Virus record (IMG/VR): IMGVR_UViG_3300050821_013777
Span: 32,001 to 96,000 of that record
Source of the DNA: a virus
Length of the DNA stretch: 64,000 nt
Strand: one strand, 5' to 3'
Every line of letters begins with the position of its first letter. Positions within the stretch are counted from its first letter, which is position 1. The translations under genes were made by a program, and so were the position numbers. The notes beneath the pieces are model-generated. The model was not told where the DNA came from. It ran no database searches and saw only the letters and a program-made list of their open reading frames with translations. Positions 1 through 64,000 of the stretch are shown in pieces.

Positions 1-668
1 TGACGCAGAACGGACCCGGCGGACGCGGCTCCATCCCTGCGCTCGTGATGCGCACGGGTCTCATTCAACCGGTCGACCCGGCGAACGCGCGCCGCGACGT
101 CCAAGCGAACCACGTGCGCGATGTGACCCACTGGCCGACCGATCAGATTCCCTCGCCCGACGGCATGGATTCGCTGCCACCGGCGATGCCGATGTCGACC
201 GCGCCACAGATGACGCCGATCCCGGCGCCGTACAGCCCGCTGACGACTGCAGTCGCGCAGACCGTCGCGGCCGTGCCGCCGCAGCCGATCACCAACCTCT
301 CGCCCGGCCCGATGCCACGACGGGAGAGCGACCGGCACCACTGGCATCACCAGCATCGGCACGTGCACCCGATGGTCGCCGACATCCAGCGGCTGCATCC
401 CGGCGCGCGCTTGCACGGCGCCGACGACATCCTGCTCGGTGAGTGGAACGGCAAGCCGGTGGCGAAGTTCGAGATCGCTGCCTCGCCGCCCGCGAACGGT
501 GCACAGGGCGCCATCTACGCGCTCCGCGACGCCGCCCGCCATCTCGTGCAGAGCGGGCTCGCAGCGCTGCCGCCGGAGCTTGTCGGTGGTCCGCTCGCGG
601 CGCTCATGCGCGGCGGCGCCGTCGAGCTGCATTTTCAGAATGGGGTTGTCGCTCGAACGGCGCTCTGA
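1..668 (+). CDS. Pro-rich hypothetical protein, probably 5'-truncated by the window edge
   Basis: The frame of ORF 45..668 stays open to the window start; GC3-rich codons; first gene of the structural-looking operon. Confidence 0.6.
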   Translation, partial: TQNGPGGRGSIPALVMRTGLIQPVDPANARRDVQANHVRDVTHWPTDQIPSPDGMDSLPPAMPMSTAPQMTPIPAPYSPLTTAVAQTVAAVPPQPITNLSPGPMPRRESDRHHWHHQHRHVHPMVADIQRLHPGARLHGADDILLGEWNGKPVAKFEIAASPPANGAQGAIYALRDAARHLVQSGLAALPPELVGGPLAALMRGGAVELHFQNGVVARTAL

Positions 669-706
669 CCCCCAACCCACACCAACACGACAGCAAGGAG
701 ATCGAG

Positions 707-817
707 ATGGCCAAGAAGAGGAAGTGCCGGTACGGCGTCAACAAGATCAAGGGGACCTGCCTCAAGCACAAGCGCACGGGCTTGAGCGGCTCGCGTCACC
801 GTCGCAAGCGGCGCTAG
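707..817 (+). CDS. 36-aa highly basic protein (MAKKRKCRYG...GLSGSRHRRKRR), putative DNA-binding core protein
   Basis: SD AAGGAG upstream of ATG 707; Arg/Lys-rich; carries the LSG-polybasic tail seen in the 51-56 kb array. Confidence 0.65.
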   Translation: MAKKRKCRYGVNKIKGTCLKHKRTGLSGSRHRRKRR

Positions 818-865
818 TTCCACCCCACCACACCCAAAACCACAACCCCAACAAAGGAACACATC

Positions 866-1402
866 ATGGCTCGACACAGGTTCCGCGGGTTCGGTGACGG
901 CGGGGGAAATCCCGCCATCGCTGGTCCGCTCATCGGCGGCGGTGCCACGCAGATCGGCATCATGCTCGCTCACCTGCACGCGAAGAAGAATCCGGCGGCT
1001 CTCCGGCACTCGGGGATTCACGGGCTCGTCCTCGGCGGTCTCGTGGGCGGCGCGCTGGCGTTCACCCACAAGCATCGGCAGACGGGCATCAGCGCGCTCG
1101 TCACCGTCGGCATCATCACGCTGCCCCGCATCCTGGAGGGCTTCATGGGCCTCGGTCATCGCGACGAGACCATGAAAGGCTACGAGCTGGGGATCATCAC
1201 GCCCCAGGCGTACGAGGCTCTCTCGGGCGCAGGCGACGAGGCCGCTGTCCAGATCATGGACTCGGGCTCGGGCTCGACCGGAATGCTCGGAACGCACGTC
1301 GCGGAGGAAATCCATCCGATGGCGGGCGCGGGCGGCGCGGGCGAGTACGTCGAGATGCTCGGCAGCTCGGGCTTCGGCTCGAACTTCCTCAGCGCGCAGT
1401 AG
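866..1402 (+). CDS. putative virion membrane protein (3 hydrophobic Gly-rich segments)
   Basis: SD AAAGGAA; hydrophobic segments; GFG/GLG motifs; lies directly upstream of the putative capsid gene. Confidence 0.65.
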   Translation: MARHRFRGFGDGGGNPAIAGPLIGGGATQIGIMLAHLHAKKNPAALRHSGIHGLVLGGLVGGALAFTHKHRQTGISALVTVGIITLPRILEGFMGLGHRDETMKGYELGIITPQAYEALSGAGDEAAVQIMDSGSGSTGMLGTHVAEEIHPMAGAGGAGEYVEMLGSSGFGSNFLSAQ

Positions 1403-1528
1403 GCGCGATCGATTTTTCTGTGCGTCCGGCGAGCCGCTGCTCCGGCGCAGGTGACCAACTTCGGCGGCAAACCCACAAAGAGGGGGACCACACCGGCTAA
1501 GCCGACCCCCCTCGAAGGAACAACTCAG

Positions 1529-2622
1529 ATGGCAAATACCGGCACACTGACTGTGCGAGTTCGGGGGGTTCCGTTCCCCATCGAGTTCGCGGACTGGACC
1601 CACGACCGCCTCTACGCCACCGTCGAGTTCGAAGGAACCGACAGCCAGGTGATCCAGGCGTTCATCGGCGCGCAGGGCGCCACGATCCCGGGCGGCGCGC
1701 GCACGCTGACCTCGGTGGACACCAACATCCCGCGCTCGGGTGACACCGGGTTGCAGGAGGGTTGGGAGATGCTGATCTACAGCATCCAGATCCAGATCGA
1801 CCGCGAGATGGCGCGCAATGCGTCCCAGCAGTTCTTCCAGCTGCAGGACCAGACCAACGTGGGCGGCGCGACGCAGTTCAGCCGCAACGTCCACCTCGGG
1901 GGCTACGACCCCAGCAACACCGCGGGCGGCGTGCTCTTCGACTTCCTCCGGAAGACCTACCACAAGTTCCAGGTCAACCAGAAGGTCCAGTCGGAGGGCC
2001 CGGTGTCCAAGTACCCGCAGGGGTCGGGCATCTCGGTCTTCGGCACCACGACGAACCTGGAGAACGCGAACAACGGCTTGCCGTCGCCGCGTGACCAGTC
2101 GGCGTTCGTGCTGCCGATCTGGCTCCGCCCGAACATCGCGTACGTGGCGCTCCTCGCGCCACAGGCGACGCTCGGCATCGGCGGCGCCTCGGTCGCGTCG
2201 GGCCCGCCGTTCCCGACGGTCGAGGGCTACTTCGACTGGTCGTCGATCCCGGCGACCAACATCGGGTTCGACGTGAAGGAGACCTTGGAGGGTCAGGAAG
2301 GCCCCCTCAACTAGCGATAGTTGAGTGAAGAACTCGGTGAATTGCTGGAAACTCCTTAAGCCATGAACACCACAACGCAGCCGAAAACGGCAATCGTGAC
2401 GGTTCGAAAAGTTCACGGATTGGACAATCAGCAGCCAAGCCTCACTCGCGTGGGGAAGGTTCAGAGACTAGGGGGCAACCCCGTAGGGTCCAAGCGGATC
2501 CGAAGTGCCGAGCACCTGTTCGCAGGTGGTGATGTAGTCCGACCTGAATCGAAAGATTCAGAGGTGTGCTGGAAGCGAGCACACCGCAACGTGGCCAGCT
2601 TCTGCGCCGCCCCGTCGTCTGA
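1529..2622 (+). CDS. putative large major capsid protein (single jelly-roll type), spliced: exons 1529-2293 and 2599-2622, about 262 aa ending ...ETLEG|LLRRPVV
   Basis: SD GAAGGA before ATG 1529; strongly biased codons; beta-strand-rich sequence; in-frame splicing restores the C-terminus. The capsid function is inferred from size, composition and context. Confidence 0.6.
2294..2598 (+). ncRNA. group I self-splicing intron, no internal ORF (305 nt)
   Basis: P AATTGCTGGAAA 2340-2351, Q AATCAGCAGC 2426-2435, R GTTCAGAGACTA 2459-2470, S GATGTAGTCC 2531-2540; P1 U2293-G2301 wobble; P2 CTCAACTA-GCGA-TAGTTGAG; P3 CTCGG/CCGAG; P7 GACTA/TAGTC; P8 and P9 hairpins; terminal G2598; P10 pairing of exon-2 CTTC with GAAG. 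Confidence 0.92.
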
Positions 2623-2655
2623 TCGAGAGCTGAACTAGGCTCGATCCGAACGACA

Positions 2656-2700
2656 AGAAAACCCCCGACGCTCGAAAGAGTGTCGGGGGTTTTCTCTTTT
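2656..2700. terminator. bidirectional intrinsic terminator
   Basis: AGAAAACCCCCGACGCTC-GAAA-GAGTGTCGGGGGTTTTCT with T-tract, between convergent genes. Confidence 0.85.
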
Positions 2701-4009
2701 ACAGCCCATTCATCCCAGGTGGATACGGGACGCCTTTTTTACCGAACAGTTCGGGGTGCTCTTCTTGTAGATGTCGTGCGAGTTGTACGGCGTGCTTGTA
2801 GCGTCTCCACCCAGCGACGATCGCGACGCCTTGCTCAGTCAGCTGGCCGTTCTTCAGCAGACCCCAGCGGCCGAACGCACCTACTGGCGCGCGTACTCCT
2901 CGATCTACTTCGTCAAGACGTTCAGCACGCTCGCCGAACGCGAGAAGTAGTCGAACGCGGTTCATGGAGTGGACGAAGGCCCTTGCGTCGAGGAGCTGCA
3001 GCATCTCTCCGGCGCGCAGTGTGATGTGCGTGCCTTCATCAGTGTTTCGATGGTAGCTGCCTGCCTCGAAGGTCCAGCCGAACGCCTCAGCGAGCGCACG
3101 CTTGACAACTCGGTGCTCAGCGGCGTGCCCTGCGAGACGCAAGTCCTTGCTATTCTTTCCGTCTACGAACGCCCCGTCCCCGTCTAGCCATCCGAGCGCG
3201 AATTCTCGTGCAGCGTCGGGTGAAGGGAACGGCGCAGCGAAGATCTGCGCAAGCGCGACGCGCGCTATCCGCAGCAGCGGGCTCGACTTCCGCACGTGAA
3301 TGATGCCAGCATTTTCGCCTCGTCCAGGTGCGCGAGCGCGCTCGGCTACAATCTCGACGCCAAGAGCCTCATACTTCTGGCGCGCGTGCACAGCAGGTTC
3401 GTCCCAGGCGTGCAGCACCTCCAGCGAAAGTCGTGATCGGGGCAGCCCCCACTGGGCGAGCAAATCAATCGCGTGAGCCAGCAGTAGTGGGTTCGTGTTC
3501 GCAAAGGTGAAGTCGACGGCCTCTTGCCCCTTCGTTCCCTCAGCCTGCCAGAGACCTAGCACACGATAGACGGCCAGTGGTGGCGGAACACGGGTCAGCT
3601 CGAACGGCGGCTCGTGCTGGTTCCAGATCGACAGGGCCCCCCCTGCACCATCGACGGGAAAGTAGCTCTCGTGCGTGACATGTGGCAGCCAGTCGAAAGC
3701 ACTGTCTGCTCGGGGCCGCGCAGCGTACGGCTCGGCGCTCTCCGCCTCGACGTGCAGTACGGTGCCGCGCTCGATCCCCGGCGCGCAGTATCGCGGCAGC
3801 GTGACATCGACGGACGCCCGCGACGGCGGCCGGCGGGCGTACGCGAAGAATGGCGTGCTGCTGTTCACACGCAGACGCAGCCACCCTGGCGCCTGAAACG
3901 TCCCATCGAGCGTCCTGTATTCAGCGGGTATTGTCATGCAAGGCGACGTCCCCGTACCAACATTCGCTTTCTTTCCCTGGAAATACGCGACGACGCTGAA
4001 CTTGACCAT
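2699..4009 (-). CDS. free-standing double-motif LAGLIDADG homing endonuclease
   Basis: Motifs YRVLGLWQAEGTK and FALGWLDGDGAF, with FANTNPLL after the first; antisense insertion between the two putative capsid genes. Confidence 0.75.
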   Translation of the reverse strand: MVKFSVVAYFQGKKANVGTGTSPCMTIPAEYRTLDGTFQAPGWLRLRVNSSTPFFAYARRPPSRASVDVTLPRYCAPGIERGTVLHVEAESAEPYAARPRADSAFDWLPHVTHESYFPVDGAGGALSIWNQHEPPFELTRVPPPLAVYRVLGLWQAEGTKGQEAVDFTFANTNPLLLAHAIDLLAQWGLPRSRLSLEVLHAWDEPAVHARQKYEALGVEIVAERARAPGRGENAGIIHVRKSSPLLRIARVALAQIFAAPFPSPDAAREFALGWLDGDGAFVDGKNSKDLRLAGHAAEHRVVKRALAEAFGWTFEAGSYHRNTDEGTHITLRAGEMLQLLDARAFVHSMNRVRLLLAFGERAERLDEVDRGVRAPVGAFGRWGLLKNGQLTEQGVAIVAGWRRYKHAVQLARHLQEEHPELFGKKGVPYPPGMNGL

Positions 4010-4092
4010 TTGAAGGTAAGTTTAGCACCGCCGTCAATCGCCCGTCTGTGGTCGATTACACGAAGCTGGCTTTCCGGAGCAGTCGGGCCAGT

Positions 4093-4130
4093 TTGCCTTC
4101 CACCCCGCACCCGTCCTATCATCGCTTTCT
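4093..4130 (+). promoter_or_regulatory. sigma70-like promoter, leaderless or near-leaderless
   Basis: TTGCCT-18 nt-TATCAT, 8 nt before ATG 4131; no SD. Confidence 0.55.
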
Positions 4131-4625
4131 ATGAGCGTCGGCGACATCTCTCCTGGTCTCGAAGCGATGATGGTCCAGCTCGGGCCGTGGATTCACCACA
4201 TCAAGGCGGCCCTCGATCCGCTGCTCGGGCAGCCGATCATCCGCATGCCCTATTCGCTGCCGCTCGCGCAGGCGCAGGTCATCCCGCCGGGTGGACAGAA
4301 CGTCGTGCTCAACTCGACGTCGTTCACCTTCAACCTCGAATGGCCGATGGAAGTGCACGAGGTGAAGTTCTCGCAGGACATCGCGCACACCTACCGCGAC
4401 TGGCAGGTGTACATCCAGGATCAGACGTTCAACCAGCCGCTGCAGAAGAACGCGTCGTCGGTGGCCGATCTCGTCGACGACAACACCGGCAAGTGGGTCT
4501 GGCGGTTTCCCTGGACGATTCGTCCGAAGGGTGGCGCGATGAACGTGGCCGTGAACAACCTCGACACGGTGAACCCGATCACCGTCGACATGTCGTTCCT
4601 CGGCTTCCTGATGATCCCACGGTAG
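4131..4625 (+). CDS. putative small major capsid protein (single jelly-roll, 164 aa)
   Basis: Alternating beta-strand pattern ending ...MNVAVNNLD...ITVDMSFLGF; biased codons; size comparable to small SJR capsid proteins. Function inferred. Confidence 0.55.
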   Translation: MSVGDISPGLEAMMVQLGPWIHHIKAALDPLLGQPIIRMPYSLPLAQAQVIPPGGQNVVLNSTSFTFNLEWPMEVHEVKFSQDIAHTYRDWQVYIQDQTFNQPLQKNASSVADLVDDNTGKWVWRFPWTIRPKGGAMNVAVNNLDTVNPITVDMSFLGFLMIPR

Positions 4626-4630
4626 TCGCG

Positions 4631-5092
4631 ATGGCCGAAGGCCGTTCATTCTCTGAGCTGGCAGGCAGTGGGGTCCTTGGCGGCCCGCGCGCGGGCTCGC
4701 GCTCGACACCGAACCAGGTCCCCACACCGAACTCCGAGCCGCTCGGCGCGAAGACGGGTGCACCGCCACGCGTGCGCTTCTACTCGACGAAGATCATCCC
4801 ATTTACTGCGATCGGCGTGCGGGGCGCTGAGCCGACGCAGATCATTCCGCCGACGCCGCCAAATCGTCTCATCACGCTGACCGCACCGTTCGTCGGGTTC
4901 ACGATCTACATCGGCGACTCGGGCGTCTCTCCTACCACTGGACTGGCACTGCCGCCGGGCCGTGACTATCAGGCGCAGCTGGTCGGTCTGCAGGAACTGT
5001 ACGCTGTGACGGACGCACCCATCTATATGACGCTGCAGATTCAAGTGTCGCCGATCCTGTTCGCGGAGCGTGAGCGAAAGACCGAGCTGTAG
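4631..5092 (+). CDS. putative penton/spike-base beta-sandwich protein
   Basis: ATG 4631 just after the previous stop; motif TIYIGDSGVSPTTGLALPPG...LYAV typical of small viral beta-sandwich structural proteins. Confidence 0.5.
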   Translation: MAEGRSFSELAGSGVLGGPRAGSRSTPNQVPTPNSEPLGAKTGAPPRVRFYSTKIIPFTAIGVRGAEPTQIIPPTPPNRLITLTAPFVGFTIYIGDSGVSPTTGLALPPGRDYQAQLVGLQELYAVTDAPIYMTLQIQVSPILFAERERKTEL

Positions 5093-5104
5093 GAGCGCAC
5101 GCAG

Positions 5105-5692
5105 GTGATCCCCCTGGCGTTGCTCGCGATGACGGGACTGATCGTCGCGGCCTACAAACTGACGAACGACCACAATCTCGCGCGCATCGCTGCTGGCACA
5201 GGGCTGCCGCTGCAGTACGTACAGTTCGCGGCGAAGGCAGCCCACGCGAATGGGGTGCCGCTCGAATGGGTCCTGGCGACGATCATCGTCGAGTCGAAGG
5301 GAAACCCTCGTGCTCGCGGCGACGCTGGCGGAAAATCTGTAGGATTGATGCAGGTCAACGTCGTGGCGAACGCAAAGGTTCTGGCGAACGCGGGTGTGAC
5401 TTCCACACAGATGTTCGATCCGGCTACGAATATCCGCATCGGCACACAACTACTCGCCGGGTTCAAACAGCGCGTACTTGATGCGCTCGTCGGCCACGCA
5501 CCGTCGCTACCACTCGACGAGTTGACTCGCCTCGAATACAAGGGGCCAAAGTCCATCGAAGGTGCCATCCGAAGTGGCAGGAACCCGCTCACGGCGTATC
5601 CTGACGCGCCACAGGCCGTTACGCGTTGGCGAGAGGCGCTTGCGACGGTCCGAGCAGCAGCTGGACCGCAGACGATTCGCGTCTTCTCGTAG
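5105..5692 (+). CDS. lytic transglycosylase (SLT domain) with N-terminal membrane anchor
   Basis: Catalytic VES, GLMQV and FDPATNIRIG motifs. Confidence 0.9.
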   Translation: MIPLALLAMTGLIVAAYKLTNDHNLARIAAGTGLPLQYVQFAAKAAHANGVPLEWVLATIIVESKGNPRARGDAGGKSVGLMQVNVVANAKVLANAGVTSTQMFDPATNIRIGTQLLAGFKQRVLDALVGHAPSLPLDELTRLEYKGPKSIEGAIRSGRNPLTAYPDAPQAVTRWREALATVRAAAGPQTIRVFS

Positions 5693-5881
5693 AGGGGTCG
5701 CGGCTCCGGCGGCGCATCGCGTGTACCGCCGGAGCTACTGTTTCCCCGCGGTACTGTCTTCTGCCACTTCTTCGAGTGGTGGCAGTCTCCGGGGCGACGA
5801 TTTGAGCGCGGCCGAGACGTAGACTACCACGGCCGGGCGCTTTTGACCCCGGCTGCCCCCCTGGTGTAGCCTGATCGCACG

Positions 5882-6349
5882 ATGATCGTCCGCACGTACG
5901 TGGTCAAGATGCCGACTGCCGTGTCCACGGTGCCGCTGGACATCCTGGTGCAGAACAACCCTGGCTCGCAGTCCGCACCTGTCGTGGCTGGCAGCGACGG
6001 CGCCTACTACGAGGTGCTCGGCCGCCCGTTTCGCATCCCCGTGCTCGCATCTGCAGGGCAGGCCGGTGGCTTCGTCTCGCCACTGCGTCTCGGCTTCTCG
6101 ATCGCGATCACTCCATACGCGGCGGCCATCTCGGCAGCTGTGCCGGGCGCGCAGCTCTCAGCGTCGCTCGCGAGCTTGTCGAGCACGGATGCAGGTCCGT
6201 CGATCGCGCTACCCGCGTTTCCTGATCCGGCTGGCGGCCCGTCGCTGCGCCTCGTGGGTGGCATCGCGACGGCAGGATTGTTCTTCATCGTGTCGCTGTT
6301 CGTGGCCGAAGCCAAAGACGCTGATCGATCGGGGACGTCGGGGAGCTGA
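5882..6349 (+). CDS. hypothetical, probable virion protein
   Basis: Promoter TTGACC-18-TAGCCT upstream; TGATG coupling to the next gene. Confidence 0.6.
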   Translation: MIVRTYVVKMPTAVSTVPLDILVQNNPGSQSAPVVAGSDGAYYEVLGRPFRIPVLASAGQAGGFVSPLRLGFSIAITPYAAAISAAVPGAQLSASLASLSSTDAGPSIALPAFPDPAGGPSLRLVGGIATAGLFFIVSLFVAEAKDADRSGTSGS

Positions 6350-6798
6350 TGATCTCCTCGAACCTCGGCGCCGGCTACGCGCTCGTCACGTACCCTCCGG
6401 ACTGGAACCCGAACGAGGGGGGCGGCCCAGTTCGCCGCGCGCCTGGCTCGAACGTCGAGGTCGCGCACGCCGGCAACACCGTGTACCGCACGCCGAACAC
6501 GAACGTCATCGAGGCAGAGCCCGGCGCGCGCTGGCCGGGTGACCTCTCGAAGATGATGTTCCTGCCCGACGGCCGTCTCGTACCGGCGACGGCCGCTGCC
6601 TACGATATGTTCCGCGGCGCAGATGATCCGTTCGTACGTGGCAAGTTCAGTGTGAAGGTCAAGCGCTCGATCGGCGCGAGCGTGGTGGCGATCGTCGGCG
6701 CCGGCTTCGGTGCGGCGCTGGCGCCCAGCGACCGACGCGTGGCGGGCACGGTGGTGGGTGCAGTCGCCGGAGGAATCCTCGGGCTGATCTTCGGGTAG
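6349..6798 (+). CDS. membrane protein with C-terminal glycine-zipper helices
   Basis: VVAIVGAGFGAAL and VVGAVAGGILGLIFG. Confidence 0.65.
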   Translation: MISSNLGAGYALVTYPPDWNPNEGGGPVRRAPGSNVEVAHAGNTVYRTPNTNVIEAEPGARWPGDLSKMMFLPDGRLVPATAAAYDMFRGADDPFVRGKFSVKVKRSIGASVVAIVGAGFGAALAPSDRRVAGTVVGAVAGGILGLIFG

Positions 6799-6802
6799 AG
6801 CG

Positions 6803-6973
6803 ATGGTCACGCTCGCGCGCCCCCTCGGTTCATTCTCCGCCGACGCCAGGACCGCAGTCCAACAGGCGCCAGGGTACTTCATGGCCTGGTACACGGTGAA
6901 GTCGGTTGGCCTCTGTGTCGCCGTCGCAGCGCTGGCGTTCGTGATCGGGAGAGCAGGACGCAAATGTTCCTAG
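6803..6973 (+). CDS. 56-aa single-TM protein (not in ORF track)
   Basis: MVTLARPLGSF...VGLCVAVAALAFVIGRAGRKCS fills the gap between neighbouring genes. Confidence 0.55.
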   Translation: MVTLARPLGSFSADARTAVQQAPGYFMAWYTVKSVGLCVAVAALAFVIGRAGRKCS

Positions 6974-7668
6974 ACGACGCCGGCCGCCAGCTCATGGCCG
7001 AGCGTAACGGCGAGCACGCGAACGCCAGCGTGCAGCTTCTCGGGCCTCCGAAGCCCACCGGTGCCGATGCACAGCAGGCGGCCGCACTGCTCGCGCCGAT
7101 GCAGACGAACCGCCAGGCGCGGATGGTGCTCGGCGTCGTCGCGCAGTACCTGCAGCAGGGCTACCAGACCGCAGCGACCGTGCCATCGTTTATCTCGCCG
7201 ATCGACGGCACGTCCATCGCGTCGAAGGCGATGATCTCGCTGCTCGACACGGACAACCGCTACGCGATGCGCGTCTACGCTGGGCTGCCGGACAACGACG
7301 CGCCGGTGAGCCCGCTCGATCGCAAGAAGGTTGCGCTGGCCGTGACACAGGCGCTGTCGAGCACAAAGCTCGTGAGCACTGAGGCGGCCGATCTGAACCG
7401 CGGGCTCGTCGGTTCGCTGATCGATCTGTTCAAAGAGGGGCTGCAGAAGCTCGCGACTGACGCGGCCCACAACCCGCTCGCGGCGCTCAAGTGGGCCGGC
7501 GTTGGGCTGGCGGTGCTCATCGGGCTCTTCATCGCTGGCAAGCTCGTGCACACGATCGCGTTCGGCGGCGCTGGGCACGGTGGAGAGGCCGATGCGCTGC
7601 TCGAAGCTGAGGAGGCGGCCGTGGCCATCATGGGTGCCAGGTTGCGCAAGCCCCGCCGCAAGCGTTAG
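6964..7668 (+). CDS. membrane protein with basic C-terminal tail
   Basis: TM segment WAGVGLAVLIGLFIAG; ends MGARLRKPRRKR. Confidence 0.65.
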   Translation: MFLDDAGRQLMAERNGEHANASVQLLGPPKPTGADAQQAAALLAPMQTNRQARMVLGVVAQYLQQGYQTAATVPSFISPIDGTSIASKAMISLLDTDNRYAMRVYAGLPDNDAPVSPLDRKKVALAVTQALSSTKLVSTEAADLNRGLVGSLIDLFKEGLQKLATDAAHNPLAALKWAGVGLAVLIGLFIAGKLVHTIAFGGAGHGGEADALLEAEEAAVAIMGARLRKPRRKR

Positions 7669-7677
7669 AATTCTGGC

Positions 7678-7860
7678 ATGATCGGTCAAGCACCACCCCC
7701 CAAGAGCAACGCGGGCCTCGCAGCGGCCATCTTCGGCGGCTTGGCAGCGGTCGGCGGCATCGCGGCGGCGGCCTACGTGTCGCGGCCGAAGCCCGCGACG
7801 GGCCCGAAGCTGAGCGGGCCGCGGTTCAAGCAGAAGAAGCCCTGCGGCTGCGGGCGCTGA
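7678..7860 (+). CDS. small TM protein ending KLSGPRFKQKKPCGCGR
   Basis: Leaderless promoter TTGCGC-18-TAGAAT-6-ATG; one hydrophobic helix. Confidence 0.65.
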   Translation: MIGQAPPPKSNAGLAAAIFGGLAAVGGIAAAAYVSRPKPATGPKLSGPRFKQKKPCGCGR

Positions 7861-8071
7861 TGAATCCTGAGCTATCAGCGTTTTTTGCGTCTACGCGGCG
7901 CTGCGCCACCAAGACAGAACTTGTTGATCTGCTTGTTGATGACCCATCCCTTGTGGCGATGGAACGTTCGGATCGTGCCGTCCCTTCCTTGTCGCGCCGG
8001 AATCGATCCACACCGCCACTTCTTTGGTACTCCGGGTCTCATGTGACGAATTTACAGGTTCGAGCGGAAAA

Positions 8072-8179
8072 ATGAAAACCTGCTGGTGGGTAGTGCACAA
8101 CCTGCTCGCCCACCCACTGCTGGTTATTTGGCCGCGTGCAGGTCGTAGACTGCACGACTGGAGTGCATTCAAGATGTGA
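8072..8179 (+). CDS. 35-aa protein MKTCWWVVHNLLAHPLL...LHDWS
   Basis: Open frame with an HN..AHPL...LHD motif that I recall from small phage proteins. Confidence 0.45.
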   Translation: MKTCWWVVHNLLAHPLLVIWPRAGRRLHDWSAFKM

Positions 8180-8283
8180 GCTGGGTCTTTAAAAACGCTG
8201 GAGGTCGAGGCCCTGCGCAATCGTACTGCGCAGGTAAACAGGAGGATTATCTCCCTAGCTCCTAAAGGCGGTCTGAATGGAGT

Positions 8284-9393
8284 ATGTCCATGGCCGTACT
8301 ATCAGAGTTGATAAGATTCGATGCTACCGAGCGGTCTGCCTCGCGAGTCAACAAGCCAGAAGTTTCGGAAGCGCTGAAGGATCTTGCCGCCCTACTGAGA
8401 TTGGGTAAATTCAAGACCCAGCGCTGGCGCGACGAGCTGCCGTGGGACGAATCCTACGTCAAGGAGGCTGTCGCCATCGAGCGCGTCCTCCAGCCCCACC
8501 GCCGCGCCGGCTTGGTTGGGGCATCGGCCGCAGCTCCCGCGGGGCTTGAAGAAGCGGGGTTCATCTGGCGGCAGATCCTGCGGGGAAGCGATGTACAGCC
8601 CTTCGATCCGTGCGCCGATAGAGGTCCCTGTACTAAGAAGGACAGATATTACGTCGAGCATGTCACCATCTCGGTCGATCACCCCGACTCTATCCTCCGA
8701 GCGACCCGATCTCCTGTTACGCCGCTGGCCAACATTAGGAAACTCGCCGACGCATTCTGCTTCGTAGCCATGCCCCTGTGGGCGCTCGATCCGCAGATCT
8801 TTACCAACGAGATAAGGCGCTCAGTGGACGCCTTCTGGGACCTCGAAGATCTCAACTTGGACGTCTACGCCCTGGCGCCCCTATCCCTATACTCCTTGGC
8901 TGGGCATGTCGCCAGTGAAGCCGGTACCGAGATGTACGCCCCGCCACCGTTACAGCAAGTAGTGGTGGGCCTGCGGATGAATGTCCCCATGTTCCGCTCT
9001 ATGCAGATTGATGTGGCCGACCTGCGGAAGGACATGGAGCAACTCCGCGCTCGGGTCGACAAGTTGGAGGAGACCACCCGTAGTATGCAGCGGCAAATTG
9101 CATCAATACAGGAGAGCTTGGCTTCAGTACAAAATGAGGTGGCCGCCCAGCGCTTGGAGATCCTTAATCTGTCCTCCCTGCTCTCCCAGGCCCAAGCGGC
9201 GCCGACCTACTTCGGCCAAGACCCGCTGCTGTTCGCAGTACCCCGGGGTACCATGCTCGCGACGGCCAACGTCCAGGCCATCCTAGGCCCCTGCTGGGGT
9301 GCCGACATTGATGATGCAGTGGTCACGGCCGCGGGGTTCCGTCCCAATAAAGCTCTCCGCGCCAAGTACACCAAATCGCTGAGGTGGGCATGA
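8284..9393 (+). CDS. hypothetical protein with long coiled coil
   Basis: 369-aa ORF; heptad repeats at about residues 240-305; codon usage differs from flanks. Confidence 0.7.
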   Translation: MSMAVLSELIRFDATERSASRVNKPEVSEALKDLAALLRLGKFKTQRWRDELPWDESYVKEAVAIERVLQPHRRAGLVGASAAAPAGLEEAGFIWRQILRGSDVQPFDPCADRGPCTKKDRYYVEHVTISVDHPDSILRATRSPVTPLANIRKLADAFCFVAMPLWALDPQIFTNEIRRSVDAFWDLEDLNLDVYALAPLSLYSLAGHVASEAGTEMYAPPPLQQVVVGLRMNVPMFRSMQIDVADLRKDMEQLRARVDKLEETTRSMQRQIASIQESLASVQNEVAAQRLEILNLSSLLSQAQAAPTYFGQDPLLFAVPRGTMLATANVQAILGPCWGADIDDAVVTAAGFRPNKALRAKYTKSLRWA

Positions 9394-9572
9394 GTCCATA
9401 CGAAGCGCGGCTGCTTGTACGAGCGCTCGACGCTTTCATGGACGCTCGAACGGAAGCCACCCGAACAGCACTCACGAAAGTGTTGGAGGCTGTTCCTCTC
9501 GACCGAAACTATCGTGGAGGGATGCTGCACCTGGAAGCTCTCCATGAGCAGCATGAGAAGGAGCCGTACTGA
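9390..9572 (+). CDS. small hypothetical protein
   Basis: ATGA overlap with the upstream stop. Confidence 0.45.
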   Translation: MSPYEARLLVRALDAFMDARTEATRTALTKVLEAVPLDRNYRGGMLHLEALHEQHEKEPY

Positions 9573-9587
9573 ACTCCCTTCTAGCGA

Positions 9588-9794
9588 TCAGCGCGGCACG
9601 ACGCAGCGGCGGAAGAACTTCTCGCGAGCCTCGCCGAGCGCCCGGCGACCGCCGCCGGTCTTGCCGTGGGCCTCGTGGGCGCGCCCCAGAGCGTTCAGGG
9701 CCGCGGTGCAGTGGCCGAAGCCAGCATTCGAGATGACCTCGTTGGCGTGCGTCTCGACGAGCTGAGAGCGCTTGGAGCGACGGCGGCGGGTCAC
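9588..9794 (-). CDS. small basic protein, GxCxAA family
   Basis: MTRRRRSKR...GHCTAALNAL...RRCV; abuts the upstream gene. Confidence 0.6.
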   Translation of the reverse strand: MTRRRRSKRSQLVETHANEVISNAGFGHCTAALNALGRAHEAHGKTGGGRRALGEAREKFFRRCVVPR

Positions 9795-10067
9795 TTACTT
9801 CACACAGGAGCTTTTGAACACCGAAAACGCCTTGCTGGTCAGCTCTGTACGAAGCGAGATCTGCCTGCCGCCGGCTCGGCGTTCGCTCTGGGCGCGACCC
9901 ATGTACATCGCCATGTTGTGCAAGTAGGAGAGTGCCGCTGCGCACGAACGATCTTTGACAGCCGCGATGGCGTTGCCTGCAGCCGCCTCAGCTTCATGGG
10001 CTGCCGCATCGAAACGTTTTGTGTGCTCCTCCGCGCTCGACCCCAACCCCCGCCGCCGACGCTTCAC
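9795..10067 (-). CDS. small basic protein, GxCxAA family
   Basis: KRRRRGLG...RSCAAALSYL...SSCVK; GTGA overlap with the upstream stop. Confidence 0.6.
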   Translation of the reverse strand: MKRRRRGLGSSAEEHTKRFDAAAHEAEAAAGNAIAAVKDRSCAAALSYLHNMAMYMGRAQSERRAGGRQISLRTELTSKAFSVFKSSCVK

Positions 10068-10330
10068 TTGCCGCACGCCTCTTCAGCAAGCCCTGCCGCT
10101 TTGTGCAGCCGGCTGCCGCTGAACCACAGGGCGGCCGCGCCGAGCAGCGACAGCGCCGCAGGGCCCCACCCCTTGTGGAAGCCCCGGTAGATCCCGTAGC
10201 CGCCGAGCCCGAGGCTGCCAAGGCGGGTGACGCCGCCGGCAACCTTGAGTGCCGTCGCGTTCGGGCAGGAGGGCATCGGGCCGCCCAAGAGCTGGACGTC
10301 GGGAGAGCCGCTGATCGTGTAAATCTCCAC
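10064..10330 (-). CDS. small 2-TM protein
   Basis: Promoter TTGCAC-18-TACCAT-7-GTG; N-terminus EIYTISGS shared with the 47785..48345 protein. Confidence 0.6.
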   Translation of the reverse strand: MEIYTISGSPDVQLLGGPMPSCPNATALKVAGGVTRLGSLGLGGYGIYRGFHKGWGPAALSLLGAAALWFSGSRLHKAAGLAEEACGK

Positions 10331-10428
10331 GAATCAGATGGTACTAGGATAGTGGGTTGGCGTGCAACTCTTCGGCTTCGACGGCAGGCTGTCCCACCTC
10401 CACCACGCTCATGCCGGGCACCAAAATA

Positions 10429-10509
10429 TTAAGAGTGATCGACGCGCCCGACCCCACGGTACACCTTGCCGTCGATCGCGGTGATTTTGTCGCCCGGCGC
10501 CCGGAGCAT
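10429..10509 (-). pseudogene. truncated remnant of the DEG-W-RGW family
   Basis: MLRAPGDKITAIDGKVYRGVGRV matches family N-termini (AGDKITA, QGDIITA) but stops after 26 codons. Confidence 0.45.
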
Positions 10510-10510
10510 T

Positions 10511-10879
10511 TCAGTGGTTCAGGACTACGCGGGCTGCGAAAGTGTTCTGGCCAATCACGCCAGCAGGTCCCGTCGGCCCGGTTGGACCGATCGGGCACGG
10601 CTGCCCTGACTCCCAGAGCTTCTTGGCTGCGAGCAGCACCTGCACGTCCTCAGAATCTTCTGCGTGTGCGCCACGGACCCACGAAATGCCCTCATCGTGA
10701 TCGTAGGCAGGTACGATCGGCGTCGCGGCGCGGACCTGCGGCTCGTCTGGCATCCAGTAGAACCCGATCGCTTCTTTGTAGTCGGGAGGCGCTGCTAGTA
10801 GTCCCTCGGTGACAACGCTGCCGATCACTATCTGCCCGCTGACGAGCCCAGTGATCTTGCTGTCGCGCGCCGGTCTCAC
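10511..10879 (-). CDS. DEG-W-RGW family paralog
   Basis: HDEGISWVRGAH...QVLLAAKKL; short GPT collagen-like tail. Confidence 0.75.
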   Translation of the reverse strand: MRPARDSKITGLVSGQIVIGSVVTEGLLAAPPDYKEAIGFYWMPDEPQVRAATPIVPAYDHDEGISWVRGAHAEDSEDVQVLLAAKKLWESGQPCPIGPTGPTGPAGVIGQNTFAARVVLNH

Positions 10880-11163
10880 TCGGCGACCTGAGCCACTTGC
10901 ACCACAGCGTTGCCGCCTTCGAGCCTGTAGTCGAACGAGACGACCACCTTGTCGTCCTCGCTGGCCACGTCGCAGTTGCTGTCCTTCATGGCCTTGAGCG
11001 CGCGGTCGCGGAGCCTGCCGATAACCGCGAATGCCTTTTCTGTGTCGGCGCGATCGGCCTCGGCGATCGGGATGGCCACGTCGTCGGCGATCAGGTGCAC
11101 GTCGTCGTGCACGCGGGTGATGGTTGCGTCGGAGGCTCGCTTCGTGGCAGGCCGGAACACCAT
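10876..11163 (-). CDS. hypothetical protein
   Basis: Coupled ORF within the minus-strand operon. Confidence 0.6.
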   Translation of the reverse strand: MVFRPATKRASDATITRVHDDVHLIADDVAIPIAEADRADTEKAFAVIGRLRDRALKAMKDSNCDVASEDDKVVVSFDYRLEGGNAVVQVAQVAE

Positions 11164-11172
11164 GTTCGGGGA

Positions 11173-11436
11173 TTATGCCAGGCTCCTGGCTGAGGCGTCA
11201 AGACGGTAGGCGGCGAGGAGAGCATCGGGGTTGTCCCAGCCCTTGGCCCAGACCGTGCCCTGCGCGGCGTAAGACAAGACCCACCAGTCGGTGCCGCCGA
11301 CCACGACAATAGGCGATCCATCTGACGTGTGCCCCTCGACGATCCCTTTGAGGACGCGCCAAGAATTCCAGTCGTGCCCACCGAATACCAACAGCACGCG
11401 CTCCCCTGCCTCCACCGATGCCGGATGCAGCGCCAC
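11173..11436 (-). CDS. DEG-W-RGW family paralog
   Basis: AAQGTVWAKGW...DALLAAYRL. Confidence 0.7.
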   Translation of the reverse strand: MALHPASVEAGERVLLVFGGHDWNSWRVLKGIVEGHTSDGSPIVVVGGTDWWVLSYAAQGTVWAKGWDNPDALLAAYRLDASARSLA

Positions 11437-11712
11437 CTACGCCGACCACTCCAGCATGAACGCCGCGAGTAACGACTCCCGTCCCGCGGCGCTCGTGTCT
11501 CGGCTCCAAGTCACGCCCTCATCGCGCACGCGCAGCGCCGCAGCTGCAGGATCGTGCTGGCCTGCTCGACAGTTGAACCAGTCGCCGTCGACGTCGTCTG
11601 GGCGACTGAAGCAGGCCACTATGTCTGCTTCTAGGATTCGGGGATCGCGATCAAAAAATCGGCTTCCTTCATTCACGATCACGATTCTGGTGCCTGGATG
11701 CAGGTCCATCAA
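11437..11712 (-). CDS. DEG-W-RGW family paralog
   Basis: RDEGVTWSRD...ESLLAAFML. Confidence 0.75.
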   Translation of the reverse strand: MMDLHPGTRIVIVNEGSRFFDRDPRILEADIVACFSRPDDVDGDWFNCRAGQHDPAAAALRVRDEGVTWSRDTSAAGRESLLAAFMLEWSA

Positions 11713-12098
11713 CGACGCCGAAAGCTCGAAGCGTTCTTCGCAGGGACGGGCCGAAATCGCGGTGGCGCTGATGGACGTCGCAGCTGGTTGCGCACGGTCA
11801 TGTCGTGCCAGTCCGCGACGGCGTCGCTCAATCCCTTCATCGCGTCGGTAAGCGGATCTCGATCCTCTCGCGCGAGCATGTTCGCCGCCTTCAACGACTC
11901 GACTTCGCTACTCTCCTCGCGGTGATCGCCCCGAATCCAGGTGATACCCTCATCAGCCACAAGTAGCGTCCCTGATTTGTGCACGTCGTAGAAATGGTGC
12001 CAGTCGAAGCGTCCAGACCGCTGCAGCTGAGTCGTCGGGGCAGCTGCGCGCACAACCTTACCGTTGTTGCACACTATGATGATCGTGAAGCCGATCAT
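11709..12098 (-). CDS. DEG-W-RGW family paralog
   Basis: ADEGITWIRGDH...ESLKAANML; ATGA overlap at 12095-12098. Confidence 0.75.
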   Translation of the reverse strand: MIGFTIIIVCNNGKVVRAAAPTTQLQRSGRFDWHHFYDVHKSGTLLVADEGITWIRGDHREESSEVESLKAANMLAREDRDPLTDAMKGLSDAVADWHDMTVRNQLRRPSAPPRFRPVPAKNASSFRRR

Positions 12099-12397
12099 CG
12101 ATCGCGCTCTCCTGCAGAGAACTCGGCGTCCCACTGGTCGAGGTTCGCGACCCATGCTTCGCGTGACATCTGCCCACGCATGTACAGACCATGTGCTTCT
12201 TCCAGACCTATCGCCTTTGGCCCGCGCAGCTTCCACGCAGCGAGCATCGCTTGCGCGTCCTGCGAATCGTCACCGTGCCAGCCATTGATCCAGTCGATGC
12301 CCTCTGCTCCCTCATCACGCGCGGCGCCATGCCTAATGCCACGGAGAATCACCCCGTTCTTGATGCGCGTGACGAGACGCTGTGCGGAGTCACTCAT
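12095..12397 (-). CDS. DEG-W-RGW family paralog
   Basis: AEGIDWINGWH...QAMLAAWKL. Confidence 0.75.
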   Translation of the reverse strand: MSDSAQRLVTRIKNGVILRGIRHGAARDEGAEGIDWINGWHGDDSQDAQAMLAAWKLRGPKAIGLEEAHGLYMRGQMSREAWVANLDQWDAEFSAGERDR

Positions 12398-12639
12398 TGT
12401 GCTGCCTGGGGCGGCTCCTCTTCGTCGGTGTCGATCTCGCCGGCCTGCATCTTTGCCTCGGCTCGATCAAATCCGGTCATGAGCTGTTCGACGCACGATC
12501 GGCATAGTCCAGCGAACGCAGGTATACCGTTGACGATGACCTCCCTGAGTTCGAGGCGCGCGAGCAGCTCCGCCGGCTGATCGCACATGGAGCAGATGCA
12601 ATCGAACTCGTCACTCGGGAGGAGAAAACGCAACTTCAT
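12394..12639 (-). CDS. small CxxC...CxxC zinc-finger protein
   Basis: CSMC and CRSC pairs. Confidence 0.6.
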   Translation of the reverse strand: MKLRFLLPSDEFDCICSMCDQPAELLARLELREVIVNGIPAFAGLCRSCVEQLMTGFDRAEAKMQAGEIDTDEEEPPQAAQ

Positions 12640-12650
12640 GTCGCTCGACC

Positions 12651-12890
12651 TCACGGTTCGCTGTTGGTGAGCTTCTGTACAGCGTCGACTACGACGAAGT
12701 CGGACTCGGTACGCTCGCCGCGCACCCACGTCGCACCCTCGTCGGCGAGCTGGAAGTAGTGGTTGAAGAGTGCACCGCCCGGAAGGCGCAACTGCACGAA
12801 CATCCGTGTGCCGTCGACGGTGTGCACCTTGCCGATGCCGAGCACGCCGCCGCGTGACCGCGCTGTGATTATGTCACCCTGTTTGATCAT
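12651..12890 (-). CDS. DEG-W-RGW family paralog
   Basis: MIKQGDIITA...ADEGATWVRGE...DAVQKL. Confidence 0.75.
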   Translation of the reverse strand: MIKQGDIITARSRGGVLGIGKVHTVDGTRMFVQLRLPGGALFNHYFQLADEGATWVRGERTESDFVVVDAVQKLTNSEP

Positions 12891-13144
12891 GCTGCGCTCC
12901 TTGCCAGTTTTGCCGCTGCGAGCAACGCTCGCGCTTTGTCATCCCACGCCTGCAGCCACCCGCGTACTCACGTCGCACCCTCGTTGGCATCATCCTCGAA
13001 GCCGCTGCGCAAATCAGCGTCGGTCCACATGAACGAACCAACAAACTGATGCCCACATACCTCGCCGTGGTACAGCCGGCCTGTGTGCTCGCCAACGACG
13101 GTCACCTTCGTGCCGTTCGCAGGGCTGTTCACGCGCTTGCCCAT
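12887..13144 (-). pseudogene. DEG-W-RGW family paralog with in-frame TGA at the conserved Trp
   Basis: ANEGAT*VRGWLQAWDDKARALLAAAKLARSAA; TGA at 12968-12970; frame continues to an ATGA overlap with the next gene. Confidence 0.75.
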
Positions 13145-13512
13145 CAGCGCACCAGCCCCTGTGGGATGAGCTTGTCGTCCCAATAGATGTCGTCGTCTAA
13201 CCAGTGGTAGGAATCGTCGTACCAATCTTCATCGTGCAGGAATAACATCGACGACTCCCTGTTTCCTGCGAGCGCAAAGGCGGCCAACATCGTCGTCACG
13301 TCTTCGCTGTCGATGTCTGGCCAACCGCGAATCCAATAGATGCCCTCGTCACGTCCGTCACAGTCGAGCACGAACGAGCTGATCCCCGCGGTTATCTCAG
13401 CGCCTACGTAGAGTACGGCCTGTTGTTGGCAGAAGCGCGCTCGCATCACGAAGGTCGAGCCGTCTGACAGATACACAGCAGCGGTAATCTTGTCGCCAGC
13501 GTGGAGGCTCAT
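13144..13512 (-). CDS. DEG-W-RGW family paralog with acidic tail
   Basis: MSLHAGDKITA...RDEGIYWIRGWP...TTMLAAFAL. Confidence 0.75.
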   Translation of the reverse strand: MSLHAGDKITAAVYLSDGSTFVMRARFCQQQAVLYVGAEITAGISSFVLDCDGRDEGIYWIRGWPDIDSEDVTTMLAAFALAGNRESSMLFLHDEDWYDDSYHWLDDDIYWDDKLIPQGLVR

Positions 13513-13808
13513 TCTGCACTCCGTCGAAGCCGCCAGCTCGCGAGCAACGCGTCGACTTCAGGTGTGCCGCGCTCGTGCCAACCACGAATCCACGTCGCGC
13601 CCTCGTCGGCGAGCAGCGCTGTTTCAGCGTAGCCCCACGAGGTGCCCCAGCGGAACCTTCCACGGTTGTCGATGTCGACGGCGCCGCTGACGTCGACACG
13701 ATGTACGAAGCCGCCATTACTGACCGCTGTGATGTACGGCCAGCCTGTATACTTGTCGAACAGCAGATGAGGCAGCGATGGCTGCACTTCCTGATCGCGC
13801 GTGCTCAT
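13509..13808 (-). CDS. DEG-W-RGW family paralog
   Basis: ADEGATWIRGWH...DALLASWRL. Confidence 0.75.
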   Translation of the reverse strand: MSTRDQEVQPSLPHLLFDKYTGWPYITAVSNGGFVHRVDVSGAVDIDNRGRFRWGTSWGYAETALLADEGATWIRGWHERGTPEVDALLASWRLRRSAE

Positions 13809-14203
13809 CGTCGGCGTTCCGCTGCGCGCTTCAGGACCTCGGCCCATGGACGCAGCTCAAAGTCGTGTTCTCCTTCGTGCCCTTCAGGCAGTGGGCACGA
13901 AACGTAGTCGTAAGCTGGCCCGCGCGCGTTGCAGTCGCCGTCGATCTGCCGATACTCGTTCACGGCTACAAGCACGTGACCTGTGTGGGATTTGTAGAAG
14001 TTTGGATCGACGTGGCCGATCTCGCCCGGTACCGAGATGGAGATCTCAGTCCAGCTCTTTGTCATCGACGCGGCGACATCAGCGATCGTAGCGAGCCCGT
14101 CGCGGAACTTGATTAGGTCGCGGCATGTGCCGTCGCCGCGATTGAGGTGCAGCCCAGACTCGGCATCGCAGTCGAGGCAACGCACGTCCCAGTAGGTGCT
14201 CAC
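13805..14203 (-). CDS. Cys/His-rich hypothetical protein
   Basis: CLDC, HTGH and CPLPEGHEGEH motifs. Confidence 0.65.
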   Translation of the reverse strand: MSTYWDVRCLDCDAESGLHLNRGDGTCRDLIKFRDGLATIADVAASMTKSWTEISISVPGEIGHVDPNFYKSHTGHVLVAVNEYRQIDGDCNARGPAYDYVSCPLPEGHEGEHDFELRPWAEVLKRAAERRR

Positions 14204-14475
14204 GCTGCGCTCCTGGCGAGCAGTCCAGCAGCACGGAGCGCAAGAGCTTCAGGTTCGGTTGGTCTGTACCATCCTCGAATCCAGGTCACGCCTTCGTCGG
14301 CAAAGTAGCGCGAGCAAGCCCAGCCGCCTTCGCCCACTCCGCCGTTTTGGGCGCTTTCAATCGCCGCGTCGAATCCCTCGCGGAGAAGATCCCGACCACT
14401 GACGCGCGCCAGATATATACAGCTGTCTTCCGCGTCGAAGAGCGTAATCCCTATGCCTAGTACCAGCGCGCTCAC
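14200..14475 (-). CDS. DEG-W-RGW family paralog
   Basis: ADEGVTWIRGWY...LALRAAGLL. Confidence 0.75.
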   Translation of the reverse strand: MSALVLGIGITLFDAEDSCIYLARVSGRDLLREGFDAAIESAQNGGVGEGGWACSRYFADEGVTWIRGWYRPTEPEALALRAAGLLARSAA

Positions 14476-14813
14476 GGCTCGAAGCTCCCAACGAGGGCCC
14501 GTGTCGCAACGAGCGCCTCGGTGTCATCGACCCAGCCTGGCACCCACGACACGTCTTTGTCGGCGTAGCGGTGCTCAGTCACAAGCCGGGTGATCGTGTG
14601 CTCGGCCTTGAACGACACAGAGCCGAGCGCCACGATGTGCGCGTGCCCGGCGCGGTAGGTCCCGCGAAGAGCGTCATCCGCGAGGAGTGCTGTGACCCGC
14701 GAGACGACGATAGTGACCTGCTGGCCGAGGAAGAAGCCCGGCGGCGGGTTGACGATCTGGGTGCGGGCTTGGGTGGTGGGGCGCCCGAGCCGGCCTGCTG
14801 GTCTGGTTATCAC
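14472..14813 (-). CDS. divergent DEG-W-RGW family paralog
   Basis: ADKDVSWVPGW...EALVATRAL; GTGA overlap at 14810-14813. Confidence 0.6.
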   Translation of the reverse strand: MITRPAGRLGRPTTQARTQIVNPPPGFFLGQQVTIVVSRVTALLADDALRGTYRAGHAHIVALGSVSFKAEHTITRLVTEHRYADKDVSWVPGWVDDTEALVATRALVGSFEP

Positions 14814-15064
14814 CCTGCTGCCCTTTCGTTGACCGCTGGGCACGTGATGCATCGAACACGGGTAGGTGCGAAGGTGGGCTTGCGCGAGATGATCGCGCGC
14901 ATCGGGTTTTTGGCGAGCGGGATGGAGACGGCTTTGTAGCACCCGCATTCCAGCGTCAATATCCAGCACTGACCGCCGCCGCGAGTGTCGCGCGTCTCGA
15001 TGTGCACGACGTCGCGCCAAGGACGCCAGTTGCCGTTTTCGTCCTTGCCCAGGCCCATCCTCAC
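14810..15064 (-). CDS. LECG...RCxxC zinc-ribbon protein (paralog of 17285..17527)
   Basis: LTLECGC...RVRCITC. Confidence 0.6.
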   Translation of the reverse strand: MRMGLGKDENGNWRPWRDVVHIETRDTRGGGQCWILTLECGCYKAVSIPLAKNPMRAIISRKPTFAPTRVRCITCPAVNERAAG

Positions 15065-15513
15065 GTCTCGTTGAACGAGCCGGACAGCTCCTGTCGCGCG
15101 CCAGCGAACGCGGCGAAGCGCTGCTCGATCTCCATCGACTCGGCGAAGTCGTAGCCGAGCCCGAGGCGTAGCAGGTGGCGCACGGTGCCCAGGAAGCCGC
15201 TGATGCCCTGCTTGGCCTGGTACTTCTCGATGGCCGTCTTGAGGCGCGCTTCCATTCTGCAGCCACGGGTCGGCTCGTCGAGCGCCTCTGTGTCGAGCGC
15301 GTTGCCTGGCGACCAGCCGAGCTGCGTGCGCAAGAGAAAGCGCGCAGCGGCTGCCAGATCACATGATGGAGGTGTGCTTTCGTCGGTGCAGAAGTGCTGG
15401 CGGGCGTACTTGGTCAGCGCCTGGCCGGCTTTAGGCTCCAGACGGAAGCCGGGGATGACGTTGCCACCTTTGATGTGCTCGTCACGGCGACTGTGGGCTC
15501 CGCGGAGGGTCAT
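15061..15513 (-). CDS. hypothetical, possibly tandem ribbon-helix-helix DNA-binding protein
   Basis: Internal duplication (RLEPKAGQALTKYA...ARFLLRTQLGW / RMEARLKTAIEKYQ...VRHLLRLGLGY). Confidence 0.5.
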   Translation of the reverse strand: MTLRGAHSRRDEHIKGGNVIPGFRLEPKAGQALTKYARQHFCTDESTPPSCDLAAAARFLLRTQLGWSPGNALDTEALDEPTRGCRMEARLKTAIEKYQAKQGISGFLGTVRHLLRLGLGYDFAESMEIEQRFAAFAGARQELSGSFNET

Positions 15514-16124
15514 GGGGCTGCGACCAGCGGGTTCACAGTGAAGTAGTCTTCGCGCCCATGGACGCCGGCCCCGATGATGCGCAGGAACGACCGGCGCGTG
15601 TCGCGCTTCAGCGGGAGGCTTTCGTGAGGGGTGAGGATTCCGATCTCGCACAGCTCGCCGGCCTTGAGCACTTCGGCATCGCGGTACGGGTAGTCGTCCG
15701 CCACGTGGCCGATGTCGCCGTCCTCCGACGTGTCTTCGTGCTCTGCGTTCCAGACCGCGCAGCTGTCGTCGATGTTGCTGGCGATCAGAATGCGCACGTC
15801 GCGGTCCAGTGTGACAGCTCGTCGGCCACCCCATGTCGGCGGACCACCACCCCACCCATAGACGCCGCGAATGATGCCGGCCTCGGTGTGCAGCGCCCGC
15901 CTGTGCTTCGCTCGCGCGCCTCGGTGAGGCGTCCCCGCCTGTGCCAGCGACTCGTCGATGGTCAGGAAGCCAACGTCGCCCTTCTGGATGAACACCGACG
16001 CGACGATGTCTCGATACGCCGCGTAGGCGTTGGGTACAGAGTCTGGCTCGCCCTGGACGTACGGCATCATGAGGCACCGAGTGCCGGTGTACTTCGGAAA
16101 CTCGACTGCGCTCGCGGTCTTCAT
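15510..16124 (-). CDS. putative Fe/2OG-dioxygenase-like (double-stranded beta-helix) protein
   Basis: LHTE...TPHESLP...RRSFLRI resembles the HxD/E...H...R pattern; function inferred. Confidence 0.45.
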   Translation of the reverse strand: MKTASAVEFPKYTGTRCLMMPYVQGEPDSVPNAYAAYRDIVASVFIQKGDVGFLTIDESLAQAGTPHRGARAKHRRALHTEAGIIRGVYGWGGGPPTWGGRRAVTLDRDVRILIASNIDDSCAVWNAEHEDTSEDGDIGHVADDYPYRDAEVLKAGELCEIGILTPHESLPLKRDTRRSFLRIIGAGVHGREDYFTVNPLVAAP

Positions 16125-16570
16125 CGCTTGCACACCAGCTTCGTGAGGTCGACGATCTCGCGGGTGCTACTGTCGCCGTCGACTGTGACGATGCCGTCGT
16201 GCCCACGCGCTGCGACTTTGCAAGAGAGTGCTTTGCCCCGGCCGCCGAGCGCGCGGTGCAGCTGCGCCTTCCAGCTGTTGTCGTCGTAGCGGATCTCGCC
16301 CGACGTGTTGAAGGAGAGCACCAGCGGGTTCTTGAAGTGGACCTCGCCCGCCTCCCAGCCCCGCGGCAGCTCGCCTGACCGCTCGGGGCTGTGCAGCATG
16401 TAGCGGCCTGCCGGCTCGATGTCCTGCTGGTACGTCGGGCCGAGCTTCGGCGACGGCGTCGTGCTGCGAACGAAGCGAACGGTGGCTGGGCGGCCGGTCT
16501 CGAACCGCACCCCGTATTCGGTCGCGGCGGCGGTGGGCAGCGAGGCTCTCGGGACGCGGGCTTTGGCCAT
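16121..16570 (-). CDS. putative ADP-ribosyltransferase-like (ART-PolyVal-like) domain protein
   Basis: VHFKNPLVL...RGHDGIVTV...EIV pattern; leaderless TAGAAT 7 nt before ATG. Confidence 0.45.
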   Translation of the reverse strand: MAKARVPRASLPTAAATEYGVRFETGRPATVRFVRSTTPSPKLGPTYQQDIEPAGRYMLHSPERSGELPRGWEAGEVHFKNPLVLSFNTSGEIRYDDNSWKAQLHRALGGRGKALSCKVAARGHDGIVTVDGDSSTREIVDLTKLVCKR

Positions 16571-16686
16571 GCCCCGAATTCTAGCCCCGATCCGCCCGCG
16601 GCCGCCATCCTGAACAGGCGTTTAGTAACCCATAGGTTACTTTTTATCTTGTCAACCCTATAAGGTTGCAGTACGGTGACCCCAAG
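16571..16686. promoter_or_regulatory. AT-rich divergent promoter region with two palindromic operator-like sites
   Basis: AGTAACC-CATA-GGTTACT 16624-16641; CAACC-CTATAA-GGTTG 16653-16668; rightward TTGTCA-17-TACGGT; gene orientation switches here. Confidence 0.65.
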
Positions 16687-19600
16687 ATGCCGCGGAAAAC
16701 GAAGTCGGTCAAGAGGGGGAGAACGAACCCCATTCGCGAGAGCATCCAAAGGGCTCTCGCCGATGCCGGGCTCCGCAACGACGCCCTCCAGCTCGTCGAG
16801 CAGCTCGCGCTGTACTGGATCACTGAAGGCACGTCCGGCGACGAGCCCGGTGCCGCGAAGGGAGCCTACGAGCGACTGGCGCGCCACGGGTACACGTTGA
16901 ACAGCACCAGGACGCTGCTGTACCGCCCAGATGGAAGCGAGGTGGTGCGATGAAGCGGAAGGCGCATTCAGGCGTGAAGGGCAAGCCGCGGGTCGATTGG
17001 CGCTGTTCGCACGGCAATCGGATCACACCTGGCAGCGACGGCCCCTGCGGCTGTCACGTGATTGCCGACTCGGTAGTCCTGCAGGTGAAGTTCGAGAAGC
17101 TCGTCGCGGAGGCTGCGCGCCGCGGGATCGCTGTTGTCGCTGACTCCGACGCCATGGCGCTCAGCCTCCGCGACGTCGTAGATCGCGGCGACGATCTTCG
17201 CCGGCTCGGCGACATCGTGCAGGTGCACGGCGCTTGCGGAGGCATGACCGGTAGCGGTGGCGGCCACCCACACGGAGTGTATTGATGGGCTGGATTTCTG
17301 ACCGCCACATGAAACGCGGCGGATCAATCGGGCCCGGCGGTCTCGGCGCCGACAAGAGGGGCGCGCCGCTGCGCAAGGTCGTCGCCAATCTCACCGGCTA
17401 CCTCAATATGTTCCAGGCAGATACGGTGCTGCTGGAATGCGGGCACGAGGGGAAGTCCTGGGGCGGTAGCCGCGCTCGTTGCGTGAAGTGCAAACAGCTC
17501 GCTGCTGCGGCGAAGGGGAACATCTGATGGCAAAGAAGAGACCGACCAAAGGAGTGCGCGACCAGCAGGAATTCTGTCCGGTCCGCGACAATCTCGGCGT
17601 CCAGTGTGAGCGCGAGTCCGACCACGAAGGCAAGCACGCCTATGACTTGGCGACTGGCGGCTCACACCAGTGGTCGGGCGGCCTCATTCCTCTCAGCGTG
17701 TATGCTGCGCTTGAGGCACGCACCGGGCTAGTCGTCTCCGATTTGTTGTACCTTGCCCGCACCGCAATGCCCGATACCTGCTTCGCTACTAACGACCGGG
17801 TGCGCCGCGGGCAGAAGCTCCTGGAGATGGTCGGGTGGAAGGCGGTTCGATGATCGCCAAGCACGATCCGAGTGACGGGAGGGTGCACGTACGGACGCGT
17901 GGCGCACCGATCAACGCTGCGCTGTGCGGGAAAACGGGACAGACCACCGTCAGCTCGGCATCCGGCTGGTGGGGACCTGACGGCAAGGGATGGTCCGATG
18001 TCTGTCGCGAATGTCACCGCGTCGAGCACAAGCTGAAGGACGTGGTCTCGTGATCCCCGGCCAGCGCTGCACGCGCGTAGCGGAACACAAGGGCCAGCAC
18101 AGTCACGCTCTGGCTGAGGATGTCGATTGGGTGTTCTTCTTTGGGAAGCATGAACGCTGCACGTACGTCGAGCCGCCAGAGCAAGGCGCACCGGAGGGGT
18201 TGATGAGCGTGCCGATGCCAGCGCTCCAACCGGCTCCAGCCCCATCGTTGGAGGAGGCGCTCGCGCGCCTTCGCAGCGCCGGCTGGATGGTCGCCGTGCA
18301 CAACGACTACCGCCAGGACGGCAAGCTGATGACGTTCTGGCTCTTCACGCGCGCCGACGAGACCGGGAAGATGGTTGCCGTCAAAGGCGAAGGTCCCACC
18401 GATGACGAAGCGCTGGCACAGGTGTACCGGCAGGTGACGGGACGATGAGGAATCGCAGTCTCGGCTACCTGCCGCTCGGCACCAGCAAGCTGCCCATTCA
18501 GATCGAATGGACACCCCGCGGGCACGCGAACGTCAAGCCGGCGAAGTGCCCTGACCATCCACGCGCTGGTCAAGTCGCCGACCTAACGATGAGGCGGCTA
18601 ACGATCTCGTGCTTCGCTTGCACGCAAGTGCTGCTTATCGTCCCTGGACCTTTTCGCGTAATAGGGAGCGAGTGATGAAGAAGACCAAAGAGAAGCCCAC
18701 CTGGACGAAGCGTGACTGGACGCCCGTCCGCAACGGCGACGCCTACTGCTCTCCGGCGTGCGGCGGCGGTCCGGTCGTCTGCTCGATCAAACGCTACGAG
18801 CACGCTGTCGATGTCGCCAACGAAGTCGCACGCGATCTCGGGCCAGGTTGGAAGCCTGTTGTGACTGAGAATCTCGGGTGGCACGCCCGCGTGTTCTCTC
18901 CTTGCGGGCGCATCAGTATCTCGTTGCCGACGCTGCCCAATGATAGCGGGTACACAGCCTTCCTCGGACCGAAAGAGATCCAGCCCGCCGGCAAGTGGGC
19001 CGAGCATGGACGCACGCCGCGAAAGGCGATCGAGAACGTGCTGAACGCCGCACGCCACGACCTCGGGCTGATCGAGAAGACGATCACAGGTCTGGAGATT
19101 CCGGTCGCACGCCAAAGGAGAGTGACTGCGTGAGCCGCTTACCCGGCAAGAAGATCCGTACCGAGCGATTCAAGCTCAAAAGCGGCAAGGTCGTGGACCT
19201 GGAGCTGCGCCTGCTGGACGATGGTCAGTTCTACATGCAGGTCGAGCGGACCGGCTACCGCAGCGCGAAGCTGGAAGACCTGCGTGCGGAGGTGAGGCCC
19301 CTGCTGGAAGCGACCAACACCATCGCCTGGCGTCCTGTCATCGTCGTCCACTACAGCAAGCCGGGCGAGGACGGGCAGCACTGGATCAATGGTAATCACG
19401 TCGACAAGACCTACGTCACCATCGGCTTCAACGCCGGCTGGATGTCGACTGAGCCAATGGACGACGTGCAGCACCGCTGGCAGTCAGCTGATCCGGATGA
19501 GAAGACCCACGAACTGCCGCCGCTCGATAGCGACTGGAAGAAGAGCTACATCTACCCGGACAACACGCTGCCGTTCACGCCGGATCGTTGGCGGACGCTG

Positions 19601-21603
19601 CTCAAGATCCAAGCCGGGCTCATCGACATTCAAGCGAAGATCGCCGAACTGATGGAAGACGCGACCGGCGCCAAGCTCGATGCGGTGGCGCTGCCCCAGC
19701 TGCTTGAGGCCGTGCCGACCAAGAAAGCGAGAGGACAGTGAGAGAGAACCCGGACGACGAACGACTGTGCATCCGCCTACAGCCCATCGAGGACGGCAAG
19801 TGGATGTGGAATGTTGGCTACCCGCACGGCATCACCTACGAGCACGGCGAGTCGGACAGCCCCGAGAACGCTCTCGCCACGGCGAAGGTCGCGTTGCGCC
19901 TGCTGAGCACGAAGCGATGACCTCCAAATACTTCCCGCCGCAGAACGCGATCAAGACGGGGCGCAACCGAAAGGTCGAGATCACCGTGACCAAGGAGAAG
20001 CGCGGGCGGGTGCCCGATGATGTCACAGCCGAACGGCTCGCCGCGGCCGGCATCATCAGCTCCGACCCGAACGCCAAGCGCGCAAAGTCCGCTGGCAGCT
20101 CCCCTGCGCTGCGCATCGCCTGCCCGGTGTGCGACGCGCCGGCCGGTTCCTACTGCACGAAGCTGGTGGACTACAAACCCGTGCAGCAGACCATCGCCCA
20201 CAAGCGGCGGCGCGAGGAAGAGGAGCGAACGCGATGACCGATAAAGCCCCGAACAAGCCCGTCAAGATCTTCGCCGTCCACACCCGCCTGTACGCGCTCG
20301 ACAGCGACCATCGGTTGTGGCTGTTCGTGTACGGCCGGTGGGAGCGACTCAAGGCGCCGGAGAACGACGTGGGCGAGGAGCTGGCGATCGCAGCGTTCAC
20401 GGCGTCGTACGTTCGTGACGACGTGTGGAGCGGATTCACCGAGTACGCACTCCTGTTCGACGGTCGACTGTTCGAGTCGCACGAGACCTCCGGTACCTGG
20501 TGCGAGATCACGTGATGGCGATAAACGAAGACAAGACCCCTCGCATCTGCGACACCTGCCCTTGGCGCGTAGTGAACCACGGCAAGCCGCACCCCGCCGG
20601 CTGGTATCGCCTATCGAACCTGAAGCGCCTGTGGGCGGGCCTGCGATCCGGGCGGGCGCCTGGCATGATCTGCCACAGCACCGATTCGAAGAATACCGAG
20701 TACGGTGGCGACGCTCCGATCAAGCCGGGGCACGAGATGGAATGCGGTGGAGCGCTCTATCTGCTCATTCGCAACGTCAATGCTGTCGGCGCCGGGCAGC
20801 CGCAGCCAATCCAGCCGCCGCTCACGAAGCGCTGCATTGGCAGGCTCGTGGAGCGGCACATGTTCGGTGGAGGGGTAGCGGTCATCCCCCGGCGAACGTA
20901 GACGACGTCGGCGTGCCATGGAAGGCGGGGGGCTGATGTCTGGCTCGAACGCAGGAACCGGCTGGCCACTGACGTTGCGCTGCGCGAAGTGCAAGCGCGG
21001 TCGGGACTGGCGCCGCTCCGATACGAACGACACTCATCTCATTCGCACGGGGCGAACGAGGCCGTACACAGGAGGCAACTGCGGCGCGCGAGGGCTCAAC
21101 ACCTTTCACGAGTACGCGTGCGCAGTATGTGGCCATGTCGGCTGGAGTCGCCACAACGACGTCGCACAAAAGCCCCTCGCCCACTACGTCGAGATTGTCG
21201 AGATTGCAACAGGCAAGGTCGAGCGGCGTATGGGACCAATGGCAGAGGCCAAGGCTGAGAAGGTCGAGCGTGGGGCGATTCTGCGTATTAGCGACGACTT
21301 CACGACGCGCACCGGGACAGCTGCAGCGCTGGCGAAGGAAGCAGCGCGATGACCAAGCACCTCGACGTGGCCGGCGACACCTATGCAGACATCGTCGTCT
21401 GGCGCTGGGAACGCGCGCGGATGCGCTGGGTATCGAGCCTACGCGATGGCACCGAACTTGTAGTTGCCCTCCAGCGGTTTGGGCGTCGGTCGTTCTGGAA
21501 TCCTTCGATCGACGGGACAGCACTGCCTGACAACGGATTTCACGATCCGGAGGCAGCACAGAAAGCTGCGTTCGCTGCGTGGGAACAGAAGGTCAGTCGC
21601 TGA
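16687..21603 (+). other. operon of about 15 translationally coupled small hypothetical genes, many with CxxC motifs (approx. 16687-16953, 16950-17285, 17285-17527, 17527-17853, 17850-18053, 18050-18448, 18445-18675, 18675-19133, 19130-19741, 19738-19920, 19917-20237, 20234-20515, 20515-20901, 20936-21352, 21349-21603)
   Basis: Nearly continuous ATGA/GTGA/TGATG overlaps; typical phage early accessory region. Confidence 0.7.
20515..20901 (+). CDS. DUF6283-like Cys-rich protein
   Basis: CDTCPWR...MICHST...ECGG motifs. Confidence 0.55.
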   Translation: MAINEDKTPRICDTCPWRVVNHGKPHPAGWYRLSNLKRLWAGLRSGRAPGMICHSTDSKNTEYGGDAPIKPGHEMECGGALYLLIRNVNAVGAGQPQPIQPPLTKRCIGRLVERHMFGGGVAVIPRRT

Positions 21604-22310
21604 TGCCCAAAACAGACCACCTCGCGATCCTGCAGACGCACGAGATGAAGCCGATTATGGATGTCGCGCGCGCCGCAGGCCCCCTCGCCTTCGCGCTCAC
21701 CGCCTGGTGCTACGAATTCGGCGCGCGCACTGCGGAGCCCGGCCTGCAGCTGCTCAAGGACGTCGACATGCGCATCGGCCGCGCCCGCCCGGCGCACCTC
21801 AAAGCCGGCAAGCCCCCCGCGTGGCACATGCTGATGCCATTCTGCCGCGAGGCGCTGCCGGCGTGGCTCGGGGAGCGCAGCTCCAGTTCCTTTCGCCCCG
21901 AGCAGGCGCCCTACCTCTTCCCGAGCCGCATCACAACAGGACGCTGCTATACCTGCGCTGGGTCCGGCCAGCGTCCCGTGCTCAAGCGCCAGGGCAAGCG
22001 CCGCTTCACCGACTCGACGGTCGAGTGCCATCACTGCAACGGTACCGGCGTGCGTTGGGGCGTCGCGCGACAGGAGGTCTACACGATCGTCTCAGGCGTG
22101 CTGAAGGCCGCCAAGGTCGACAAGTCTTGTCGGCACCCGCACGTGCTCCGACATTCGATCATCACGCACCTGCTCGACGCAGGCGTGGCTGACAAGGTGG
22201 TGCAGGACCGCGTCGGACACAAGCAGCTCAACACGACGTTGGAGTACAAGCGAATGACCGAGTCAGCGCTCGCCGAGGTCGAGGCAAAGATGTCGAAGGT
22301 GTACGGATGA
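21603..22310 (+). CDS. tyrosine recombinase/integrase catalytic domain with inserted CxxCxGxG zinc finger
   Basis: GARTAE (R), HPHVLRHS (HxxR), VGH, TTLEY (Y); CYTCAGSG and CHHCNGTG insert. Confidence 0.85.
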   Translation: MPKTDHLAILQTHEMKPIMDVARAAGPLAFALTAWCYEFGARTAEPGLQLLKDVDMRIGRARPAHLKAGKPPAWHMLMPFCREALPAWLGERSSSSFRPEQAPYLFPSRITTGRCYTCAGSGQRPVLKRQGKRRFTDSTVECHHCNGTGVRWGVARQEVYTIVSGVLKAAKVDKSCRHPHVLRHSIITHLLDAGVADKVVQDRVGHKQLNTTLEYKRMTESALAEVEAKMSKVYG

Positions 22311-22326
22311 CAAAGGAGACCCGCCC

Positions 22327-23112
22327 ATGACCACTGAACGCAAATCGCACCACCCGCTCGAAGGCGGCAGCCGCATCAGCGCCTACGCCTTTACCACGCC
22401 CGAGCTGACGCTCGTTCACGATCCGCACGATCCGCTCTACGACCATCGGATTGAGACGAGGAAGCTCACGCGCGAATTCCTCCTGTCGATCGCGATGCGC
22501 GGCGTGGAGACCCCCATCTCTGTCCGCCGCCGCGGAAGCGAGAACGTCGTCATCCGCGGCAAGCAGCGCACAAAGGGCGTTATCGTGGTCAACGCGCTCG
22601 GCCCCGGCATTCCCTATACCGGTCCGGTGAAGTCGATCCACGAGGCGATTCGCACGTACGGTGCGGATCAGGACTTCGTCAAGAAGGTCACGATGTGGGT
22701 GACCAAGCCGCTGCGCATTCGGGCTGTGCCAGCGAACGCGGGCGACGAGAAGGATGCTCGCATGTCGATGCGCGTGGAGAATTCCATGCGGTACGGCGAC
22801 GTCCGCGAGGAGACCATCCGCGCCGCGAAGGCAGAGCACGAGAAGTACGGCACGTCGGCGGAGGACATCGCTACGAGCGAAGGCGTTTCGATCGCCACAG
22901 TGAAGCGTTGGCTCGCAACGGATCTCGCGGCGCCGCGGGGCTCCAAGAAGCGCAGCAAAGGCGGCCGCCCGTCTGTCAAGCAGATCGGCAACCTCGTCGA
23001 GCGAGTACGCGCACACATGACGCCGCGCGAGGTCGCTCTCCTCGACTGGGTCACCACAGGCAAATCAGCAGAGAAGCACGTGGCCGAGCTATTCCTGGGG
23101 ACAGCTGCGTGA
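22327..23112 (+). CDS. ParB/Srx-like protein with HTH
   Basis: SIAMRGVETPISVR...VIRGKQRTK...ENSMR; HTH AEDIATSEGVSIATVKRWL. Confidence 0.75.
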   Translation: MTTERKSHHPLEGGSRISAYAFTTPELTLVHDPHDPLYDHRIETRKLTREFLLSIAMRGVETPISVRRRGSENVVIRGKQRTKGVIVVNALGPGIPYTGPVKSIHEAIRTYGADQDFVKKVTMWVTKPLRIRAVPANAGDEKDARMSMRVENSMRYGDVREETIRAAKAEHEKYGTSAEDIATSEGVSIATVKRWLATDLAAPRGSKKRSKGGRPSVKQIGNLVERVRAHMTPREVALLDWVTTGKSAEKHVAELFLGTAA

Positions 23113-24643
23113 GCGACTGGCCGTACTATACCGTGCCAGCGTTGACAGGGCTGCTGCTCGCTGCTGACGATATTCGGCTGCGGCTGCTCCGACGCGGCGA
23201 CAGGCGAGCAGCGCGCGCCGCGGAGCTGCTGGTTCGGAGCGGGGGAGCAGCAACTGCTGAGTGTTTGAACGGTAGCTGCCACGCGCTGCGATCTCCCGCT
23301 TGCTCGGACGGCCGCTGTAGACACCACTGCCGCACGAACTGCGAATGTCCGGGAAACCAATGAGACGTCGCCGACTAAAACAAGACCACTACGTGAACAT
23401 CCTCGACATCGAGAGTCGTCGTGTTCTGAAGCAGATCGGGCCGCTCGGCTCTCGTAAATTCGCCGGACGTACCGAAACTGGCATACTGCGAACGCTCGAC
23501 ACCAAGACGCAGTTCACAATAATCACTACGAAGAGGGAGCCGACTCTGTGACCGCGGCGGTATGCGCGGTGGTGTGCTTTCTCGCGCTGTGTTCAGTTGC
23601 GGTTGAGTGCGCCCGTCTGCGCAAGGCTCTTCGGCAAACAGAGCGCAAGCTCGCCGATCTCGAAACCGAGCGCGCCGAGCAGGCAGCGCGACTGCTTGCA
23701 CGTAGTGCCTCATGCGTCGCTGGTGTTGAGCTGCCAGACATAGCGGACCTGCGCTGGGTTCCGGAAAGTCAGACATTCGAAACTGGTGGCATACAAGCCA
23801 ATGAGATCGTGCTCAAGCTAGGAGACATCTTTGTAAAGATGGTCAACGGGCTTGTATATGTCGGCCCTGGACCGGCGCTGCCAGACAGCACTACCTATGG
23901 AAAAGCCGTAGTTACTTCCTACCGGAACCGTGTTGCTGCAAAGGCCAAGACATGAAAAAAGAGGTCACTGTCTGCGACGCCGAACACTGCCGCACGCTCT
24001 CGGATCGGGTCTGTCCCCTGTGCGAGAAGGACTTCTGCCGAGAGCACTTCAAGCCCATGCTGTTCGCTCGGCTCTGCGTACAGAAACCCGGCTTGCCGCA
24101 GCCAGGGCAGGCACCGTTCGCGCCAGGGCAGGAGAAGTTCGACACGCACAACGCGTTCGAGGAGCAGATCGGTATCTGCGAATGGTGCTACGGAGACTTG
24201 AATCTTGCCCAGTATGGTCCTGAGCCGAGGTCAGCGCGGAGAGATATTTTGCGGCCACTCATCAGGGGACTGAGGTCGCAGATGATCGATGCCTGCCGCG
24301 TCGCGCTCGCTACGTACAAGCTGGAAAGCAGCGGGAAGTGAGCACGCGCGATCGGCGGCGCGCCCGCGCCATCACGAAGTCGCAGCGGCAGCGCCGACAG
24401 AATAAGCCTGTCAAACGTGCAATAGAGCTGCTCGTCGCGTCGTCGCACGAACTTCCCTTCGCTGGGATCCAGACACTGCTCGTCGCGCCTGGCGAAACTG
24501 TGCGTGTGGGCGACGCGATCTACACATCGAGTGAGTATCCGAGCCGCGCGACTGCAAGGCAGCGAGGCTCAGAGTTCGAGCTAGGCGTGGCCATCGCAGC
24601 TATAGGTGACGCTGTGACCGTCCGTTTGCACCACAGGGCGTGA
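23109..24643 (+). other. five small hypothetical genes (approx. 23109-23363, 23360-23551, 23548-23955, 23952-24341, 24338-24643)
   Basis: Coupled start/stop overlaps; 23952..24341 carries Cys clusters. Confidence 0.55.
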
Positions 24644-24661
24644 CCGCGATACGATACGGGT

Positions 24662-25321
24662 GTGCTGGACACTACGCGCGCCACGGGGATCGACGTCTCG
24701 CACTGGCATCCGATCCAGGACGCAGGTGCGATTCGTGGCGCTGGCATCTCGTTCATCGGTGCGAAGATCACTAACGGGATGGGCACCGACGCCATGGCCC
24801 GGACGCACATCGCTGCGATTCGCACCCAGCCGTTCGTGCTGGCCATCTACTACCACTTCGCGATGCCGGGCGACCCGGTCAAGCAGGCGGACCACCTTCT
24901 CGACACTATCGGGCCGCTGCGGGGCAATGAGCGCCTAGCGCTCGACGTCGAGGGCGGACAGGCACCGCACCTGCCCTGGATCGTCGACTTCATGGGCGAG
25001 CTGGCTCGTACGTACACGGACCGCCGGCACATCGTCTACAGCTCGGCGCGGGTCTTGAACAGGGTGCTTGCCGGCGCGGCGTGGCCTGGTGCAGCCGCCT
25101 ACGATCTGTGGCTGCCGCGGTACTCAACAGATGAACCCGAGATTCCGTCGCCGTGGACGAGCTGGCAGTTCTGGCAATTTTCGCAGACCTACCAGTGCGA
25201 TGGTGTTGGCACCTGCGATGCGAACTACTTCTGTGGCGATATTCCTGCCCTGAAGGCATATGCAGCCCTACAACCAAGTGCCGTCGCCAGCACGACGCCT
25301 GGACCGCGCCCGGCGGGATAG
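24662..25321 (+). CDS. GH25 lysozyme (endolysin)
   Basis: GIDVSHWH, YYHF, LDVE, WQFWQFS motifs; promoter TTGCAC-18-TACGAT-6-GTG. Confidence 0.92.
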   Translation: MLDTTRATGIDVSHWHPIQDAGAIRGAGISFIGAKITNGMGTDAMARTHIAAIRTQPFVLAIYYHFAMPGDPVKQADHLLDTIGPLRGNERLALDVEGGQAPHLPWIVDFMGELARTYTDRRHIVYSSARVLNRVLAGAAWPGAAAYDLWLPRYSTDEPEIPSPWTSWQFWQFSQTYQCDGVGTCDANYFCGDIPALKAYAALQPSAVASTTPGPRPAG

Positions 25322-25801
25322 CTCAGCACTGTTTTCGGTGTTGTGGTGACGCGTGTGATCGGCCAGCGTTGTCACCTTGAGATTCCTGTATCGATTGTCC
25401 GTACGGATCTTGTTTCGATGATGCACATGTTCGTCGGGGCGTAGATACCTCCCGATGTGCTTCTCAACCACGAGACGGTGCTCCGCTACATAGCCCAGAG
25501 CATTCGCGAACGGGTGCGCAGGCTTCAAGACGTAGACATATCCGCCGTTCATCAGGACATACCCGACAGTGGGCTTTCCTGGGATGATGTACTTCCTGGT
25601 CGATCTCACTCGCGCCTCGATCGCGGCACGCGATAGCGGTCTGCCTTTCTTGACTTCGCTGATCGACCGCCGGGGAATGCTTGCTGCTCTCAGCCGATTA
25701 CTTACGGTCGTCGGTGAGACTCCAAGTTGATTAGCGACCTGGCGGAGTGTTAATTTCAGATCTAGGTATAGGCGTCTCAGCTCAACGTCGTCCACTGCCA
25801 C
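25268..25801 (-). CDS. HNH homing endonuclease with N-terminal HTH
   Basis: YVAEHRLVVEKHIGRYL...VHHRNKIRTDNRYRNL; lower GC; overlaps the lysozyme 3' end. Confidence 0.85.
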   Translation of the reverse strand: MAVDDVELRRLYLDLKLTLRQVANQLGVSPTTVSNRLRAASIPRRSISEVKKGRPLSRAAIEARVRSTRKYIIPGKPTVGYVLMNGGYVYVLKPAHPFANALGYVAEHRLVVEKHIGRYLRPDEHVHHRNKIRTDNRYRNLKVTTLADHTRHHNTENSAELSRRARSRRRAGDGTWL

Positions 25802-25816
25802 AATGTAAAGTGTAGC

Positions 25817-26029
25817 ATGCCAGCGCCCACCTACTTCCTGTCGTTCCTGTGGCGACGCGGTGGGGACGCCGTCTGGCACCCCGTCGATGCAGTGTCGGCC
25901 GAGCACCCGCTCGACTACATCAAGCGAGCGCGGCTGCACGCGAACCCCGACTACGAGTATCGGCTGCTGTTCTTCTGCGAGATCCCCCTGGACGTCTATG
26001 AGCGCCACCGGCCGCCTTCGGTCGAATAG
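25817..26029 (+). CDS. small hypothetical protein
   Basis: TAAAGT 5 nt before ATG; typical codon usage. Confidence 0.55.
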   Translation: MPAPTYFLSFLWRRGGDAVWHPVDAVSAEHPLDYIKRARLHANPDYEYRLLFFCEIPLDVYERHRPPSVE

Positions 26030-26054
26030 GGTCACTCGTGCGATACTTGCCAGG

Positions 26055-26396
26055 ATGGACCCTGCAGGCACGCCCGACTTCGGCCACCTCGCTCAGTACG
26101 GCGCCATCGGCATCGTCGCTGGCGGCCTACTGCTGCTTGTCGTCGGGATCTTCCGTCAGCTGGTAACGCACGTCCTGAAGCAGAACGAACAACGTGATGA
26201 GTACCAGCGCGAGCATGGCGCGAAGACCCTCGAATCGCTCCACGCCATCGGGCAGGGCCTGCGGGACATGCAGAACGAGCTGCGCAACTTTCGCGTCGAA
26301 GTGAGCCGCGACGTCGCCGACATGGTTCGTGACGAGGTCACGTCAGCCGGCTCGCGTGGGTACCGCACCGACAAGAAGCCACCCCGCGGCGGATAA
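26055..26396 (+). CDS. single-TM coiled-coil protein, holin-like
   Basis: LAQYGAIGIVAGGLLLLVVGIF followed by a coiled coil; near the lysozyme. Confidence 0.55.
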   Translation: MDPAGTPDFGHLAQYGAIGIVAGGLLLLVVGIFRQLVTHVLKQNEQRDEYQREHGAKTLESLHAIGQGLRDMQNELRNFRVEVSRDVADMVRDEVTSAGSRGYRTDKKPPRGG

Positions 26397-26436
26397 AAAA
26401 GTGCCCCCCTCGACCATGGACGTAATCGAGGGGGGC
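26396..26436 (-). terminator. intrinsic terminator
   Basis: GCCCCCCTCGA...TCGAGGGGGGC with an A-tract on its left side. Confidence 0.7.
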
Positions 26437-26498
26437 TGGAGGACCCGCCAGCCTGCCGTGTCGAAGGATCAAATACTAGCGCAGCGCCGCTGATGTCG

Positions 26499-26981
26499 TC
26501 AAGCCGCAGCGGCCCGGCCGACTGTCAGCTGGTCGAGCGCGGCACTGACCTCTTCGTCCTTGTCCAGAATCGCGCGGTCGATCCAGCCGCGGACGCATTC
26601 GAGGCGGTTGCCGGCGAGTCGCTCCCAGACGTAGCAGTTCGAGAGCGCAGTGCGCGTGTGCTCGTCGTTGAATTTGGCCACATCCTGGATGGCGCGCGTG
26701 ATCATGTCCTTGATCCGCGGCAAGTCCTTCGGGTCGCAGAGCACGCCGAACGGCGTTCGCAGGATACACAGGCGCGTGAGCCGCCGCGCGTAGCCAGTTG
26801 CGACGACGTCGGCGCCGCGCCGGTCATCGGAAATCTGGACCTCGCGAACGACCACGAGCTTGTCCCCGTTCTTGGCCGGCACACGCTTGGTCGACCCCGG
26901 CTGGCGGCGCACGTGCCCGGTCTCACCACCCTTGATTCGGATAGTGCCGGTGACGACGATCAGGGGCCGCAGTTCGACCAT
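26499..26981 (-). CDS. hypothetical protein
   Basis: 160 aa; TATCTT 6 nt before ATG. Confidence 0.6.
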   Translation of the reverse strand: MVELRPLIVVTGTIRIKGGETGHVRRQPGSTKRVPAKNGDKLVVVREVQISDDRRGADVVATGYARRLTRLCILRTPFGVLCDPKDLPRIKDMITRAIQDVAKFNDEHTRTALSNCYVWERLAGNRLECVRGWIDRAILDKDEEVSAALDQLTVGRAAAA

Positions 26982-27033
26982 GAGCGGAAGATAGCGTCTT
27001 GCTAGGCTCCTGGCAAGCTGCTAGGTTCCTGGC

Positions 27034-28146
27034 ATGGGCGAAAAGCCGCTGATTCCGTTCGTCGATCTGAAGCCGTACGTCGAGCTGGTGCGCAAGTCGC
27101 AGCCGTTCGAGGAGTTCGAGGAAGAGGTCATCTTCAATCTACTCGACGCTCGCGACTTCATCGGCGGCGGGCCCACCACGACGCGCTTCGAGGAAGCTCT
27201 GGCGAAGAAGCTCGACGTCAAGCATGTCATCAGCTGCGCGAACGGTACCGATGCGCTCCAGCTCGCGCTCCGCGCCTGCGGCATCGAGCGGGGCCATCGC
27301 GTGGCGATCCCGAATCTGACCTTCTGGGCCACGCTTGAAGCCGTTGTGAACGTCGGGGCCACGCCGGTGCTGCTCGACATCGATCCGGAAGACCTGCAGA
27401 TGGACCTCAACGAGTTCCTGCGTGCGCACCGTGCTCGCCACTTCGACGCGATCGTGCTCGCACATCTCTTCGGCTGGTGCTCGTCGAAGCTCTCAGAGTT
27501 TCGAGGCATCTGCCGCGACAAGCGCATCACGCTCATCGAGGATGGCGCGCAGGCGTTTGGTGTGCGGCACGAGGGTCAGAGCGTGTTCGCGGATGCTGAC
27601 GTCGCCACGTTGAGCTTCTATCCAGGCAAGGTGCTCGGCGGGATCGGTGACGGAGGCGCGGTGGTGACTCGCAGCGAGCGAATCGCCAAGCGGGTAAGGG
27701 CGCTCGCAAACCACGGTCGCGTCGACCACTTCGATCACGCCGTCGTCGGGTGGAATTCACGAATGGACGCGATCCAGGCGGCATGGCTGCTGCGTGCGCT
27801 GGAGATGAGCGACAAGGTGATCGACGGGCGAAGAGCTGCGCTGACTGAGCTGACCAAAACTGGCGGCGTTGGCTGCGATCTCGGGAACGCCTATCTCGAC
27901 GTGCGGCAGATCGACAACCCGAAGGTCGTCGCAGCGAAGCTCCGTGAACTGGGCGTCGAGGCGCGGCACGTCTACCCGCGCACGATCGCAGATCAACAGG
28001 GCGCCGCCGGCATCGCGATCCCTGTCGGAACCCTCGCGGCGAGCCGGCGCTTCTGCGAGCGGGTTATCAACCTGCCATTGTGGTACGGGATGCCCGACGA
28101 GGACGTGGAGCGCTGCTCGAACGCGTTCGAGGAGGCGATCCGGTGA
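27034..28146 (+). CDS. DegT/DnrJ/EryC1/StrS PLP-dependent sugar aminotransferase
   Basis: ANGTDALQLAL, IEDGAQAFG, SFYPGKVLGGIGDGG, NSRMDAIQAA motifs. Confidence 0.95.
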   Translation: MGEKPLIPFVDLKPYVELVRKSQPFEEFEEEVIFNLLDARDFIGGGPTTTRFEEALAKKLDVKHVISCANGTDALQLALRACGIERGHRVAIPNLTFWATLEAVVNVGATPVLLDIDPEDLQMDLNEFLRAHRARHFDAIVLAHLFGWCSSKLSEFRGICRDKRITLIEDGAQAFGVRHEGQSVFADADVATLSFYPGKVLGGIGDGGAVVTRSERIAKRVRALANHGRVDHFDHAVVGWNSRMDAIQAAWLLRALEMSDKVIDGRRAALTELTKTGGVGCDLGNAYLDVRQIDNPKVVAAKLRELGVEARHVYPRTIADQQGAAGIAIPVGTLAASRRFCERVINLPLWYGMPDEDVERCSNAFEEAIR

Positions 28147-28751
28147 CTGATGAAGGACTGCTAAACGCCGTAGGCACGGATCTGACTGGTAAGTCGACTG
28201 TGTTTAAGGTCGCCTCGACTGCCATCCTGTACAGCCTTGCCATTGGCGACGACACCAAGATCTGGCGCAACGCACATATCTCTCACGGTGCCGTCATTGG
28301 TGCCAACTGCATGATCGGCGAGGGCGTCCACGTCGGGCCTGGCGTCAAGATCGGCAACGGCTGCCGCATTCAGAACGGTGCGCAGCTCTTCGAGGGCGTC
28401 ACGCTCGAAGAGAACGTCTTCGTCGGCCCACACGTCGTCTTCACGAATGTGCTCGTGCCGCGGGCCTTCTCGAAGCGGGCCGGCGCCTTCGGGCAGACGC
28501 TCGTCAAGCGAGGCGCTTCGATCGGCGCGAACGCCACGATCCTGTGCGGCATCGAGATCGGTGAGTTCGCGATGGTCGGCGCCGGGTCGACGGTGACGAG
28601 ACCCGTGCGACAGCGATCGATTGTCGTCGGAAACCCTGCGCAGTTTCGCGCCGACGTCTGCGATTGTGGCGGGAAGTTGTTCCATCTTCAGTGCCCCCAG
28701 TGCCGCGCCAAGTACAGCTACGATGAGACTGGTCCGGTACGCGTGAAATGA
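28143..28751 (+). CDS. WbpD-like hexapeptide-repeat sugar N-acetyltransferase
   Basis: Left-handed beta-helix repeats, FTN, GASIGANATILCG, VGNPA, C-terminal Zn ribbon. Confidence 0.9.
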   Translation: MTDEGLLNAVGTDLTGKSTVFKVASTAILYSLAIGDDTKIWRNAHISHGAVIGANCMIGEGVHVGPGVKIGNGCRIQNGAQLFEGVTLEENVFVGPHVVFTNVLVPRAFSKRAGAFGQTLVKRGASIGANATILCGIEIGEFAMVGAGSTVTRPVRQRSIVVGNPAQFRADVCDCGGKLFHLQCPQCRAKYSYDETGPVRVK

Positions 28752-29281
28752 AGAGGCGTCGGCCGAAGTTTGTGCGGATTCCGCTGCACGGTACCCGTGG
28801 GAAGAATTCATACGCGATAATCGACGCAGCTAACTTGCTGCTAGTTGCGCCGCACCGCTGGTTCCTCTCTAAGAGCCCGACGAGCGACATGTGCTACGCG
28901 ATCCGTACTGGAATCAAGAAGGGGGGCAAATACACTACCGTGTACATGCATGCAGTAGTTCGCCCTGACCTCAAGAAGATCGACCATAGAAACAGAAATG
29001 GTCTCGACAACCGGAGGAAGAACCTTCGTCGCGCATCTGAGGGGCAGAATCAGATGAACCGAGGGTTGCCAAAGAACAACACCAGCGGATTCAAGGGCGT
29101 GTCACACGTTAAGCGAAACGGGAAGTGGCGGGCACACATTAGGCGCAGTGCTCTTTTCTATCTTGGCGACTTCCCCACAGCGCGTGAAGCTGCACTAGCT
29201 TATGACGCTGCCGCGCGCAAGCACTGTGGTCGATTCGCTCGATTCAATTTTCCTCGTCGTGGCGAACGCTCTGTGCGATGA
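28748..29281 (+). CDS. HNH-AP2 homing endonuclease
   Basis: IDHRNRNGLDNRRKNLR, NTSGFKGVS, AALAYDAAA motifs. Confidence 0.92.
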   Translation: MKRRRPKFVRIPLHGTRGKNSYAIIDAANLLLVAPHRWFLSKSPTSDMCYAIRTGIKKGGKYTTVYMHAVVRPDLKKIDHRNRNGLDNRRKNLRRASEGQNQMNRGLPKNNTSGFKGVSHVKRNGKWRAHIRRSALFYLGDFPTAREAALAYDAAARKHCGRFARFNFPRRGERSVR

Positions 29282-30081
29282 ATCCATTTCTTAGATGGGC
29301 AGGCGGTAAACGAAAACTCGTAACCGAGATCGCTCCGTGGCTCCCTTATGGTGGTCAATATCATGAATGCTTTCTAGGTAGCGGCGCACTCTTCTTTGCT
29401 CGTCGACCACTATTTGCTTTCCTGTCCGACTCAAACACACTGCTCACGAGAACGTTCGTTGCTGTCCGCCACGATGTCGATGCAGTGATCGCCGCACTCA
29501 AGATTTACGCAGCGGCTTACGCTGAGCACGGTGCTCCATTCTATACCCATGTACGTTCACACCTGAACGAGAACATGGAGGACCCTGAACTGGCTGCCAT
29601 GTTCATTTTCCTCAACAAAACAAATTTTCAAGGCATCTGGCGCGTAAACAGCAGTGGCAAGTACAACGTTCCGTCGGGCACGTTCTCGTCACCACCAACG
29701 ATCTGCGACGAGCCTACGCTGCGTGAGTGCTCGAAGGCGCTCGCCCCCGCGAGGATCATCAACTGTGATTTTCGTGAAGTCGAACGGCGCGCACAGTCGG
29801 GAGACACTGTGTACTGTGACTCGCCGTACGTTCCCGCCTCGGCGACATCCAATTTCACAGCGTACACGAAAGAGCCATTCGGGCCGGACGCGCAGAAGGC
29901 CCTGCGCGACATGGCGCTGCGGCTCAAGACTCGGGGCGTGCACGTTGTTTTGTCGAACTCCGACACGCCGATGGTGCGCGAGCTGTACGCTGGCTGGGAG
30001 CTGAAAGAGATCAGCCGCAGCGGCACGATCAGCTCGAACGCCGCGGGCCGGCAGGCGGTACAGGAGCTGCTGATTCGGTGA
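29278..30081 (+). CDS. dam: Dam-family (D12) DNA adenine methyltransferase
   Basis: FLRWAGGK, FLGSGALF, LNKTNFQG, motif IV variant YCDSPY, VLSNS. Confidence 0.88.
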   Translation: MNPFLRWAGGKRKLVTEIAPWLPYGGQYHECFLGSGALFFARRPLFAFLSDSNTLLTRTFVAVRHDVDAVIAALKIYAAAYAEHGAPFYTHVRSHLNENMEDPELAAMFIFLNKTNFQGIWRVNSSGKYNVPSGTFSSPPTICDEPTLRECSKALAPARIINCDFREVERRAQSGDTVYCDSPYVPASATSNFTAYTKEPFGPDAQKALRDMALRLKTRGVHVVLSNSDTPMVRELYAGWELKEISRSGTISSNAAGRQAVQELLIR

Positions 30082-30566
30082 GGAAGAAGCCCAAGCCGCC
30101 CCACCCAAAGCGACCGTGCGAGGTCTGCGGTCGACACATTGCCAACGTGATGAAGGAGAAGCATCGTGCGAGCCAGCTGTGCGGCGCGTACGCGCGAACA
30201 CAGAAGCTACGCCAAGCCGGCTACATCCGGTGCAAAAGCTCAGCACGGCCCATCGAGTGTGCCGGCGTTGACGTGGTCCGAGACCTGACGGTGTACACGT
30301 CTCCAGGCACAGTTGTTCGCGGGGATCCTCAGTTTCATGTCATCAAGGTCCCGTGGGCTCCGTGCTGGGCGGTACTCGTCGCCGAGGCGTGCGGGCGGCT
30401 GCCGCACCAGGAGTACAAGCGGAACCAGCTCCGTCGGAAGCTGCTAATGAGCGCCGCGTACGACGAGCCGTGGCGGCAGACGCTCGAAGCGATCTACAAG
30501 CTCGACGGTGATCAGAAGGCCATCGACGACATGGTGCACGCTGCTGTCAAGGCGTTGCCAAAGTGA
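30078..30566 (+). CDS. hypothetical protein
   Basis: GTGA coupling; CEVC motif. Confidence 0.6.
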   Translation: MRKKPKPPHPKRPCEVCGRHIANVMKEKHRASQLCGAYARTQKLRQAGYIRCKSSARPIECAGVDVVRDLTVYTSPGTVVRGDPQFHVIKVPWAPCWAVLVAEACGRLPHQEYKRNQLRRKLLMSAAYDEPWRQTLEAIYKLDGDQKAIDDMVHAAVKALPK

Positions 30567-30931
30567 CTCTGCGTCCTGGCGCCTCGGAAGTCTTTCGAAT
30601 CATCACGCCGTGCGAGCTGGCCGATGGCAAGAGGCACGTGGTGTCGCTGCGGCTTAGAGCAGACAACCGAGTCACGTTCGAGGGCACCTGCGACTGGCGA
30701 ACAGCCCAGGCTGTCGAGAAGCTCGGCGACCTCCTCACGTGCCGCCGGATGATCGAGGCGCTGAAGGTCAGCATCCGCGGCACAGCACGGGGTCTCGCAA
30801 TAGAGAGGTGCGGCTCGTGCAACATGCTGGTCATTGCGTTCGGCGATGGCCGCTGCCCTGACTGTGCTAGGCGCGGCCTGCACGACGTGCCGTTATGGTC
30901 GCGCATCCTACGCGACGGGCGCGTTCCCTAA
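30563..30931 (+). CDS. hypothetical Cys-rich protein
   Basis: GTGA coupling; CGSC and CPDC. Confidence 0.55.
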   Translation: MTLRPGASEVFRIITPCELADGKRHVVSLRLRADNRVTFEGTCDWRTAQAVEKLGDLLTCRRMIEALKVSIRGTARGLAIERCGSCNMLVIAFGDGRCPDCARRGLHDVPLWSRILRDGRVP

Positions 30932-31782
30932 CCGAAGGCTGGGTGGTTGGTGGGCAGCGTCGACGGGGTCTCGGGCTCCTCCGACTTCGGGGGCGCTGGT
31001 TGCGGCAGGTCATCGACGTAACCTTCCGGCCGCGGACCCGCACCCCACGGCATCGGCGGCGAGGAGGCTTCGGAGCGGTACTTCGGCGCCGCCAGCCGAC
31101 GTGAGAGTCGCGAGTCGGGGCGGGCGCGCTTCTTCTCGGCAGCCACCCTCCCGCGCTCCCCGCCGTGCTCGACGTGAAGGTTGCGGTCGGCGAACACGTC
31201 TGTCTCGTTGCCAGCGGCGTCGCGCACGGCCATGTAGCCGCCGTCGGTCATGGTGAACGGCGCCGTGAGCTTCCCCATCCGATCGAAGGGGGCCTGGCCG
31301 TTCGGGTCAAAGTAGCTCGGGAGCACGTAGTTCGAGACCGGAATCTGTCGCGTCTCGGTGCCGACCGTCGCATCCTGCAGATAGTGATCGCCCTCCACCG
31401 GGTCACAGCTCTCGAAGGCGACTTCGCGACCGTCGGGCATTGGCTTCCACACGGAGCAGTCCGGGTCGAGGCTCTCCTCACAGCACTCGTGCGGTCCCGA
31501 CTCGGCATTGTTCTCCGCCAGGACGCGCGCGAAGATGAGCCCCAGCTCGTCGGTGTGGTAGCCGAGCGCATCTGCCACGTCGATCACGTCCTGAACGGTC
31601 ATGACCCGGATCTCGCCGTTCGCGACTTCGTCATCCGGGATCGTGTCGTAGAGGACCACTGGCACGTAGGGGATGTCGTATGCCTTGCAGAACTCCTCGG
31701 ACTGGCGATCCCACGCCTCGACGAGAAACGCCTGCGTGACGGGGTCGATGGTGGTGGTCTGGAAGACGACGCCGATCTGCAT
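30928..31782 (-). CDS. putative zincin-like metallopeptidase
   Basis: ALGYH...PHECCEESLDP...ESCDPVE...VSNYVLPSYFDP motif series; ATG at 31782. Confidence 0.55.
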   Translation of the reverse strand: MQIGVVFQTTTIDPVTQAFLVEAWDRQSEEFCKAYDIPYVPVVLYDTIPDDEVANGEIRVMTVQDVIDVADALGYHTDELGLIFARVLAENNAESGPHECCEESLDPDCSVWKPMPDGREVAFESCDPVEGDHYLQDATVGTETRQIPVSNYVLPSYFDPNGQAPFDRMGKLTAPFTMTDGGYMAVRDAAGNETDVFADRNLHVEHGGERGRVAAEKKRARPDSRLSRRLAAPKYRSEASSPPMPWGAGPRPEGYVDDLPQPAPPKSEEPETPSTLPTNHPAFG

Positions 31783-31955
31783 CACTGCGCGCCCCCATCG
31801 TGTGGTTTCTTGCTGTCGGTCGGCGGCGGGTAGCACCCCTGCCCGTTTGGGTCCTGCGAGCAGCTCGGGCCAGGCGGTGTGCTGGTCGTGGCGTAGCAGC
31901 CGCACAGCGCGCTCAGGAGTAGCACCGCGCCGATGATGTTCGAGAGCGTGCGCAT
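31782..31955 (-). CDS. small lipoprotein (not in ORF track)
   Basis: MRTLSNIIGAVLLLSALCGC lipobox-like signal. Confidence 0.55.
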   Translation of the reverse strand: MRTLSNIIGAVLLLSALCGCYATTSTPPGPSCSQDPNGQGCYPPPTDSKKPHDGGAQ

Positions 31956-31961
31956 CACGCT

Positions 31962-32306
31962 CTAGTTCGCCGCGTGGGCCGTCAAGTATGCGTTGCCGTG
32001 CGCCAGCTCGGAGGCGACCAGCGGATCGACCTGGCTGGCGGATGGAGCGGCGTCGACTTTCTTCTGCAGCTCTGAGACGGCGAGCTGCACGGCGCAGATT
32101 ACCTCTGCAGCGCTGTACTTGGCCGCCAGAAGCGCCAGCTGCGCTTCGTAGTCGCCGGTCGCGAGGGCGGTCGTCACGGCGCCAAGGATGCTCGTGGCGG
32201 CGGCCTGACCGGCAGCGGACGAGCAGTTGTCGAAGGTGGCGACGGGACCGGTGCCGGACGTGGCGCACGCGGCGAAGAAGCAGAGGATGATGCCGTTGAG
32301 CTTCAT
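31962..32306 (-). CDS. putative lipoprotein
   Basis: MKLNGIILCFFAAC signal with Cys. Confidence 0.6.
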   Translation of the reverse strand: MKLNGIILCFFAACATSGTGPVATFDNCSSAAGQAAATSILGAVTTALATGDYEAQLALLAAKYSAAEVICAVQLAVSELQKKVDAAPSASQVDPLVASELAHGNAYLTAHAAN

Positions 32307-32346
32307 GGAGAGAATCTTGGCACGATCATGGTGCGAAGATCAAATG

Positions 32347-33093
32347 TCACGACGCGAACGTGAACGACGGATAGACCAAGTCGCTGATAAATTCCTGCCC
32401 GATAGCGGTTGGATGAATGCCCGCCGGTAACGCCGATTGGGTCATGAGACCGGAAACCACGCCAGGCATGGGCAAGTTGTTCAACGATTCCCACGTCAGT
32501 AGTGGGGTGTTTATGTCGATGTACGGTACTCCCGCCGCGCTGCACGCGGCCTGGATCAGCACGTTGAACTGGACGCATTGAATTGCGCTCGCCGCGCTCC
32601 AGGCTAGCGGTGGACTCGTCCACTGCTCACCGAAGGTGAAAATCGACAAGCAGATGACAGGGACAGCAGGATTCCATGCCTGTATTTGTGCCAGCAACGA
32701 TGCGTACGATGCGCTGAACGAACTCGGGCTGGTAACGCCGATGTCGTTCACTCCGATCAAAATGACGATCACCTGCGGGTTGTAGTTTGTGATGCGCGGT
32801 GCGACCTGGCTCGCCAGGTCGGCAACCTTGTCGCCGAAGTGCCCGCTGTTGATGGCGTAGATTTGTCCGCCGCCAGAGCTGGGCGCGACGGAGCTGAAGT
32901 TTGTGCCGACAACAGATGCCGCCCGCCCAGATACGCTGCCGGACCTAGCGCCGACGACAGGCGGTGACAATTGATCGACGAGGAGATCAGTCCCGCCGAC
33001 CTGCGACTGTGCTGAACTGAACCAGCCTTGTTGCGTGATCGAGTCTCCTGCGAATACGACAGGAGTTCCGGTTGTGACAGGGATCGCCGTCAT
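32347..33093 (-). CDS. SGNH/GDSL hydrolase (esterase)
   Basis: AGDSIT, INSGHFG, IGVND, GIHPT blocks. Confidence 0.9.
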   Translation of the reverse strand: MTAIPVTTGTPVVFAGDSITQQGWFSSAQSQVGGTDLLVDQLSPPVVGARSGSVSGRAASVVGTNFSSVAPSSGGGQIYAINSGHFGDKVADLASQVAPRITNYNPQVIVILIGVNDIGVTSPSSFSASYASLLAQIQAWNPAVPVICLSIFTFGEQWTSPPLAWSAASAIQCVQFNVLIQAACSAAGVPYIDINTPLLTWESLNNLPMPGVVSGLMTQSALPAGIHPTAIGQEFISDLVYPSFTFAS

Positions 33094-33104
33094 GGCTGCC
33101 TAAA

Positions 33105-34640
33105 TCAGCTGAGCGCGGCGGTGGCCTTCCAGGCGCCACCATCGAACACCCAAATCTTGTGCGCGCTGGTGTCGTAGACCCATGCGACCTTTCCGGTCGA
33201 GACGCCGGTGGGAACCCCTGTTGGGGTACCGGCGCAAGTCGGCATGTCGAGGAAGCCGAGCGTTGCGGTCGTCGCTAGCGCCCCGGCCGCGCCGACCTGG
33301 ACGTCGCCACCTGTGGTCTGCCCCGAAAGAATTATATTTCCGTTCGACGGGCCACCTTGTTGAATGCCGACGCCGTTGGCCCAAGCGATCACACCGCCGG
33401 TAATGAGGTTGAAGATACCGCTCGTGCTCCACTTGAGCACGCCGGTTCCAGCGTCGATCAGCCGGTGGTCGTTGGTTCCCTGGTGATACATGCCGGACGT
33501 CGGATCTCCGGCGAAGTTGACGGAGGGTACGGCCGTCGAACCGTTGGGAACTGTGAGGCCGGCCGCCTTGAGCACGTACGCGGAGATCTGCGCACCCGCG
33601 GACAGCAGCTTGATCAACCACTGCGAAACTTCGGATCCCGGCGTGTTCGTCGACAGCGACGCGATTAGCTCCAACGCCGTCACCAACGTCGCGCTGGCGT
33701 TCGGCAGCTTGAGGACGGTATCCGATCCGAACGACGGTGGACCAACCTGCAGGAACGTCAGCGGCGTCGTTCCGACAGTGATCGCGCCGGTGGTCGTGAA
33801 CATCCACTCAGACCCCGCGAAGAGCGTGCCTGAATAAACGGGAACCACAGCAGCGAGCGTCATCTGTCCGGCCGTCGCGAAGTCGGTTGTACGTGTCCAC
33901 GCCCCGCCCGTGTTCGCGGCGTAGATACCGTTTTGAGTCGGATCGGTCTGCGCTGCGGCGAGAACGCGCATGCCGTTCGTGGCAGTCACGCCGTCGATGG
34001 TGGCAGCCCCCGTCAGTGTGAGGTTGGACGTGGCGACGACAGCCGCACCGGCGAGCACGTTGGCTGTGCTGCCCTGAAACCCCTGCGCCCCTTGGGTTCC
34101 TGTACCTCCCTGAAACCCCTGTGCTCCCGTCGCACCCTGCGCACCCTGTGCCCCCGATCCGGTCGCACCTTGGAACCCCTGCGCGCCGGTGGCGCCGGTT
34201 GCACCCTGAGCCCCTTGTGCTCCACCGCCGCCACTTGAGCCACCTGCGCCGACGATGACATCGATGATGACCGTCCCGCGTGCGACGTAGTTCGAGACGT
34301 CGGCGATCACGCCGACGATCGCCACGTTCGCCGGCTGTACGTTCGTACCGGCTCCTGCAACGTTAGGCGACACGTACACAGTCTGGTTGACCGACAGTGT
34401 CAGTCCGCTCTCCATCTGCACGGAGGTTCGACCAACTGACGATACCGTGACCAGCCCTCCCGGCGCTGAAGAGCCGGACAGCACGATGCCATTCAAACCT
34501 TGAATGTTCGGGGCTGAATCGGCCTTTGCGCGCACGACGTTGTTGTTCACACCCGCTTTCAGGCGCGTGATCATGCCGGCGACCAGCGGAACGGAATCTC
34601 CGTTGTACGTGGGAGACAGTGTGACGAAATCGGTCGACAT
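33105..34640 (-). CDS. fibre/spike protein with short collagen-like tract
   Basis: GAQ/GAT/GFQ triplets; TIDGV...RVL...QTDPTQNGIY...WTR module common in phage fibres. Confidence 0.8.
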   Translation of the reverse strand: MSTDFVTLSPTYNGDSVPLVAGMITRLKAGVNNNVVRAKADSAPNIQGLNGIVLSGSSAPGGLVTVSSVGRTSVQMESGLTLSVNQTVYVSPNVAGAGTNVQPANVAIVGVIADVSNYVARGTVIIDVIVGAGGSSGGGGAQGAQGATGATGAQGFQGATGSGAQGAQGATGAQGFQGGTGTQGAQGFQGSTANVLAGAAVVATSNLTLTGAATIDGVTATNGMRVLAAAQTDPTQNGIYAANTGGAWTRTTDFATAGQMTLAAVVPVYSGTLFAGSEWMFTTTGAITVGTTPLTFLQVGPPSFGSDTVLKLPNASATLVTALELIASLSTNTPGSEVSQWLIKLLSAGAQISAYVLKAAGLTVPNGSTAVPSVNFAGDPTSGMYHQGTNDHRLIDAGTGVLKWSTSGIFNLITGGVIAWANGVGIQQGGPSNGNIILSGQTTGGDVQVGAAGALATTATLGFLDMPTCAGTPTGVPTGVSTGKVAWVYDTSAHKIWVFDGGAWKATAALS

Positions 34641-34673
34641 GGGACTCCTTTAGATGGTCGGTGACTGCACGGG

Positions 34674-37600
34674 TTATCGAATACGAAGACGAGCGGTGAA
34701 CCTCGCCGTGGCTCCGCCACCGGAAGCCAGGCTGCTGATCTGAATTCCGACGTTCTGCCCCTGGTTCACGACGAGTGGAGCGGTGTTGTGGAACGACCCT
34801 GTACTCGCGATCCCTGATACCGCTCCGGCGCTCTGCCCCACGCCATTTACACTGATCGCCGCAGACAAGGGCGTGGTGCCTGCGTAGCTCAAAACGTTGA
34901 TCCACAGCTCCATTCCAGTCGTGCTGAATGGGCATTCCCACTCCCACGCGAATCCGGACGAGACCACCGCTGCGTCTGACGTCGGAAGTAGATTGAACGA
35001 GCTGTTCGGCGGAATCGCAGCGGACCCGGATGTTCCACCGAACGACAAGTTCAACTCGAAGAAGTCGTCCTCGGTTCCGACGTTCGGACCAGCGAGCAGC
35101 ACGCGGGTGAGCCCTGCGCTATTCGAGGCGCTGAGCGCGATGCCGATTTTCAACGCCACGCCGGACGTCGGGCGATCAGCTTGTGCGAATCCTGACCGTG
35201 TCTGCGAGAGGTAAAGCGGCTGCCCTGCCGCAGCCGCGCCGTGCCCGCCGGTGAGATCGATGAGGCAGAAGGCCGCCTGCCCATATGCCGCGTGCATCGG
35301 CGCTATCTGACCGCCCTGAAGCTGCCCGACCAGCGCGCCAAGATACAGTTTCGCGTTGGCTGGCGAGTTGGCTATGGCGGATACAAGTCCGTTCTGTCCT
35401 CCGTTCATCGAAACGAGCGAAAATCGCGGAAGAGTGAATCCCAACGCGGACGCGTACGCGAGCGGATACTTACCGAAAAAGCTGGGCGTCTGAATACTCG
35501 CGACGAAACGGTCAGGCAACAGGCAGTTCTCGAACTCGTCCTCGATCCCTACTGGCCCAAGAGGAGTGGCCACGTCTGGGTACAACAGATCAGGGAAACT
35601 TTCCGCCGTATATTGCACAGCGTCGGCAAACAACACCAACGCAGTAATGAATGAATACAGACCGATGTTGCCACCCTGAACGTTCAGCACAACCTTCGAA
35701 CGCATCACCATGTTCGACGTGAGATCGAACTGCTGGAATCCGATGCTGACGCTATTGCCGTGACCGCTGATGTCGCTGATGACGGCATTCGATCCGTATC
35801 CGATCAGTTGCACCCCCGCCAGAAATGGCGGTGCCCCTCCACCAGCACCACCGGTCGCACCCGAAAAATCGGCTCCCCTGATAAACACGCTGGAACTCTT
35901 GACGTCCAGCGCGTCGATATTGGCACCTATCACAGGCGTTCCGAGAACACGGGGTCCGCGCATGAACGAAGGGCTGGAAGCGGTGATCGCGAACGCTGCA
36001 TCCTGCGCGTCGAATCCGCCGTGCCCACCGCAATCGGTGAGAACGATCCCGCTTCCGTAGTAACCGTCGGTGATGGAGCCTCGACCAGTCGTGATCGAAA
36101 CACCGAACGAGGTCACGTTGCCCGGCGGCGTGTGGTACAGCCGATTGAGATTGACGTTTCCGCTGAGTTGCGGCGTTGTGCCCACTGCGCGCAGACCGGT
36201 ACCGACAAAACGACTCAGCCCAAGCTCGTCCGTATAGGTGCTTGTGACAGTGATAGACGACGTGGACGACAGCGTTCCTGTGTTGGATGTCTGCTCGCAC
36301 GCCGCAAACTTGTCGGTACTGCCGCTCGACAAGATCTGTCCCGCTGAAATTCCAACGAACTGCACCCCGATGCCGGAGGCCCCGTACAATCCGGTTGAGA
36401 TGGACCCGACGATGACCGCCGGTTCTTGAAATCGCCCGAAATCTCCTGCGGCGATGGCGCCGGGATCGGCCCCGAAAATGATGTGCTGCGTGTCGTATGC
36501 GATGATCGGGAAAGAGGCGTTTCGCAGCGCTGGCGTGGGGGACGCAGCGTCGAACATGAAGCGCTTGCCGATCAGCGTCGGGAATCCGGGTGGCCCGTGC
36601 AGAGCCACAGGATTCCCGCTGTTGTCAGTCAGCGACCAACGAATGAACGTGCCGGCGCCCGACCACGTGTCTCCGCCTGGAGGCCCTTCGGAGCCGTCCA
36701 ACGTGAACGTGAAGGCGTCGAACACGGTCACGGTCCAGAATCCGTTGGCTGCGCCGTTCGCAAGGCGCGTCCCGTTCGTGAATCCGCGGCCTGCCACCAT
36801 GTCGCCGGTGCTCAGTCCGTGCGGCGATCCGAAAAATACCTCGATGGGTGCGCCTGCCGGGAACGCCACGCTCGCCGGTGTGAGCATGTTCGTCTGGACC
36901 GTGTATCCAAGCGTGGCCGTGTTCGCGACGGTCGTCTCGCCGAGCTGCACGAGATCCGCTGCAGAGTTCGTGAAGTCCGACCCGCGGAACAACATCGACT
37001 GGTAGCCGCTGTAACCAACGACGCTGAGATTGTCGGGCAGTAGCGTGAACGGCGCGAAGTAGCTGCCCGGTTTCATCAGACAGACGAAGATGCAGTTGTT
37101 TCCGATCCGCGGCATCGCGGCCAACAAACCCGTGATGGTTTGGAACGGCGACGCTGTGGCCGCGGTTGGAGAGCCAGCGGCGAACACGGCCGTTGCGTCG
37201 TTGCCTCCTACCGGATCGGTGGCGGCGTAGACGATGCTGCCTTCGACAGCGAATGCCGGTGGGAGGAATCCTCCGTTGCCACCCTGGAACCCTTGCGGAC
37301 CGAGGCCACCCTGCGCTCCCTGCGTGCCTGCACCGGTCGCGCCCTGGAACCCTTGACTGCCCGTCGCTCCCGGAGCACCCGTGGCACCAGTCGCGCCAGT
37401 CGCACCTGTTGCGCCCGTTGCGCCTGCTGCACCGGTTGCACCGGTCGCCCCTGGAGCCCCGGTTGCGCCTGTTGCACCTGCCGGCCCCGCAGGTCCCGCC
37501 GGTCCCTGGATGCCGCCGTGTGTGTGATCGGCACGCGCGGCCGAGGTCGATGTGCCGGCGCTGGACGTACCGGCGACGTTCGGCGGCGGCGCGGGCGGCG

Positions 37601-40600
37601 TTCCCGCAAGGACGATGTCCTCGTCGAACGTCGGCGGCAGCGCGAACTCCATCCCACCGTCGAACAGAACAGTACCCTCGATCTTGCTGTTGGGCGTGGA
37701 GAGAAGGAATGACGATCCAGCAATCTGCACGTCGCCAACCAGCTCGGTGGTTCCCGGTACCGTCAGATTCGGAAGAACAACCGTACCCGCGGCCTGAAGA
37801 CCCGCTTGTGGTCCTGTTGGTGACGTCCAGCTCAGACCGGCGACGGCTGACGCCATCGATTGAATGCCCGAGCCGCCACCGCCGCCTGCAGCACCCTGCG
37901 CGCCCTGGAACCCTTGCGTTCCACCCGGACCACCCTGCGGTCCCTGAAATCCTTGAGAGCCGCCCGGTGCACCCTGCGCTCCTTGAAGACCAAACCCTTG
38001 CGCACCTTGAAGACCGATGAATCCCTGAAATCCTTGGAACCCACGCGCACCCTGCGGCCCCGTCGCACCGATCGCACCCTGCGATCCCGTCGCGCCCGCC
38101 GGCCCCGTTGCTCCTGTCGCGCCGGTGGCTCCAGTCGCTCCGGTCGCTCCGCTCGCACCGGTCGCCCCTGTCGCTCCTGGTGCTCCCGTTGCTCCTGCAG
38201 CTCCCGGCGTTCCCGTCGCGCCCTGCGATCCGGTCGCACCGGTCGTGCCCTGGAACCCTTGAGCGCCGAGTCCCCCCTGGAACCCCTGCGCTCCGATCGA
38301 TCCCTGGAACCCCTGAGCGCCCTGCACACCTGCACCGGTGCGCCCCTGGAACCCCTGCGCTCCCTGGAAGCCCGCACCTTGTGCACCCTGAAATCCCTGA
38401 ACGCCGGTGGCACCCTGTGCTCCCTGAAAGCCGGCGCCTTGCGTTCCCTGCGCGCCCTGAAACCCTTGGAGACCTGTTGCTCCCTGCGCTCCTTGGAAGC
38501 CCGCACCTTGGAACCCCTGCGCTCCCTGCAAACCCGTTGCACCCTGGAACCCCTGCGAACCGCCTGGCGACCCCTGCGGCCCTTGAAACCCCTGGCTGCC
38601 ACCCGGTGCTCCCTGCGCTCCTTGGAAGCCGCTCCCCTGAAACCCTTGTGATCCCTGCGCTCCCTGGAAGCCTGCCCCTTGGATGCCGATCGCTCCCTGC
38701 GCTCCCTGCACGCCAGTCGCTCCCTGCGCTCCCTGCGCACCAGATCCCTGAGCCCCTTGTGCACCGAGCCCACCTTGGAACCCCTGCGCACCGGTGACGC
38801 CGGTTGCACCCTGGAAGCCAGCTCCCTGGAACCCCTGAGCGCCCTGCGCGCCCTGGAACCCCTGCGCGCCGGTAGCGCCCTGGCTGCCGGTCACACCCTG
38901 TGCGCCGGTGAGCCCCTGCGCGCCCTGTGCGCCGGTGGCCCCTGTCGCTCCGGTTCCACCGGTGGCCCCTGTCGCTCCCGTCGCGCCAGTCGCACCTGTT
39001 GCTCCTTGCGCACCGCCGATGCCGGTGTTGCCCTGTGCGCCTTGCGCACCCGTCGATCCAGCCGCACCGATCGATCCCTGTGCACCCTGCGATCCGGTCG
39101 ACCCTTGAAAGCCCTGCGCGCCCGATCCAGTTGCACCCTGCGACCCCTGTGATCCGGTCGACCCCTGGAACCCCTGCGATCCGCCCGGCGATCCTTGTGG
39201 TCCCTGAAAACCTTGGCTGCCGCCGGGTGCGCCCTGCGCGCCCTGAAAGCCGCTCCCCTGAAACCCTTGCGTTCCGGTGTTGCCCTGGAACCCCTGCGCT
39301 CCGGTGACGCCGAGCCCGCCCTGGAACCCCTGCGCGCCAGTTGCACCAGTCACACCCTGCGCGCCTTGCGATCCCGTCGGTCCGGTTCCACCTGTTGCGC
39401 CCGTCGCACCAGTTGCGCCAGTCGCACCCGTCGCTCCCGGAGCGCCCGTCGCGCCTGTTGCTCCCGTCGCACCAGCAGCGCCAGCAGCACCGATGGCACC
39501 CTGTGCGCCCGTCGGTCCTTGCGTTCCCGCGCTGCCGTTCGTGCCCGCACGACCCTGAAAACCTTGTGGTCCGATCAGACCGTTCGCACCCTGGAATCCT
39601 TGCGATCCGCCGGGTGATCCTTGTGGTCCTTGGAACCCCTGCGATCCGCCGGGTGCGCCCTGCGATCCTTGTGCACCGAATCCCTGCGCTCCCTGGAGGC
39701 CCGTCGCGCCCTGCGATCCCTGCGTACCAGTCGCGCCCTGCGCTCCCTGAGATCCGTTCGTCCCGCTCGTACCGGTTGCACCCTGTGCACCGGCCGGCCC
39801 GCTCGCTCCTGTTGCACCGGTCGCGCCGGTAGCGCCCGTCGCACCAGCAGCTCCGGGAGCACCGGTCGCTCCGGTCGCGCCGGGCACACCAGTAGCTCCG
39901 GTCGCACCCTGCAACCCGGACCCCTGAAATCCTTGCGCGCCGAGCCCACCCTGAAATCCCTGAACGCCGGTGGCACCCTGTGCTCCCTGAAAGCCGGCGC
40001 CTTGCGTTCCCTGCGCGCCAGTCGCGCCTTGGAACCCTTGACTGCCGCCGGGTGCGCCCTGCGGCCCCTGAAATCCCTGTGAGCCACCCGGCGCCCCTTG
40101 GGCTCCTTGCGCTCCTGAGCCCTGAAATCCCTGCGGCCCTGCGACACCCTGTGGTCCAGGACCGCCCTGCGCACCCGCTTGACCTGTAGACCCTGCTGAT
40201 CCTTGCGGACCCGCACCGCCCGTGGCGCCAGTGGCCCCTGTCGCTCCCGTCGCGCCAGTCGCACCTGTTGCTCCTGTCGCTCCCGTCGCGCCAGTCGCTC
40301 CCTGTGCACCCTGTGCACCACCAGCCGGACCTTGTGCGCCAGTGCCGCCTGAAGCGAACACGACAACACACGAGAAATCACGCCTGTAGTTGGTGGCGTT
40401 GAGAATCGTGCCGATGCTCGGACTTCCGGGCGGCCCCGGCGGCTCGACGTTCGTCGCGCGGCCAGCCATCGTCGCCGAGATCCACAGTGTCTGCCCCGCC
40501 AGCGGCGTCAGTCCTGGCTCCAGCAGCACCTTCGGTGGCGTCCCCACGTTCCACACAACCACCTGACCGCCGGGGTTGCACTTCCCCGAGAACACGACGC

Positions 40601-40748
40601 CGATATAACCGAGGAGGTTCGCGTCAGAGTCTGCCTGTGCGCGCATCAGCGTGTTCACCGCCGAGATGCGAACCAGCTCCCCCTGCAGAAGCGGCGTGCC
40701 TGTCCCGTTGATCAGCGGGCTTGCGGTAACTACTCCAGAAGACGCCAT
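34674..40748 (-). CDS. giant collagen-like fibre protein (about 2024 aa)
   Basis: SD AAGGAG before ATG 40748; more than 800 aa of near-continuous Gly-X-Y; FCCH-like HGLSTGD module; beta-rich C-terminal half. Confidence 0.88.
37880..40345 (-). repeat. 9-bp-period collagen-coding repeat (GAQ/GAT/GFQ/GSQ/GPQ), with repeated block [24 protein letters not shown]
   Basis: Directly visible triplet repeats; boundaries approximate. Confidence 0.9.
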
Positions 40749-40904
40749 GCACACTCCTTGAAAAACGGCAAACGGGCGTCCGCCTGAGAAGAAAGCATCT
40801 TCTTCTCAGATGGACGCCCGTTTTTCGAGTCGCCACAGGGGGGTGGGCCTCGAAAAGAGGCCCTATGTAGTCGACATGATCGCGGACTACTGTGTGCCTG
40901 TCAA
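40749..40904 (-). promoter_or_regulatory. promoter TTGACA-17-GATCAT plus about 120-nt structured 5' leader
   Basis: Hairpin GGCCTC/GAGGCC at 40846-40862 and a roughly 21-bp stem at 40770-40823. Confidence 0.55.
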
Positions 40905-40918
40905 ACCGGCGAGAGCAC

Positions 40919-42226
40919 TTACCAGGGGCGCGTCATGAGACGCTCGTACGACGGCATGGAGCGGAATCGATCGTCTTCAGCACGCTCCAGTGCTCGTGCG
41001 GCGACGTCGTGTGATGCCCACCAGGACGACGCGAAGTTGTAGACGCACAACACCTTGTCGATGGCGGCGTAGCGCTCGCCGGCCATCTCCAGAAGCGGGT
41101 ACATCACGGCGTGGTCGATGGCGAGGTCGCACCAGAAGCCGTCGGGCTTGAGAAGATCGACCGGTTTGATCTTCTTCACGAGCCCGGCACGAAACGTCTT
41201 GAGGTGCGTGGCGCGCCAGTCGATCTTGCGAACGTTCCCGCCGGCAGGGTAACGGTGAGCGAAGCCGAGCGTGCCGTCCGGCATCATGAACTGCCCATAG
41301 GTCAGCCACACGTCCGGATCGGCATACGTCTCGGCAAGCACCTCCAGAACCCGGTCGTGCGCCAGCCAGTCGTCGCCATCGAGCCACACCACGATCTCGT
41401 CGTCCTGTAGCGCATTCCACGTCTCGACAGCGTTCTGCAGCGCTGCCTTGCGCACGTTGTTGGTGATCAGCTTCGTCTGGTGCGTGCTCCCGCGACCGAC
41501 CTGTTTGGCGGCGGTCTTGAACGTGTGATCGTCACTCTTCGCGTCGATGAAGACGTGCGTCCAGTCCTCGAACGTCTGCCGCTGCACGCTCTCAATGCAT
41601 CGAGCGACGTACGCCTCCTTGTTCAGCGCCGTCGAGACGACTGTGATGTGCAGCTTCGTCTTGGGCACGAGCACGAAGAAATTCTGTCGCCCGAGCACGT
41701 GCTGCGCGTTCGTTTCGAGCATCCGGTTCCGGAGCTTCATCGTCTTCGTCTGTGCAGGCACCCACCCGTGTGCTGCGAACTTTTCGAGCCAGTAGGCCGG
41801 CGGCTGGAGGTTCACGTGTCCCTCCCACTCCTGTCCTGGCGCAGCAGCGGACCAGACGATGAAGTTGCGCGCGAGCCCTGCAACATTGGCCACGATCGTG
41901 TCGGCGTGTTCAGCAGGAATGTGCTCGGCGGTCTCAGTACAGATCACAGTGTCGCGCTTCGCGCCCACTGTCAGCTTGGTCAGGTCGTACGCATCGACCG
42001 TGATGCTGGACTCGCGCATCTCCAGAGCAGCCGGTGCATCGTCCAGACCAGTAATGCCCCATCCCAGTTCCTGCAGCCGTTTCGTCTGCAGCCCGATCCC
42101 GCAACCGATATCGACAGCTGTCGCCTGAACTCCTACCACCTCGTGCATACAGTCGGCGAGCCGTCGGTACGGATCGCGGCACGTGCGCATGAAGTCGAAG
42201 AACGCCTCGTCATGGATGTTGGCCAT
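40919..42226 (-). CDS. SAM methyltransferase fused to GT2 glycosyltransferase
   Basis: DIGCGIG, CTETAEHI, GHVN; CIESVQRQ, WLDGDDWL. Confidence 0.88.
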   Translation of the reverse strand: MANIHDEAFFDFMRTCRDPYRRLADCMHEVVGVQATAVDIGCGIGLQTKRLQELGWGITGLDDAPAALEMRESSITVDAYDLTKLTVGAKRDTVICTETAEHIPAEHADTIVANVAGLARNFIVWSAAAPGQEWEGHVNLQPPAYWLEKFAAHGWVPAQTKTMKLRNRMLETNAQHVLGRQNFFVLVPKTKLHITVVSTALNKEAYVARCIESVQRQTFEDWTHVFIDAKSDDHTFKTAAKQVGRGSTHQTKLITNNVRKAALQNAVETWNALQDDEIVVWLDGDDWLAHDRVLEVLAETYADPDVWLTYGQFMMPDGTLGFAHRYPAGGNVRKIDWRATHLKTFRAGLVKKIKPVDLLKPDGFWCDLAIDHAVMYPLLEMAGERYAAIDKVLCVYNFASSWWASHDVAARALERAEDDRFRSMPSYERLMTRPW

Positions 42227-42300
42227 GCGCGATGATCCAGGGTGTGCCGCCGCGAAGTCAAGCACTATGCCAGACTCCCAACCCATGCTAGGTTCCCAGC

Positions 42301-44313
42301 ATGCTCTATTTCTACACCGCGGTGTACGGCGACCACATCGCGCTGCCTGAGTTCGAGACGAAAGGCTTCGAGTTCCGCTGCTACACCGACCGGAAGATCG
42401 AGTCGAAGACGTGGAAGATCATCTATGAGACGGCTCAGCACGAACATCCACGCATGGCCGCGAAGTGGCGGAAGCTCCACCCAGCCACGCCGCACTCTAG
42501 AGACATCTCGATCTGGATCGACGCGTCCATCACCGTCACCGACGTCCACGAGATGGTGCGTGTCTGTAAGGCCGCGCTCAAAGGTCACGACGTTGCGCTC
42601 TTCAAGCACCCCGAACGCACGAACATCTTCGACGAGGCCGTCGCGTCGATCAAGATGCCGAACAAGTACAGCGGGCTGCCGCTGATCGCGCAGGTCGAAT
42701 CCTACCGCGAGGCCGGACTGCTTCAGGATTCGGGACTGTGGGCCGGCGGCGTGATCGCGCGACAGCACGGTCCGAAGTACGTCAACTTCGAGAACGACTG
42801 GTGGGCGGAGTGCAAGAAGTGGTCATACCAGGACCAGCTCAGCCTCCCCTACGTGCTGTGGAAGCACAACGTCCATCCCGGCGTGATCCCTGGCAGCGTC
42901 TACAAAACGGCCTTCCACACATGGTCGCCGACCGCCGATCCGGTGAGTCCGGCGACGACGCCGACCATCACGCTCGGGAGAACATTCGCCGCCGCCGCCG
43001 CGCACATCTCAGCCTCCTCACCACTCCTCTCCGTCATCACGCCCACGCACAACGTGAAGTGGATCGCCGACTGCTGGACGTCTCTCATGCGGCAGACGTA
43101 CGCGAACTTCGAGTGGGTGGTGTCGGTCAACGACAAGAGCGGCAAGCGCCAACAGGTACAAGCGCTCGCGCTCGCTGTACGTGCGATCGTCGGTGATGAT
43201 CCCCGCGTCAAGGTCATCCCCGACTACGCGCCGTTCTCGCACGTCGGGCAGCGCAAGGCGTTCGCGTTCGGTGCGGCGTCGGGTGAGGCGGTCATCGAGT
43301 ACGACCACGACGACCTCCTGACACCCGATGCGTTGGAGGAGATCGCGAAGGCGTTCGCCGATCCGGCTGTCGGCTTCGTCTACTCAGACTTCGCCGACTT
43401 TCACGACGGTGCGGTCGATCCGAACGGGAAGCCGCTACTCCAGGGCAATCTCACCTACCGCCACCCCGAGGTCCGCCCCGGCTGGATCACAACCGGCTTC
43501 AAGTTCTACGACGCCAACGTTCTCTCGCCCGTTCGACCCGGCAAGTACGAGTGTGTCGACTCGCCCGACGCCACGGCACTCAAGGTCTCGCACATCTACA
43601 CAGCACCGAACCACGTGCGCGCATGGCGCCGGAGCGTCTACGAAGCGGTCGGCGGCCACGATCCGAGTTTTCCGATCGCCGACGATCACGAGCTGATCTG
43701 CCGCACGTACCTGGCGACGAGGTTCCACCACATCAGGAGGCCGCTCTACCTCTACCGAATCAGCGGCGAAAATACGTGGGCGCAGAACGTAGGCGCGATC
43801 AAGGAGACGAGCGACCGCATCCAGAATGACTATCTGGAGCGCCTGGTGCTGCGCGAGTGCGAGCTGCTCGGCGTGGACGCGATCGAGCTTGGTGGAGGCA
43901 TCGACCCGCGTACAGGGTGGAAGGCGTGCGACCTCGAAGGCGCGCCGATCACGGCTGACTTGCGCGAGCGCTGGCCATTCGACGACGGTTCAGTCGGAGC
44001 GTTCCGTGCGAGCGATCTTCTCGAACACTTGCCCGACAAGCTGCACACGATGAGCGAGATCCATCGCTGCCTACGGCCGGGCGGATGGCTGATATCCATG
44101 ACGCCTAGCGCGGAGGGGGTCGGCGCACACATGGATCCTACTCACTGCAGTTATTGGGTGCCCCAGAGCTTCTGGTACTACACACGAGACGCCTCCGCGC
44201 GGTACATTCGCAACACCACGATGCGCTTCGCCGAAGTCCACCTCGACACCGTGCCGATCATGATCCAGGGCGTCACGGTCCCCTACGTGCGCGCGGATCT
44301 GGTGAAGCTGTGA
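42301..44313 (+). CDS. tri-domain glycosyltransferase (DUF616-like + GT2 + methyltransferase)
   Basis: WIDAS and QDQLSLPY; VITPTH, YDHDDLL, ADDHEL; DLLEH...RCLRPGG. Confidence 0.88.
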   Translation: MLYFYTAVYGDHIALPEFETKGFEFRCYTDRKIESKTWKIIYETAQHEHPRMAAKWRKLHPATPHSRDISIWIDASITVTDVHEMVRVCKAALKGHDVALFKHPERTNIFDEAVASIKMPNKYSGLPLIAQVESYREAGLLQDSGLWAGGVIARQHGPKYVNFENDWWAECKKWSYQDQLSLPYVLWKHNVHPGVIPGSVYKTAFHTWSPTADPVSPATTPTITLGRTFAAAAAHISASSPLLSVITPTHNVKWIADCWTSLMRQTYANFEWVVSVNDKSGKRQQVQALALAVRAIVGDDPRVKVIPDYAPFSHVGQRKAFAFGAASGEAVIEYDHDDLLTPDALEEIAKAFADPAVGFVYSDFADFHDGAVDPNGKPLLQGNLTYRHPEVRPGWITTGFKFYDANVLSPVRPGKYECVDSPDATALKVSHIYTAPNHVRAWRRSVYEAVGGHDPSFPIADDHELICRTYLATRFHHIRRPLYLYRISGENTWAQNVGAIKETSDRIQNDYLERLVLRECELLGVDAIELGGGIDPRTGWKACDLEGAPITADLRERWPFDDGSVGAFRASDLLEHLPDKLHTMSEIHRCLRPGGWLISMTPSAEGVGAHMDPTHCSYWVPQSFWYYTRDASARYIRNTTMRFAEVHLDTVPIMIQGVTVPYVRADLVKL

Positions 44314-44882
44314 GCGCGACGTTCAACCGGCAGCCTGAAGTCGTGATCGTGGACGACTTTCTCCCCGATCCGGAGCCGGCCCGAAAGCTCGCTCTCACGC
44401 TGACGTATGAGAAGATGGGCTCGGCCGGTAAGCGCTCCACCGAGACGTTCCGCCATCTCATCACTCCGGCTGTCTTCGAAGATCTCCTCCACCGCAAGCT
44501 CACGAAGCCGTGGGACCACTATCCCATCAACGGGCGCTTCCAGTTCTGCACCGCCGAAGACCCGCTCGTCTACCACGCCGACGAACAGTCTCACGCCGGC
44601 ATCATCTTTCTCACGCCAGACGCACCGATCGAGTCGGGGCTCTCACTCGTTCGCAGTCGCGTGACCAGCGCGCGGGATTCAGCGAAGGACGTCAACACCG
44701 GCGCGACCTACAGCAACAACCTGCTCGACGGAACGAAGTGGGAGACGGTCGACAAGATCGGCAACATCTACAACCGCCTCGTACTCTGGAACGGCCGGCT
44801 CAACCACGCTCCGAGCTGCTACTTCGGCACGGAGTTATCGAACGCGCGGCTGTTCTGGATGTTCTTCTTCGACGCCGCGTAG
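44310..44882 (+). CDS. DUF6445-like 2OG-Fe(II) oxygenase
   Basis: IVDDFLPDP, YHAD, IFLTPDAP, YNRLVLW, NHAP, RLFWMFFFD. Confidence 0.75.
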   Translation: MSATFNRQPEVVIVDDFLPDPEPARKLALTLTYEKMGSAGKRSTETFRHLITPAVFEDLLHRKLTKPWDHYPINGRFQFCTAEDPLVYHADEQSHAGIIFLTPDAPIESGLSLVRSRVTSARDSAKDVNTGATYSNNLLDGTKWETVDKIGNIYNRLVLWNGRLNHAPSCYFGTELSNARLFWMFFFDAA

Positions 44883-45452
44883 GCGTAAACGGCCGAGCGC
44901 GAAGCAGCGCTTGTTCCCGTACAGCTCGTCATTGAGCAAGTTGCTGGTGTCGAAGGCAGCACGGCGCACGTCCGGATGCGCAAAGTCATCCCCCACGATC
45001 TGCGCGCTCGGCCACAGGAATGCTGACAGTAGGATGTCCCGCACCACCGTATCGTAGTCGTGCGCGCCATCCACATAGACGAGCGTCGGTTGAATGCCTT
45101 TCTGATATAGCGCCAACAGCCCAACACGCGAGTCGGCTTTCACTGGCGTGATGCGCTCACGGCTGTTCCAGCAGTTGACGACGAAAGTCTCCCACAGCGT
45201 CGGTAGCTTTGCGGCTAGCGCAGGATCGGTTCGATGCTCCCAGCTTCCCTGGAAGTGATCGATCGTGTACACGTGTCCCGTCTCGCCGACCTGCTCCGCC
45301 AGCCACAACGTGGACTCTCCGACCCACGCGCCGATCTCGACGACGACGTCACCAGAGCCGACGAAACAAGACAAGAACGCGCGGTTGCGATCGTCGAACC
45401 ATCCCTCGCGCCGTGGGAGGACATCTGGGCGTTGCTCGGGCCAGCCGATCAC
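44835..45452 (-). CDS. class I SAM methyltransferase (Methyltransf_24-like)
   Basis: VEIGAWVGES, IDHFQGS, YVDGAHDY, GDDF. Confidence 0.88.
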   Translation of the reverse strand: MIGWPEQRPDVLPRREGWFDDRNRAFLSCFVGSGDVVVEIGAWVGESTLWLAEQVGETGHVYTIDHFQGSWEHRTDPALAAKLPTLWETFVVNCWNSRERITPVKADSRVGLLALYQKGIQPTLVYVDGAHDYDTVVRDILLSAFLWPSAQIVGDDFAHPDVRRAAFDTSNLLNDELYGNKRCFALGRLRLRGVEEEHPEQPRVR

Positions 45453-46123
45453 GCGAAGAACTCCGACGGGCAGCGCCGCAGGCCGTTCGCATCGAACTCG
45501 CGTCCGACGAAGTTCTTGGTCACGCGCATGCCTTGAAGGGGGCCGTTCCCGACCATCGACGTTGACCCTACATGCTGTACGAGTCCCGGATTCACGATGC
45601 CGTACCGCCAGCGCCGTGTGATTGCCGCGTGGTGGAGCGCCTCATCGAATCCGCCTGGTGCGATCGACATCGCCTCCTCCTTGCACGCCGCCAGCTCACG
45701 CACGGACTGTCGCGAGAACTTGAGCGCCTGCGCCATCACGTAGCTGTGCGCGTGGTGGCGCCACAGGCCAATTGGCCATGTGCGGTCGATCCACGGAGAG
45801 AAGAACGTCACGAAGGCGAGATCGTCCGGCACAACGAAATCTTCGATGAAGCTCGGCGCGTTCTTGCTGAATTCGAGATCGTCTTCGAAGAAGCACAGGT
45901 CTTCGCCCACTCTGTCGGCGATCTTGAACGCCTCCCACGCTGTCCATTTGTTCTGTGGCGGTACGCACGGCCGCGGGTGGTACATGGCGGTCCAGCCCGC
46001 TGGCGGAAGCACGTCGACACCATCGACAAGCAGCACTCTTCGCCCGGTGGCACTCTCGTCGATCTGCCGAAGCGTGGACTCCGCGTAGGATGGCTCGCGC
46101 GCGCACGTCAGAACGACTATCAC
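45449..46123 (-). CDS. GT-A fold glycosyltransferase
   Basis: FFEDDL and PGLVQHVG motifs. Confidence 0.75.
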
Positions 46124-47472
46124 GTCGTAACACGCAGCGACGCTGTCACCATGAGTGAGGCGAGTGTGCTGGCGCCGGAGTCCCCGCGAAAGAACGCAAA
46201 GAATAGTCGTTCACCGGACGTGATGGTCTGTCCTGCGACGCTCGGCTCGATGATCACATCGAACACGGGTGACGCCGATGGGATGCTGATCGACCCGGAA
46301 GCCAGCTCAGTATAGTTTCCTGCAGTCGTGATGTCCGACGTCTTCCAGAGCTGGAAGAAGTACGTCATTGCTGTGGCGAAGACGAGTGGGACTGCGGCGA
46401 CAACCTCGACCACGAACCCATCGAGATTCCCTACTGAAACACCAGAATCGCCTGGATCGAAGGTGAAGTATGGAATGTTCCGGTAGACTGTCGACGACGT
46501 TGAGGCAAAAGCGCCTACGGTATTGCCGCCGCCACCATAGATGCCAGCGACGAGCGGGATGTTACCTGCATTCCCTGGCGCGAAGATCGCGGTGATGTTG
46601 CCGCCGCTCACCGCGCCAGTGCCCAGCGTCGTGAGCGCTGACCAGTTGTAGCTGATGATAAGCCCTGACGGCGCCGGACCGCCCTGAAAGCCTTGTGCGC
46701 CTGTCGATCCCTGCGCTCCGGTATTTCCCGTCGCACCCTGAAATCCTGTAGTGCCGATGTGCCCCTGTGCACCTTGAGGACCAGTCGCACCAGTATCACC
46801 CTGTGGTCCCTGTGTCCCAGCGCCAGTCGCGCCTGTTGATCCCTGCGCGCCGGTTGCACCAGTTGCGCCCTGCAGACCAGTTGCGCCCTGCAGACCGATG
46901 GTACCGGTATCGCCCTGAAATCCCTGCGCGCCACGCGCCCCCTGAAAACCCTGCGGACCGGCAGGTCCCTGCGCGCCAGTTGACCCTTGCGCACCAGTCG
47001 ACCCTTGCGCGCCAGCCGCTCCCTGGAAGCCCTGCGATCCCGTTGCGCCTTGCGCTCCAGATCCAGTTGCGCCTTGTGCTCCCTGAGATCCCTGCGCTCC
47101 GCCGGTCGGCCCCTGTGGACCAGATGCACCCTGTGCACCTTGTGCACCAGCGCCCGGCCCCTGCGTGCCCATTGCTCCCTGCGCGCCCTGGAAGCCGCTC
47201 CCCTGAAACCCTTGTGATCCCTGCGCTCCAGTCGATCCTTGCGGGCCGGCTTGTCCAGGTGCGCCCTGTACACCTTGCGCACCCTGAAAGCCTTGTACCC
47301 CCGTGGCGCCCTGCGAACCGGCTTGTCCGGGTGCGCCCTGTACGCCCTGTGCGCCTTGCGAACCCTGTACCCCCGTGGCGCCCTGTGCACCCTGCGAGCC
47401 ACCGCCACCAGCAGGGAGAGATGTCGGGCCGCGCCAGCCATCGAACCCCCCTGACATATTTCCGCTGCCCAC
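46120..47472 (-). CDS. collagen-like protein with C-terminal beta domain
   Basis: About 240 aa Gly-X-Y with the same GAQ/GFQ vocabulary. Confidence 0.85.
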
Positions 47473-47499
47473 TCGGATCTGTCCTTTCGTCCGTCTTGG

Positions 47500-47763
47500 T
47501 CAGAAGCTCAAGTCGGCGAGGGCTCGGACAACGCGCGAAGCGTCTCCAATGAGCTGGTTGCTCTTCTCCATCTTGTCTGCCAGCTCGGCGAGTCGTCGCC
47601 TGCGTTCATCGCCTTCCAAGACTGAGAGAGCGCGTGCAGATTCTCTGCAATCAACACCAATTTCATTAATGGCGAGGGTGAAGGTTTGAATTGCAGACTC
47701 GACGGTGGGGGGTCCGCCAGGTTTGGTTGGCTCTTCGCTACCAAGCTCATGAGGTTTCTCCAT
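47500..47763 (-). CDS. small helical hypothetical protein
   Basis: 87-aa ORF in the minus-strand run. Confidence 0.45.
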   Translation of the reverse strand: MEKPHELGSEEPTKPGGPPTVESAIQTFTLAINEIGVDCRESARALSVLEGDERRRRLAELADKMEKSNQLIGDASRVVRALADLSF

Positions 47764-47784
47764 CGTCGATGTTCTTCACTGCCC

Positions 47785-48345
47785 TTACGCTTTCACCGGC
47801 TGTGGCGGAGGGCGGCGCACAGACCGTGCCACGATACCGAGCACGAGAAGAATCGACACGCCACCCACGACGTACCAGACCCACTTGTTGTCGCCAGGGG
47901 TCGTGGCCGTCATGGCAGGCATGACACTCGGCGGTGGAGGGATGAACGTACTTCGCTTCTTGCTTCCGACCCATGGCGGGGGGACGGTTCCGCCGTGGGC
48001 CTCGACGTAGGACGTGATTTGTTGCGCCAGCTGATCGGCCTGCTTGCGCACAGCTGTGATCGCGAGTGGCGCCGGCAGCGGCCCGAGGTAGTTCGCGAAC
48101 GCGAGGTTCACGGCCTTCACAGTCGCAGGACCGATGATCCCGTCCACCTTGAGCTTCGATAGCGCCGGATCGCCGCGCGAAGTGCCAAGCGCCTTGAGCG
48201 CGTTCTGCAGCAGCGCTGCCGGCGGCGCCTTCGATCGAGCGACCTGCCGCTGGATCACCTGCGCGTTCTTCTGTTCGAGCATCGCGAACTGCTCGGGGGT
48301 CGGTTGCCCGAAACCACTTCCGCTTATGGTGTACACCTCGGACAT
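47785..48345 (-). CDS. peptidoglycan-binding domain protein with C-terminal TM
   Basis: LQNALKALG...KVDGIIGPATVKAV; WVWYVVGGVSILLVLGIV. Confidence 0.8.
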   Translation of the reverse strand: MSEVYTISGSGFGQPTPEQFAMLEQKNAQVIQRQVARSKAPPAALLQNALKALGTSRGDPALSKLKVDGIIGPATVKAVNLAFANYLGPLPAPLAITAVRKQADQLAQQITSYVEAHGGTVPPPWVGSKKRSTFIPPPPSVMPAMTATTPGDNKWVWYVVGGVSILLVLGIVARSVRRPPPQPVKA

Positions 48346-48740
48346 CACGGCAACTGTGGTTGTAGGCCGCCGGGGCATGAGACTGTTACGACCGCGACAC
48401 CGGCTGCGACGCGCGCCCAGATGCGTGCGAGCGCCTCCTGTCGCACGAACTGCATCGACAATCCGTACTCTCCGTTCGAGAGTTCCGTACCAGCATTGTC
48501 TGCGAACGTGCGTATGACGATCGGCATCAACACCTGCCCGCCTGCCGAATCCTCTTCCGCGACCTCGCGGTGCCAGACGCCCGCAGGAGCCGAAGAGAAC
48601 TCCATGTACCACTGGATCTGCGTCGGACCGCCTGAAGCTACGATGTCCCAATCGAACGTGAGCTGATTGGCTGCGATCATCACGGGCTGCGACGGCTGAA
48701 AAGAAGCAGTCAGCTTCGTGTTGAGGATGATGATGGCCAC
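48345..48740 (-). CDS. beta-rich putative virion protein
   Basis: Promoter TTGCAG-18-TACCGT-7-GTG; TGATG coupling. Confidence 0.6.
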   Translation of the reverse strand: MAIIILNTKLTASFQPSQPVMIAANQLTFDWDIVASGGPTQIQWYMEFSSAPAGVWHREVAEEDSAGGQVLMPIVIRTFADNAGTELSNGEYGLSMQFVRQEALARIWARVAAGVAVVTVSCPGGLQPQLP

Positions 48741-48850
48741 GAGATCGACGGTAGCACGACGCGGGGTGACCCTGCAAAACACGCCGTGCTGTACAAGACG
48801 CAGGGGGTGAAGTTGAGCCGGGCCCGCCGCGGGTGTAGGCTGGTCAGGTC

Positions 48851-49336
48851 GTGAAGCACCCAGTCCTAGTCGGCGCGGCCGTGGGCATAGTCGGGCTCGT
48901 CGCCTGGTGGAAGCGGCACGTGATCGCAGCGGCATACCAGCGGCTGCGTGGACGCGCGGCGATGCAAGGGTTTGGAGCTGGCCCGCTCATGACCGGACTG
49001 CCCGCGACCGCCGATCCGAGTGTCTGTGCCAAGCAGATCGAGCGGTACACATTCGCCGCGATGCAGGACCAGTCGCCGATCGTCGGGCTCACGCACGCGA
49101 GCTACGCGCTCATCCTGATGGATACGCTCGAAGAGATGATCGGCCGCCAGGCAATTGCAGCTGCCGGCTACGATCCGATCGCGGTTCGGCAGCTGATCAG
49201 GAAGCTCCAGGACGCCCACGCCGAGAAGCTCCAGGCTTGCGACCCGTACATGTCACAAGTGCTGGCGCTCAAGAAGGGCGCGGCGCTGCCTGGCTTCGTG
49301 ATGAACGGCGCGATGGGCGCACCGACCGGGGCCTAG
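48851..49336 (+). CDS. N-terminal TM protein
   Basis: Promoter TTGAGC-17-TAGGCT; AMQGFG motif. Confidence 0.65.
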   Translation: MKHPVLVGAAVGIVGLVAWWKRHVIAAAYQRLRGRAAMQGFGAGPLMTGLPATADPSVCAKQIERYTFAAMQDQSPIVGLTHASYALILMDTLEEMIGRQAIAAAGYDPIAVRQLIRKLQDAHAEKLQACDPYMSQVLALKKGAALPGFVMNGAMGAPTGA

Positions 49337-49845
49337 ATGGCGTCGTTCAAAGAGGTTCGTGCTATGCAGCGAGAGGGCCGCAACCTAAAACGTCGCTACC
49401 TCGCTGCGACCGATCCTCGCACAGGTGTTCGCGACGCCGTCGGGTACGCCAACGACTGTGCATTCCAGAACCCTCCGCCACACGCAGATGCTGTTACACG
49501 CGAGCGCTGGGCCACGCGGTGGTTCACTGCCTTCTCACGAAAGACGTGTCCTCGATGAAGCTCAAGAAGCCGATCGTGTGTCCGTGGGGCGCCGTTTACG
49601 GCGGCAACCCCTCCTACGTCACTCCGCGTGGCCGCGCTGTCGTGATGTGCCGCAAGCGGCAGGCAGTCCGCTTCTACGACGCGAAGGGTAAGCAGGTCGG
49701 ACCCGAGCAGCACAATGTCGTGCCGGCCGTCATGTACGCGAACTACAAGCGCTGGATTGACCCGGACAGCAAGATCCCCGAGTGGATGCAGCGTCAGGGG
49801 CACCGCGAGGCCAGAGCGAAGACGAAGCTGCTCGGCCGGCGCTAA
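49337..49845 (+). other. two small basic genes (49337-49558, 49555-49845)
   Basis: Coupled ORFs; the second ends KLLGRR. Confidence 0.6.
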
Positions 49846-50117
49846 CGCGCGTGAGCAGCTGTCGTCGTCGTCGACGATGCTCGATCGCGGCGAGCTGTCG
49901 GAACGCACTCTTCGTTCATCTCTTGCCACGAGCGGTGTAGTGCGTGTAGCCGCATCGTCGTTTTGGCGAGACTGCCCAGTTTCTGTACGAGCTGTGGGTT
50001 TTGGACCTTCAGGTTTTCCATCGCTCTTCCTCCCGAAACTCCTCACCCTGTGTCCGCTCCGCGACTTGGCAAGAGGGGTTTTTGACAGCTCGACCGCTCG
50101 ACCGCTACCATCACAGC

Positions 50118-50525
50118 ATGAAGATCCTTCGTGGCTTCCTTTCGCTCATCGCCACCATCATCGCTCTTGTCGGCATCGGTGAAGCGACCACAGCACTGCA
50201 CATCGGTCCCAGCCTCGTCGCTTTCATCCTGGCCGGCGGTGGTGTGCTCGGTGTGCTCGGCATCTCGCCAATCACCCTGAGCGTCGCGACGGCGAACCTG
50301 CTCTCGAAGCTCTCGATCTTCATCACGCTCGGCATGGGCACTTTCGCGTCCTACAGCGCTGGGCATGCAGCGTTCGCACCGAGCCACAGGGTCATCGTGA
50401 CGATCATCCACGCGCTCGGCGTCGTCGGGACGCTCATGGCCATCGCTGGATCGACGCCGACACTCGCTCCAGCCCTGACGCCCCTGCCGCCCGCTCCCCC
50501 AGCTGAGCCGCCCAAGGCCGCGTGA
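50118..50525 (+). CDS. 4-TM membrane protein
   Basis: Promoter TTGACA-18-TACCAT-6-ATG; four hydrophobic segments. Confidence 0.7.
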   Translation: MKILRGFLSLIATIIALVGIGEATTALHIGPSLVAFILAGGGVLGVLGISPITLSVATANLLSKLSIFITLGMGTFASYSAGHAAFAPSHRVIVTIIHALGVVGTLMAIAGSTPTLAPALTPLPPAPPAEPPKAA

Positions 50526-51182
50526 AGATCGTAGACGCGCGCAGCGGGCGTCTCGTGCAGCTCCGCGAGATGGTGAAGAACGGCCCACGTCCTGACGACT
50601 GGTACACAATCATGGAGATGAAGTTCCGCACCCTGCTCACGCGCACAGCGCATGTCATCAAGCATGACGGTCGCCGCGAGCGCGTAGTCTGTCCTGTGAA
50701 GCTGTTACCTCAGCTCACGTTCGATTCGGATCTTCCTCCCCTCCTCGCAGCTGTCGTCTACCCGTCATGATCTGGCCAGCGTTGTCTCCGCTCATGCGCT
50801 CGCGCATTCGCTTGGTGGTCGTGGCCGCCGGGCTCATCCCGCTTGCCATCCTCGCGCGCATGGCCAGCAGCGGGAAGCTCCAGGAGCTGGTCCAACGGCT
50901 TGGGGCTCGTGCCTGGCGCGCGCACGACGACGCAAAGTTGCGCGAGCCCTAGCGTACCCACTTTCGCACGGTCATCACGATCGGCTCGACGTCCTCCGCT
51001 GGTACGCCAACACGCAGCAGCGCGAGCCTGAGTGCATGAGCCATGTCGGCGAGCCCCCGCGTGTGCCCAAGCGCGTAGCCCTGCTCGAAGTCGGGGAGCG
51101 GGAGGCCCCGCGGTGGCGTCGGGGGCCCGTGCGTGACGAGCGTGGGCCCCTCTGGCAGGAAGAAATCGTCGTCTGCGGGCAC
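50522..51182. other. three small hypothetical genes (50522-50770 +, 50767-50952 +, 50949-51182 -)
   Basis: Coupled overlaps; TAGAAT 6 nt before GTG 51182. Confidence 0.55.
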
Positions 51183-51191
51183 GCCAGGATT

Positions 51192-51454
51192 CTAGCGGCA
51201 GCCGCGCATCATGTCCTGCTGTCGAGCGAGAAGGTTCGCAGTCGGCATGCAGACCTTGTTCTTACAGCGCAGGAGCATCGAGCCGCGCGCTCTCGGCCGT
51301 CGATCCCATCACGGACGTCCCACAGGTTCGCACCGCTGCAGCCGTTGCGGGACGCCACGCTCATCGAGCGTGCGTACTTCGCAGCTTTCTTGAAGTGCGT
51401 GAAGCGTTATGATCCGCCACAGGCCGACACAAGAAACCTCCCTGTCTTGGCCAT
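51192..51454 (-). pseudogene. decayed paralog of 52726..53049 and 53491..53757
   Basis: MAKTGRFLVSACGGS*RFTHFKKAAKYARSMS... with TAA at 51407-51409, then a frameshift to MLLRCKNKVCMPT...MRGCR. Confidence 0.55.
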
Positions 51455-54400
51455 CAGCGTCTCCCCAGCAGCATGTCGAGCCGGCGCTCCATCACAGCGC
51501 GTGCGTCCTGGGCGTGCCGATGCATGTCGGCGCAGTGTCCGCGCTGGGCGGCTGCCTGTGCTGCGCGGAGCGAGCGCGAGATCGCAGCGTTCGTCTGCGA
51601 AGGAAGAGACTTGCGCACGCCGCGGTAGGTGGCCCCCGTGTCTTCGAGGATGGCGATGTTGCAGCGGCGGGGGAGGGGCATCATCGTCCTCCAGCTGCGG
51701 CGCGTTTCGTCAGGTAGTTGCAGCGCGACACTGCGATCGAAAGCCCGTCCGCGTTCTTCTTGTACGCGCTGTCTGAAGTGCTGTGCGTGACGCCGATCCT
51801 GAAAACCGTGTAGGATTTTCGGTCACGCTTGACCCAGCAAACCGGCGTCTCGAACACGATGTCGGATTCGCGGGTCGGCCCGCGCAGTCCGCTCTTGCGT
51901 CGCTTGGTCATCGTGGGAAGCTCACATGACAGCGGTTTCTGTACGCGCGGCGAACACGTGCGTACGTGCCTGCGCTCGGAACGAGCGGCGGATCGGCGAT
52001 GCCGGATCGCATCTGGTTCGCGACCATTCCGTTGATCCTGTTCAGCTGATGAATCCATCCATGTGCCGCATGGCAATTCCCACGGCGAAGATCCTGCACG
52101 AGATTCTTCACAACGATGCGTGACTCTTTTTTGAGCCGCCGCACCTCCTGTGCACCGCCGGGAATAAATGGCCGCTTGGCCACGTCAGCACTTCACCTTC
52201 CATCCGGAATGAAGCGGGCGCTGCCAGTGTCGCTCGGCCTCTCCGCGTGTCGCCACGCGAACAGTGACGGCCGGGCCGACGCCACGCATGTCCTCCCGCG
52301 GCCGAACGATCACGCGGCGCGTACGGCGATCCGTAACGGCGTAGAGCACGTTCTTCGCGCCACCGTGCCAGCCCTGCGTCTCTGAGTAGCGAGGCAGCGT
52401 CGCACGAACCACACAACCCTTGCCGCGCTTGCCACCGCGGAAGTCAACGAAGGGGAAGTAGGGCGCCAGGCGCCAGTGCTTCTTTCGCTTGGCCATCAGC
52501 CTCTCCCCACGAGCTTGAGGTTCTTCGGATGCGTGCCGAACTCGGTACCGCGCACACGCAGGACGGCAAGTGGCATCGCAGTCTGTGCGCCACCGACGGC
52601 AGTGACACGCACGAGGCGCCCGCACGCGACCTTCGGCGTCTTGGCGCGTTCAGCCCATCTGGTGCCCTCTTTCATCCAGACGCGCGATCCCTTGGCGACG
52701 CAGTAGGTGAGCTTTTCGTTGGCCATCAGCGTCTCCTCCGCTTGCGTCCCGACAAGCCGTGCTGCTGCTTGTACATCGCCGTCGCCTTGGCTGGGCTCCA
52801 GGCGTACGCGTCGCTCCGCTGCGACATCGGCTTGAACGGCGTGCACGCTTTCTCGTGGCACTCAGCGACGGCCACGGCGGTCTTCGCCGTCACAGCGCGC
52901 ACGACATGGCTGCCCGGTCCGCACGTGTCGGTCGCGAAGCGCTTGCTGCTCATCGCGCGCGCGAGCTTCATGGCGGCGCGGGGCGAGCGGATGTTGTCCT
53001 TCGAGCCGTCGCACCAGCGAACGCTGTAGGTGCCCTTGATGTAGGCCATCAGCAGCCCCCCATACGGCGCATCAGCTTGATCTGATGAGCGGCGGTGCTG
53101 CGCGCGTCGCAGATGGTGTCGGTGTAGTAGGTGCCCCGGAACCGACGCACCGGCGCCTTCGTGGTGACCACGAACTCCGCCCATTCGGTGTCCTTGTGGA
53201 TCGACACCGAGCAGCGGCCGAAGCGAATGTTCTTGAGGCGACGCTTGGCCATCGTCACACCTTCAAGTCGAAGAGGCGTTTCGCACGGTCACACTGGAAA
53301 GCGCGTGCGGTCGCCGGCTCTCCTCGTCGCGCGTACTCCCGATCGCGCGTCGCTGCCTCACGCACCGCTGTTGCTCTGTTGTGCGTGCCGTACACAGTGC
53401 CACCGGGGCGCTCACCGCGCTTGCCGATGTGCCGCTCGTCGCCTGCGTAGTAGCCGACGACCATCCAGCACGAAGCTCCGCGCTTGGCCATCAGCGCCTC
53501 AGCCCGAGCTTCTTACCGAAGTGCGTCACCTTGCACTTCGTCTTGCGGCACGTCAGCAGCGTGAATTCGCCGCCGTGCTCGTTTTGGAGTGTCAGCGCGC
53601 TCGATCCGCGGCGCTTGGAGACTTCGCGCGCCGAATGCACGGCCTGAGCAAGATACTTCGTGCAGCGCATGAAGACGCCGTGCTTTTGCACCGTGTAGCT
53701 GCGAGATCTTCGGCCTTGCCAGTGGACGCAAAACTTGTCGGTGTCCTCGTGTGCCATCAGCGACGTCTCCGCTTGCGCTTCGCCCGCCCGAGGATCTGCA
53801 TCGGTCGGCCTGGCTCCCAGATCATCCGCTTCGACATCGGATTGACCTTCTTGGCCGGCGGCTTCTTCTTGCCGAACGGCCACCAGCCGGCGACCGGCGC
53901 GGCCGCGGGAGCTGCGGGCTTGGGTGCGGCGGGGGCGGGAGCTGGCGCAGCCGGAGCGCCGTCGCGGAGGCTGCCACGTCGTCGCGAGCCAGCGAGCGCA
54001 GACTTCCTCTTTCGCGTGCCGCACAGTAGCGCCAGGATCTCGCGCGAGGTGTCGTCGACGTCGACTGGGCGCGAGGACCCTGTGCCGTGCTTGTTGAGCG
54101 CACGATGAATCTCGATGAACGGCTTGCCGTCATGATAAATCTCGCGGCTCCCGTACGGTGCTGTGAAACGACATGCACGGGCCATTAGCGACTCCTCTTG
54201 CGGCGCTTCGCCCCGTGCAGCTCGCGAATCGACGCCATCGCCTCAGGCGAGTAGTCCTTCTCATAGGCGACGAGCGGCCACGTGAAACGACACGCCTTCT
54301 GCGTGCTGCCGACGATGAAGGGCTTGTTGCCTTCGCCGTCGGACGACATGATTTGCAGCTGCGCGCCGAGCCCCTGCCCGCCGACGGGGCAGAGCCGGTA

Positions 54401-55602
54401 CTCGCGCTGCTTCGTGATCCCAGGCCGCGTCACCAAGAGCTTGATGCACTCGGTGAGCTTGACCTTCGGTGCCTTGCTCCACTTGGTCATCGACGTCTCC
54501 TGCGCTTCGCGCCGTTGAAGAAGAGCAGCGAGCCAGGCGGAACGCCACGACCGGCCTTCGACGTCTCGCCGCCGCGGTGAAGCCACTGCGTGACGCGTGA
54601 GCGCGCACCTTCGGACACGTCGCAGAACGTCTCGTTGAACTTTGGGTGCTTCTTGCAGTTGCGCACGGCGATCCCGCGGCGCGCGGCCTCGCGCTTGGCG
54701 TTCTTCGGCGAGCCCTTGATGACGAGCCTCATCGACGTCTCCGCCCCAAGGAAACCCTGCGTGGGGGTCGAATTTTTCGAGACAACTCAGTGCACCCGCG
54801 CATGAGCAGCGCCTTTGCTGAGCGTGCCTTAGCCAGCGTCAGCGGTGCGAACACCGCGACGTAGTTCAGCGATCGACCGTCGCGCTTGTTGTAGAGAACC
54901 GCGTCGATCTTGCCCCCACGACCCGGCTCAAATCGAACGACGCACTTGGTAGTCATCTACCGGCGCCTCCGCTTGTGTGCTCCGGCGAGCCCCTGGTTCA
55001 TCAACTCGCAGTGCTTGTTCGCCGCAGCAGCGGCAGCAGTGGGCGAGCGGAACAACTCACCGAAATCGCTCGTCGAGCCATCCTTGTGCAACCCCTGATG
55101 CAGCCCCGACCGCTTGGCGAGACCTTTCACATTCTCGAACCGCGCACGGTAGCCGCGGTGCCGGCCGTTCGGGTAGCTCGAACAGTCGATCGCGTAGTTG
55201 CCCTTCGCCCCGGTGTAGCCGTAGTTGTGCACGCGATCGGAGCAGGACGTGCCTGGACCGTACATGTCCCATTTCGTCACGCCGGGCAGGCAGCGCTTCG
55301 CCATCAGCGTCTCCTGCACTTCCCAACGAGTCCCCACAGCCGGGCGATCGTCTTCGGCTTCACACCAGCAGCCGTCGCTGCACCTCGCCGGCCGACCAAC
55401 GGCACGAGCGCGTCGAAGCGCTTCTGCGCCGCGCTGCAGTCACCTGCGCGCACGAGTGCCTTGATCCGACGGATTGCCGTTGCGGCTGCATGGCGCATCA
55501 GCGCCCGCCCTTCGCGCGCGTGATCCCCTCGCCGCGCCTGCACCACCGGCGATCCTCATCACGCGGGCCCCTTGCCACGCGCTTGCGCGTCTCGCGCTTC
55601 AT
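51454..55602 (-). other. array of 17 coupled small basic genes (51454-51684, 51681-51911, 51908-52183, 52185-52496, 52496-52726, 52726-53049, 53049-53258, 53255-53491, 53491-53757, 53757-54185, 54185-54490, 54487-54732, 54729-54956, 54957-55304, 55304-55498, 55498-55602, plus 55838-56014 upstream)
   Basis: Stops overlap or abut the next start (TGATG/ATGA); N-termini often MAKR; C-termini often G-poly(R/K). Confidence 0.8.
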
Positions 55603-55799
55603 CGCGAGCACTTCGGTGAGAAGATCCAGATCGCGAGCCCCGTGGCAAGGAACGCACCGAAGAATGTGATCCCGCGGTTGCGCTCGATCAAGCACTCCTG
55701 GCGCTTCGCCATGCAGATGAGGTGCGTGAGCGCCACATCGTGCGGAACCGTCGGAGCAAGCTGCGTCGTGGTGTCGAGAGGAGCGGCGCCGAACGTCAT
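55599..55799 (-). CDS. small TM protein
   Basis: Promoter TTGACC-18-TACGCT-7-ATG; TM FFGAFLATGLAIWIF. Confidence 0.65.
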   Translation of the reverse strand: MTFGAAPLDTTTQLAPTVPHDVALTHLICMAKRQECLIERNRGITFFGAFLATGLAIWIFSPKCSR

Positions 55800-55837
55800 G
55801 CAGATGAGCGTACCGCCACGGGGGCGTAACGGTCAAA

Positions 55838-56014
55838 TCAGCGTCGGCGGCGACGGGGGCGGGCGCGGCCGAAGTTCGAGCAGCCTTCCTGAATGAGCAC
55901 GCGCTCGGCGCCCTTTCGAGTGAACACGTGGATCCGCGTCGTCACGCGAGGACGACCTTGATGGATCACGACGGCGTCGTATCCAACGCGGCGCTTGTCG
56001 ATGCGGCAGATCAT
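55838..56014 (-). CDS. 58-aa basic protein ending FGRARPRRRRR (not in ORF track); paralog of 54729..54956
   Basis: MICRIDKRRVGYDAVV...LIQEGC. Confidence 0.6.
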   Translation of the reverse strand: MICRIDKRRVGYDAVVIHQGRPRVTTRIHVFTRKGAERVLIQEGCSNFGRARPRRRRR

Positions 56015-56024
56015 GGTTCGCCTC

Positions 56025-56315
56025 CTACCCGTTCACGTCCGGCAGCACCATCGCACCGCCGGCAGCGAGCTTCACCAGCCGAGTCACGACTGGGAGCTTG
56101 CGCGCGATGTCGTGCGCGGTGAGTTTGCCGGTGCGCAGATCTGGCGGTGCGTCGTCCCAGCCATTGAACACGCCGTTCACAGCGTCGACGGTCGGCTGGT
56201 CGAGCACGCCGGTGGGGTGGACCGGCAATCCCATCTTTGCGAGCGTGAGCTGAATGGTCCTGATCGGACTGCCACTCGCGGCGCCGAGGCTGCCCTGCAG
56301 CACGCCGAAGATCAT
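56025..56315 (-). CDS. peptidoglycan-binding domain protein
   Basis: IRTIQLTLAKMG...TGVLDQPTVDAV. Confidence 0.65.
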   Translation of the reverse strand: MIFGVLQGSLGAASGSPIRTIQLTLAKMGLPVHPTGVLDQPTVDAVNGVFNGWDDAPPDLRTGKLTAHDIARKLPVVTRLVKLAAGGAMVLPDVNG

Positions 56316-56578
56316 CGTCGCCCGATGACGCGCGCGCATCGCGCGAGGTCTTTGGCCGTCTCGACCATCCCACTCGCACGGAGGTCAGGGACGAGCGTGG
56401 TCTTCAGCCAGTTCGCATACCGAGCGCTCTTCTGCCCTGTACGCATCATCCGGCCGCAGTCGGCGACGTCCTTCGCTGTGTAGGTGTGCCCGCTGGCACG
56501 AAGATCTGGTGCGAGCGTCTCGATCATGAAGGTGGCGTGAGCTGCTGTACTGCCACCTCTGCCGCGTCTCGCCTTCAT
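56312..56578 (-). CDS. 88-aa protein with internal duplication TLxPDLRASG...TAKD...C
   Basis: Two visible repeats; ATGA overlaps at both ends. Confidence 0.65.
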   Translation of the reverse strand: MKARRGRGGSTAAHATFMIETLAPDLRASGHTYTAKDVADCGRMMRTGQKSARYANWLKTTLVPDLRASGMVETAKDLARCARVIGRR

Positions 56579-57045
56579 TTCGACGACTCCCCGCCTCCGC
56601 GACTCATCAGCCAGATCCCCGCAGCGACCATGCCCACCGAGATCAGCGTACCGACGACGTAGACCATCACGCTTGGCTTGTGCCCCTCGGGCAGCATTGA
56701 CGGCCCAGCACCAGCGAACTGCGTCCCGTAGGAGTAGTTCTGCGGCACCATCGCCGACGGGCGCTCGACGTTCTGCGCTGCACCGGCGCCGCACGGGAGC
56801 ATCGTCAGCTCGTGGGTGTGGCCGTCGGTCGGATCGGACTCGACCTTGAACGAGCGGATGTGGTGCCAGTGGCCCGAATCGAGATCGGTGTTCCCGTTCC
56901 CGAGCTTGTCGATCCACGCACCATGATGGTGCGCCGAATAGATGCGCCCCGCATCGTCCGTCGTCAGCTGACACGGATGCTGGGGCGGCATCGTCTTCGC
57001 GTACTTGACGGAATCCGGATCCGGATACCGTCGGCCGTGCTCCAT
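56575..57045 (-). CDS. His-motif (GHWHH, GHTH) putative metal-binding protein with C-terminal TM
   Basis: DSGHWHHI...TDGHTHEL. Confidence 0.65.
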   Translation of the reverse strand: MEHGRRYPDPDSVKYAKTMPPQHPCQLTTDDAGRIYSAHHHGAWIDKLGNGNTDLDSGHWHHIRSFKVESDPTDGHTHELTMLPCGAGAAQNVERPSAMVPQNYSYGTQFAGAGPSMLPEGHKPSVMVYVVGTLISVGMVAAGIWLMSRGGGESSK

Positions 57046-57048
57046 GAT

Positions 57049-58119
57049 CTACCAGCGCCCGAAGGCGGGAGCGGCCGGAGGCGGCGGAACATAGGCCGGC
57101 TGCCACCAGTGATGGCGACGATGCTCAAATCCCGGCTGCGTGCCGTACACCGGCGGACGGAACCCCGGATTGAAGCCCGGTCGAACACCACCGCGGTTGC
57201 CCCAGCGGTTGCCCCAGCCAGGGAAGCCGAGACCGGCCATTGCCGCCGCGTGATGGTGGTGATGGTGGTGGTGGCCGAGACCGGCCATTGCCTGCTGCTC
57301 TTCTGCCGCGATGGCCGCCGCGTGATGGTGGTGATGATGATGGCCGTGGTGCCCGAAGCCGCCCATCCCGCTGCCCGAGCCATACTCGACGCCGGAGTTC
57401 GGATCGGGAGTGTTCACGTTGCCCTGTGCGTCTTCGTACTTGGTAACACGGCCATTGCAGACCGTGACCTTGATGCCGTCCGCGCGCGGCGGATAGGTCT
57501 CGCAGCCGCCCGAAGCCGCGCGCGTATCGATCTCGGAGACCGTCTCCGGATTGATCAGACGCGAGAGCCAGTGTCGACGCTTGTGCGGACGGCCGAAGCC
57601 ATGCGTCGCGGCCGGCATCGGTGCAGGCATCGGTGCGGGCGGCGGCATGTCAGGTGGCAGCGGTGCCGTCTGGAACGGCATCGAGCGATGGATGCGTGCT
57701 CCCGCATTGTGCACACCTGCGCGGATGTTCGACCCGCTCGGGCTCACGCCGGGAATCCATCCCGAGCGCATCACCATGTACGGATCGACATGGAAGTGCG
57801 CTTTCGTGCCTCCCGTCGAGCCGAATCCGGCGCCGCCGAAGCTGCCGTGCATGGCGGCGCTGGTCGGCGCGGACGAGGGAACCTGCGTCGCGGCGGCCGG
57901 TGCACCGTTCGGCGCTGGCGGCGCGGGCGGCGGCACCGGCGGAAGCATCTGCGGGCCCATCCCCGGCACGAGCGGCGGCCGGTACATCGGGTACGCTCGC
58001 ATCCGGTTCGTCACCTCGGAGAAGGGCCAGATGTTTCCGCTGTAGAATGCCGTGTGCGGCAGCTTGGCGTGGGGCATTCCAGGCGCTTCGAAGGGGGTGC
58101 GCGTTTGTCCAAGAATCAT
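57049..58119 (-). CDS. low-complexity Pro/Gly/His-rich protein
   Basis: SD GAGGTG; poly-His tracts; repeated GFG/GLG. Confidence 0.65.
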   Translation of the reverse strand: MILGQTRTPFEAPGMPHAKLPHTAFYSGNIWPFSEVTNRMRAYPMYRPPLVPGMGPQMLPPVPPPAPPAPNGAPAAATQVPSSAPTSAAMHGSFGGAGFGSTGGTKAHFHVDPYMVMRSGWIPGVSPSGSNIRAGVHNAGARIHRSMPFQTAPLPPDMPPPAPMPAPMPAATHGFGRPHKRRHWLSRLINPETVSEIDTRAASGGCETYPPRADGIKVTVCNGRVTKYEDAQGNVNTPDPNSGVEYGSGSGMGGFGHHGHHHHHHHAAAIAAEEQQAMAGLGHHHHHHHHAAAMAGLGFPGWGNRWGNRGGVRPGFNPGFRPPVYGTQPGFEHRRHHWWQPAYVPPPPAAPAFGRW

Positions 58120-58169
58120 GCTCGATTCACCTCGTTGGAAAAGAGCATACGGCCGAGGCGCAGCCGACG

Positions 58170-59955
58170 TCAAATCGGCTTCGGGGTCGCCTGCGCAGGC
58201 ACACGCTGATGCGGCAGGCACATCTTCTTCTCACCGCCGCACTTCGAGCAGACGCGACGCCCACAGGTCTTTCCTGCAAGACGGCCGCGCAGCTCGAACG
58301 TGCACGTAGATGATGCGAGGTTGGAGCAGCTCCCAGTTTCACACTGGGGCTTGTCGCGCCCGAGATCGCAGACGAAGATCGAGATGCTCATCGAGCCGGC
58401 TTCAGCAGATCAGCGATGGCGTTCTTGACGCTGCTGATCTTCTGCTGCACGCCGAACGCCGCACGCATTCCTTGCAGCTGTGCGAACTTGTAGGCCCACT
58501 GGATCAGGCATGGCGCGGAGCAGAGATCGACACGGAGCATCTCTTCGCCCTTGCTGCCGTAGTGGATGACGGTAAAGCCACCCTGCCGAGCGTTGTTGCA
58601 GTTGCTGCAGACCATCGTCTTTACTCCAGGTGACGAAGATACCGCTCGTGCTCAGGCGCCTGCAACAGCAGATGCAAGGCGAGCATTTCCTCCGCGGCCG
58701 GTACGCTGTAGTCGTGCACGCAATAAGGCTGCTTCTCGTCGATGTCGTAGAGCTGCCGGCGCGTCTGTGCAAGCTGATCGCGTGCGTGCCTCGACGTCAC
58801 GATGTACCGGTGCCCAGTACCCGCCCCTTCAGTCACGAAGGCGTTGCGCTTGCGGAAGTCGTTGCGCTGCTCGTCGTTCAAGAACGCGAACAGCACGTCC
58901 CTCGCGCGCAGCTCCGCCTTCATGAGATCCGGCTCTGGGCAGCCAAGCGTCGGCTTCGCAACAGTCGCGCCCTTGGCAGGAACTTTCGGTAGCGGAGCGG
59001 AGTCCTCCAGATCCCTGTTGGACACAGCCTCCAGCGCGCCGTGCCGAATCTCTTCGATCTTGCCGTCGCTGAACTGCACGAAGTCGACGGTCTGTCGCCC
59101 CGGCTTCAGTGCCTTTACGATGAACTTCTGGACCTTCGGCAGCTCAGTCGACAGGGCGAGGAACCCCTTCGTCAGGTCGTGCTCTGTGTCCTTCGCCCAG
59201 CCCTTCGTCACCGCGTGCGCGAAGAGGCTCTGCAGAACGCGACGCTCTGTCGGCGTCACGTTCTCCCACGAAAGGGTCGTCCCCACTCCCGAGCGTTCCA
59301 GTCTCAGATCCCCGTAGAAGCTGGGGATGTACCACAGTGTCGGCGTCGGTCTTGGCGTGTCCATTCGCGATCTCCTTGCGCAGCGTTTTGATTCGGGTGT
59401 CGATGTCATCTGTCGTCTCGCCGTCGAGTTTCAGCTCTCGGCGCACAGAGATCAGCTCACTCAGCTCGGCGGCTGGTGAGACGTCCCTGCGCTTGGTGGC
59501 CATCTCCTTGAGTGAGTCGATGAGCGTCCGGTACATCTCAGCCTGATCGCCGAAGCCGCGTCCGACCACCTGTCCGATGCCGCCATTCAGGACGATCCCG
59601 CCGTCGGAGTCGGTCAGCGCGTCGTAGTCGCTGAGTCGATTCGCACTGAACAGCTGGAAGTCCGTCGCCTGTCGCGCGATCGACTGGATTGCGCTGAAGC
59701 GTCCGCGCTCCTGCGACTCCGCAGCGCCCTTGATGAGCGCCGCGAAGTCGCTGAGGATGCGCGCGACGATGGTCTCGTCGAGCTTCATCACCTACTGACT
59801 CTGGCAGCCACGTGCGGCCAGACCTCGAAGCAGAGGGCCAGCAGCGCACACGCGAACGTGAGTCGGCCGATCTCGGACGCCTTCGGATTCGCCGCGAAGG
59901 CGTAGAGCAGAAGGCCGAGAACCGCGAGAACGAACAGGGACAGTGTGATGGTCAT
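58170..59955 (-). other. five hypothetical genes (58170-58391 and 58388-58615 zinc fingers; 58621-59364; 59144-59788; 59788-59955 2-TM)
   Basis: Coupled ORFs with phage-like codon usage. Confidence 0.6.
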
Positions 59956-59989
59956 GTGGTGACTCCTTTGGCGCTGATGTAAGGCCGAA

Positions 59990-61924
59990 TCAGACCTTCC
60001 GCCAGTCCGTGGCCACTGCGTGAGTGCCCCCCGGCAGCTCGTAGAGCTTGTAGTCGGCGAAGAGCGTGGGCTCGATGCGCTGCATCGCCAGGAAGATCCG
60101 TGTCGTCACCTCGCGAATCGGCACATCAGCGGCGCCGGCAGCGCGCATCTCACACACGTGCCGGAGCGCCCGAATGTTGCCCGAGAAGACGATGGGCGCC
60201 TCGGTCTCGTTGGGCAAGCAGCTCCGTGCCGCCTGGTTGACCTTCTTGCGCAGCTCCGTCTTCTTCTCGCCCGATAGCATCGGATCGAGGCCCTTCATCT
60301 GCTTCGCCGTGAGGATGCGCGCGATGTTGTTGTACTCGTCAGTCACGGCGTCGATGCGACGCAGGAACATTTGATGTAGCTCCTCGTCGTCCTGGTACTC
60401 AGGGCGCTCGACGAAACGAAGCACGTGTCCGTCGACATAGCGCTGCGACACCTGGGAGAAGGCGACGCCCGTCCGGTGGCGCACCAGCTCGTGCGTGAAG
60501 TCGCGCCCCGCCCCGTAGAGGAGCAGCGTGTACTGTGCGTGCTCCAGAACGGAGTTTCCGCTCCATACCGGAATCCCGTTCCGCCGCACGTATAGCGTGT
60601 TGTTCGGGACCTCTGCGCAGAACACATCACCCTCCCACTCATCGATCCAAGTGGAGCGTCCCACACTCCCACTCCACTTGTTGACTTCCGGCTTCAGCTC
60701 TCGCCGAATGACAGACAGCCTCGTGAGAGGTTTGTCCCCGTACGAAGTCGGACGCTCATCGGGTCCGTATGTGTAGCAAACATTCGCTGCCAGCCCGATA
60801 TGCAAGCACAACTGCTGAAACTGTCCGACGAGCGTCGGGCTTGTCGTGTCGAACGTGTCGCCCGTCGATCCCGCGTGTCCATCGGCCTGCATCAAGCCAC
60901 CGAACAACGCGTGCAGTCCTCGTGCCGACCAGCGTGTAAGGACTCCCGGAGGAATCTGACGCTCGCCGTTTCGCGCGTAGGTCGCAGCGAACATGTCTTG
61001 TAGCCGCGCCGGAAAGCTCACGCTGTACCGATCGTTGTCTGCATCGACGTCCAACGTGAATGTCGAATCGCCCGCACTCAAGCGAATGATGCGATCATGC
61101 AGCCACGCGATCTTCCTTTCGCGACGGAGATGGAAACGCACGCGGTTACCTCCCTCGTACGATCCGTCGCCGATCGCGAAACCGAGCAACGCTGCGACGT
61201 CATCATTCTCGTCGTGTTGAACCGGCTGAGTCCACAAACCGGACTTCGTATACGCGTGTGATCGAGCGCCGATTGTCTCAGCCGGAATCAGCTCAAACGC
61301 AGACTTAGTCCGGCCTTCGCGCGTGGTCGTAAGGCACGCCAGCATCTTGTGATCGGGCGTCACGAGAAGATCGACACCCCGAGCGTCCACACGGTACATG
61401 CGCCCCTTGTGATGATACGAGACGAGCCGTTCGGGACGGTGGTACTCGATCACACCATCCGCTCTGCGCGTCGCCAGCAGATCAGTGTCGATGACACTCG
61501 GCCACGCCTTCCAGCCCGCAGCTGTCAAAACGTCCGTATCGTCGTCATAGCAGCCGTGACCAGACGACAGGATGTTGTTGATGTACTTTTGAGCCTCGTT
61601 GTTCTTCGTGCGGTTGGGCCCGAAGCTCATGTAGCAGAGCTGTCCAGCAGCCTTGATCAGATCGGCGCCAGCCTCGTTGCCTGTTCCGACGTCCTCGTCA
61701 TCGATGTAGCTGTCGAACTGCAGCTCCGCCGGAAACCCGTCGAGGAATCCGTGGAGCTGGTTGACATCGAACCGCGTGCGGGCCAGCAGCACGACGCCCG
61801 GCTGAACGAGATACGCCACCTGGTTCGCGGTGAACTGCGGCGTCGAATCGAAGCCGGGATAGTCCGCCTCGTAGCCGCCAAGCCGCGCGAACACCTCTTT
61901 CGGATCAACTTGCTTCAGGTCCAT
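59990..61924 (-). CDS. thyX: flavin-dependent thymidylate synthase with intein
   Basis: AGQLCYMS, GHG|SVLEH after splicing, HELVRHR...SQVSQRY, ARSCLPN motifs. Confidence 0.95.
   Translation of the reverse strand: MDLKQVDPKEVFARLGGYEADYPGFDSTPQFTANQVAYLVQPGVVLLARTRFDVNQLHGFLDGFPAELQFDSYIDDEDVGTGNEAGADLIKAAGQLCYMSFGPNRTKNNEAQKYINNILSSGHGCYDDDTDVLTAAGWKAWPSVIDTDLLATRRADGVIEYHRPERLVSYHHKGRMYRVDARGVDLLVTPDHKMLACLTTTREGRTKSAFELIPAETIGARSHAYTKSGLWTQPVQHDENDDVAALLGFAIGDGSYEGGNRVRFHLRRERKIAWLHDRIIRLSAGDSTFTLDVDADNDRYSVSFPARLQDMFAATYARNGERQIPPGVLTRWSARGLHALFGGLMQADGHAGSTGDTFDTTSPTLVGQFQQLCLHIGLAANVCYTYGPDERPTSYGDKPLTRLSVIRRELKPEVNKWSGSVGRSTWIDEWEGDVFCAEVPNNTLYVRRNGIPVWSGNSVLEHAQYTLLLYGAGRDFTHELVRHRTGVAFSQVSQRYVDGHVLRFVERPEYQDDEELHQMFLRRIDAVTDEYNNIARILTAKQMKGLDPMLSGEKKTELRKKVNQAARSCLPNETEAPIVFSGNIRALRHVCEMRAAGAADVPIREVTTRIFLAMQRIEPTLFADYKLYELPGGTHAVATDWRKV
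60554..61552 (-). mobile_element. 333-aa intein with LAGLIDADG-type endonuclease domain
   Basis: Starts CYDDDTDVLT; block B VTPDH; LLGFAIGDGS and GLMQADG; ends WSGN followed by Ser. Confidence 0.92.
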
Positions 61925-62095
61925 GTTCTGTCTCCTTGTCTGTCAGTTCGATTTCTGCCCACCCGTACACCCGCTCGTCTTGTCGACTCGGTTAGTTCCC
62001 GAGATGCACCCGCACTGCAAGCACACGTCCGTGCCGCGCAGCTGCCTCGTGTGATTCTGTCGGCGGCGGCACCGTGCAGTTGACGAAGTAGCGGG

Positions 62096-62446
62096 TCACG
62101 ACGCTGCGAGCCACGCCTTCAGTTCGTCGATGCGCTCGAAGACTGGCATCCCGATGCGCTTCGCTTCCTTCAGCTCCCCCTCCGTCCCCTCCGAGCCCTC
62201 CCAGCCCGACACGAGGATGACGGCATCGCAGCGGCGCATCTGCTCCAGCGTGATCGCGTACCACGCCTCGTGGCTTAGCGTTCCAATGAACCAGGCGCCT
62301 GTGTTCGTGTGCGGGATGAGTGGCGCAGCACCGAGCTTGGCGACCTCAAGGCCGACTGCTGCTGCACGATCGATGTTGAGGCGGATCTTGTAGTGATCGT
62401 CGGCCATCAGCGCTCCGGCGACATAAATCATCCGATCTACATTCAC
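62096..62446 (-). CDS. DUF4406/DUF1937-like nucleoside deoxyribosyltransferase-fold protein
   Basis: IYVAGAL, PLIPH, RCDAVILVSGWEGSEG..E motifs. Confidence 0.8.
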   Translation of the reverse strand: MNVDRMIYVAGALMADDHYKIRLNIDRAAAVGLEVAKLGAAPLIPHTNTGAWFIGTLSHEAWYAITLEQMRRCDAVILVSGWEGSEGTEGELKEAKRIGMPVFERIDELKAWLAAS

Positions 62447-63105
62447 GCTTCCACCCCGAGCGCAACCAGCACGTGCTTCCAGATCCGCTCCGTCACCTCC
62501 TCGACCGTCCCGACGCCGTCGACGGTGACCCACTCCTCCGGGTCATCTTCGGCGCCGGCCTCCCACAGCGTCTTGTAGTTCTGTCGAATGACCTTCTGCT
62601 TCTCGCGATCCTTCTCGTAGCGGTCGCGCATGGTGGGACGCCGACGAAGCGCTTCGTCCTCGGGCACGTCGATGAACACGTGCAGGCTCGGGTGCGGCAG
62701 CACCTCTTGCACACGCTGGAGCCAGTGCGCGTCGACTCCGTCAGCCTCGCCGAAGCAGATCGCGCTCGGGGTCCACCGATCGCAGATGACGACGCGCCCG
62801 GCGTAGATGTGCGCCTCGATGTCGAGCGCGGCGTCCATCTTGTCGGCGAGCATCAGGCACTGGAAGGCGAGGGGGTCTTCGGGGGCAGGTGCTTGCCGTG
62901 GTACGAGATGACCATCCATGTTCTCGAACACAGTCAGCATCAGCTCACTGTGCAGATGCCGCCTGATCGCATTGCCCACCGTCGTCTCGTAGCGGGGGAA
63001 CGACAGCACCACCGCGTTGCGGCCGATCGAGTCGAACTTCTCGACTAGGCGCTTCGCCTGCGAGTTCTTCCCTGCTGCATCAAGTCCTTCGAGGCACATC
63101 AGCAT
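62443..63105 (-). CDS. tmk: thymidylate kinase
   Basis: EGLDAAGK P-loop, SFPRY, ICDRW, DRYE. Confidence 0.92.
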   Translation of the reverse strand: MLMCLEGLDAAGKNSQAKRLVEKFDSIGRNAVVLSFPRYETTVGNAIRRHLHSELMLTVFENMDGHLVPRQAPAPEDPLAFQCLMLADKMDAALDIEAHIYAGRVVICDRWTPSAICFGEADGVDAHWLQRVQEVLPHPSLHVFIDVPEDEALRRRPTMRDRYEKDREKQKVIRQNYKTLWEAGAEDDPEEWVTVDGVGTVEEVTERIWKHVLVALGVEA

Positions 63106-63120
63106 TTTCTGCTTCCTTTT

Positions 63121-63921
63121 TTAGCGGGACAGTTTTCGTGTGTAACGCGCGGCCAGAACGTGAACGTCGATCTGCGTGCAGCCCACAGCGTCCTGTGCCT
63201 CGATGTACCCCTCCACGTCAGTGCCTTTCAGGTCAAGGACCCCTGTGCCTGACGAGTTCTTGGCGCTGAACAAGAACTCCGGCTCCAGCGGCCCCTCGAT
63301 GATCATCTGCGCGACGCAGTAGCGGCACGCCCAGTTGGTCTTCTTGTGCTCGGGGCACTCCCAGTCCTGAAGCACGTGCGCGGGGATCGGCGTCACCTCG
63401 CCGCGACGCGCCTGCGCGATCCCCTCCCGCACAGCCTCGGGCAGCACACGGTCTTGCTCTGCCTCGAACCCCTCAGGCATTTCGCGTCCCGACAGGATAT
63501 CCGTCGTCGACATGATCCTGTCGTCCAGCGTCTTGCCCCGCTTGCGGCGGGCAGCCTCGATCAGCTCGATGCGACCGCGCTCCTCTTTGGTCAGCTCGCG
63601 TGACACAGCTTCAACGTACTCTTTGTGTCGCTGCTCCTGCTCCACCTGCAGGCCGCCAATCGTGTTGTGCGCGAGGCAGAACCGATCGATGCCCACGAAG
63701 CACGGCAGGCCTACGCCGCCGCCCGCGAGACTCAGCCGGAGCGCGGTGATCTGCTCGATGCTGAGGCCCTGCGCCTTTGCACCGGTGCAGCCGAGCAGCT
63801 CGATGTCGTGCGCGATCTTGACACCGAGAGTACGGAGCAGCTCCCGGACAGGCTCACCTCCCTCGAACGGCATGTCTTCGATGGGGCGCTCCCCGAGCAA
63901 AGCGGTGGTCTGATCGTCCAT
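63121..63921 (-). CDS. hypothetical protein
   Basis: 266-aa ORF with SD GGAG. Confidence 0.65.
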   Translation of the reverse strand: MDDQTTALLGERPIEDMPFEGGEPVRELLRTLGVKIAHDIELLGCTGAKAQGLSIEQITALRLSLAGGGVGLPCFVGIDRFCLAHNTIGGLQVEQEQRHKEYVEAVSRELTKEERGRIELIEAARRKRGKTLDDRIMSTTDILSGREMPEGFEAEQDRVLPEAVREGIAQARRGEVTPIPAHVLQDWECPEHKKTNWACRYCVAQMIIEGPLEPEFLFSAKNSSGTGVLDLKGTDVEGYIEAQDAVGCTQIDVHVLAARYTRKLSR

Positions 63922-64000
63922 CTATCGTCTCCTCTTTTTGTCACCGTAGCTGCCACTCGGCAGCTTGCGGCTGTGGTACGAGTGCGTATGCTCGATCGGC

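Follow-up and report, generated by a model that had tools for sequence, protein, structure and literature searches.

Salisaeta phage SSIP-1 is a tailless membrane phage of 44 kb, and its virion protein gp34 is homologous to a transglutaminase-like protein of the virus group analysed here, which is the only tie of this group to a cultured virus. The PRD1 protein P7 opens peptidoglycan at entry, and tailed phages, too, use jelly-roll proteins for decoration or as cement, entries for KHP40 and HFTV1 being among the structural matches obtained here. The penton protein VP9 of HCIV-1 consists of an N-terminal helix and one jelly roll, with the helix reaching toward the membrane; the first 40 residues of the HHIV-2 penton are disordered, and the two pentons, sharing 20.7% identity, diverge fast (excerpts of PMC6414509). 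SPV1 builds hexamers from one jelly-roll protein and pentamers from another, with a nucleoprotein core wound inside (PMC8459092). Its host is archaeal and its genome measures 20 kb, whereas the soil virus group described here is bacterial, with genomes of about 90 to at least 138 kb (about 140 kb). A literature search did not find a paper describing this group.

The window, the whole stretch of DNA analysed, spans 64,000 nucleotides of a 121.5-kb contig that CheckV rates as 88% complete. Within it, positions 707–7860 are probably the virion-morphogenesis (particle-building) block of a large, non-tailed bacterial virus, with the following features.

45–668, plus strand: g45, a 207-aa conserved protein upstream of the block
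707–817, plus strand: 36-aa highly basic peptide with two cysteines
866–1402, plus strand: g866, a 178-aa glycine-rich predicted membrane protein (hydrophobic segment at residues 75–93)
1529–2293, plus strand: MCP1 exon 1, 255 codons; candidate major capsid protein, predicted single jelly roll with insertions
2294–2598, plus strand: group I intron of 305 nt without an ORF of its own, splitting the MCP1 gene
2599–2622, plus strand: MCP1 exon 2, 7 codons and stop (LLRRPVV)
2656–2702, no strand assigned: GC-rich hairpin with A and T runs on either side, located where the MCP1 and 436-aa genes converge
2699–4009, minus strand: variably present 436-aa ORF with GLWQAEGT and LGWLDGDG motifs
4131–4625, plus strand: g4131, 164 aa; predicted N-terminal helix (residues 8–32) and single jelly roll
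4631–5092, plus strand: g4631, 153 aa; disordered Gly/Pro/Ser-rich N-terminus and predicted small beta barrel
5105–5692, plus strand: SLT, a membrane-anchored lytic transglycosylase (Pfam PF01464, E 3.5e-13) with an N-terminal hydrophobic helix (residues 1–19)
5882–6349, plus strand: g5882, a 155-aa protein with a predicted C-terminal membrane helix
6349–6798, plus strand: g6349, 149 aa; two predicted C-terminal glycine-zipper membrane helices
6803–6973, plus strand: 56-aa predicted single-pass membrane protein
6964–7668, plus strand: 234-aa protein with one predicted membrane helix close to the C-terminus
7678–7860, plus strand: 60-aa predicted single-pass membrane protein with a homologue in locus L007

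The order g45, g866, MCP1, g4131, g4631, SLT, g5882, g6349 is kept, SLT included, in four of seven close IMG/VR loci (L005, L007, L008 and L009), and a fifth, L010, keeps it until the locus ends after g4631. By tblastn, g45 precedes g866 in all seven, at full length with 55–57% identity in four and as a partial match in three; Pfam and PHROG searches gave no match for g45. The g866 gene (GC3 0.87) is likewise conserved in 7/7 loci. At the place of the basic peptide, a peptide of 29–41 residues with 41–53% Lys+Arg is found in 7/7 relatives; in the window its gene has a GC3 of 0.95 and AAGGAG 7 nt upstream of the ATG, and its product is a candidate DNA-condensing core protein. MCP1 is the block's most conserved protein (61–88% identity across loci), compared with 51–60% for g4131 and 33–62% for g4631. 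In L005, L006 and L011, the 56-aa protein has homologues at other places of the locus.

Of the 11 plus-strand ORFs in 707–7860, 7 are flagged when scanned for hydrophobicity by the Kyte-Doolittle method (19-residue window, threshold 1.5): the SLT and those at 866–1402, 5882–6349, 6349–6798, 6803–6973, 6964–7668 and 7678–7860. Six block proteins besides the SLT are thus predicted to carry membrane helices, with g6349 also giving a weak Pfam glycine-zipper match (E 0.011). The scan additionally flags MCP1 residues 192–210, where the structural model is largely beta strand. The earlier note had described a membrane-anchored SLT among many small transmembrane proteins, which the Pfam match, the N-terminal anchor and the scan bear out, and the ORF features it listed are all present at or near the positions it gave. 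It is these membrane-helix predictions alone that suggest an internal membrane, in a group known here from genes rather than particles.

The AlphaFold2 model of MCP1 (pLDDT 80.6, pTM 0.80) is beta strand almost throughout and is predicted to be a jelly roll, with structure-comparison matches to jelly rolls covering residues 20–262. Virus capsid or cement proteins account for 44 of the 50 matches listed, each aligned over approximately residues 20–262. These matches are weak (best Z 6.3; an SPV1 chain, near the top, at Z 5.9; P23-77 VP17 at Z 5.0–5.3), and scores below 8 may, as the comparison tool cautions, reflect no more than a common arrangement. Foldseek searches of the model against the PDB and BFVD gave no match at E 0.001 or better. 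At the sequence level, homologues of MCP1 with an E-value of 0.001 or better number at least 180, identity ranging over 58–98% among the 120 listed, and its GC3 is the highest among 111 ORFs. Such extreme conservation, together with the codon bias, is in line with a capsid protein.

Read through, the MCP1 ORF (1529–2314) would encode 261 aa; the spliced product has 262 and ends in LLRRPVV, as does the 98%-identical homologue P0001. Rfam matches RF00028 over 2284–2561 with 83.4 bits (cut-off 50). The intron boundaries could be fixed because eight intron-less relatives, and likewise most of 13 aligned homologues, end in ...TLEG-LL[KR]RPVV or a close variant, and because two RNA contigs agree with them. 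One contig from a soil metatranscriptome joins 2293 directly to 2599, the exact spliced junction, with a shorter side of just 23 letters, under the tool's comfort mark of 30; a circle-like contig of 335 nt, containing only the intron, wraps 2598 back to 2294. Reading the sequence by eye, we find a P1 pairing of GGGU (2290–2293) with GCCC (2301–2304) and a P10 pairing of CUUC (2599–2602) with GAAG (2297–2300). The MCP1 and g4131 genes are both carried by RNA contigs of three soil metatranscriptomes, although, as the tool warns, presence in an RNA library alone is no proof of transcription.

The model of g4131 (pLDDT 91.3) is also a jelly roll, so that the fold proposed in the earlier note is predicted for both proteins. 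Its top matches are capsid or penton chains of HHIV-2 (6h82_b, Z 9.2), SH1 (6qt9_C, Z 9.0), HCIV-1 (8.4), SPV1 (8.4), STIV and PRD1, in the range Z 8.0–9.2, with unrelated jelly rolls lying within 1 Z of them (an arabinofuranosidase at 8.8 and plant HDT2 at 8.1). The same note had suggested a much larger relative of the Halopanivirales with a large-plus-small capsid pair. Such a kinship is not shown by sequence: PDB profile searches connected nothing here with P23-77 VP16/VP17 or SH1/HHIV-2 VP4/VP7, at the level of either sequence or profile, and the structural match of MCP1 to VP17 is weak. As for the pair, both folds fit, but g4131, with 75 homologues, is built like the Halopanivirales penton VP9, with an N-terminal helix and one jelly roll (excerpts of PMC6414509), and its evolution is faster than that of MCP1, which would suit a penton rather than a second major capsid protein. 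From the models, we consider it a penton base or a small major capsid protein. The neighbouring g4631 (47 homologues) is a candidate vertex or penton protein: a low-confidence ESM Atlas model (pLDDT 0.56) gives cupin-like barrel matches over residues 50–143, and the nearest Pfam-bearing ESM Atlas cluster carries PRD1_P5_spike_N (score 0.89), which is a lead only.

A possible, though less likely, arrangement resembles SPV1 and varies the favoured reading in capsid composition and packaging: MCP1 alone would form the hexameric capsomers and g4131 the pentameric vertex, the DNA would be condensed by the basic peptide and enclosed without a packaging motor, and the HerA-type ATPase described below would have another job. 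SPV1, with its separate hexamer and pentamer proteins and wound core (PMC8459092), has chains near the top of both match lists, and the basic peptide is kept in all seven relatives. The VP9-like build of g4131, the start of its top match 6h82_b at residue 39, fitting the disordered start of the HHIV-2 penton, and its much faster divergence than MCP1, as between the HCIV-1 and HHIV-2 pentons, point the same way (excerpts of PMC6414509). However, Z gaps below 1 are ties, HCIV-1 VP7 and SH1 VP4 scoring equal to the penton; the GC3 of g4131, second-highest of the 111 ORFs, suggests an abundant rather than a 60-copy protein; and SPV1 is an archaeal virus with a small genome.

We compared nine records, namely the contig itself (G000) and eight related records (G001–G008), of which G004 (102.9 kb), G005 and G007 are circular, with direct terminal repeats, and are rated 100% complete by CheckV; 127-bp end repeats occur in G004 and G002. 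The lack of detectable HK97 capsid, portal, terminase and tail genes, first remarked on in the window, extends to the whole contig and the eight relatives as far as terminase, portal and HK97 capsid are concerned. Neither the Pfam scan of 79 window translations nor the PHROG scan of window translations matched a terminase, a portal, an HK97 capsid, or a tail tube, sheath or tape-measure protein; Pfam ORF scans of the contig (141 translations) and G004 (138 ORFs) found no tailed-phage genes, nor did PHROG scans, apart from collagen- or fibre-like segments matching 'tail fiber' families. Six-frame searches gave hits for PF03237 in 0/9 records, above cut-off for PF03354 in 0/9, and for PF05065 and PF04860 in 0/5 each. 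The only PHROG 'terminase large subunit' match, in G004, is the P-loop domain of the HerA-type ATPase, and the only sub-threshold TerL match, in G006, is a DEAD/ResIII helicase.

A tailed phage (Caudoviricetes), with terminase, portal and HK97 capsid genes that have diverged too far or were left unassembled and with jelly rolls that serve as decoration, cement or fibre proteins, is improbable: the three 100%-complete records lack a terminase or portal match, G004, the one of the three searched with PF05065, lacks an HK97 capsid match, its 70 Pfam-negative ORFs yielded none with PHROGs, and the same searches applied to control genomes do recover terminases, portals and capsids. That reading can draw on the automatic Uroviricota labels of ESM Atlas look-alike clusters, the phage-like replication genes, the fibre-family matches, the tailed-virus jelly-roll cement and turret proteins among the structural matches, and the incompleteness of our own contig.

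On the rest of the contig, where the earlier note had proposed to look for a packaging ATPase, an FtsK/HerA-superfamily ATPase with Walker A and B motifs is indeed present, cut by the contig end. It recurs in G001, G004, G005 and G007 (5/9 records in all) and is absent from G002, G003, G006 and G008, an absence in keeping with the motor-less, SPV1-like arrangement, although three of these four records are probably incomplete and G006, rated 99% complete, is linear. Its profile matches HerA chains at E 8.8e-18 to 1e-12 and the STIV/STIV2 packaging ATPase B204 at just E 0.32–0.38, and its nearest GenBank phage homologue sits in a tailed phage that itself encodes terminase, portal and capsid. The ATPase is a candidate packaging motor.

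A tyrosine recombinase and a ParB-like protein are encoded, and one relative is binned within a Vicinamibacterales genome. Both observations, along with relatives assembling as 89–103 kb circles and a weak match of the ATPase to the TrwB coupling protein (E 6.8e-4), would suit a large plasmid or similar non-viral element, with the beta-rich and membrane proteins working as a module for the cell envelope or related to secretion. We regard this as very improbable, given that relaxase, VirB4 and other conjugation genes are absent from all Pfam scans, which instead reveal GH25 lysozyme, the DNA-modification gene DpdA, a complete set of phage-type replication genes, and ThyX; the records are listed as viral in IMG/VR, MCP1 has the conservation and codon bias of a capsid protein, and the group shares the gp34 homologue. 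A bacterial host is indicated by the SLT and GH25 muramidases, a Dam methylase, a DnaA C-terminal domain, the Shine-Dalgarno-like motif and a sigma-70 factor in G004. Pfam also upholds the claim of nucleotide and glycosylation genes in the window, matching ThyX, thymidylate kinase, several glycosyltransferases and a DegT aminotransferase.

In the non-tailed virion that we favour, MCP1, with large loop insertions in its single jelly roll, would build hexagonal capsomers, and g4131 would be either a second small capsid protein or the vertex penton, with a helix that, like that of HCIV-1 VP9, extends to the membrane; g4631 would likewise occupy the vertex. An internal lipid vesicle would contain the anchored SLT and the small membrane proteins, which would breach the peptidoglycan during entry in the manner of PRD1 P7. 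The DNA would be condensed by the 36-aa peptide. For packaging, the HerA-type ATPase, which most complete relatives have, would pump the genome in, or else the genome would be wrapped into a condensed core in the way of SPV1.

Downstream of MCP1, the 436-aa ORF is a putative free-standing LAGLIDADG-type homing endonuclease, as judged from its motifs only; Pfam, PHROG and PDB searches gave no match. It is absent from L005, L007, L009, L010 and L011, with partial matches in L006 and L008. The adjoining hairpin, for which Rfam gives just a sub-threshold ctRNA match (26 bits), probably acts as a two-way terminator.

The record from which the window derives is 121,543 bp long, has 63.5% G+C and no end repeats, and is rated 88% complete by CheckV. 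Because its G+C content is high, ORFs were chosen by third-position G+C (GC3). Pfam searches of 141 translations and PHROGs searches of 112 across this contig returned no terminase, portal, HK97 capsid, tail tube, sheath or tape measure protein. Six-frame searches, in which control genomes gave matches, were applied to our own record (G000) and related IMG/VR records (G001-G008): the terminase family PF03237 was found in none of the nine and PF03354 in none above the cut-off; HK97 capsid PF05065 and portal PF04860, the only two such Pfam families searched in this way, were each found in 0 of 5. A scan of G004 (Pfam on 138 ORFs, PHROGs on the 70 without a Pfam match, leaving out five ORFs across joins of sequence pieces) detected no tailed-phage hallmark. 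A weak TerL_ATPase match in G006 was rejected, as it is really a DEAD/ResIII helicase. The lack of HK97 capsid, portal and terminase genes, first remarked on for the window, extends to the whole 121.5-kb contig and to the relatives searched.

The contig encodes a replication set of phage type (PolA fused to UDG, a PolB-type exonuclease, AAA_24, PD-(D/E)XK, SNF2, a DUF3987 primase-helicase, a RecD-like helicase and a topoisomerase), together with ThyX, thymidylate kinase, Dam methylase, a tyrosine recombinase, GH25, many glycosyltransferases and collagen-like proteins. ThyX, thymidylate kinase and the glycosyltransferases bear out the earlier note, which had proposed that the virus carries nucleotide and glycosylation genes of its own.

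That note had read a stretch of the window as the virion genes of a possible large tailless single-jelly-roll virus, and all the ORFs that it named are present. The putative virion gene set occupies 707-7860, and the ORFs in and around it that matter here are as follows.

707-817: basic peptide of 36 aa
1529-2293 and 2599-2622: the two exons of MCP1, candidate major capsid protein
2699-4009, minus strand: ORF of 436 aa
from 4131: g4131, 164 aa
from 4631: g4631, 153 aa
from 45, 866, 5882 and 6349: g45, g866, g5882 and g6349, likewise named by window start

The proposed membrane-anchored SLT matches PF01464 with 49.6 bits against a cut-off of 21.3 (E 3.5e-13), and a crude hydropathy scan predicts membrane helices in seven of the 11 plus-strand ORFs of the block, in agreement with the many small TM proteins reported before. 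A basic counterpart of the 36-aa peptide, 29-41 aa long with 41-53% Lys+Arg, holds the same position in all seven close relative loci, and the peptide looks protamine-like. It has two cysteines, and its GC3 of 0.95 is the highest in the block.

MCP1 has at least 180 homologues, with 58-98% identity among the 120 listed and without functional names, on contigs of up to 132 kb; 75 homologues were counted for g4131 and 47 for g4631, and a 138,494-bp contig carries identical copies of these two ORFs. MCP1 relatives also lie on eight IMG/VR contigs of 36.6-105 kb. The order g45, g866, MCP1, g4131, g4631, SLT, g5882, g6349 is retained in four of the close relative loci (L005, L007, L008, L009) and, up to the locus end, in L010; in L006 and L011 the block is split. 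Across loci, MCP1 varies least among the block proteins (61-88% identity, against 51-60% for g4131 and 33-62% for g4631), and MCP1 and g4131 rank first and second in GC3 among 111 ORFs. Searched against 1.84 billion cluster representatives, the MCP1 profile retrieved 124 clusters (clustered at 50% identity) at E<=0.001 and 45 at E<=1e-10, and a Pfam family was found in none of the 36 MCP1-like representatives scanned. Circular relatives measure 89-103 kb, with G004 at 102,927 bp and G002 at 89,081 bp, both with 127-bp end repeats; G005 and G007 have direct terminal repeats and are rated 100% complete.

MCP1 was modelled in the form of a natural homologue, 98% identical to it, from an alignment of 66 sequences. 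The resulting structure (pLDDT 80.6, pTM 0.80) is nearly all beta strand, and its best Z scores are 6.3 with nucleoplasmin, 6.1 with a nanovirus capsid, 6.0 with SPMV, 5.9 with SPV1 (138-140 residues aligned) and 5.0-5.3 with P23-77 VP17; 44 of the 50 listed matches are virus capsid or cement proteins. The matches all span residues ~20-262, so the predicted fold is a single jelly roll with strands spread along the whole chain and large insertions. Foldseek gave no match for MCP1 at E<=0.001 in PDB or BFVD, against 36 matches at that level for g4131 in BFVD. ESM Atlas returned only unnamed viral clusters for MCP1; the nearest Pfam-bearing one, PM2 P2_N/P2_C, was discarded, its score of 0.76 being at chance level.

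The g4131 model (pLDDT 91.3) consists of a helix at residues 8-32 followed by an eight-stranded barrel. It was compared with 48,161 PDB representatives, with re-alignment of the Foldseek top 1000.

Table. Viral structures matching the g4131 model (chain; protein or virus; Z; rmsd; residues aligned)
6h82_b; HHIV-2; 9.2; 3.7 Å; 117
6qt9_C; SH1; 9.0; 3.4 Å; 120
6h9c_K; HCIV-1; 8.4; 4.5 Å; 129
6oj0_A; SPV1; 8.4; 3.3 Å; 122
3j31_P, 4ind_A; STIV A223; 8.1-8.2; 3.2-3.3 Å; 107-108
1hqn_A; PRD1 P3 (second jelly roll); 8.1; 3.4 Å; 114

Unrelated jelly rolls come near these scores (arabinofuranosidase, Z 8.8; HDT2, Z 8.1). The jelly-roll fold of the g4131 model is secure, and kinship with the matched viral proteins is only suggestive. 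hhalign of family against family gave a probability of only 0.3% for MCP1 and g4131, which dismisses them as detectable paralogues.

As regards the idea of two single-jelly-roll capsid proteins, both folded proteins, MCP1 and g4131, are predicted jelly rolls, the models showing fold and not shell orientation, and g4131 may be either a major capsid protein or the penton. According to passages of PMC6414509, the HCIV-1 penton VP9 is a single beta-barrel whose long N-terminal helix touches the membrane, a build that the helix and barrel of g4131 match, and the first 40 residues of the HHIV-2 penton are disordered. Chain 6h82_b begins at residue 39, so the top match of g4131 is probably the HHIV-2 penton. 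Fast divergence and this build favour a penton; the high GC3 of g4131 favours an abundant protein. For g4631, a low-confidence ESM Atlas model resembles cupin barrels over residues 50-143; PRD1_P5_spike_N occurs in the nearest Pfam-bearing cluster (score 0.89), which we take as a lead only.

MCP1 contains a group I intron, matched by RF00028 at 2284-2561 on the plus strand with an Rfam covariance score of 83.4 bits against a cut-off of 50. The C-terminus ...TLEG-LL[KR]RPVV, or a close variant, is found in most of 13 aligned homologues and in all eight intron-less relatives; here TLEG ends at 2293, and LLRRPVV and the stop are encoded by 2599-2622. The homologue C-termini therefore fix the exon ends and define an intron at 2294-2598 (305 nt) and a product of 262 aa. 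By eye, P1 pairs GGGU 2290-2293 with GCCC 2301-2304 and is closed by a U-G wobble, and a P10 is possible between GAAG 2297-2300 and the first four bases of exon 2. The intron has no ORF and sits seven codons upstream of the capsid-gene stop. None of the seven close relative loci holds a group I intron.

Between 32% and 57% of the sampled words of 1400-5200 occur in three soil metatranscriptome runs, the runs with most of this stretch being soil samples, and RNA contigs over MCP1 and g4131 agree fully with the window in two of these runs and differ from it at two places in the third. One soil RNA contig of 1163 nt runs from 1400-2293 directly into 2599-2621, with exactly the 305-nt intron missing, as expected of a spliced transcript. 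The short side of this joint is just 23 letters and the evidence consists of contigs, not reads, which leaves a small residual chance that the contig comes from an intron-less strain. In a second RNA run, a 335-nt contig comprises the intron plus its own first 30 bases, the pattern left by assembly along a circular path; reads thus connect 2598 with 2294, which suggests full-length intron circles. In the DNA run, contigs cover the intron continuously. We take the joined contig as evidence of exact excision.

The 436-aa ORF lies just downstream of MCP1, convergent with it, and is patchy among relatives. It has two LAGLIDADG-like motif strings and gave no Pfam match even at E 5 and no PDB match; the motif strings and patchy presence make it a putative LAGLIDADG homing endonuclease. 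Over 2670-4066, contigs of the DNA run cover 3318-4067 and parts of the rest and those of the RNA runs none, a contig gap not amounting to absence. An ORF-less intron with a separate ORF resembles the layout of 'collaborative homing', in which, as the cyanophage S-PM2 literature reportedly has it, a free-standing endonuclease serves an ORF-less intron.

No packaging ATPase had been seen in the window, and an FtsK/HerA-type enzyme was to be sought in the rest of the contig. An ATPase is indeed there, though truncated where the contig stops: its final 164 residues are encoded at 120,824-121,318 of our own record. Its 574-aa counterpart in G004 matches phrog_2666, 'terminase large subunit' (E 2.8e-14). 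We rejected this label, since the region behind the match is a P-loop domain (Walker A, GTRGSGKT; Walker B, FIFEEGH) that Pfam and PDB place with HerA. The Pfam matches are weak ones to HerA/DUF87 and TrwB, and a four-sequence profile reaches solved HerA helicases at E 8.8e-18 to 1e-12, as against just E 0.32-0.38 for STIV/STIV2 B204. The ATPase occurs in five of the nine records (G000, G001, G004, G005 and G007), including three of the four rated at least 90% complete; protein, HMM and Walker-motif searches did not find it in G002, G003, G006 or G008, and PF04665 (A32) and PF01580 were each found in 0 of 5. Its closest homologue among GenBank phages (37% identity across the ATPase domain) is encoded at 20547-22415 of MW202482.1, a 43-kb tailed phage with terminase, portal and capsid genes of its own. 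Besides a weak methylase match, MW202482.1 shares only the ATPase domain with the group; as this is the sole clear shared gene, the ATPase therefore moves between unrelated viruses. An enzyme of the superfamily that the proposed virus type calls for is thus present, and we consider the chances that the HerA-type ATPase packages the genome to be about even.

One point of comparison is Halopanivirales (Sphaerolipoviridae, Simuloviridae, Matsushitaviridae; Helvetiavirae), chains of whose members HHIV-2, SH1 and HCIV-1 are the best structural matches of g4131. As in P23-77, two jelly-roll capsid candidates are adjacent, of sizes that we take to be about those of VP17 and VP16; the capsid genes have those of many small membrane proteins as neighbours, and most complete relatives have an ATPase of the FtsK/HerA superfamily. 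However, that ATPase is long and HerA-like, far from the capsid genes and not universal, and the group, unlike Halopanivirales, has its own PolA-based replication set. Genome size also differs, as the earlier note had stressed: according to the abstracts of PMC12642351 and PMC12643093, Halopanivirales genomes are 16-31 kb, far below even 64 kb, whereas our own contig is incomplete at 121,543 bp and the group ranges from 89 kb to at least 121 kb (138,494 bp if the contig with identical g4131 is counted). Passages of PMC12714852 place Helvetiavirae in the new realm Singelaviria since 2025.

A sequence link to VP16/VP17 or VP4/VP7 did not materialise in PDB profile searches: profiles A2 and A3 had no match among all PDB chains, the P23-77, HHIV-2, HCIV-1 and SH1 entries included, and A5 only ribosomal and RING chance matches at E>=0.19. 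Sequence comparison thus gives no sign of the kinship with Halopanivirales that the earlier note raised, and in structure MCP1 reaches only Z 5.0-5.3 with VP17. A tblastn search of MCP1 against 50,697 GenBank phage records gave no match.

A second point of comparison is SSIP-1, which according to passages of PMC6260650, PMC4958249 and PMC6356626 has 44 kb, T=49 and a diameter of ~100 nm and is the largest described 'vertical single beta-barrel, two MCP' virus. Like the group, SSIP-1 has a bacterial host and a circular genome; unlike the soil group, it is a halophile phage, and the group genomes exceed its own two- to threefold. The structural protein gp34 of SSIP-1 and the transglutaminase-like protein of the family are homologues (phmmer E 1.3e-7 for G004 and 9.4e-5 for G000, in a small local database). 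BFVD entry I1ZBI0, with the highest TM-score by query (0.57) among 50 listed g4131 matches, is probably SSIP-1 gp47, having the same length of 256 aa, and gives a hint of a tie at the level of structure. MCP1 and g4131 show no sequence or profile similarity to SSIP-1 gp37-gp53, either by hhalign (probability <=1.2%, nine proteins) or in HMM searches. The distant 36.6-kb contig L012 also has a gp34-like transglutaminase-like protein, upstream of an MCP1 relative (26% identity; coordinates given for L012, 9911-10669 and 5042-5623) that adjoins unknown proteins of 345, 272 and 355 aa. L012 may represent a branch with smaller genomes that connects the group with viruses of SSIP-1 size; tblastn against GenBank phages gave no match for its MCP1-like or its transglutaminase-like protein.

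In Portogloboviridae, the family of Sulfolobus polyhedral virus 1 (SPV1), hexamers are built from one jelly-roll protein and pentamers from another, and the shell encloses a lipid layer and a core of condensed nucleoprotein (PMC8459092). Both models have SPV1 chains among their high-ranking matches, at Z 5.9 for MCP1 and 8.4 for g4131, Z values within the noise range, and by analogy the conserved basic peptide could take the role of the SPV1 core protein. SPV1 differs in its archaeal hyperthermophile host, its 20-kb genome without polymerase genes and its lack of sequence similarity. The capsid genes of PRD1 (Tectiviridae) are accompanied by genes for small membrane proteins and for P7, a lytic transglycosylase associated with the virion, and g4131 matches the second jelly roll of PRD1 P3 at Z 8.1. 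Unlike the group, PRD1 combines a capsid protein of the double jelly-roll type with a linear genome of 15 kb that a protein-primed PolB replicates.

The analysis establishes the predicted folds, how well the genes are conserved, their presence in RNA libraries and the lack of hallmark genes; every role proposed below is inferred. MCP1 would tile the capsid facets, g4131 would serve as penton, with its helix reaching the vesicle, or as a second abundant shell protein, and g4631 would sit at the vertex. The SLT and small membrane proteins would reside in an internal membrane, for which the predicted helices in 7 of 11 block ORFs are the sole proxy, and serve entry; the basic peptide would condense DNA, and collagen-like and fibre-like proteins encoded elsewhere in the window may act as surface fibres. 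Among 185,579 species-representative genomes, MCP1 was found in a single one, on a contig of 107.8 kb that binning assigned to a Vicinamibacterales genome, a weak lead to the host.

To our knowledge, all bacterial viruses whose genomes approach or exceed 100 kb are tailed phages, with a terminase and a capsid of the HK97 fold, and we know of no membrane-containing jelly-roll phage above ~44 kb; our literature search found nothing on jelly-roll phages of ~100 kb. Tentatively, and with the balance of probability against it, we suggest that these are the largest non-tailed phages known (~90 to >138 kb, three times SSIP-1). They would be a lineage at family level or far above, with a jelly-roll capsid family lacking a detectable sequence tie to classified viruses, active in soil and perhaps on Acidobacteriota. 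A genome on the scale of jumbo phages would be held in a membrane-lined shell, its DNA condensed by a 36-aa protamine-like peptide, with a HerA-like motor recruited independently of A32-type ATPases or with none. If so, large bacterial-virus genomes are not tied to tailed-phage architecture, in parallel with giant eukaryotic viruses. A widespread 90-140 kb soil group, combining jelly-roll capsid candidates with collagen-like fibres, inteins, an intron spliced from the capsid gene, and genes of its own for replication, nucleotides, DNA modification and glycosylation, would bring new material to the discussion of how single jelly-roll capsids arose (realm Singelaviria). It would also go unrecognised by virus-detection pipelines in which contigs of this kind are labelled tailed phages.

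Several other genes of the group deserve mention.

59990-61924, minus strand: ThyX, split by a LAGLIDADG-type insert (Pfam LAGLIDADG_3, E 2.5e-4)
L002:10513-11778, plus strand: transglutaminase-like virion protein with a weak intein-splicing match
34674-40754, minus strand: 2026-aa collagen-repeat protein (Pfam Collagen, E 1.2e-69), in a stretch of 70% G+C
46120-47472, minus strand: 450-aa collagen-like protein
33105-34640, minus strand: 511-aa fibre-like protein
44154-44882, plus strand: 242-aa ORF
L001:2041-3273, minus strand: topoisomerase (phrog_6247, E 1.4e-88)
L002:5140-5526, plus strand: SET-domain protein (E 3e-10)
L001:8415-13376: MoxR-type AAA+ ATPase, DUF2201 metallopeptidase/VWA protein and DUF6744 protein
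G004, L013:11881-12693: DpdA homologue (E 2.3e-66)

With the intron, the ThyX insert and the splicing match of the transglutaminase-like protein, the genome has several self-splicing elements. The topoisomerase and SET domain are unusual in phages and reminiscent of large eukaryotic viruses, and the DpdA homologue points to deazaguanine DNA modification. The MoxR trio is conserved at 39-61% identity in G002 and G004, and its GC3 values (0.87-0.88) rank near the top of the genome; its MoxR-type protein is one of several P-loop ATPases common to G000, G002 and G004, which share replication helicases too. Glycosyltransferase-methyltransferase fusions flank the collagen-like and fibre-like genes, whose products may be glycosylated surface fibres. 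The 242-aa ORF matches phrog_1644, 'minor coat protein' (E 6.1e-19), with no Pfam match above noise, and overlaps the end of the glycosyltransferase gene at 42301-44313.
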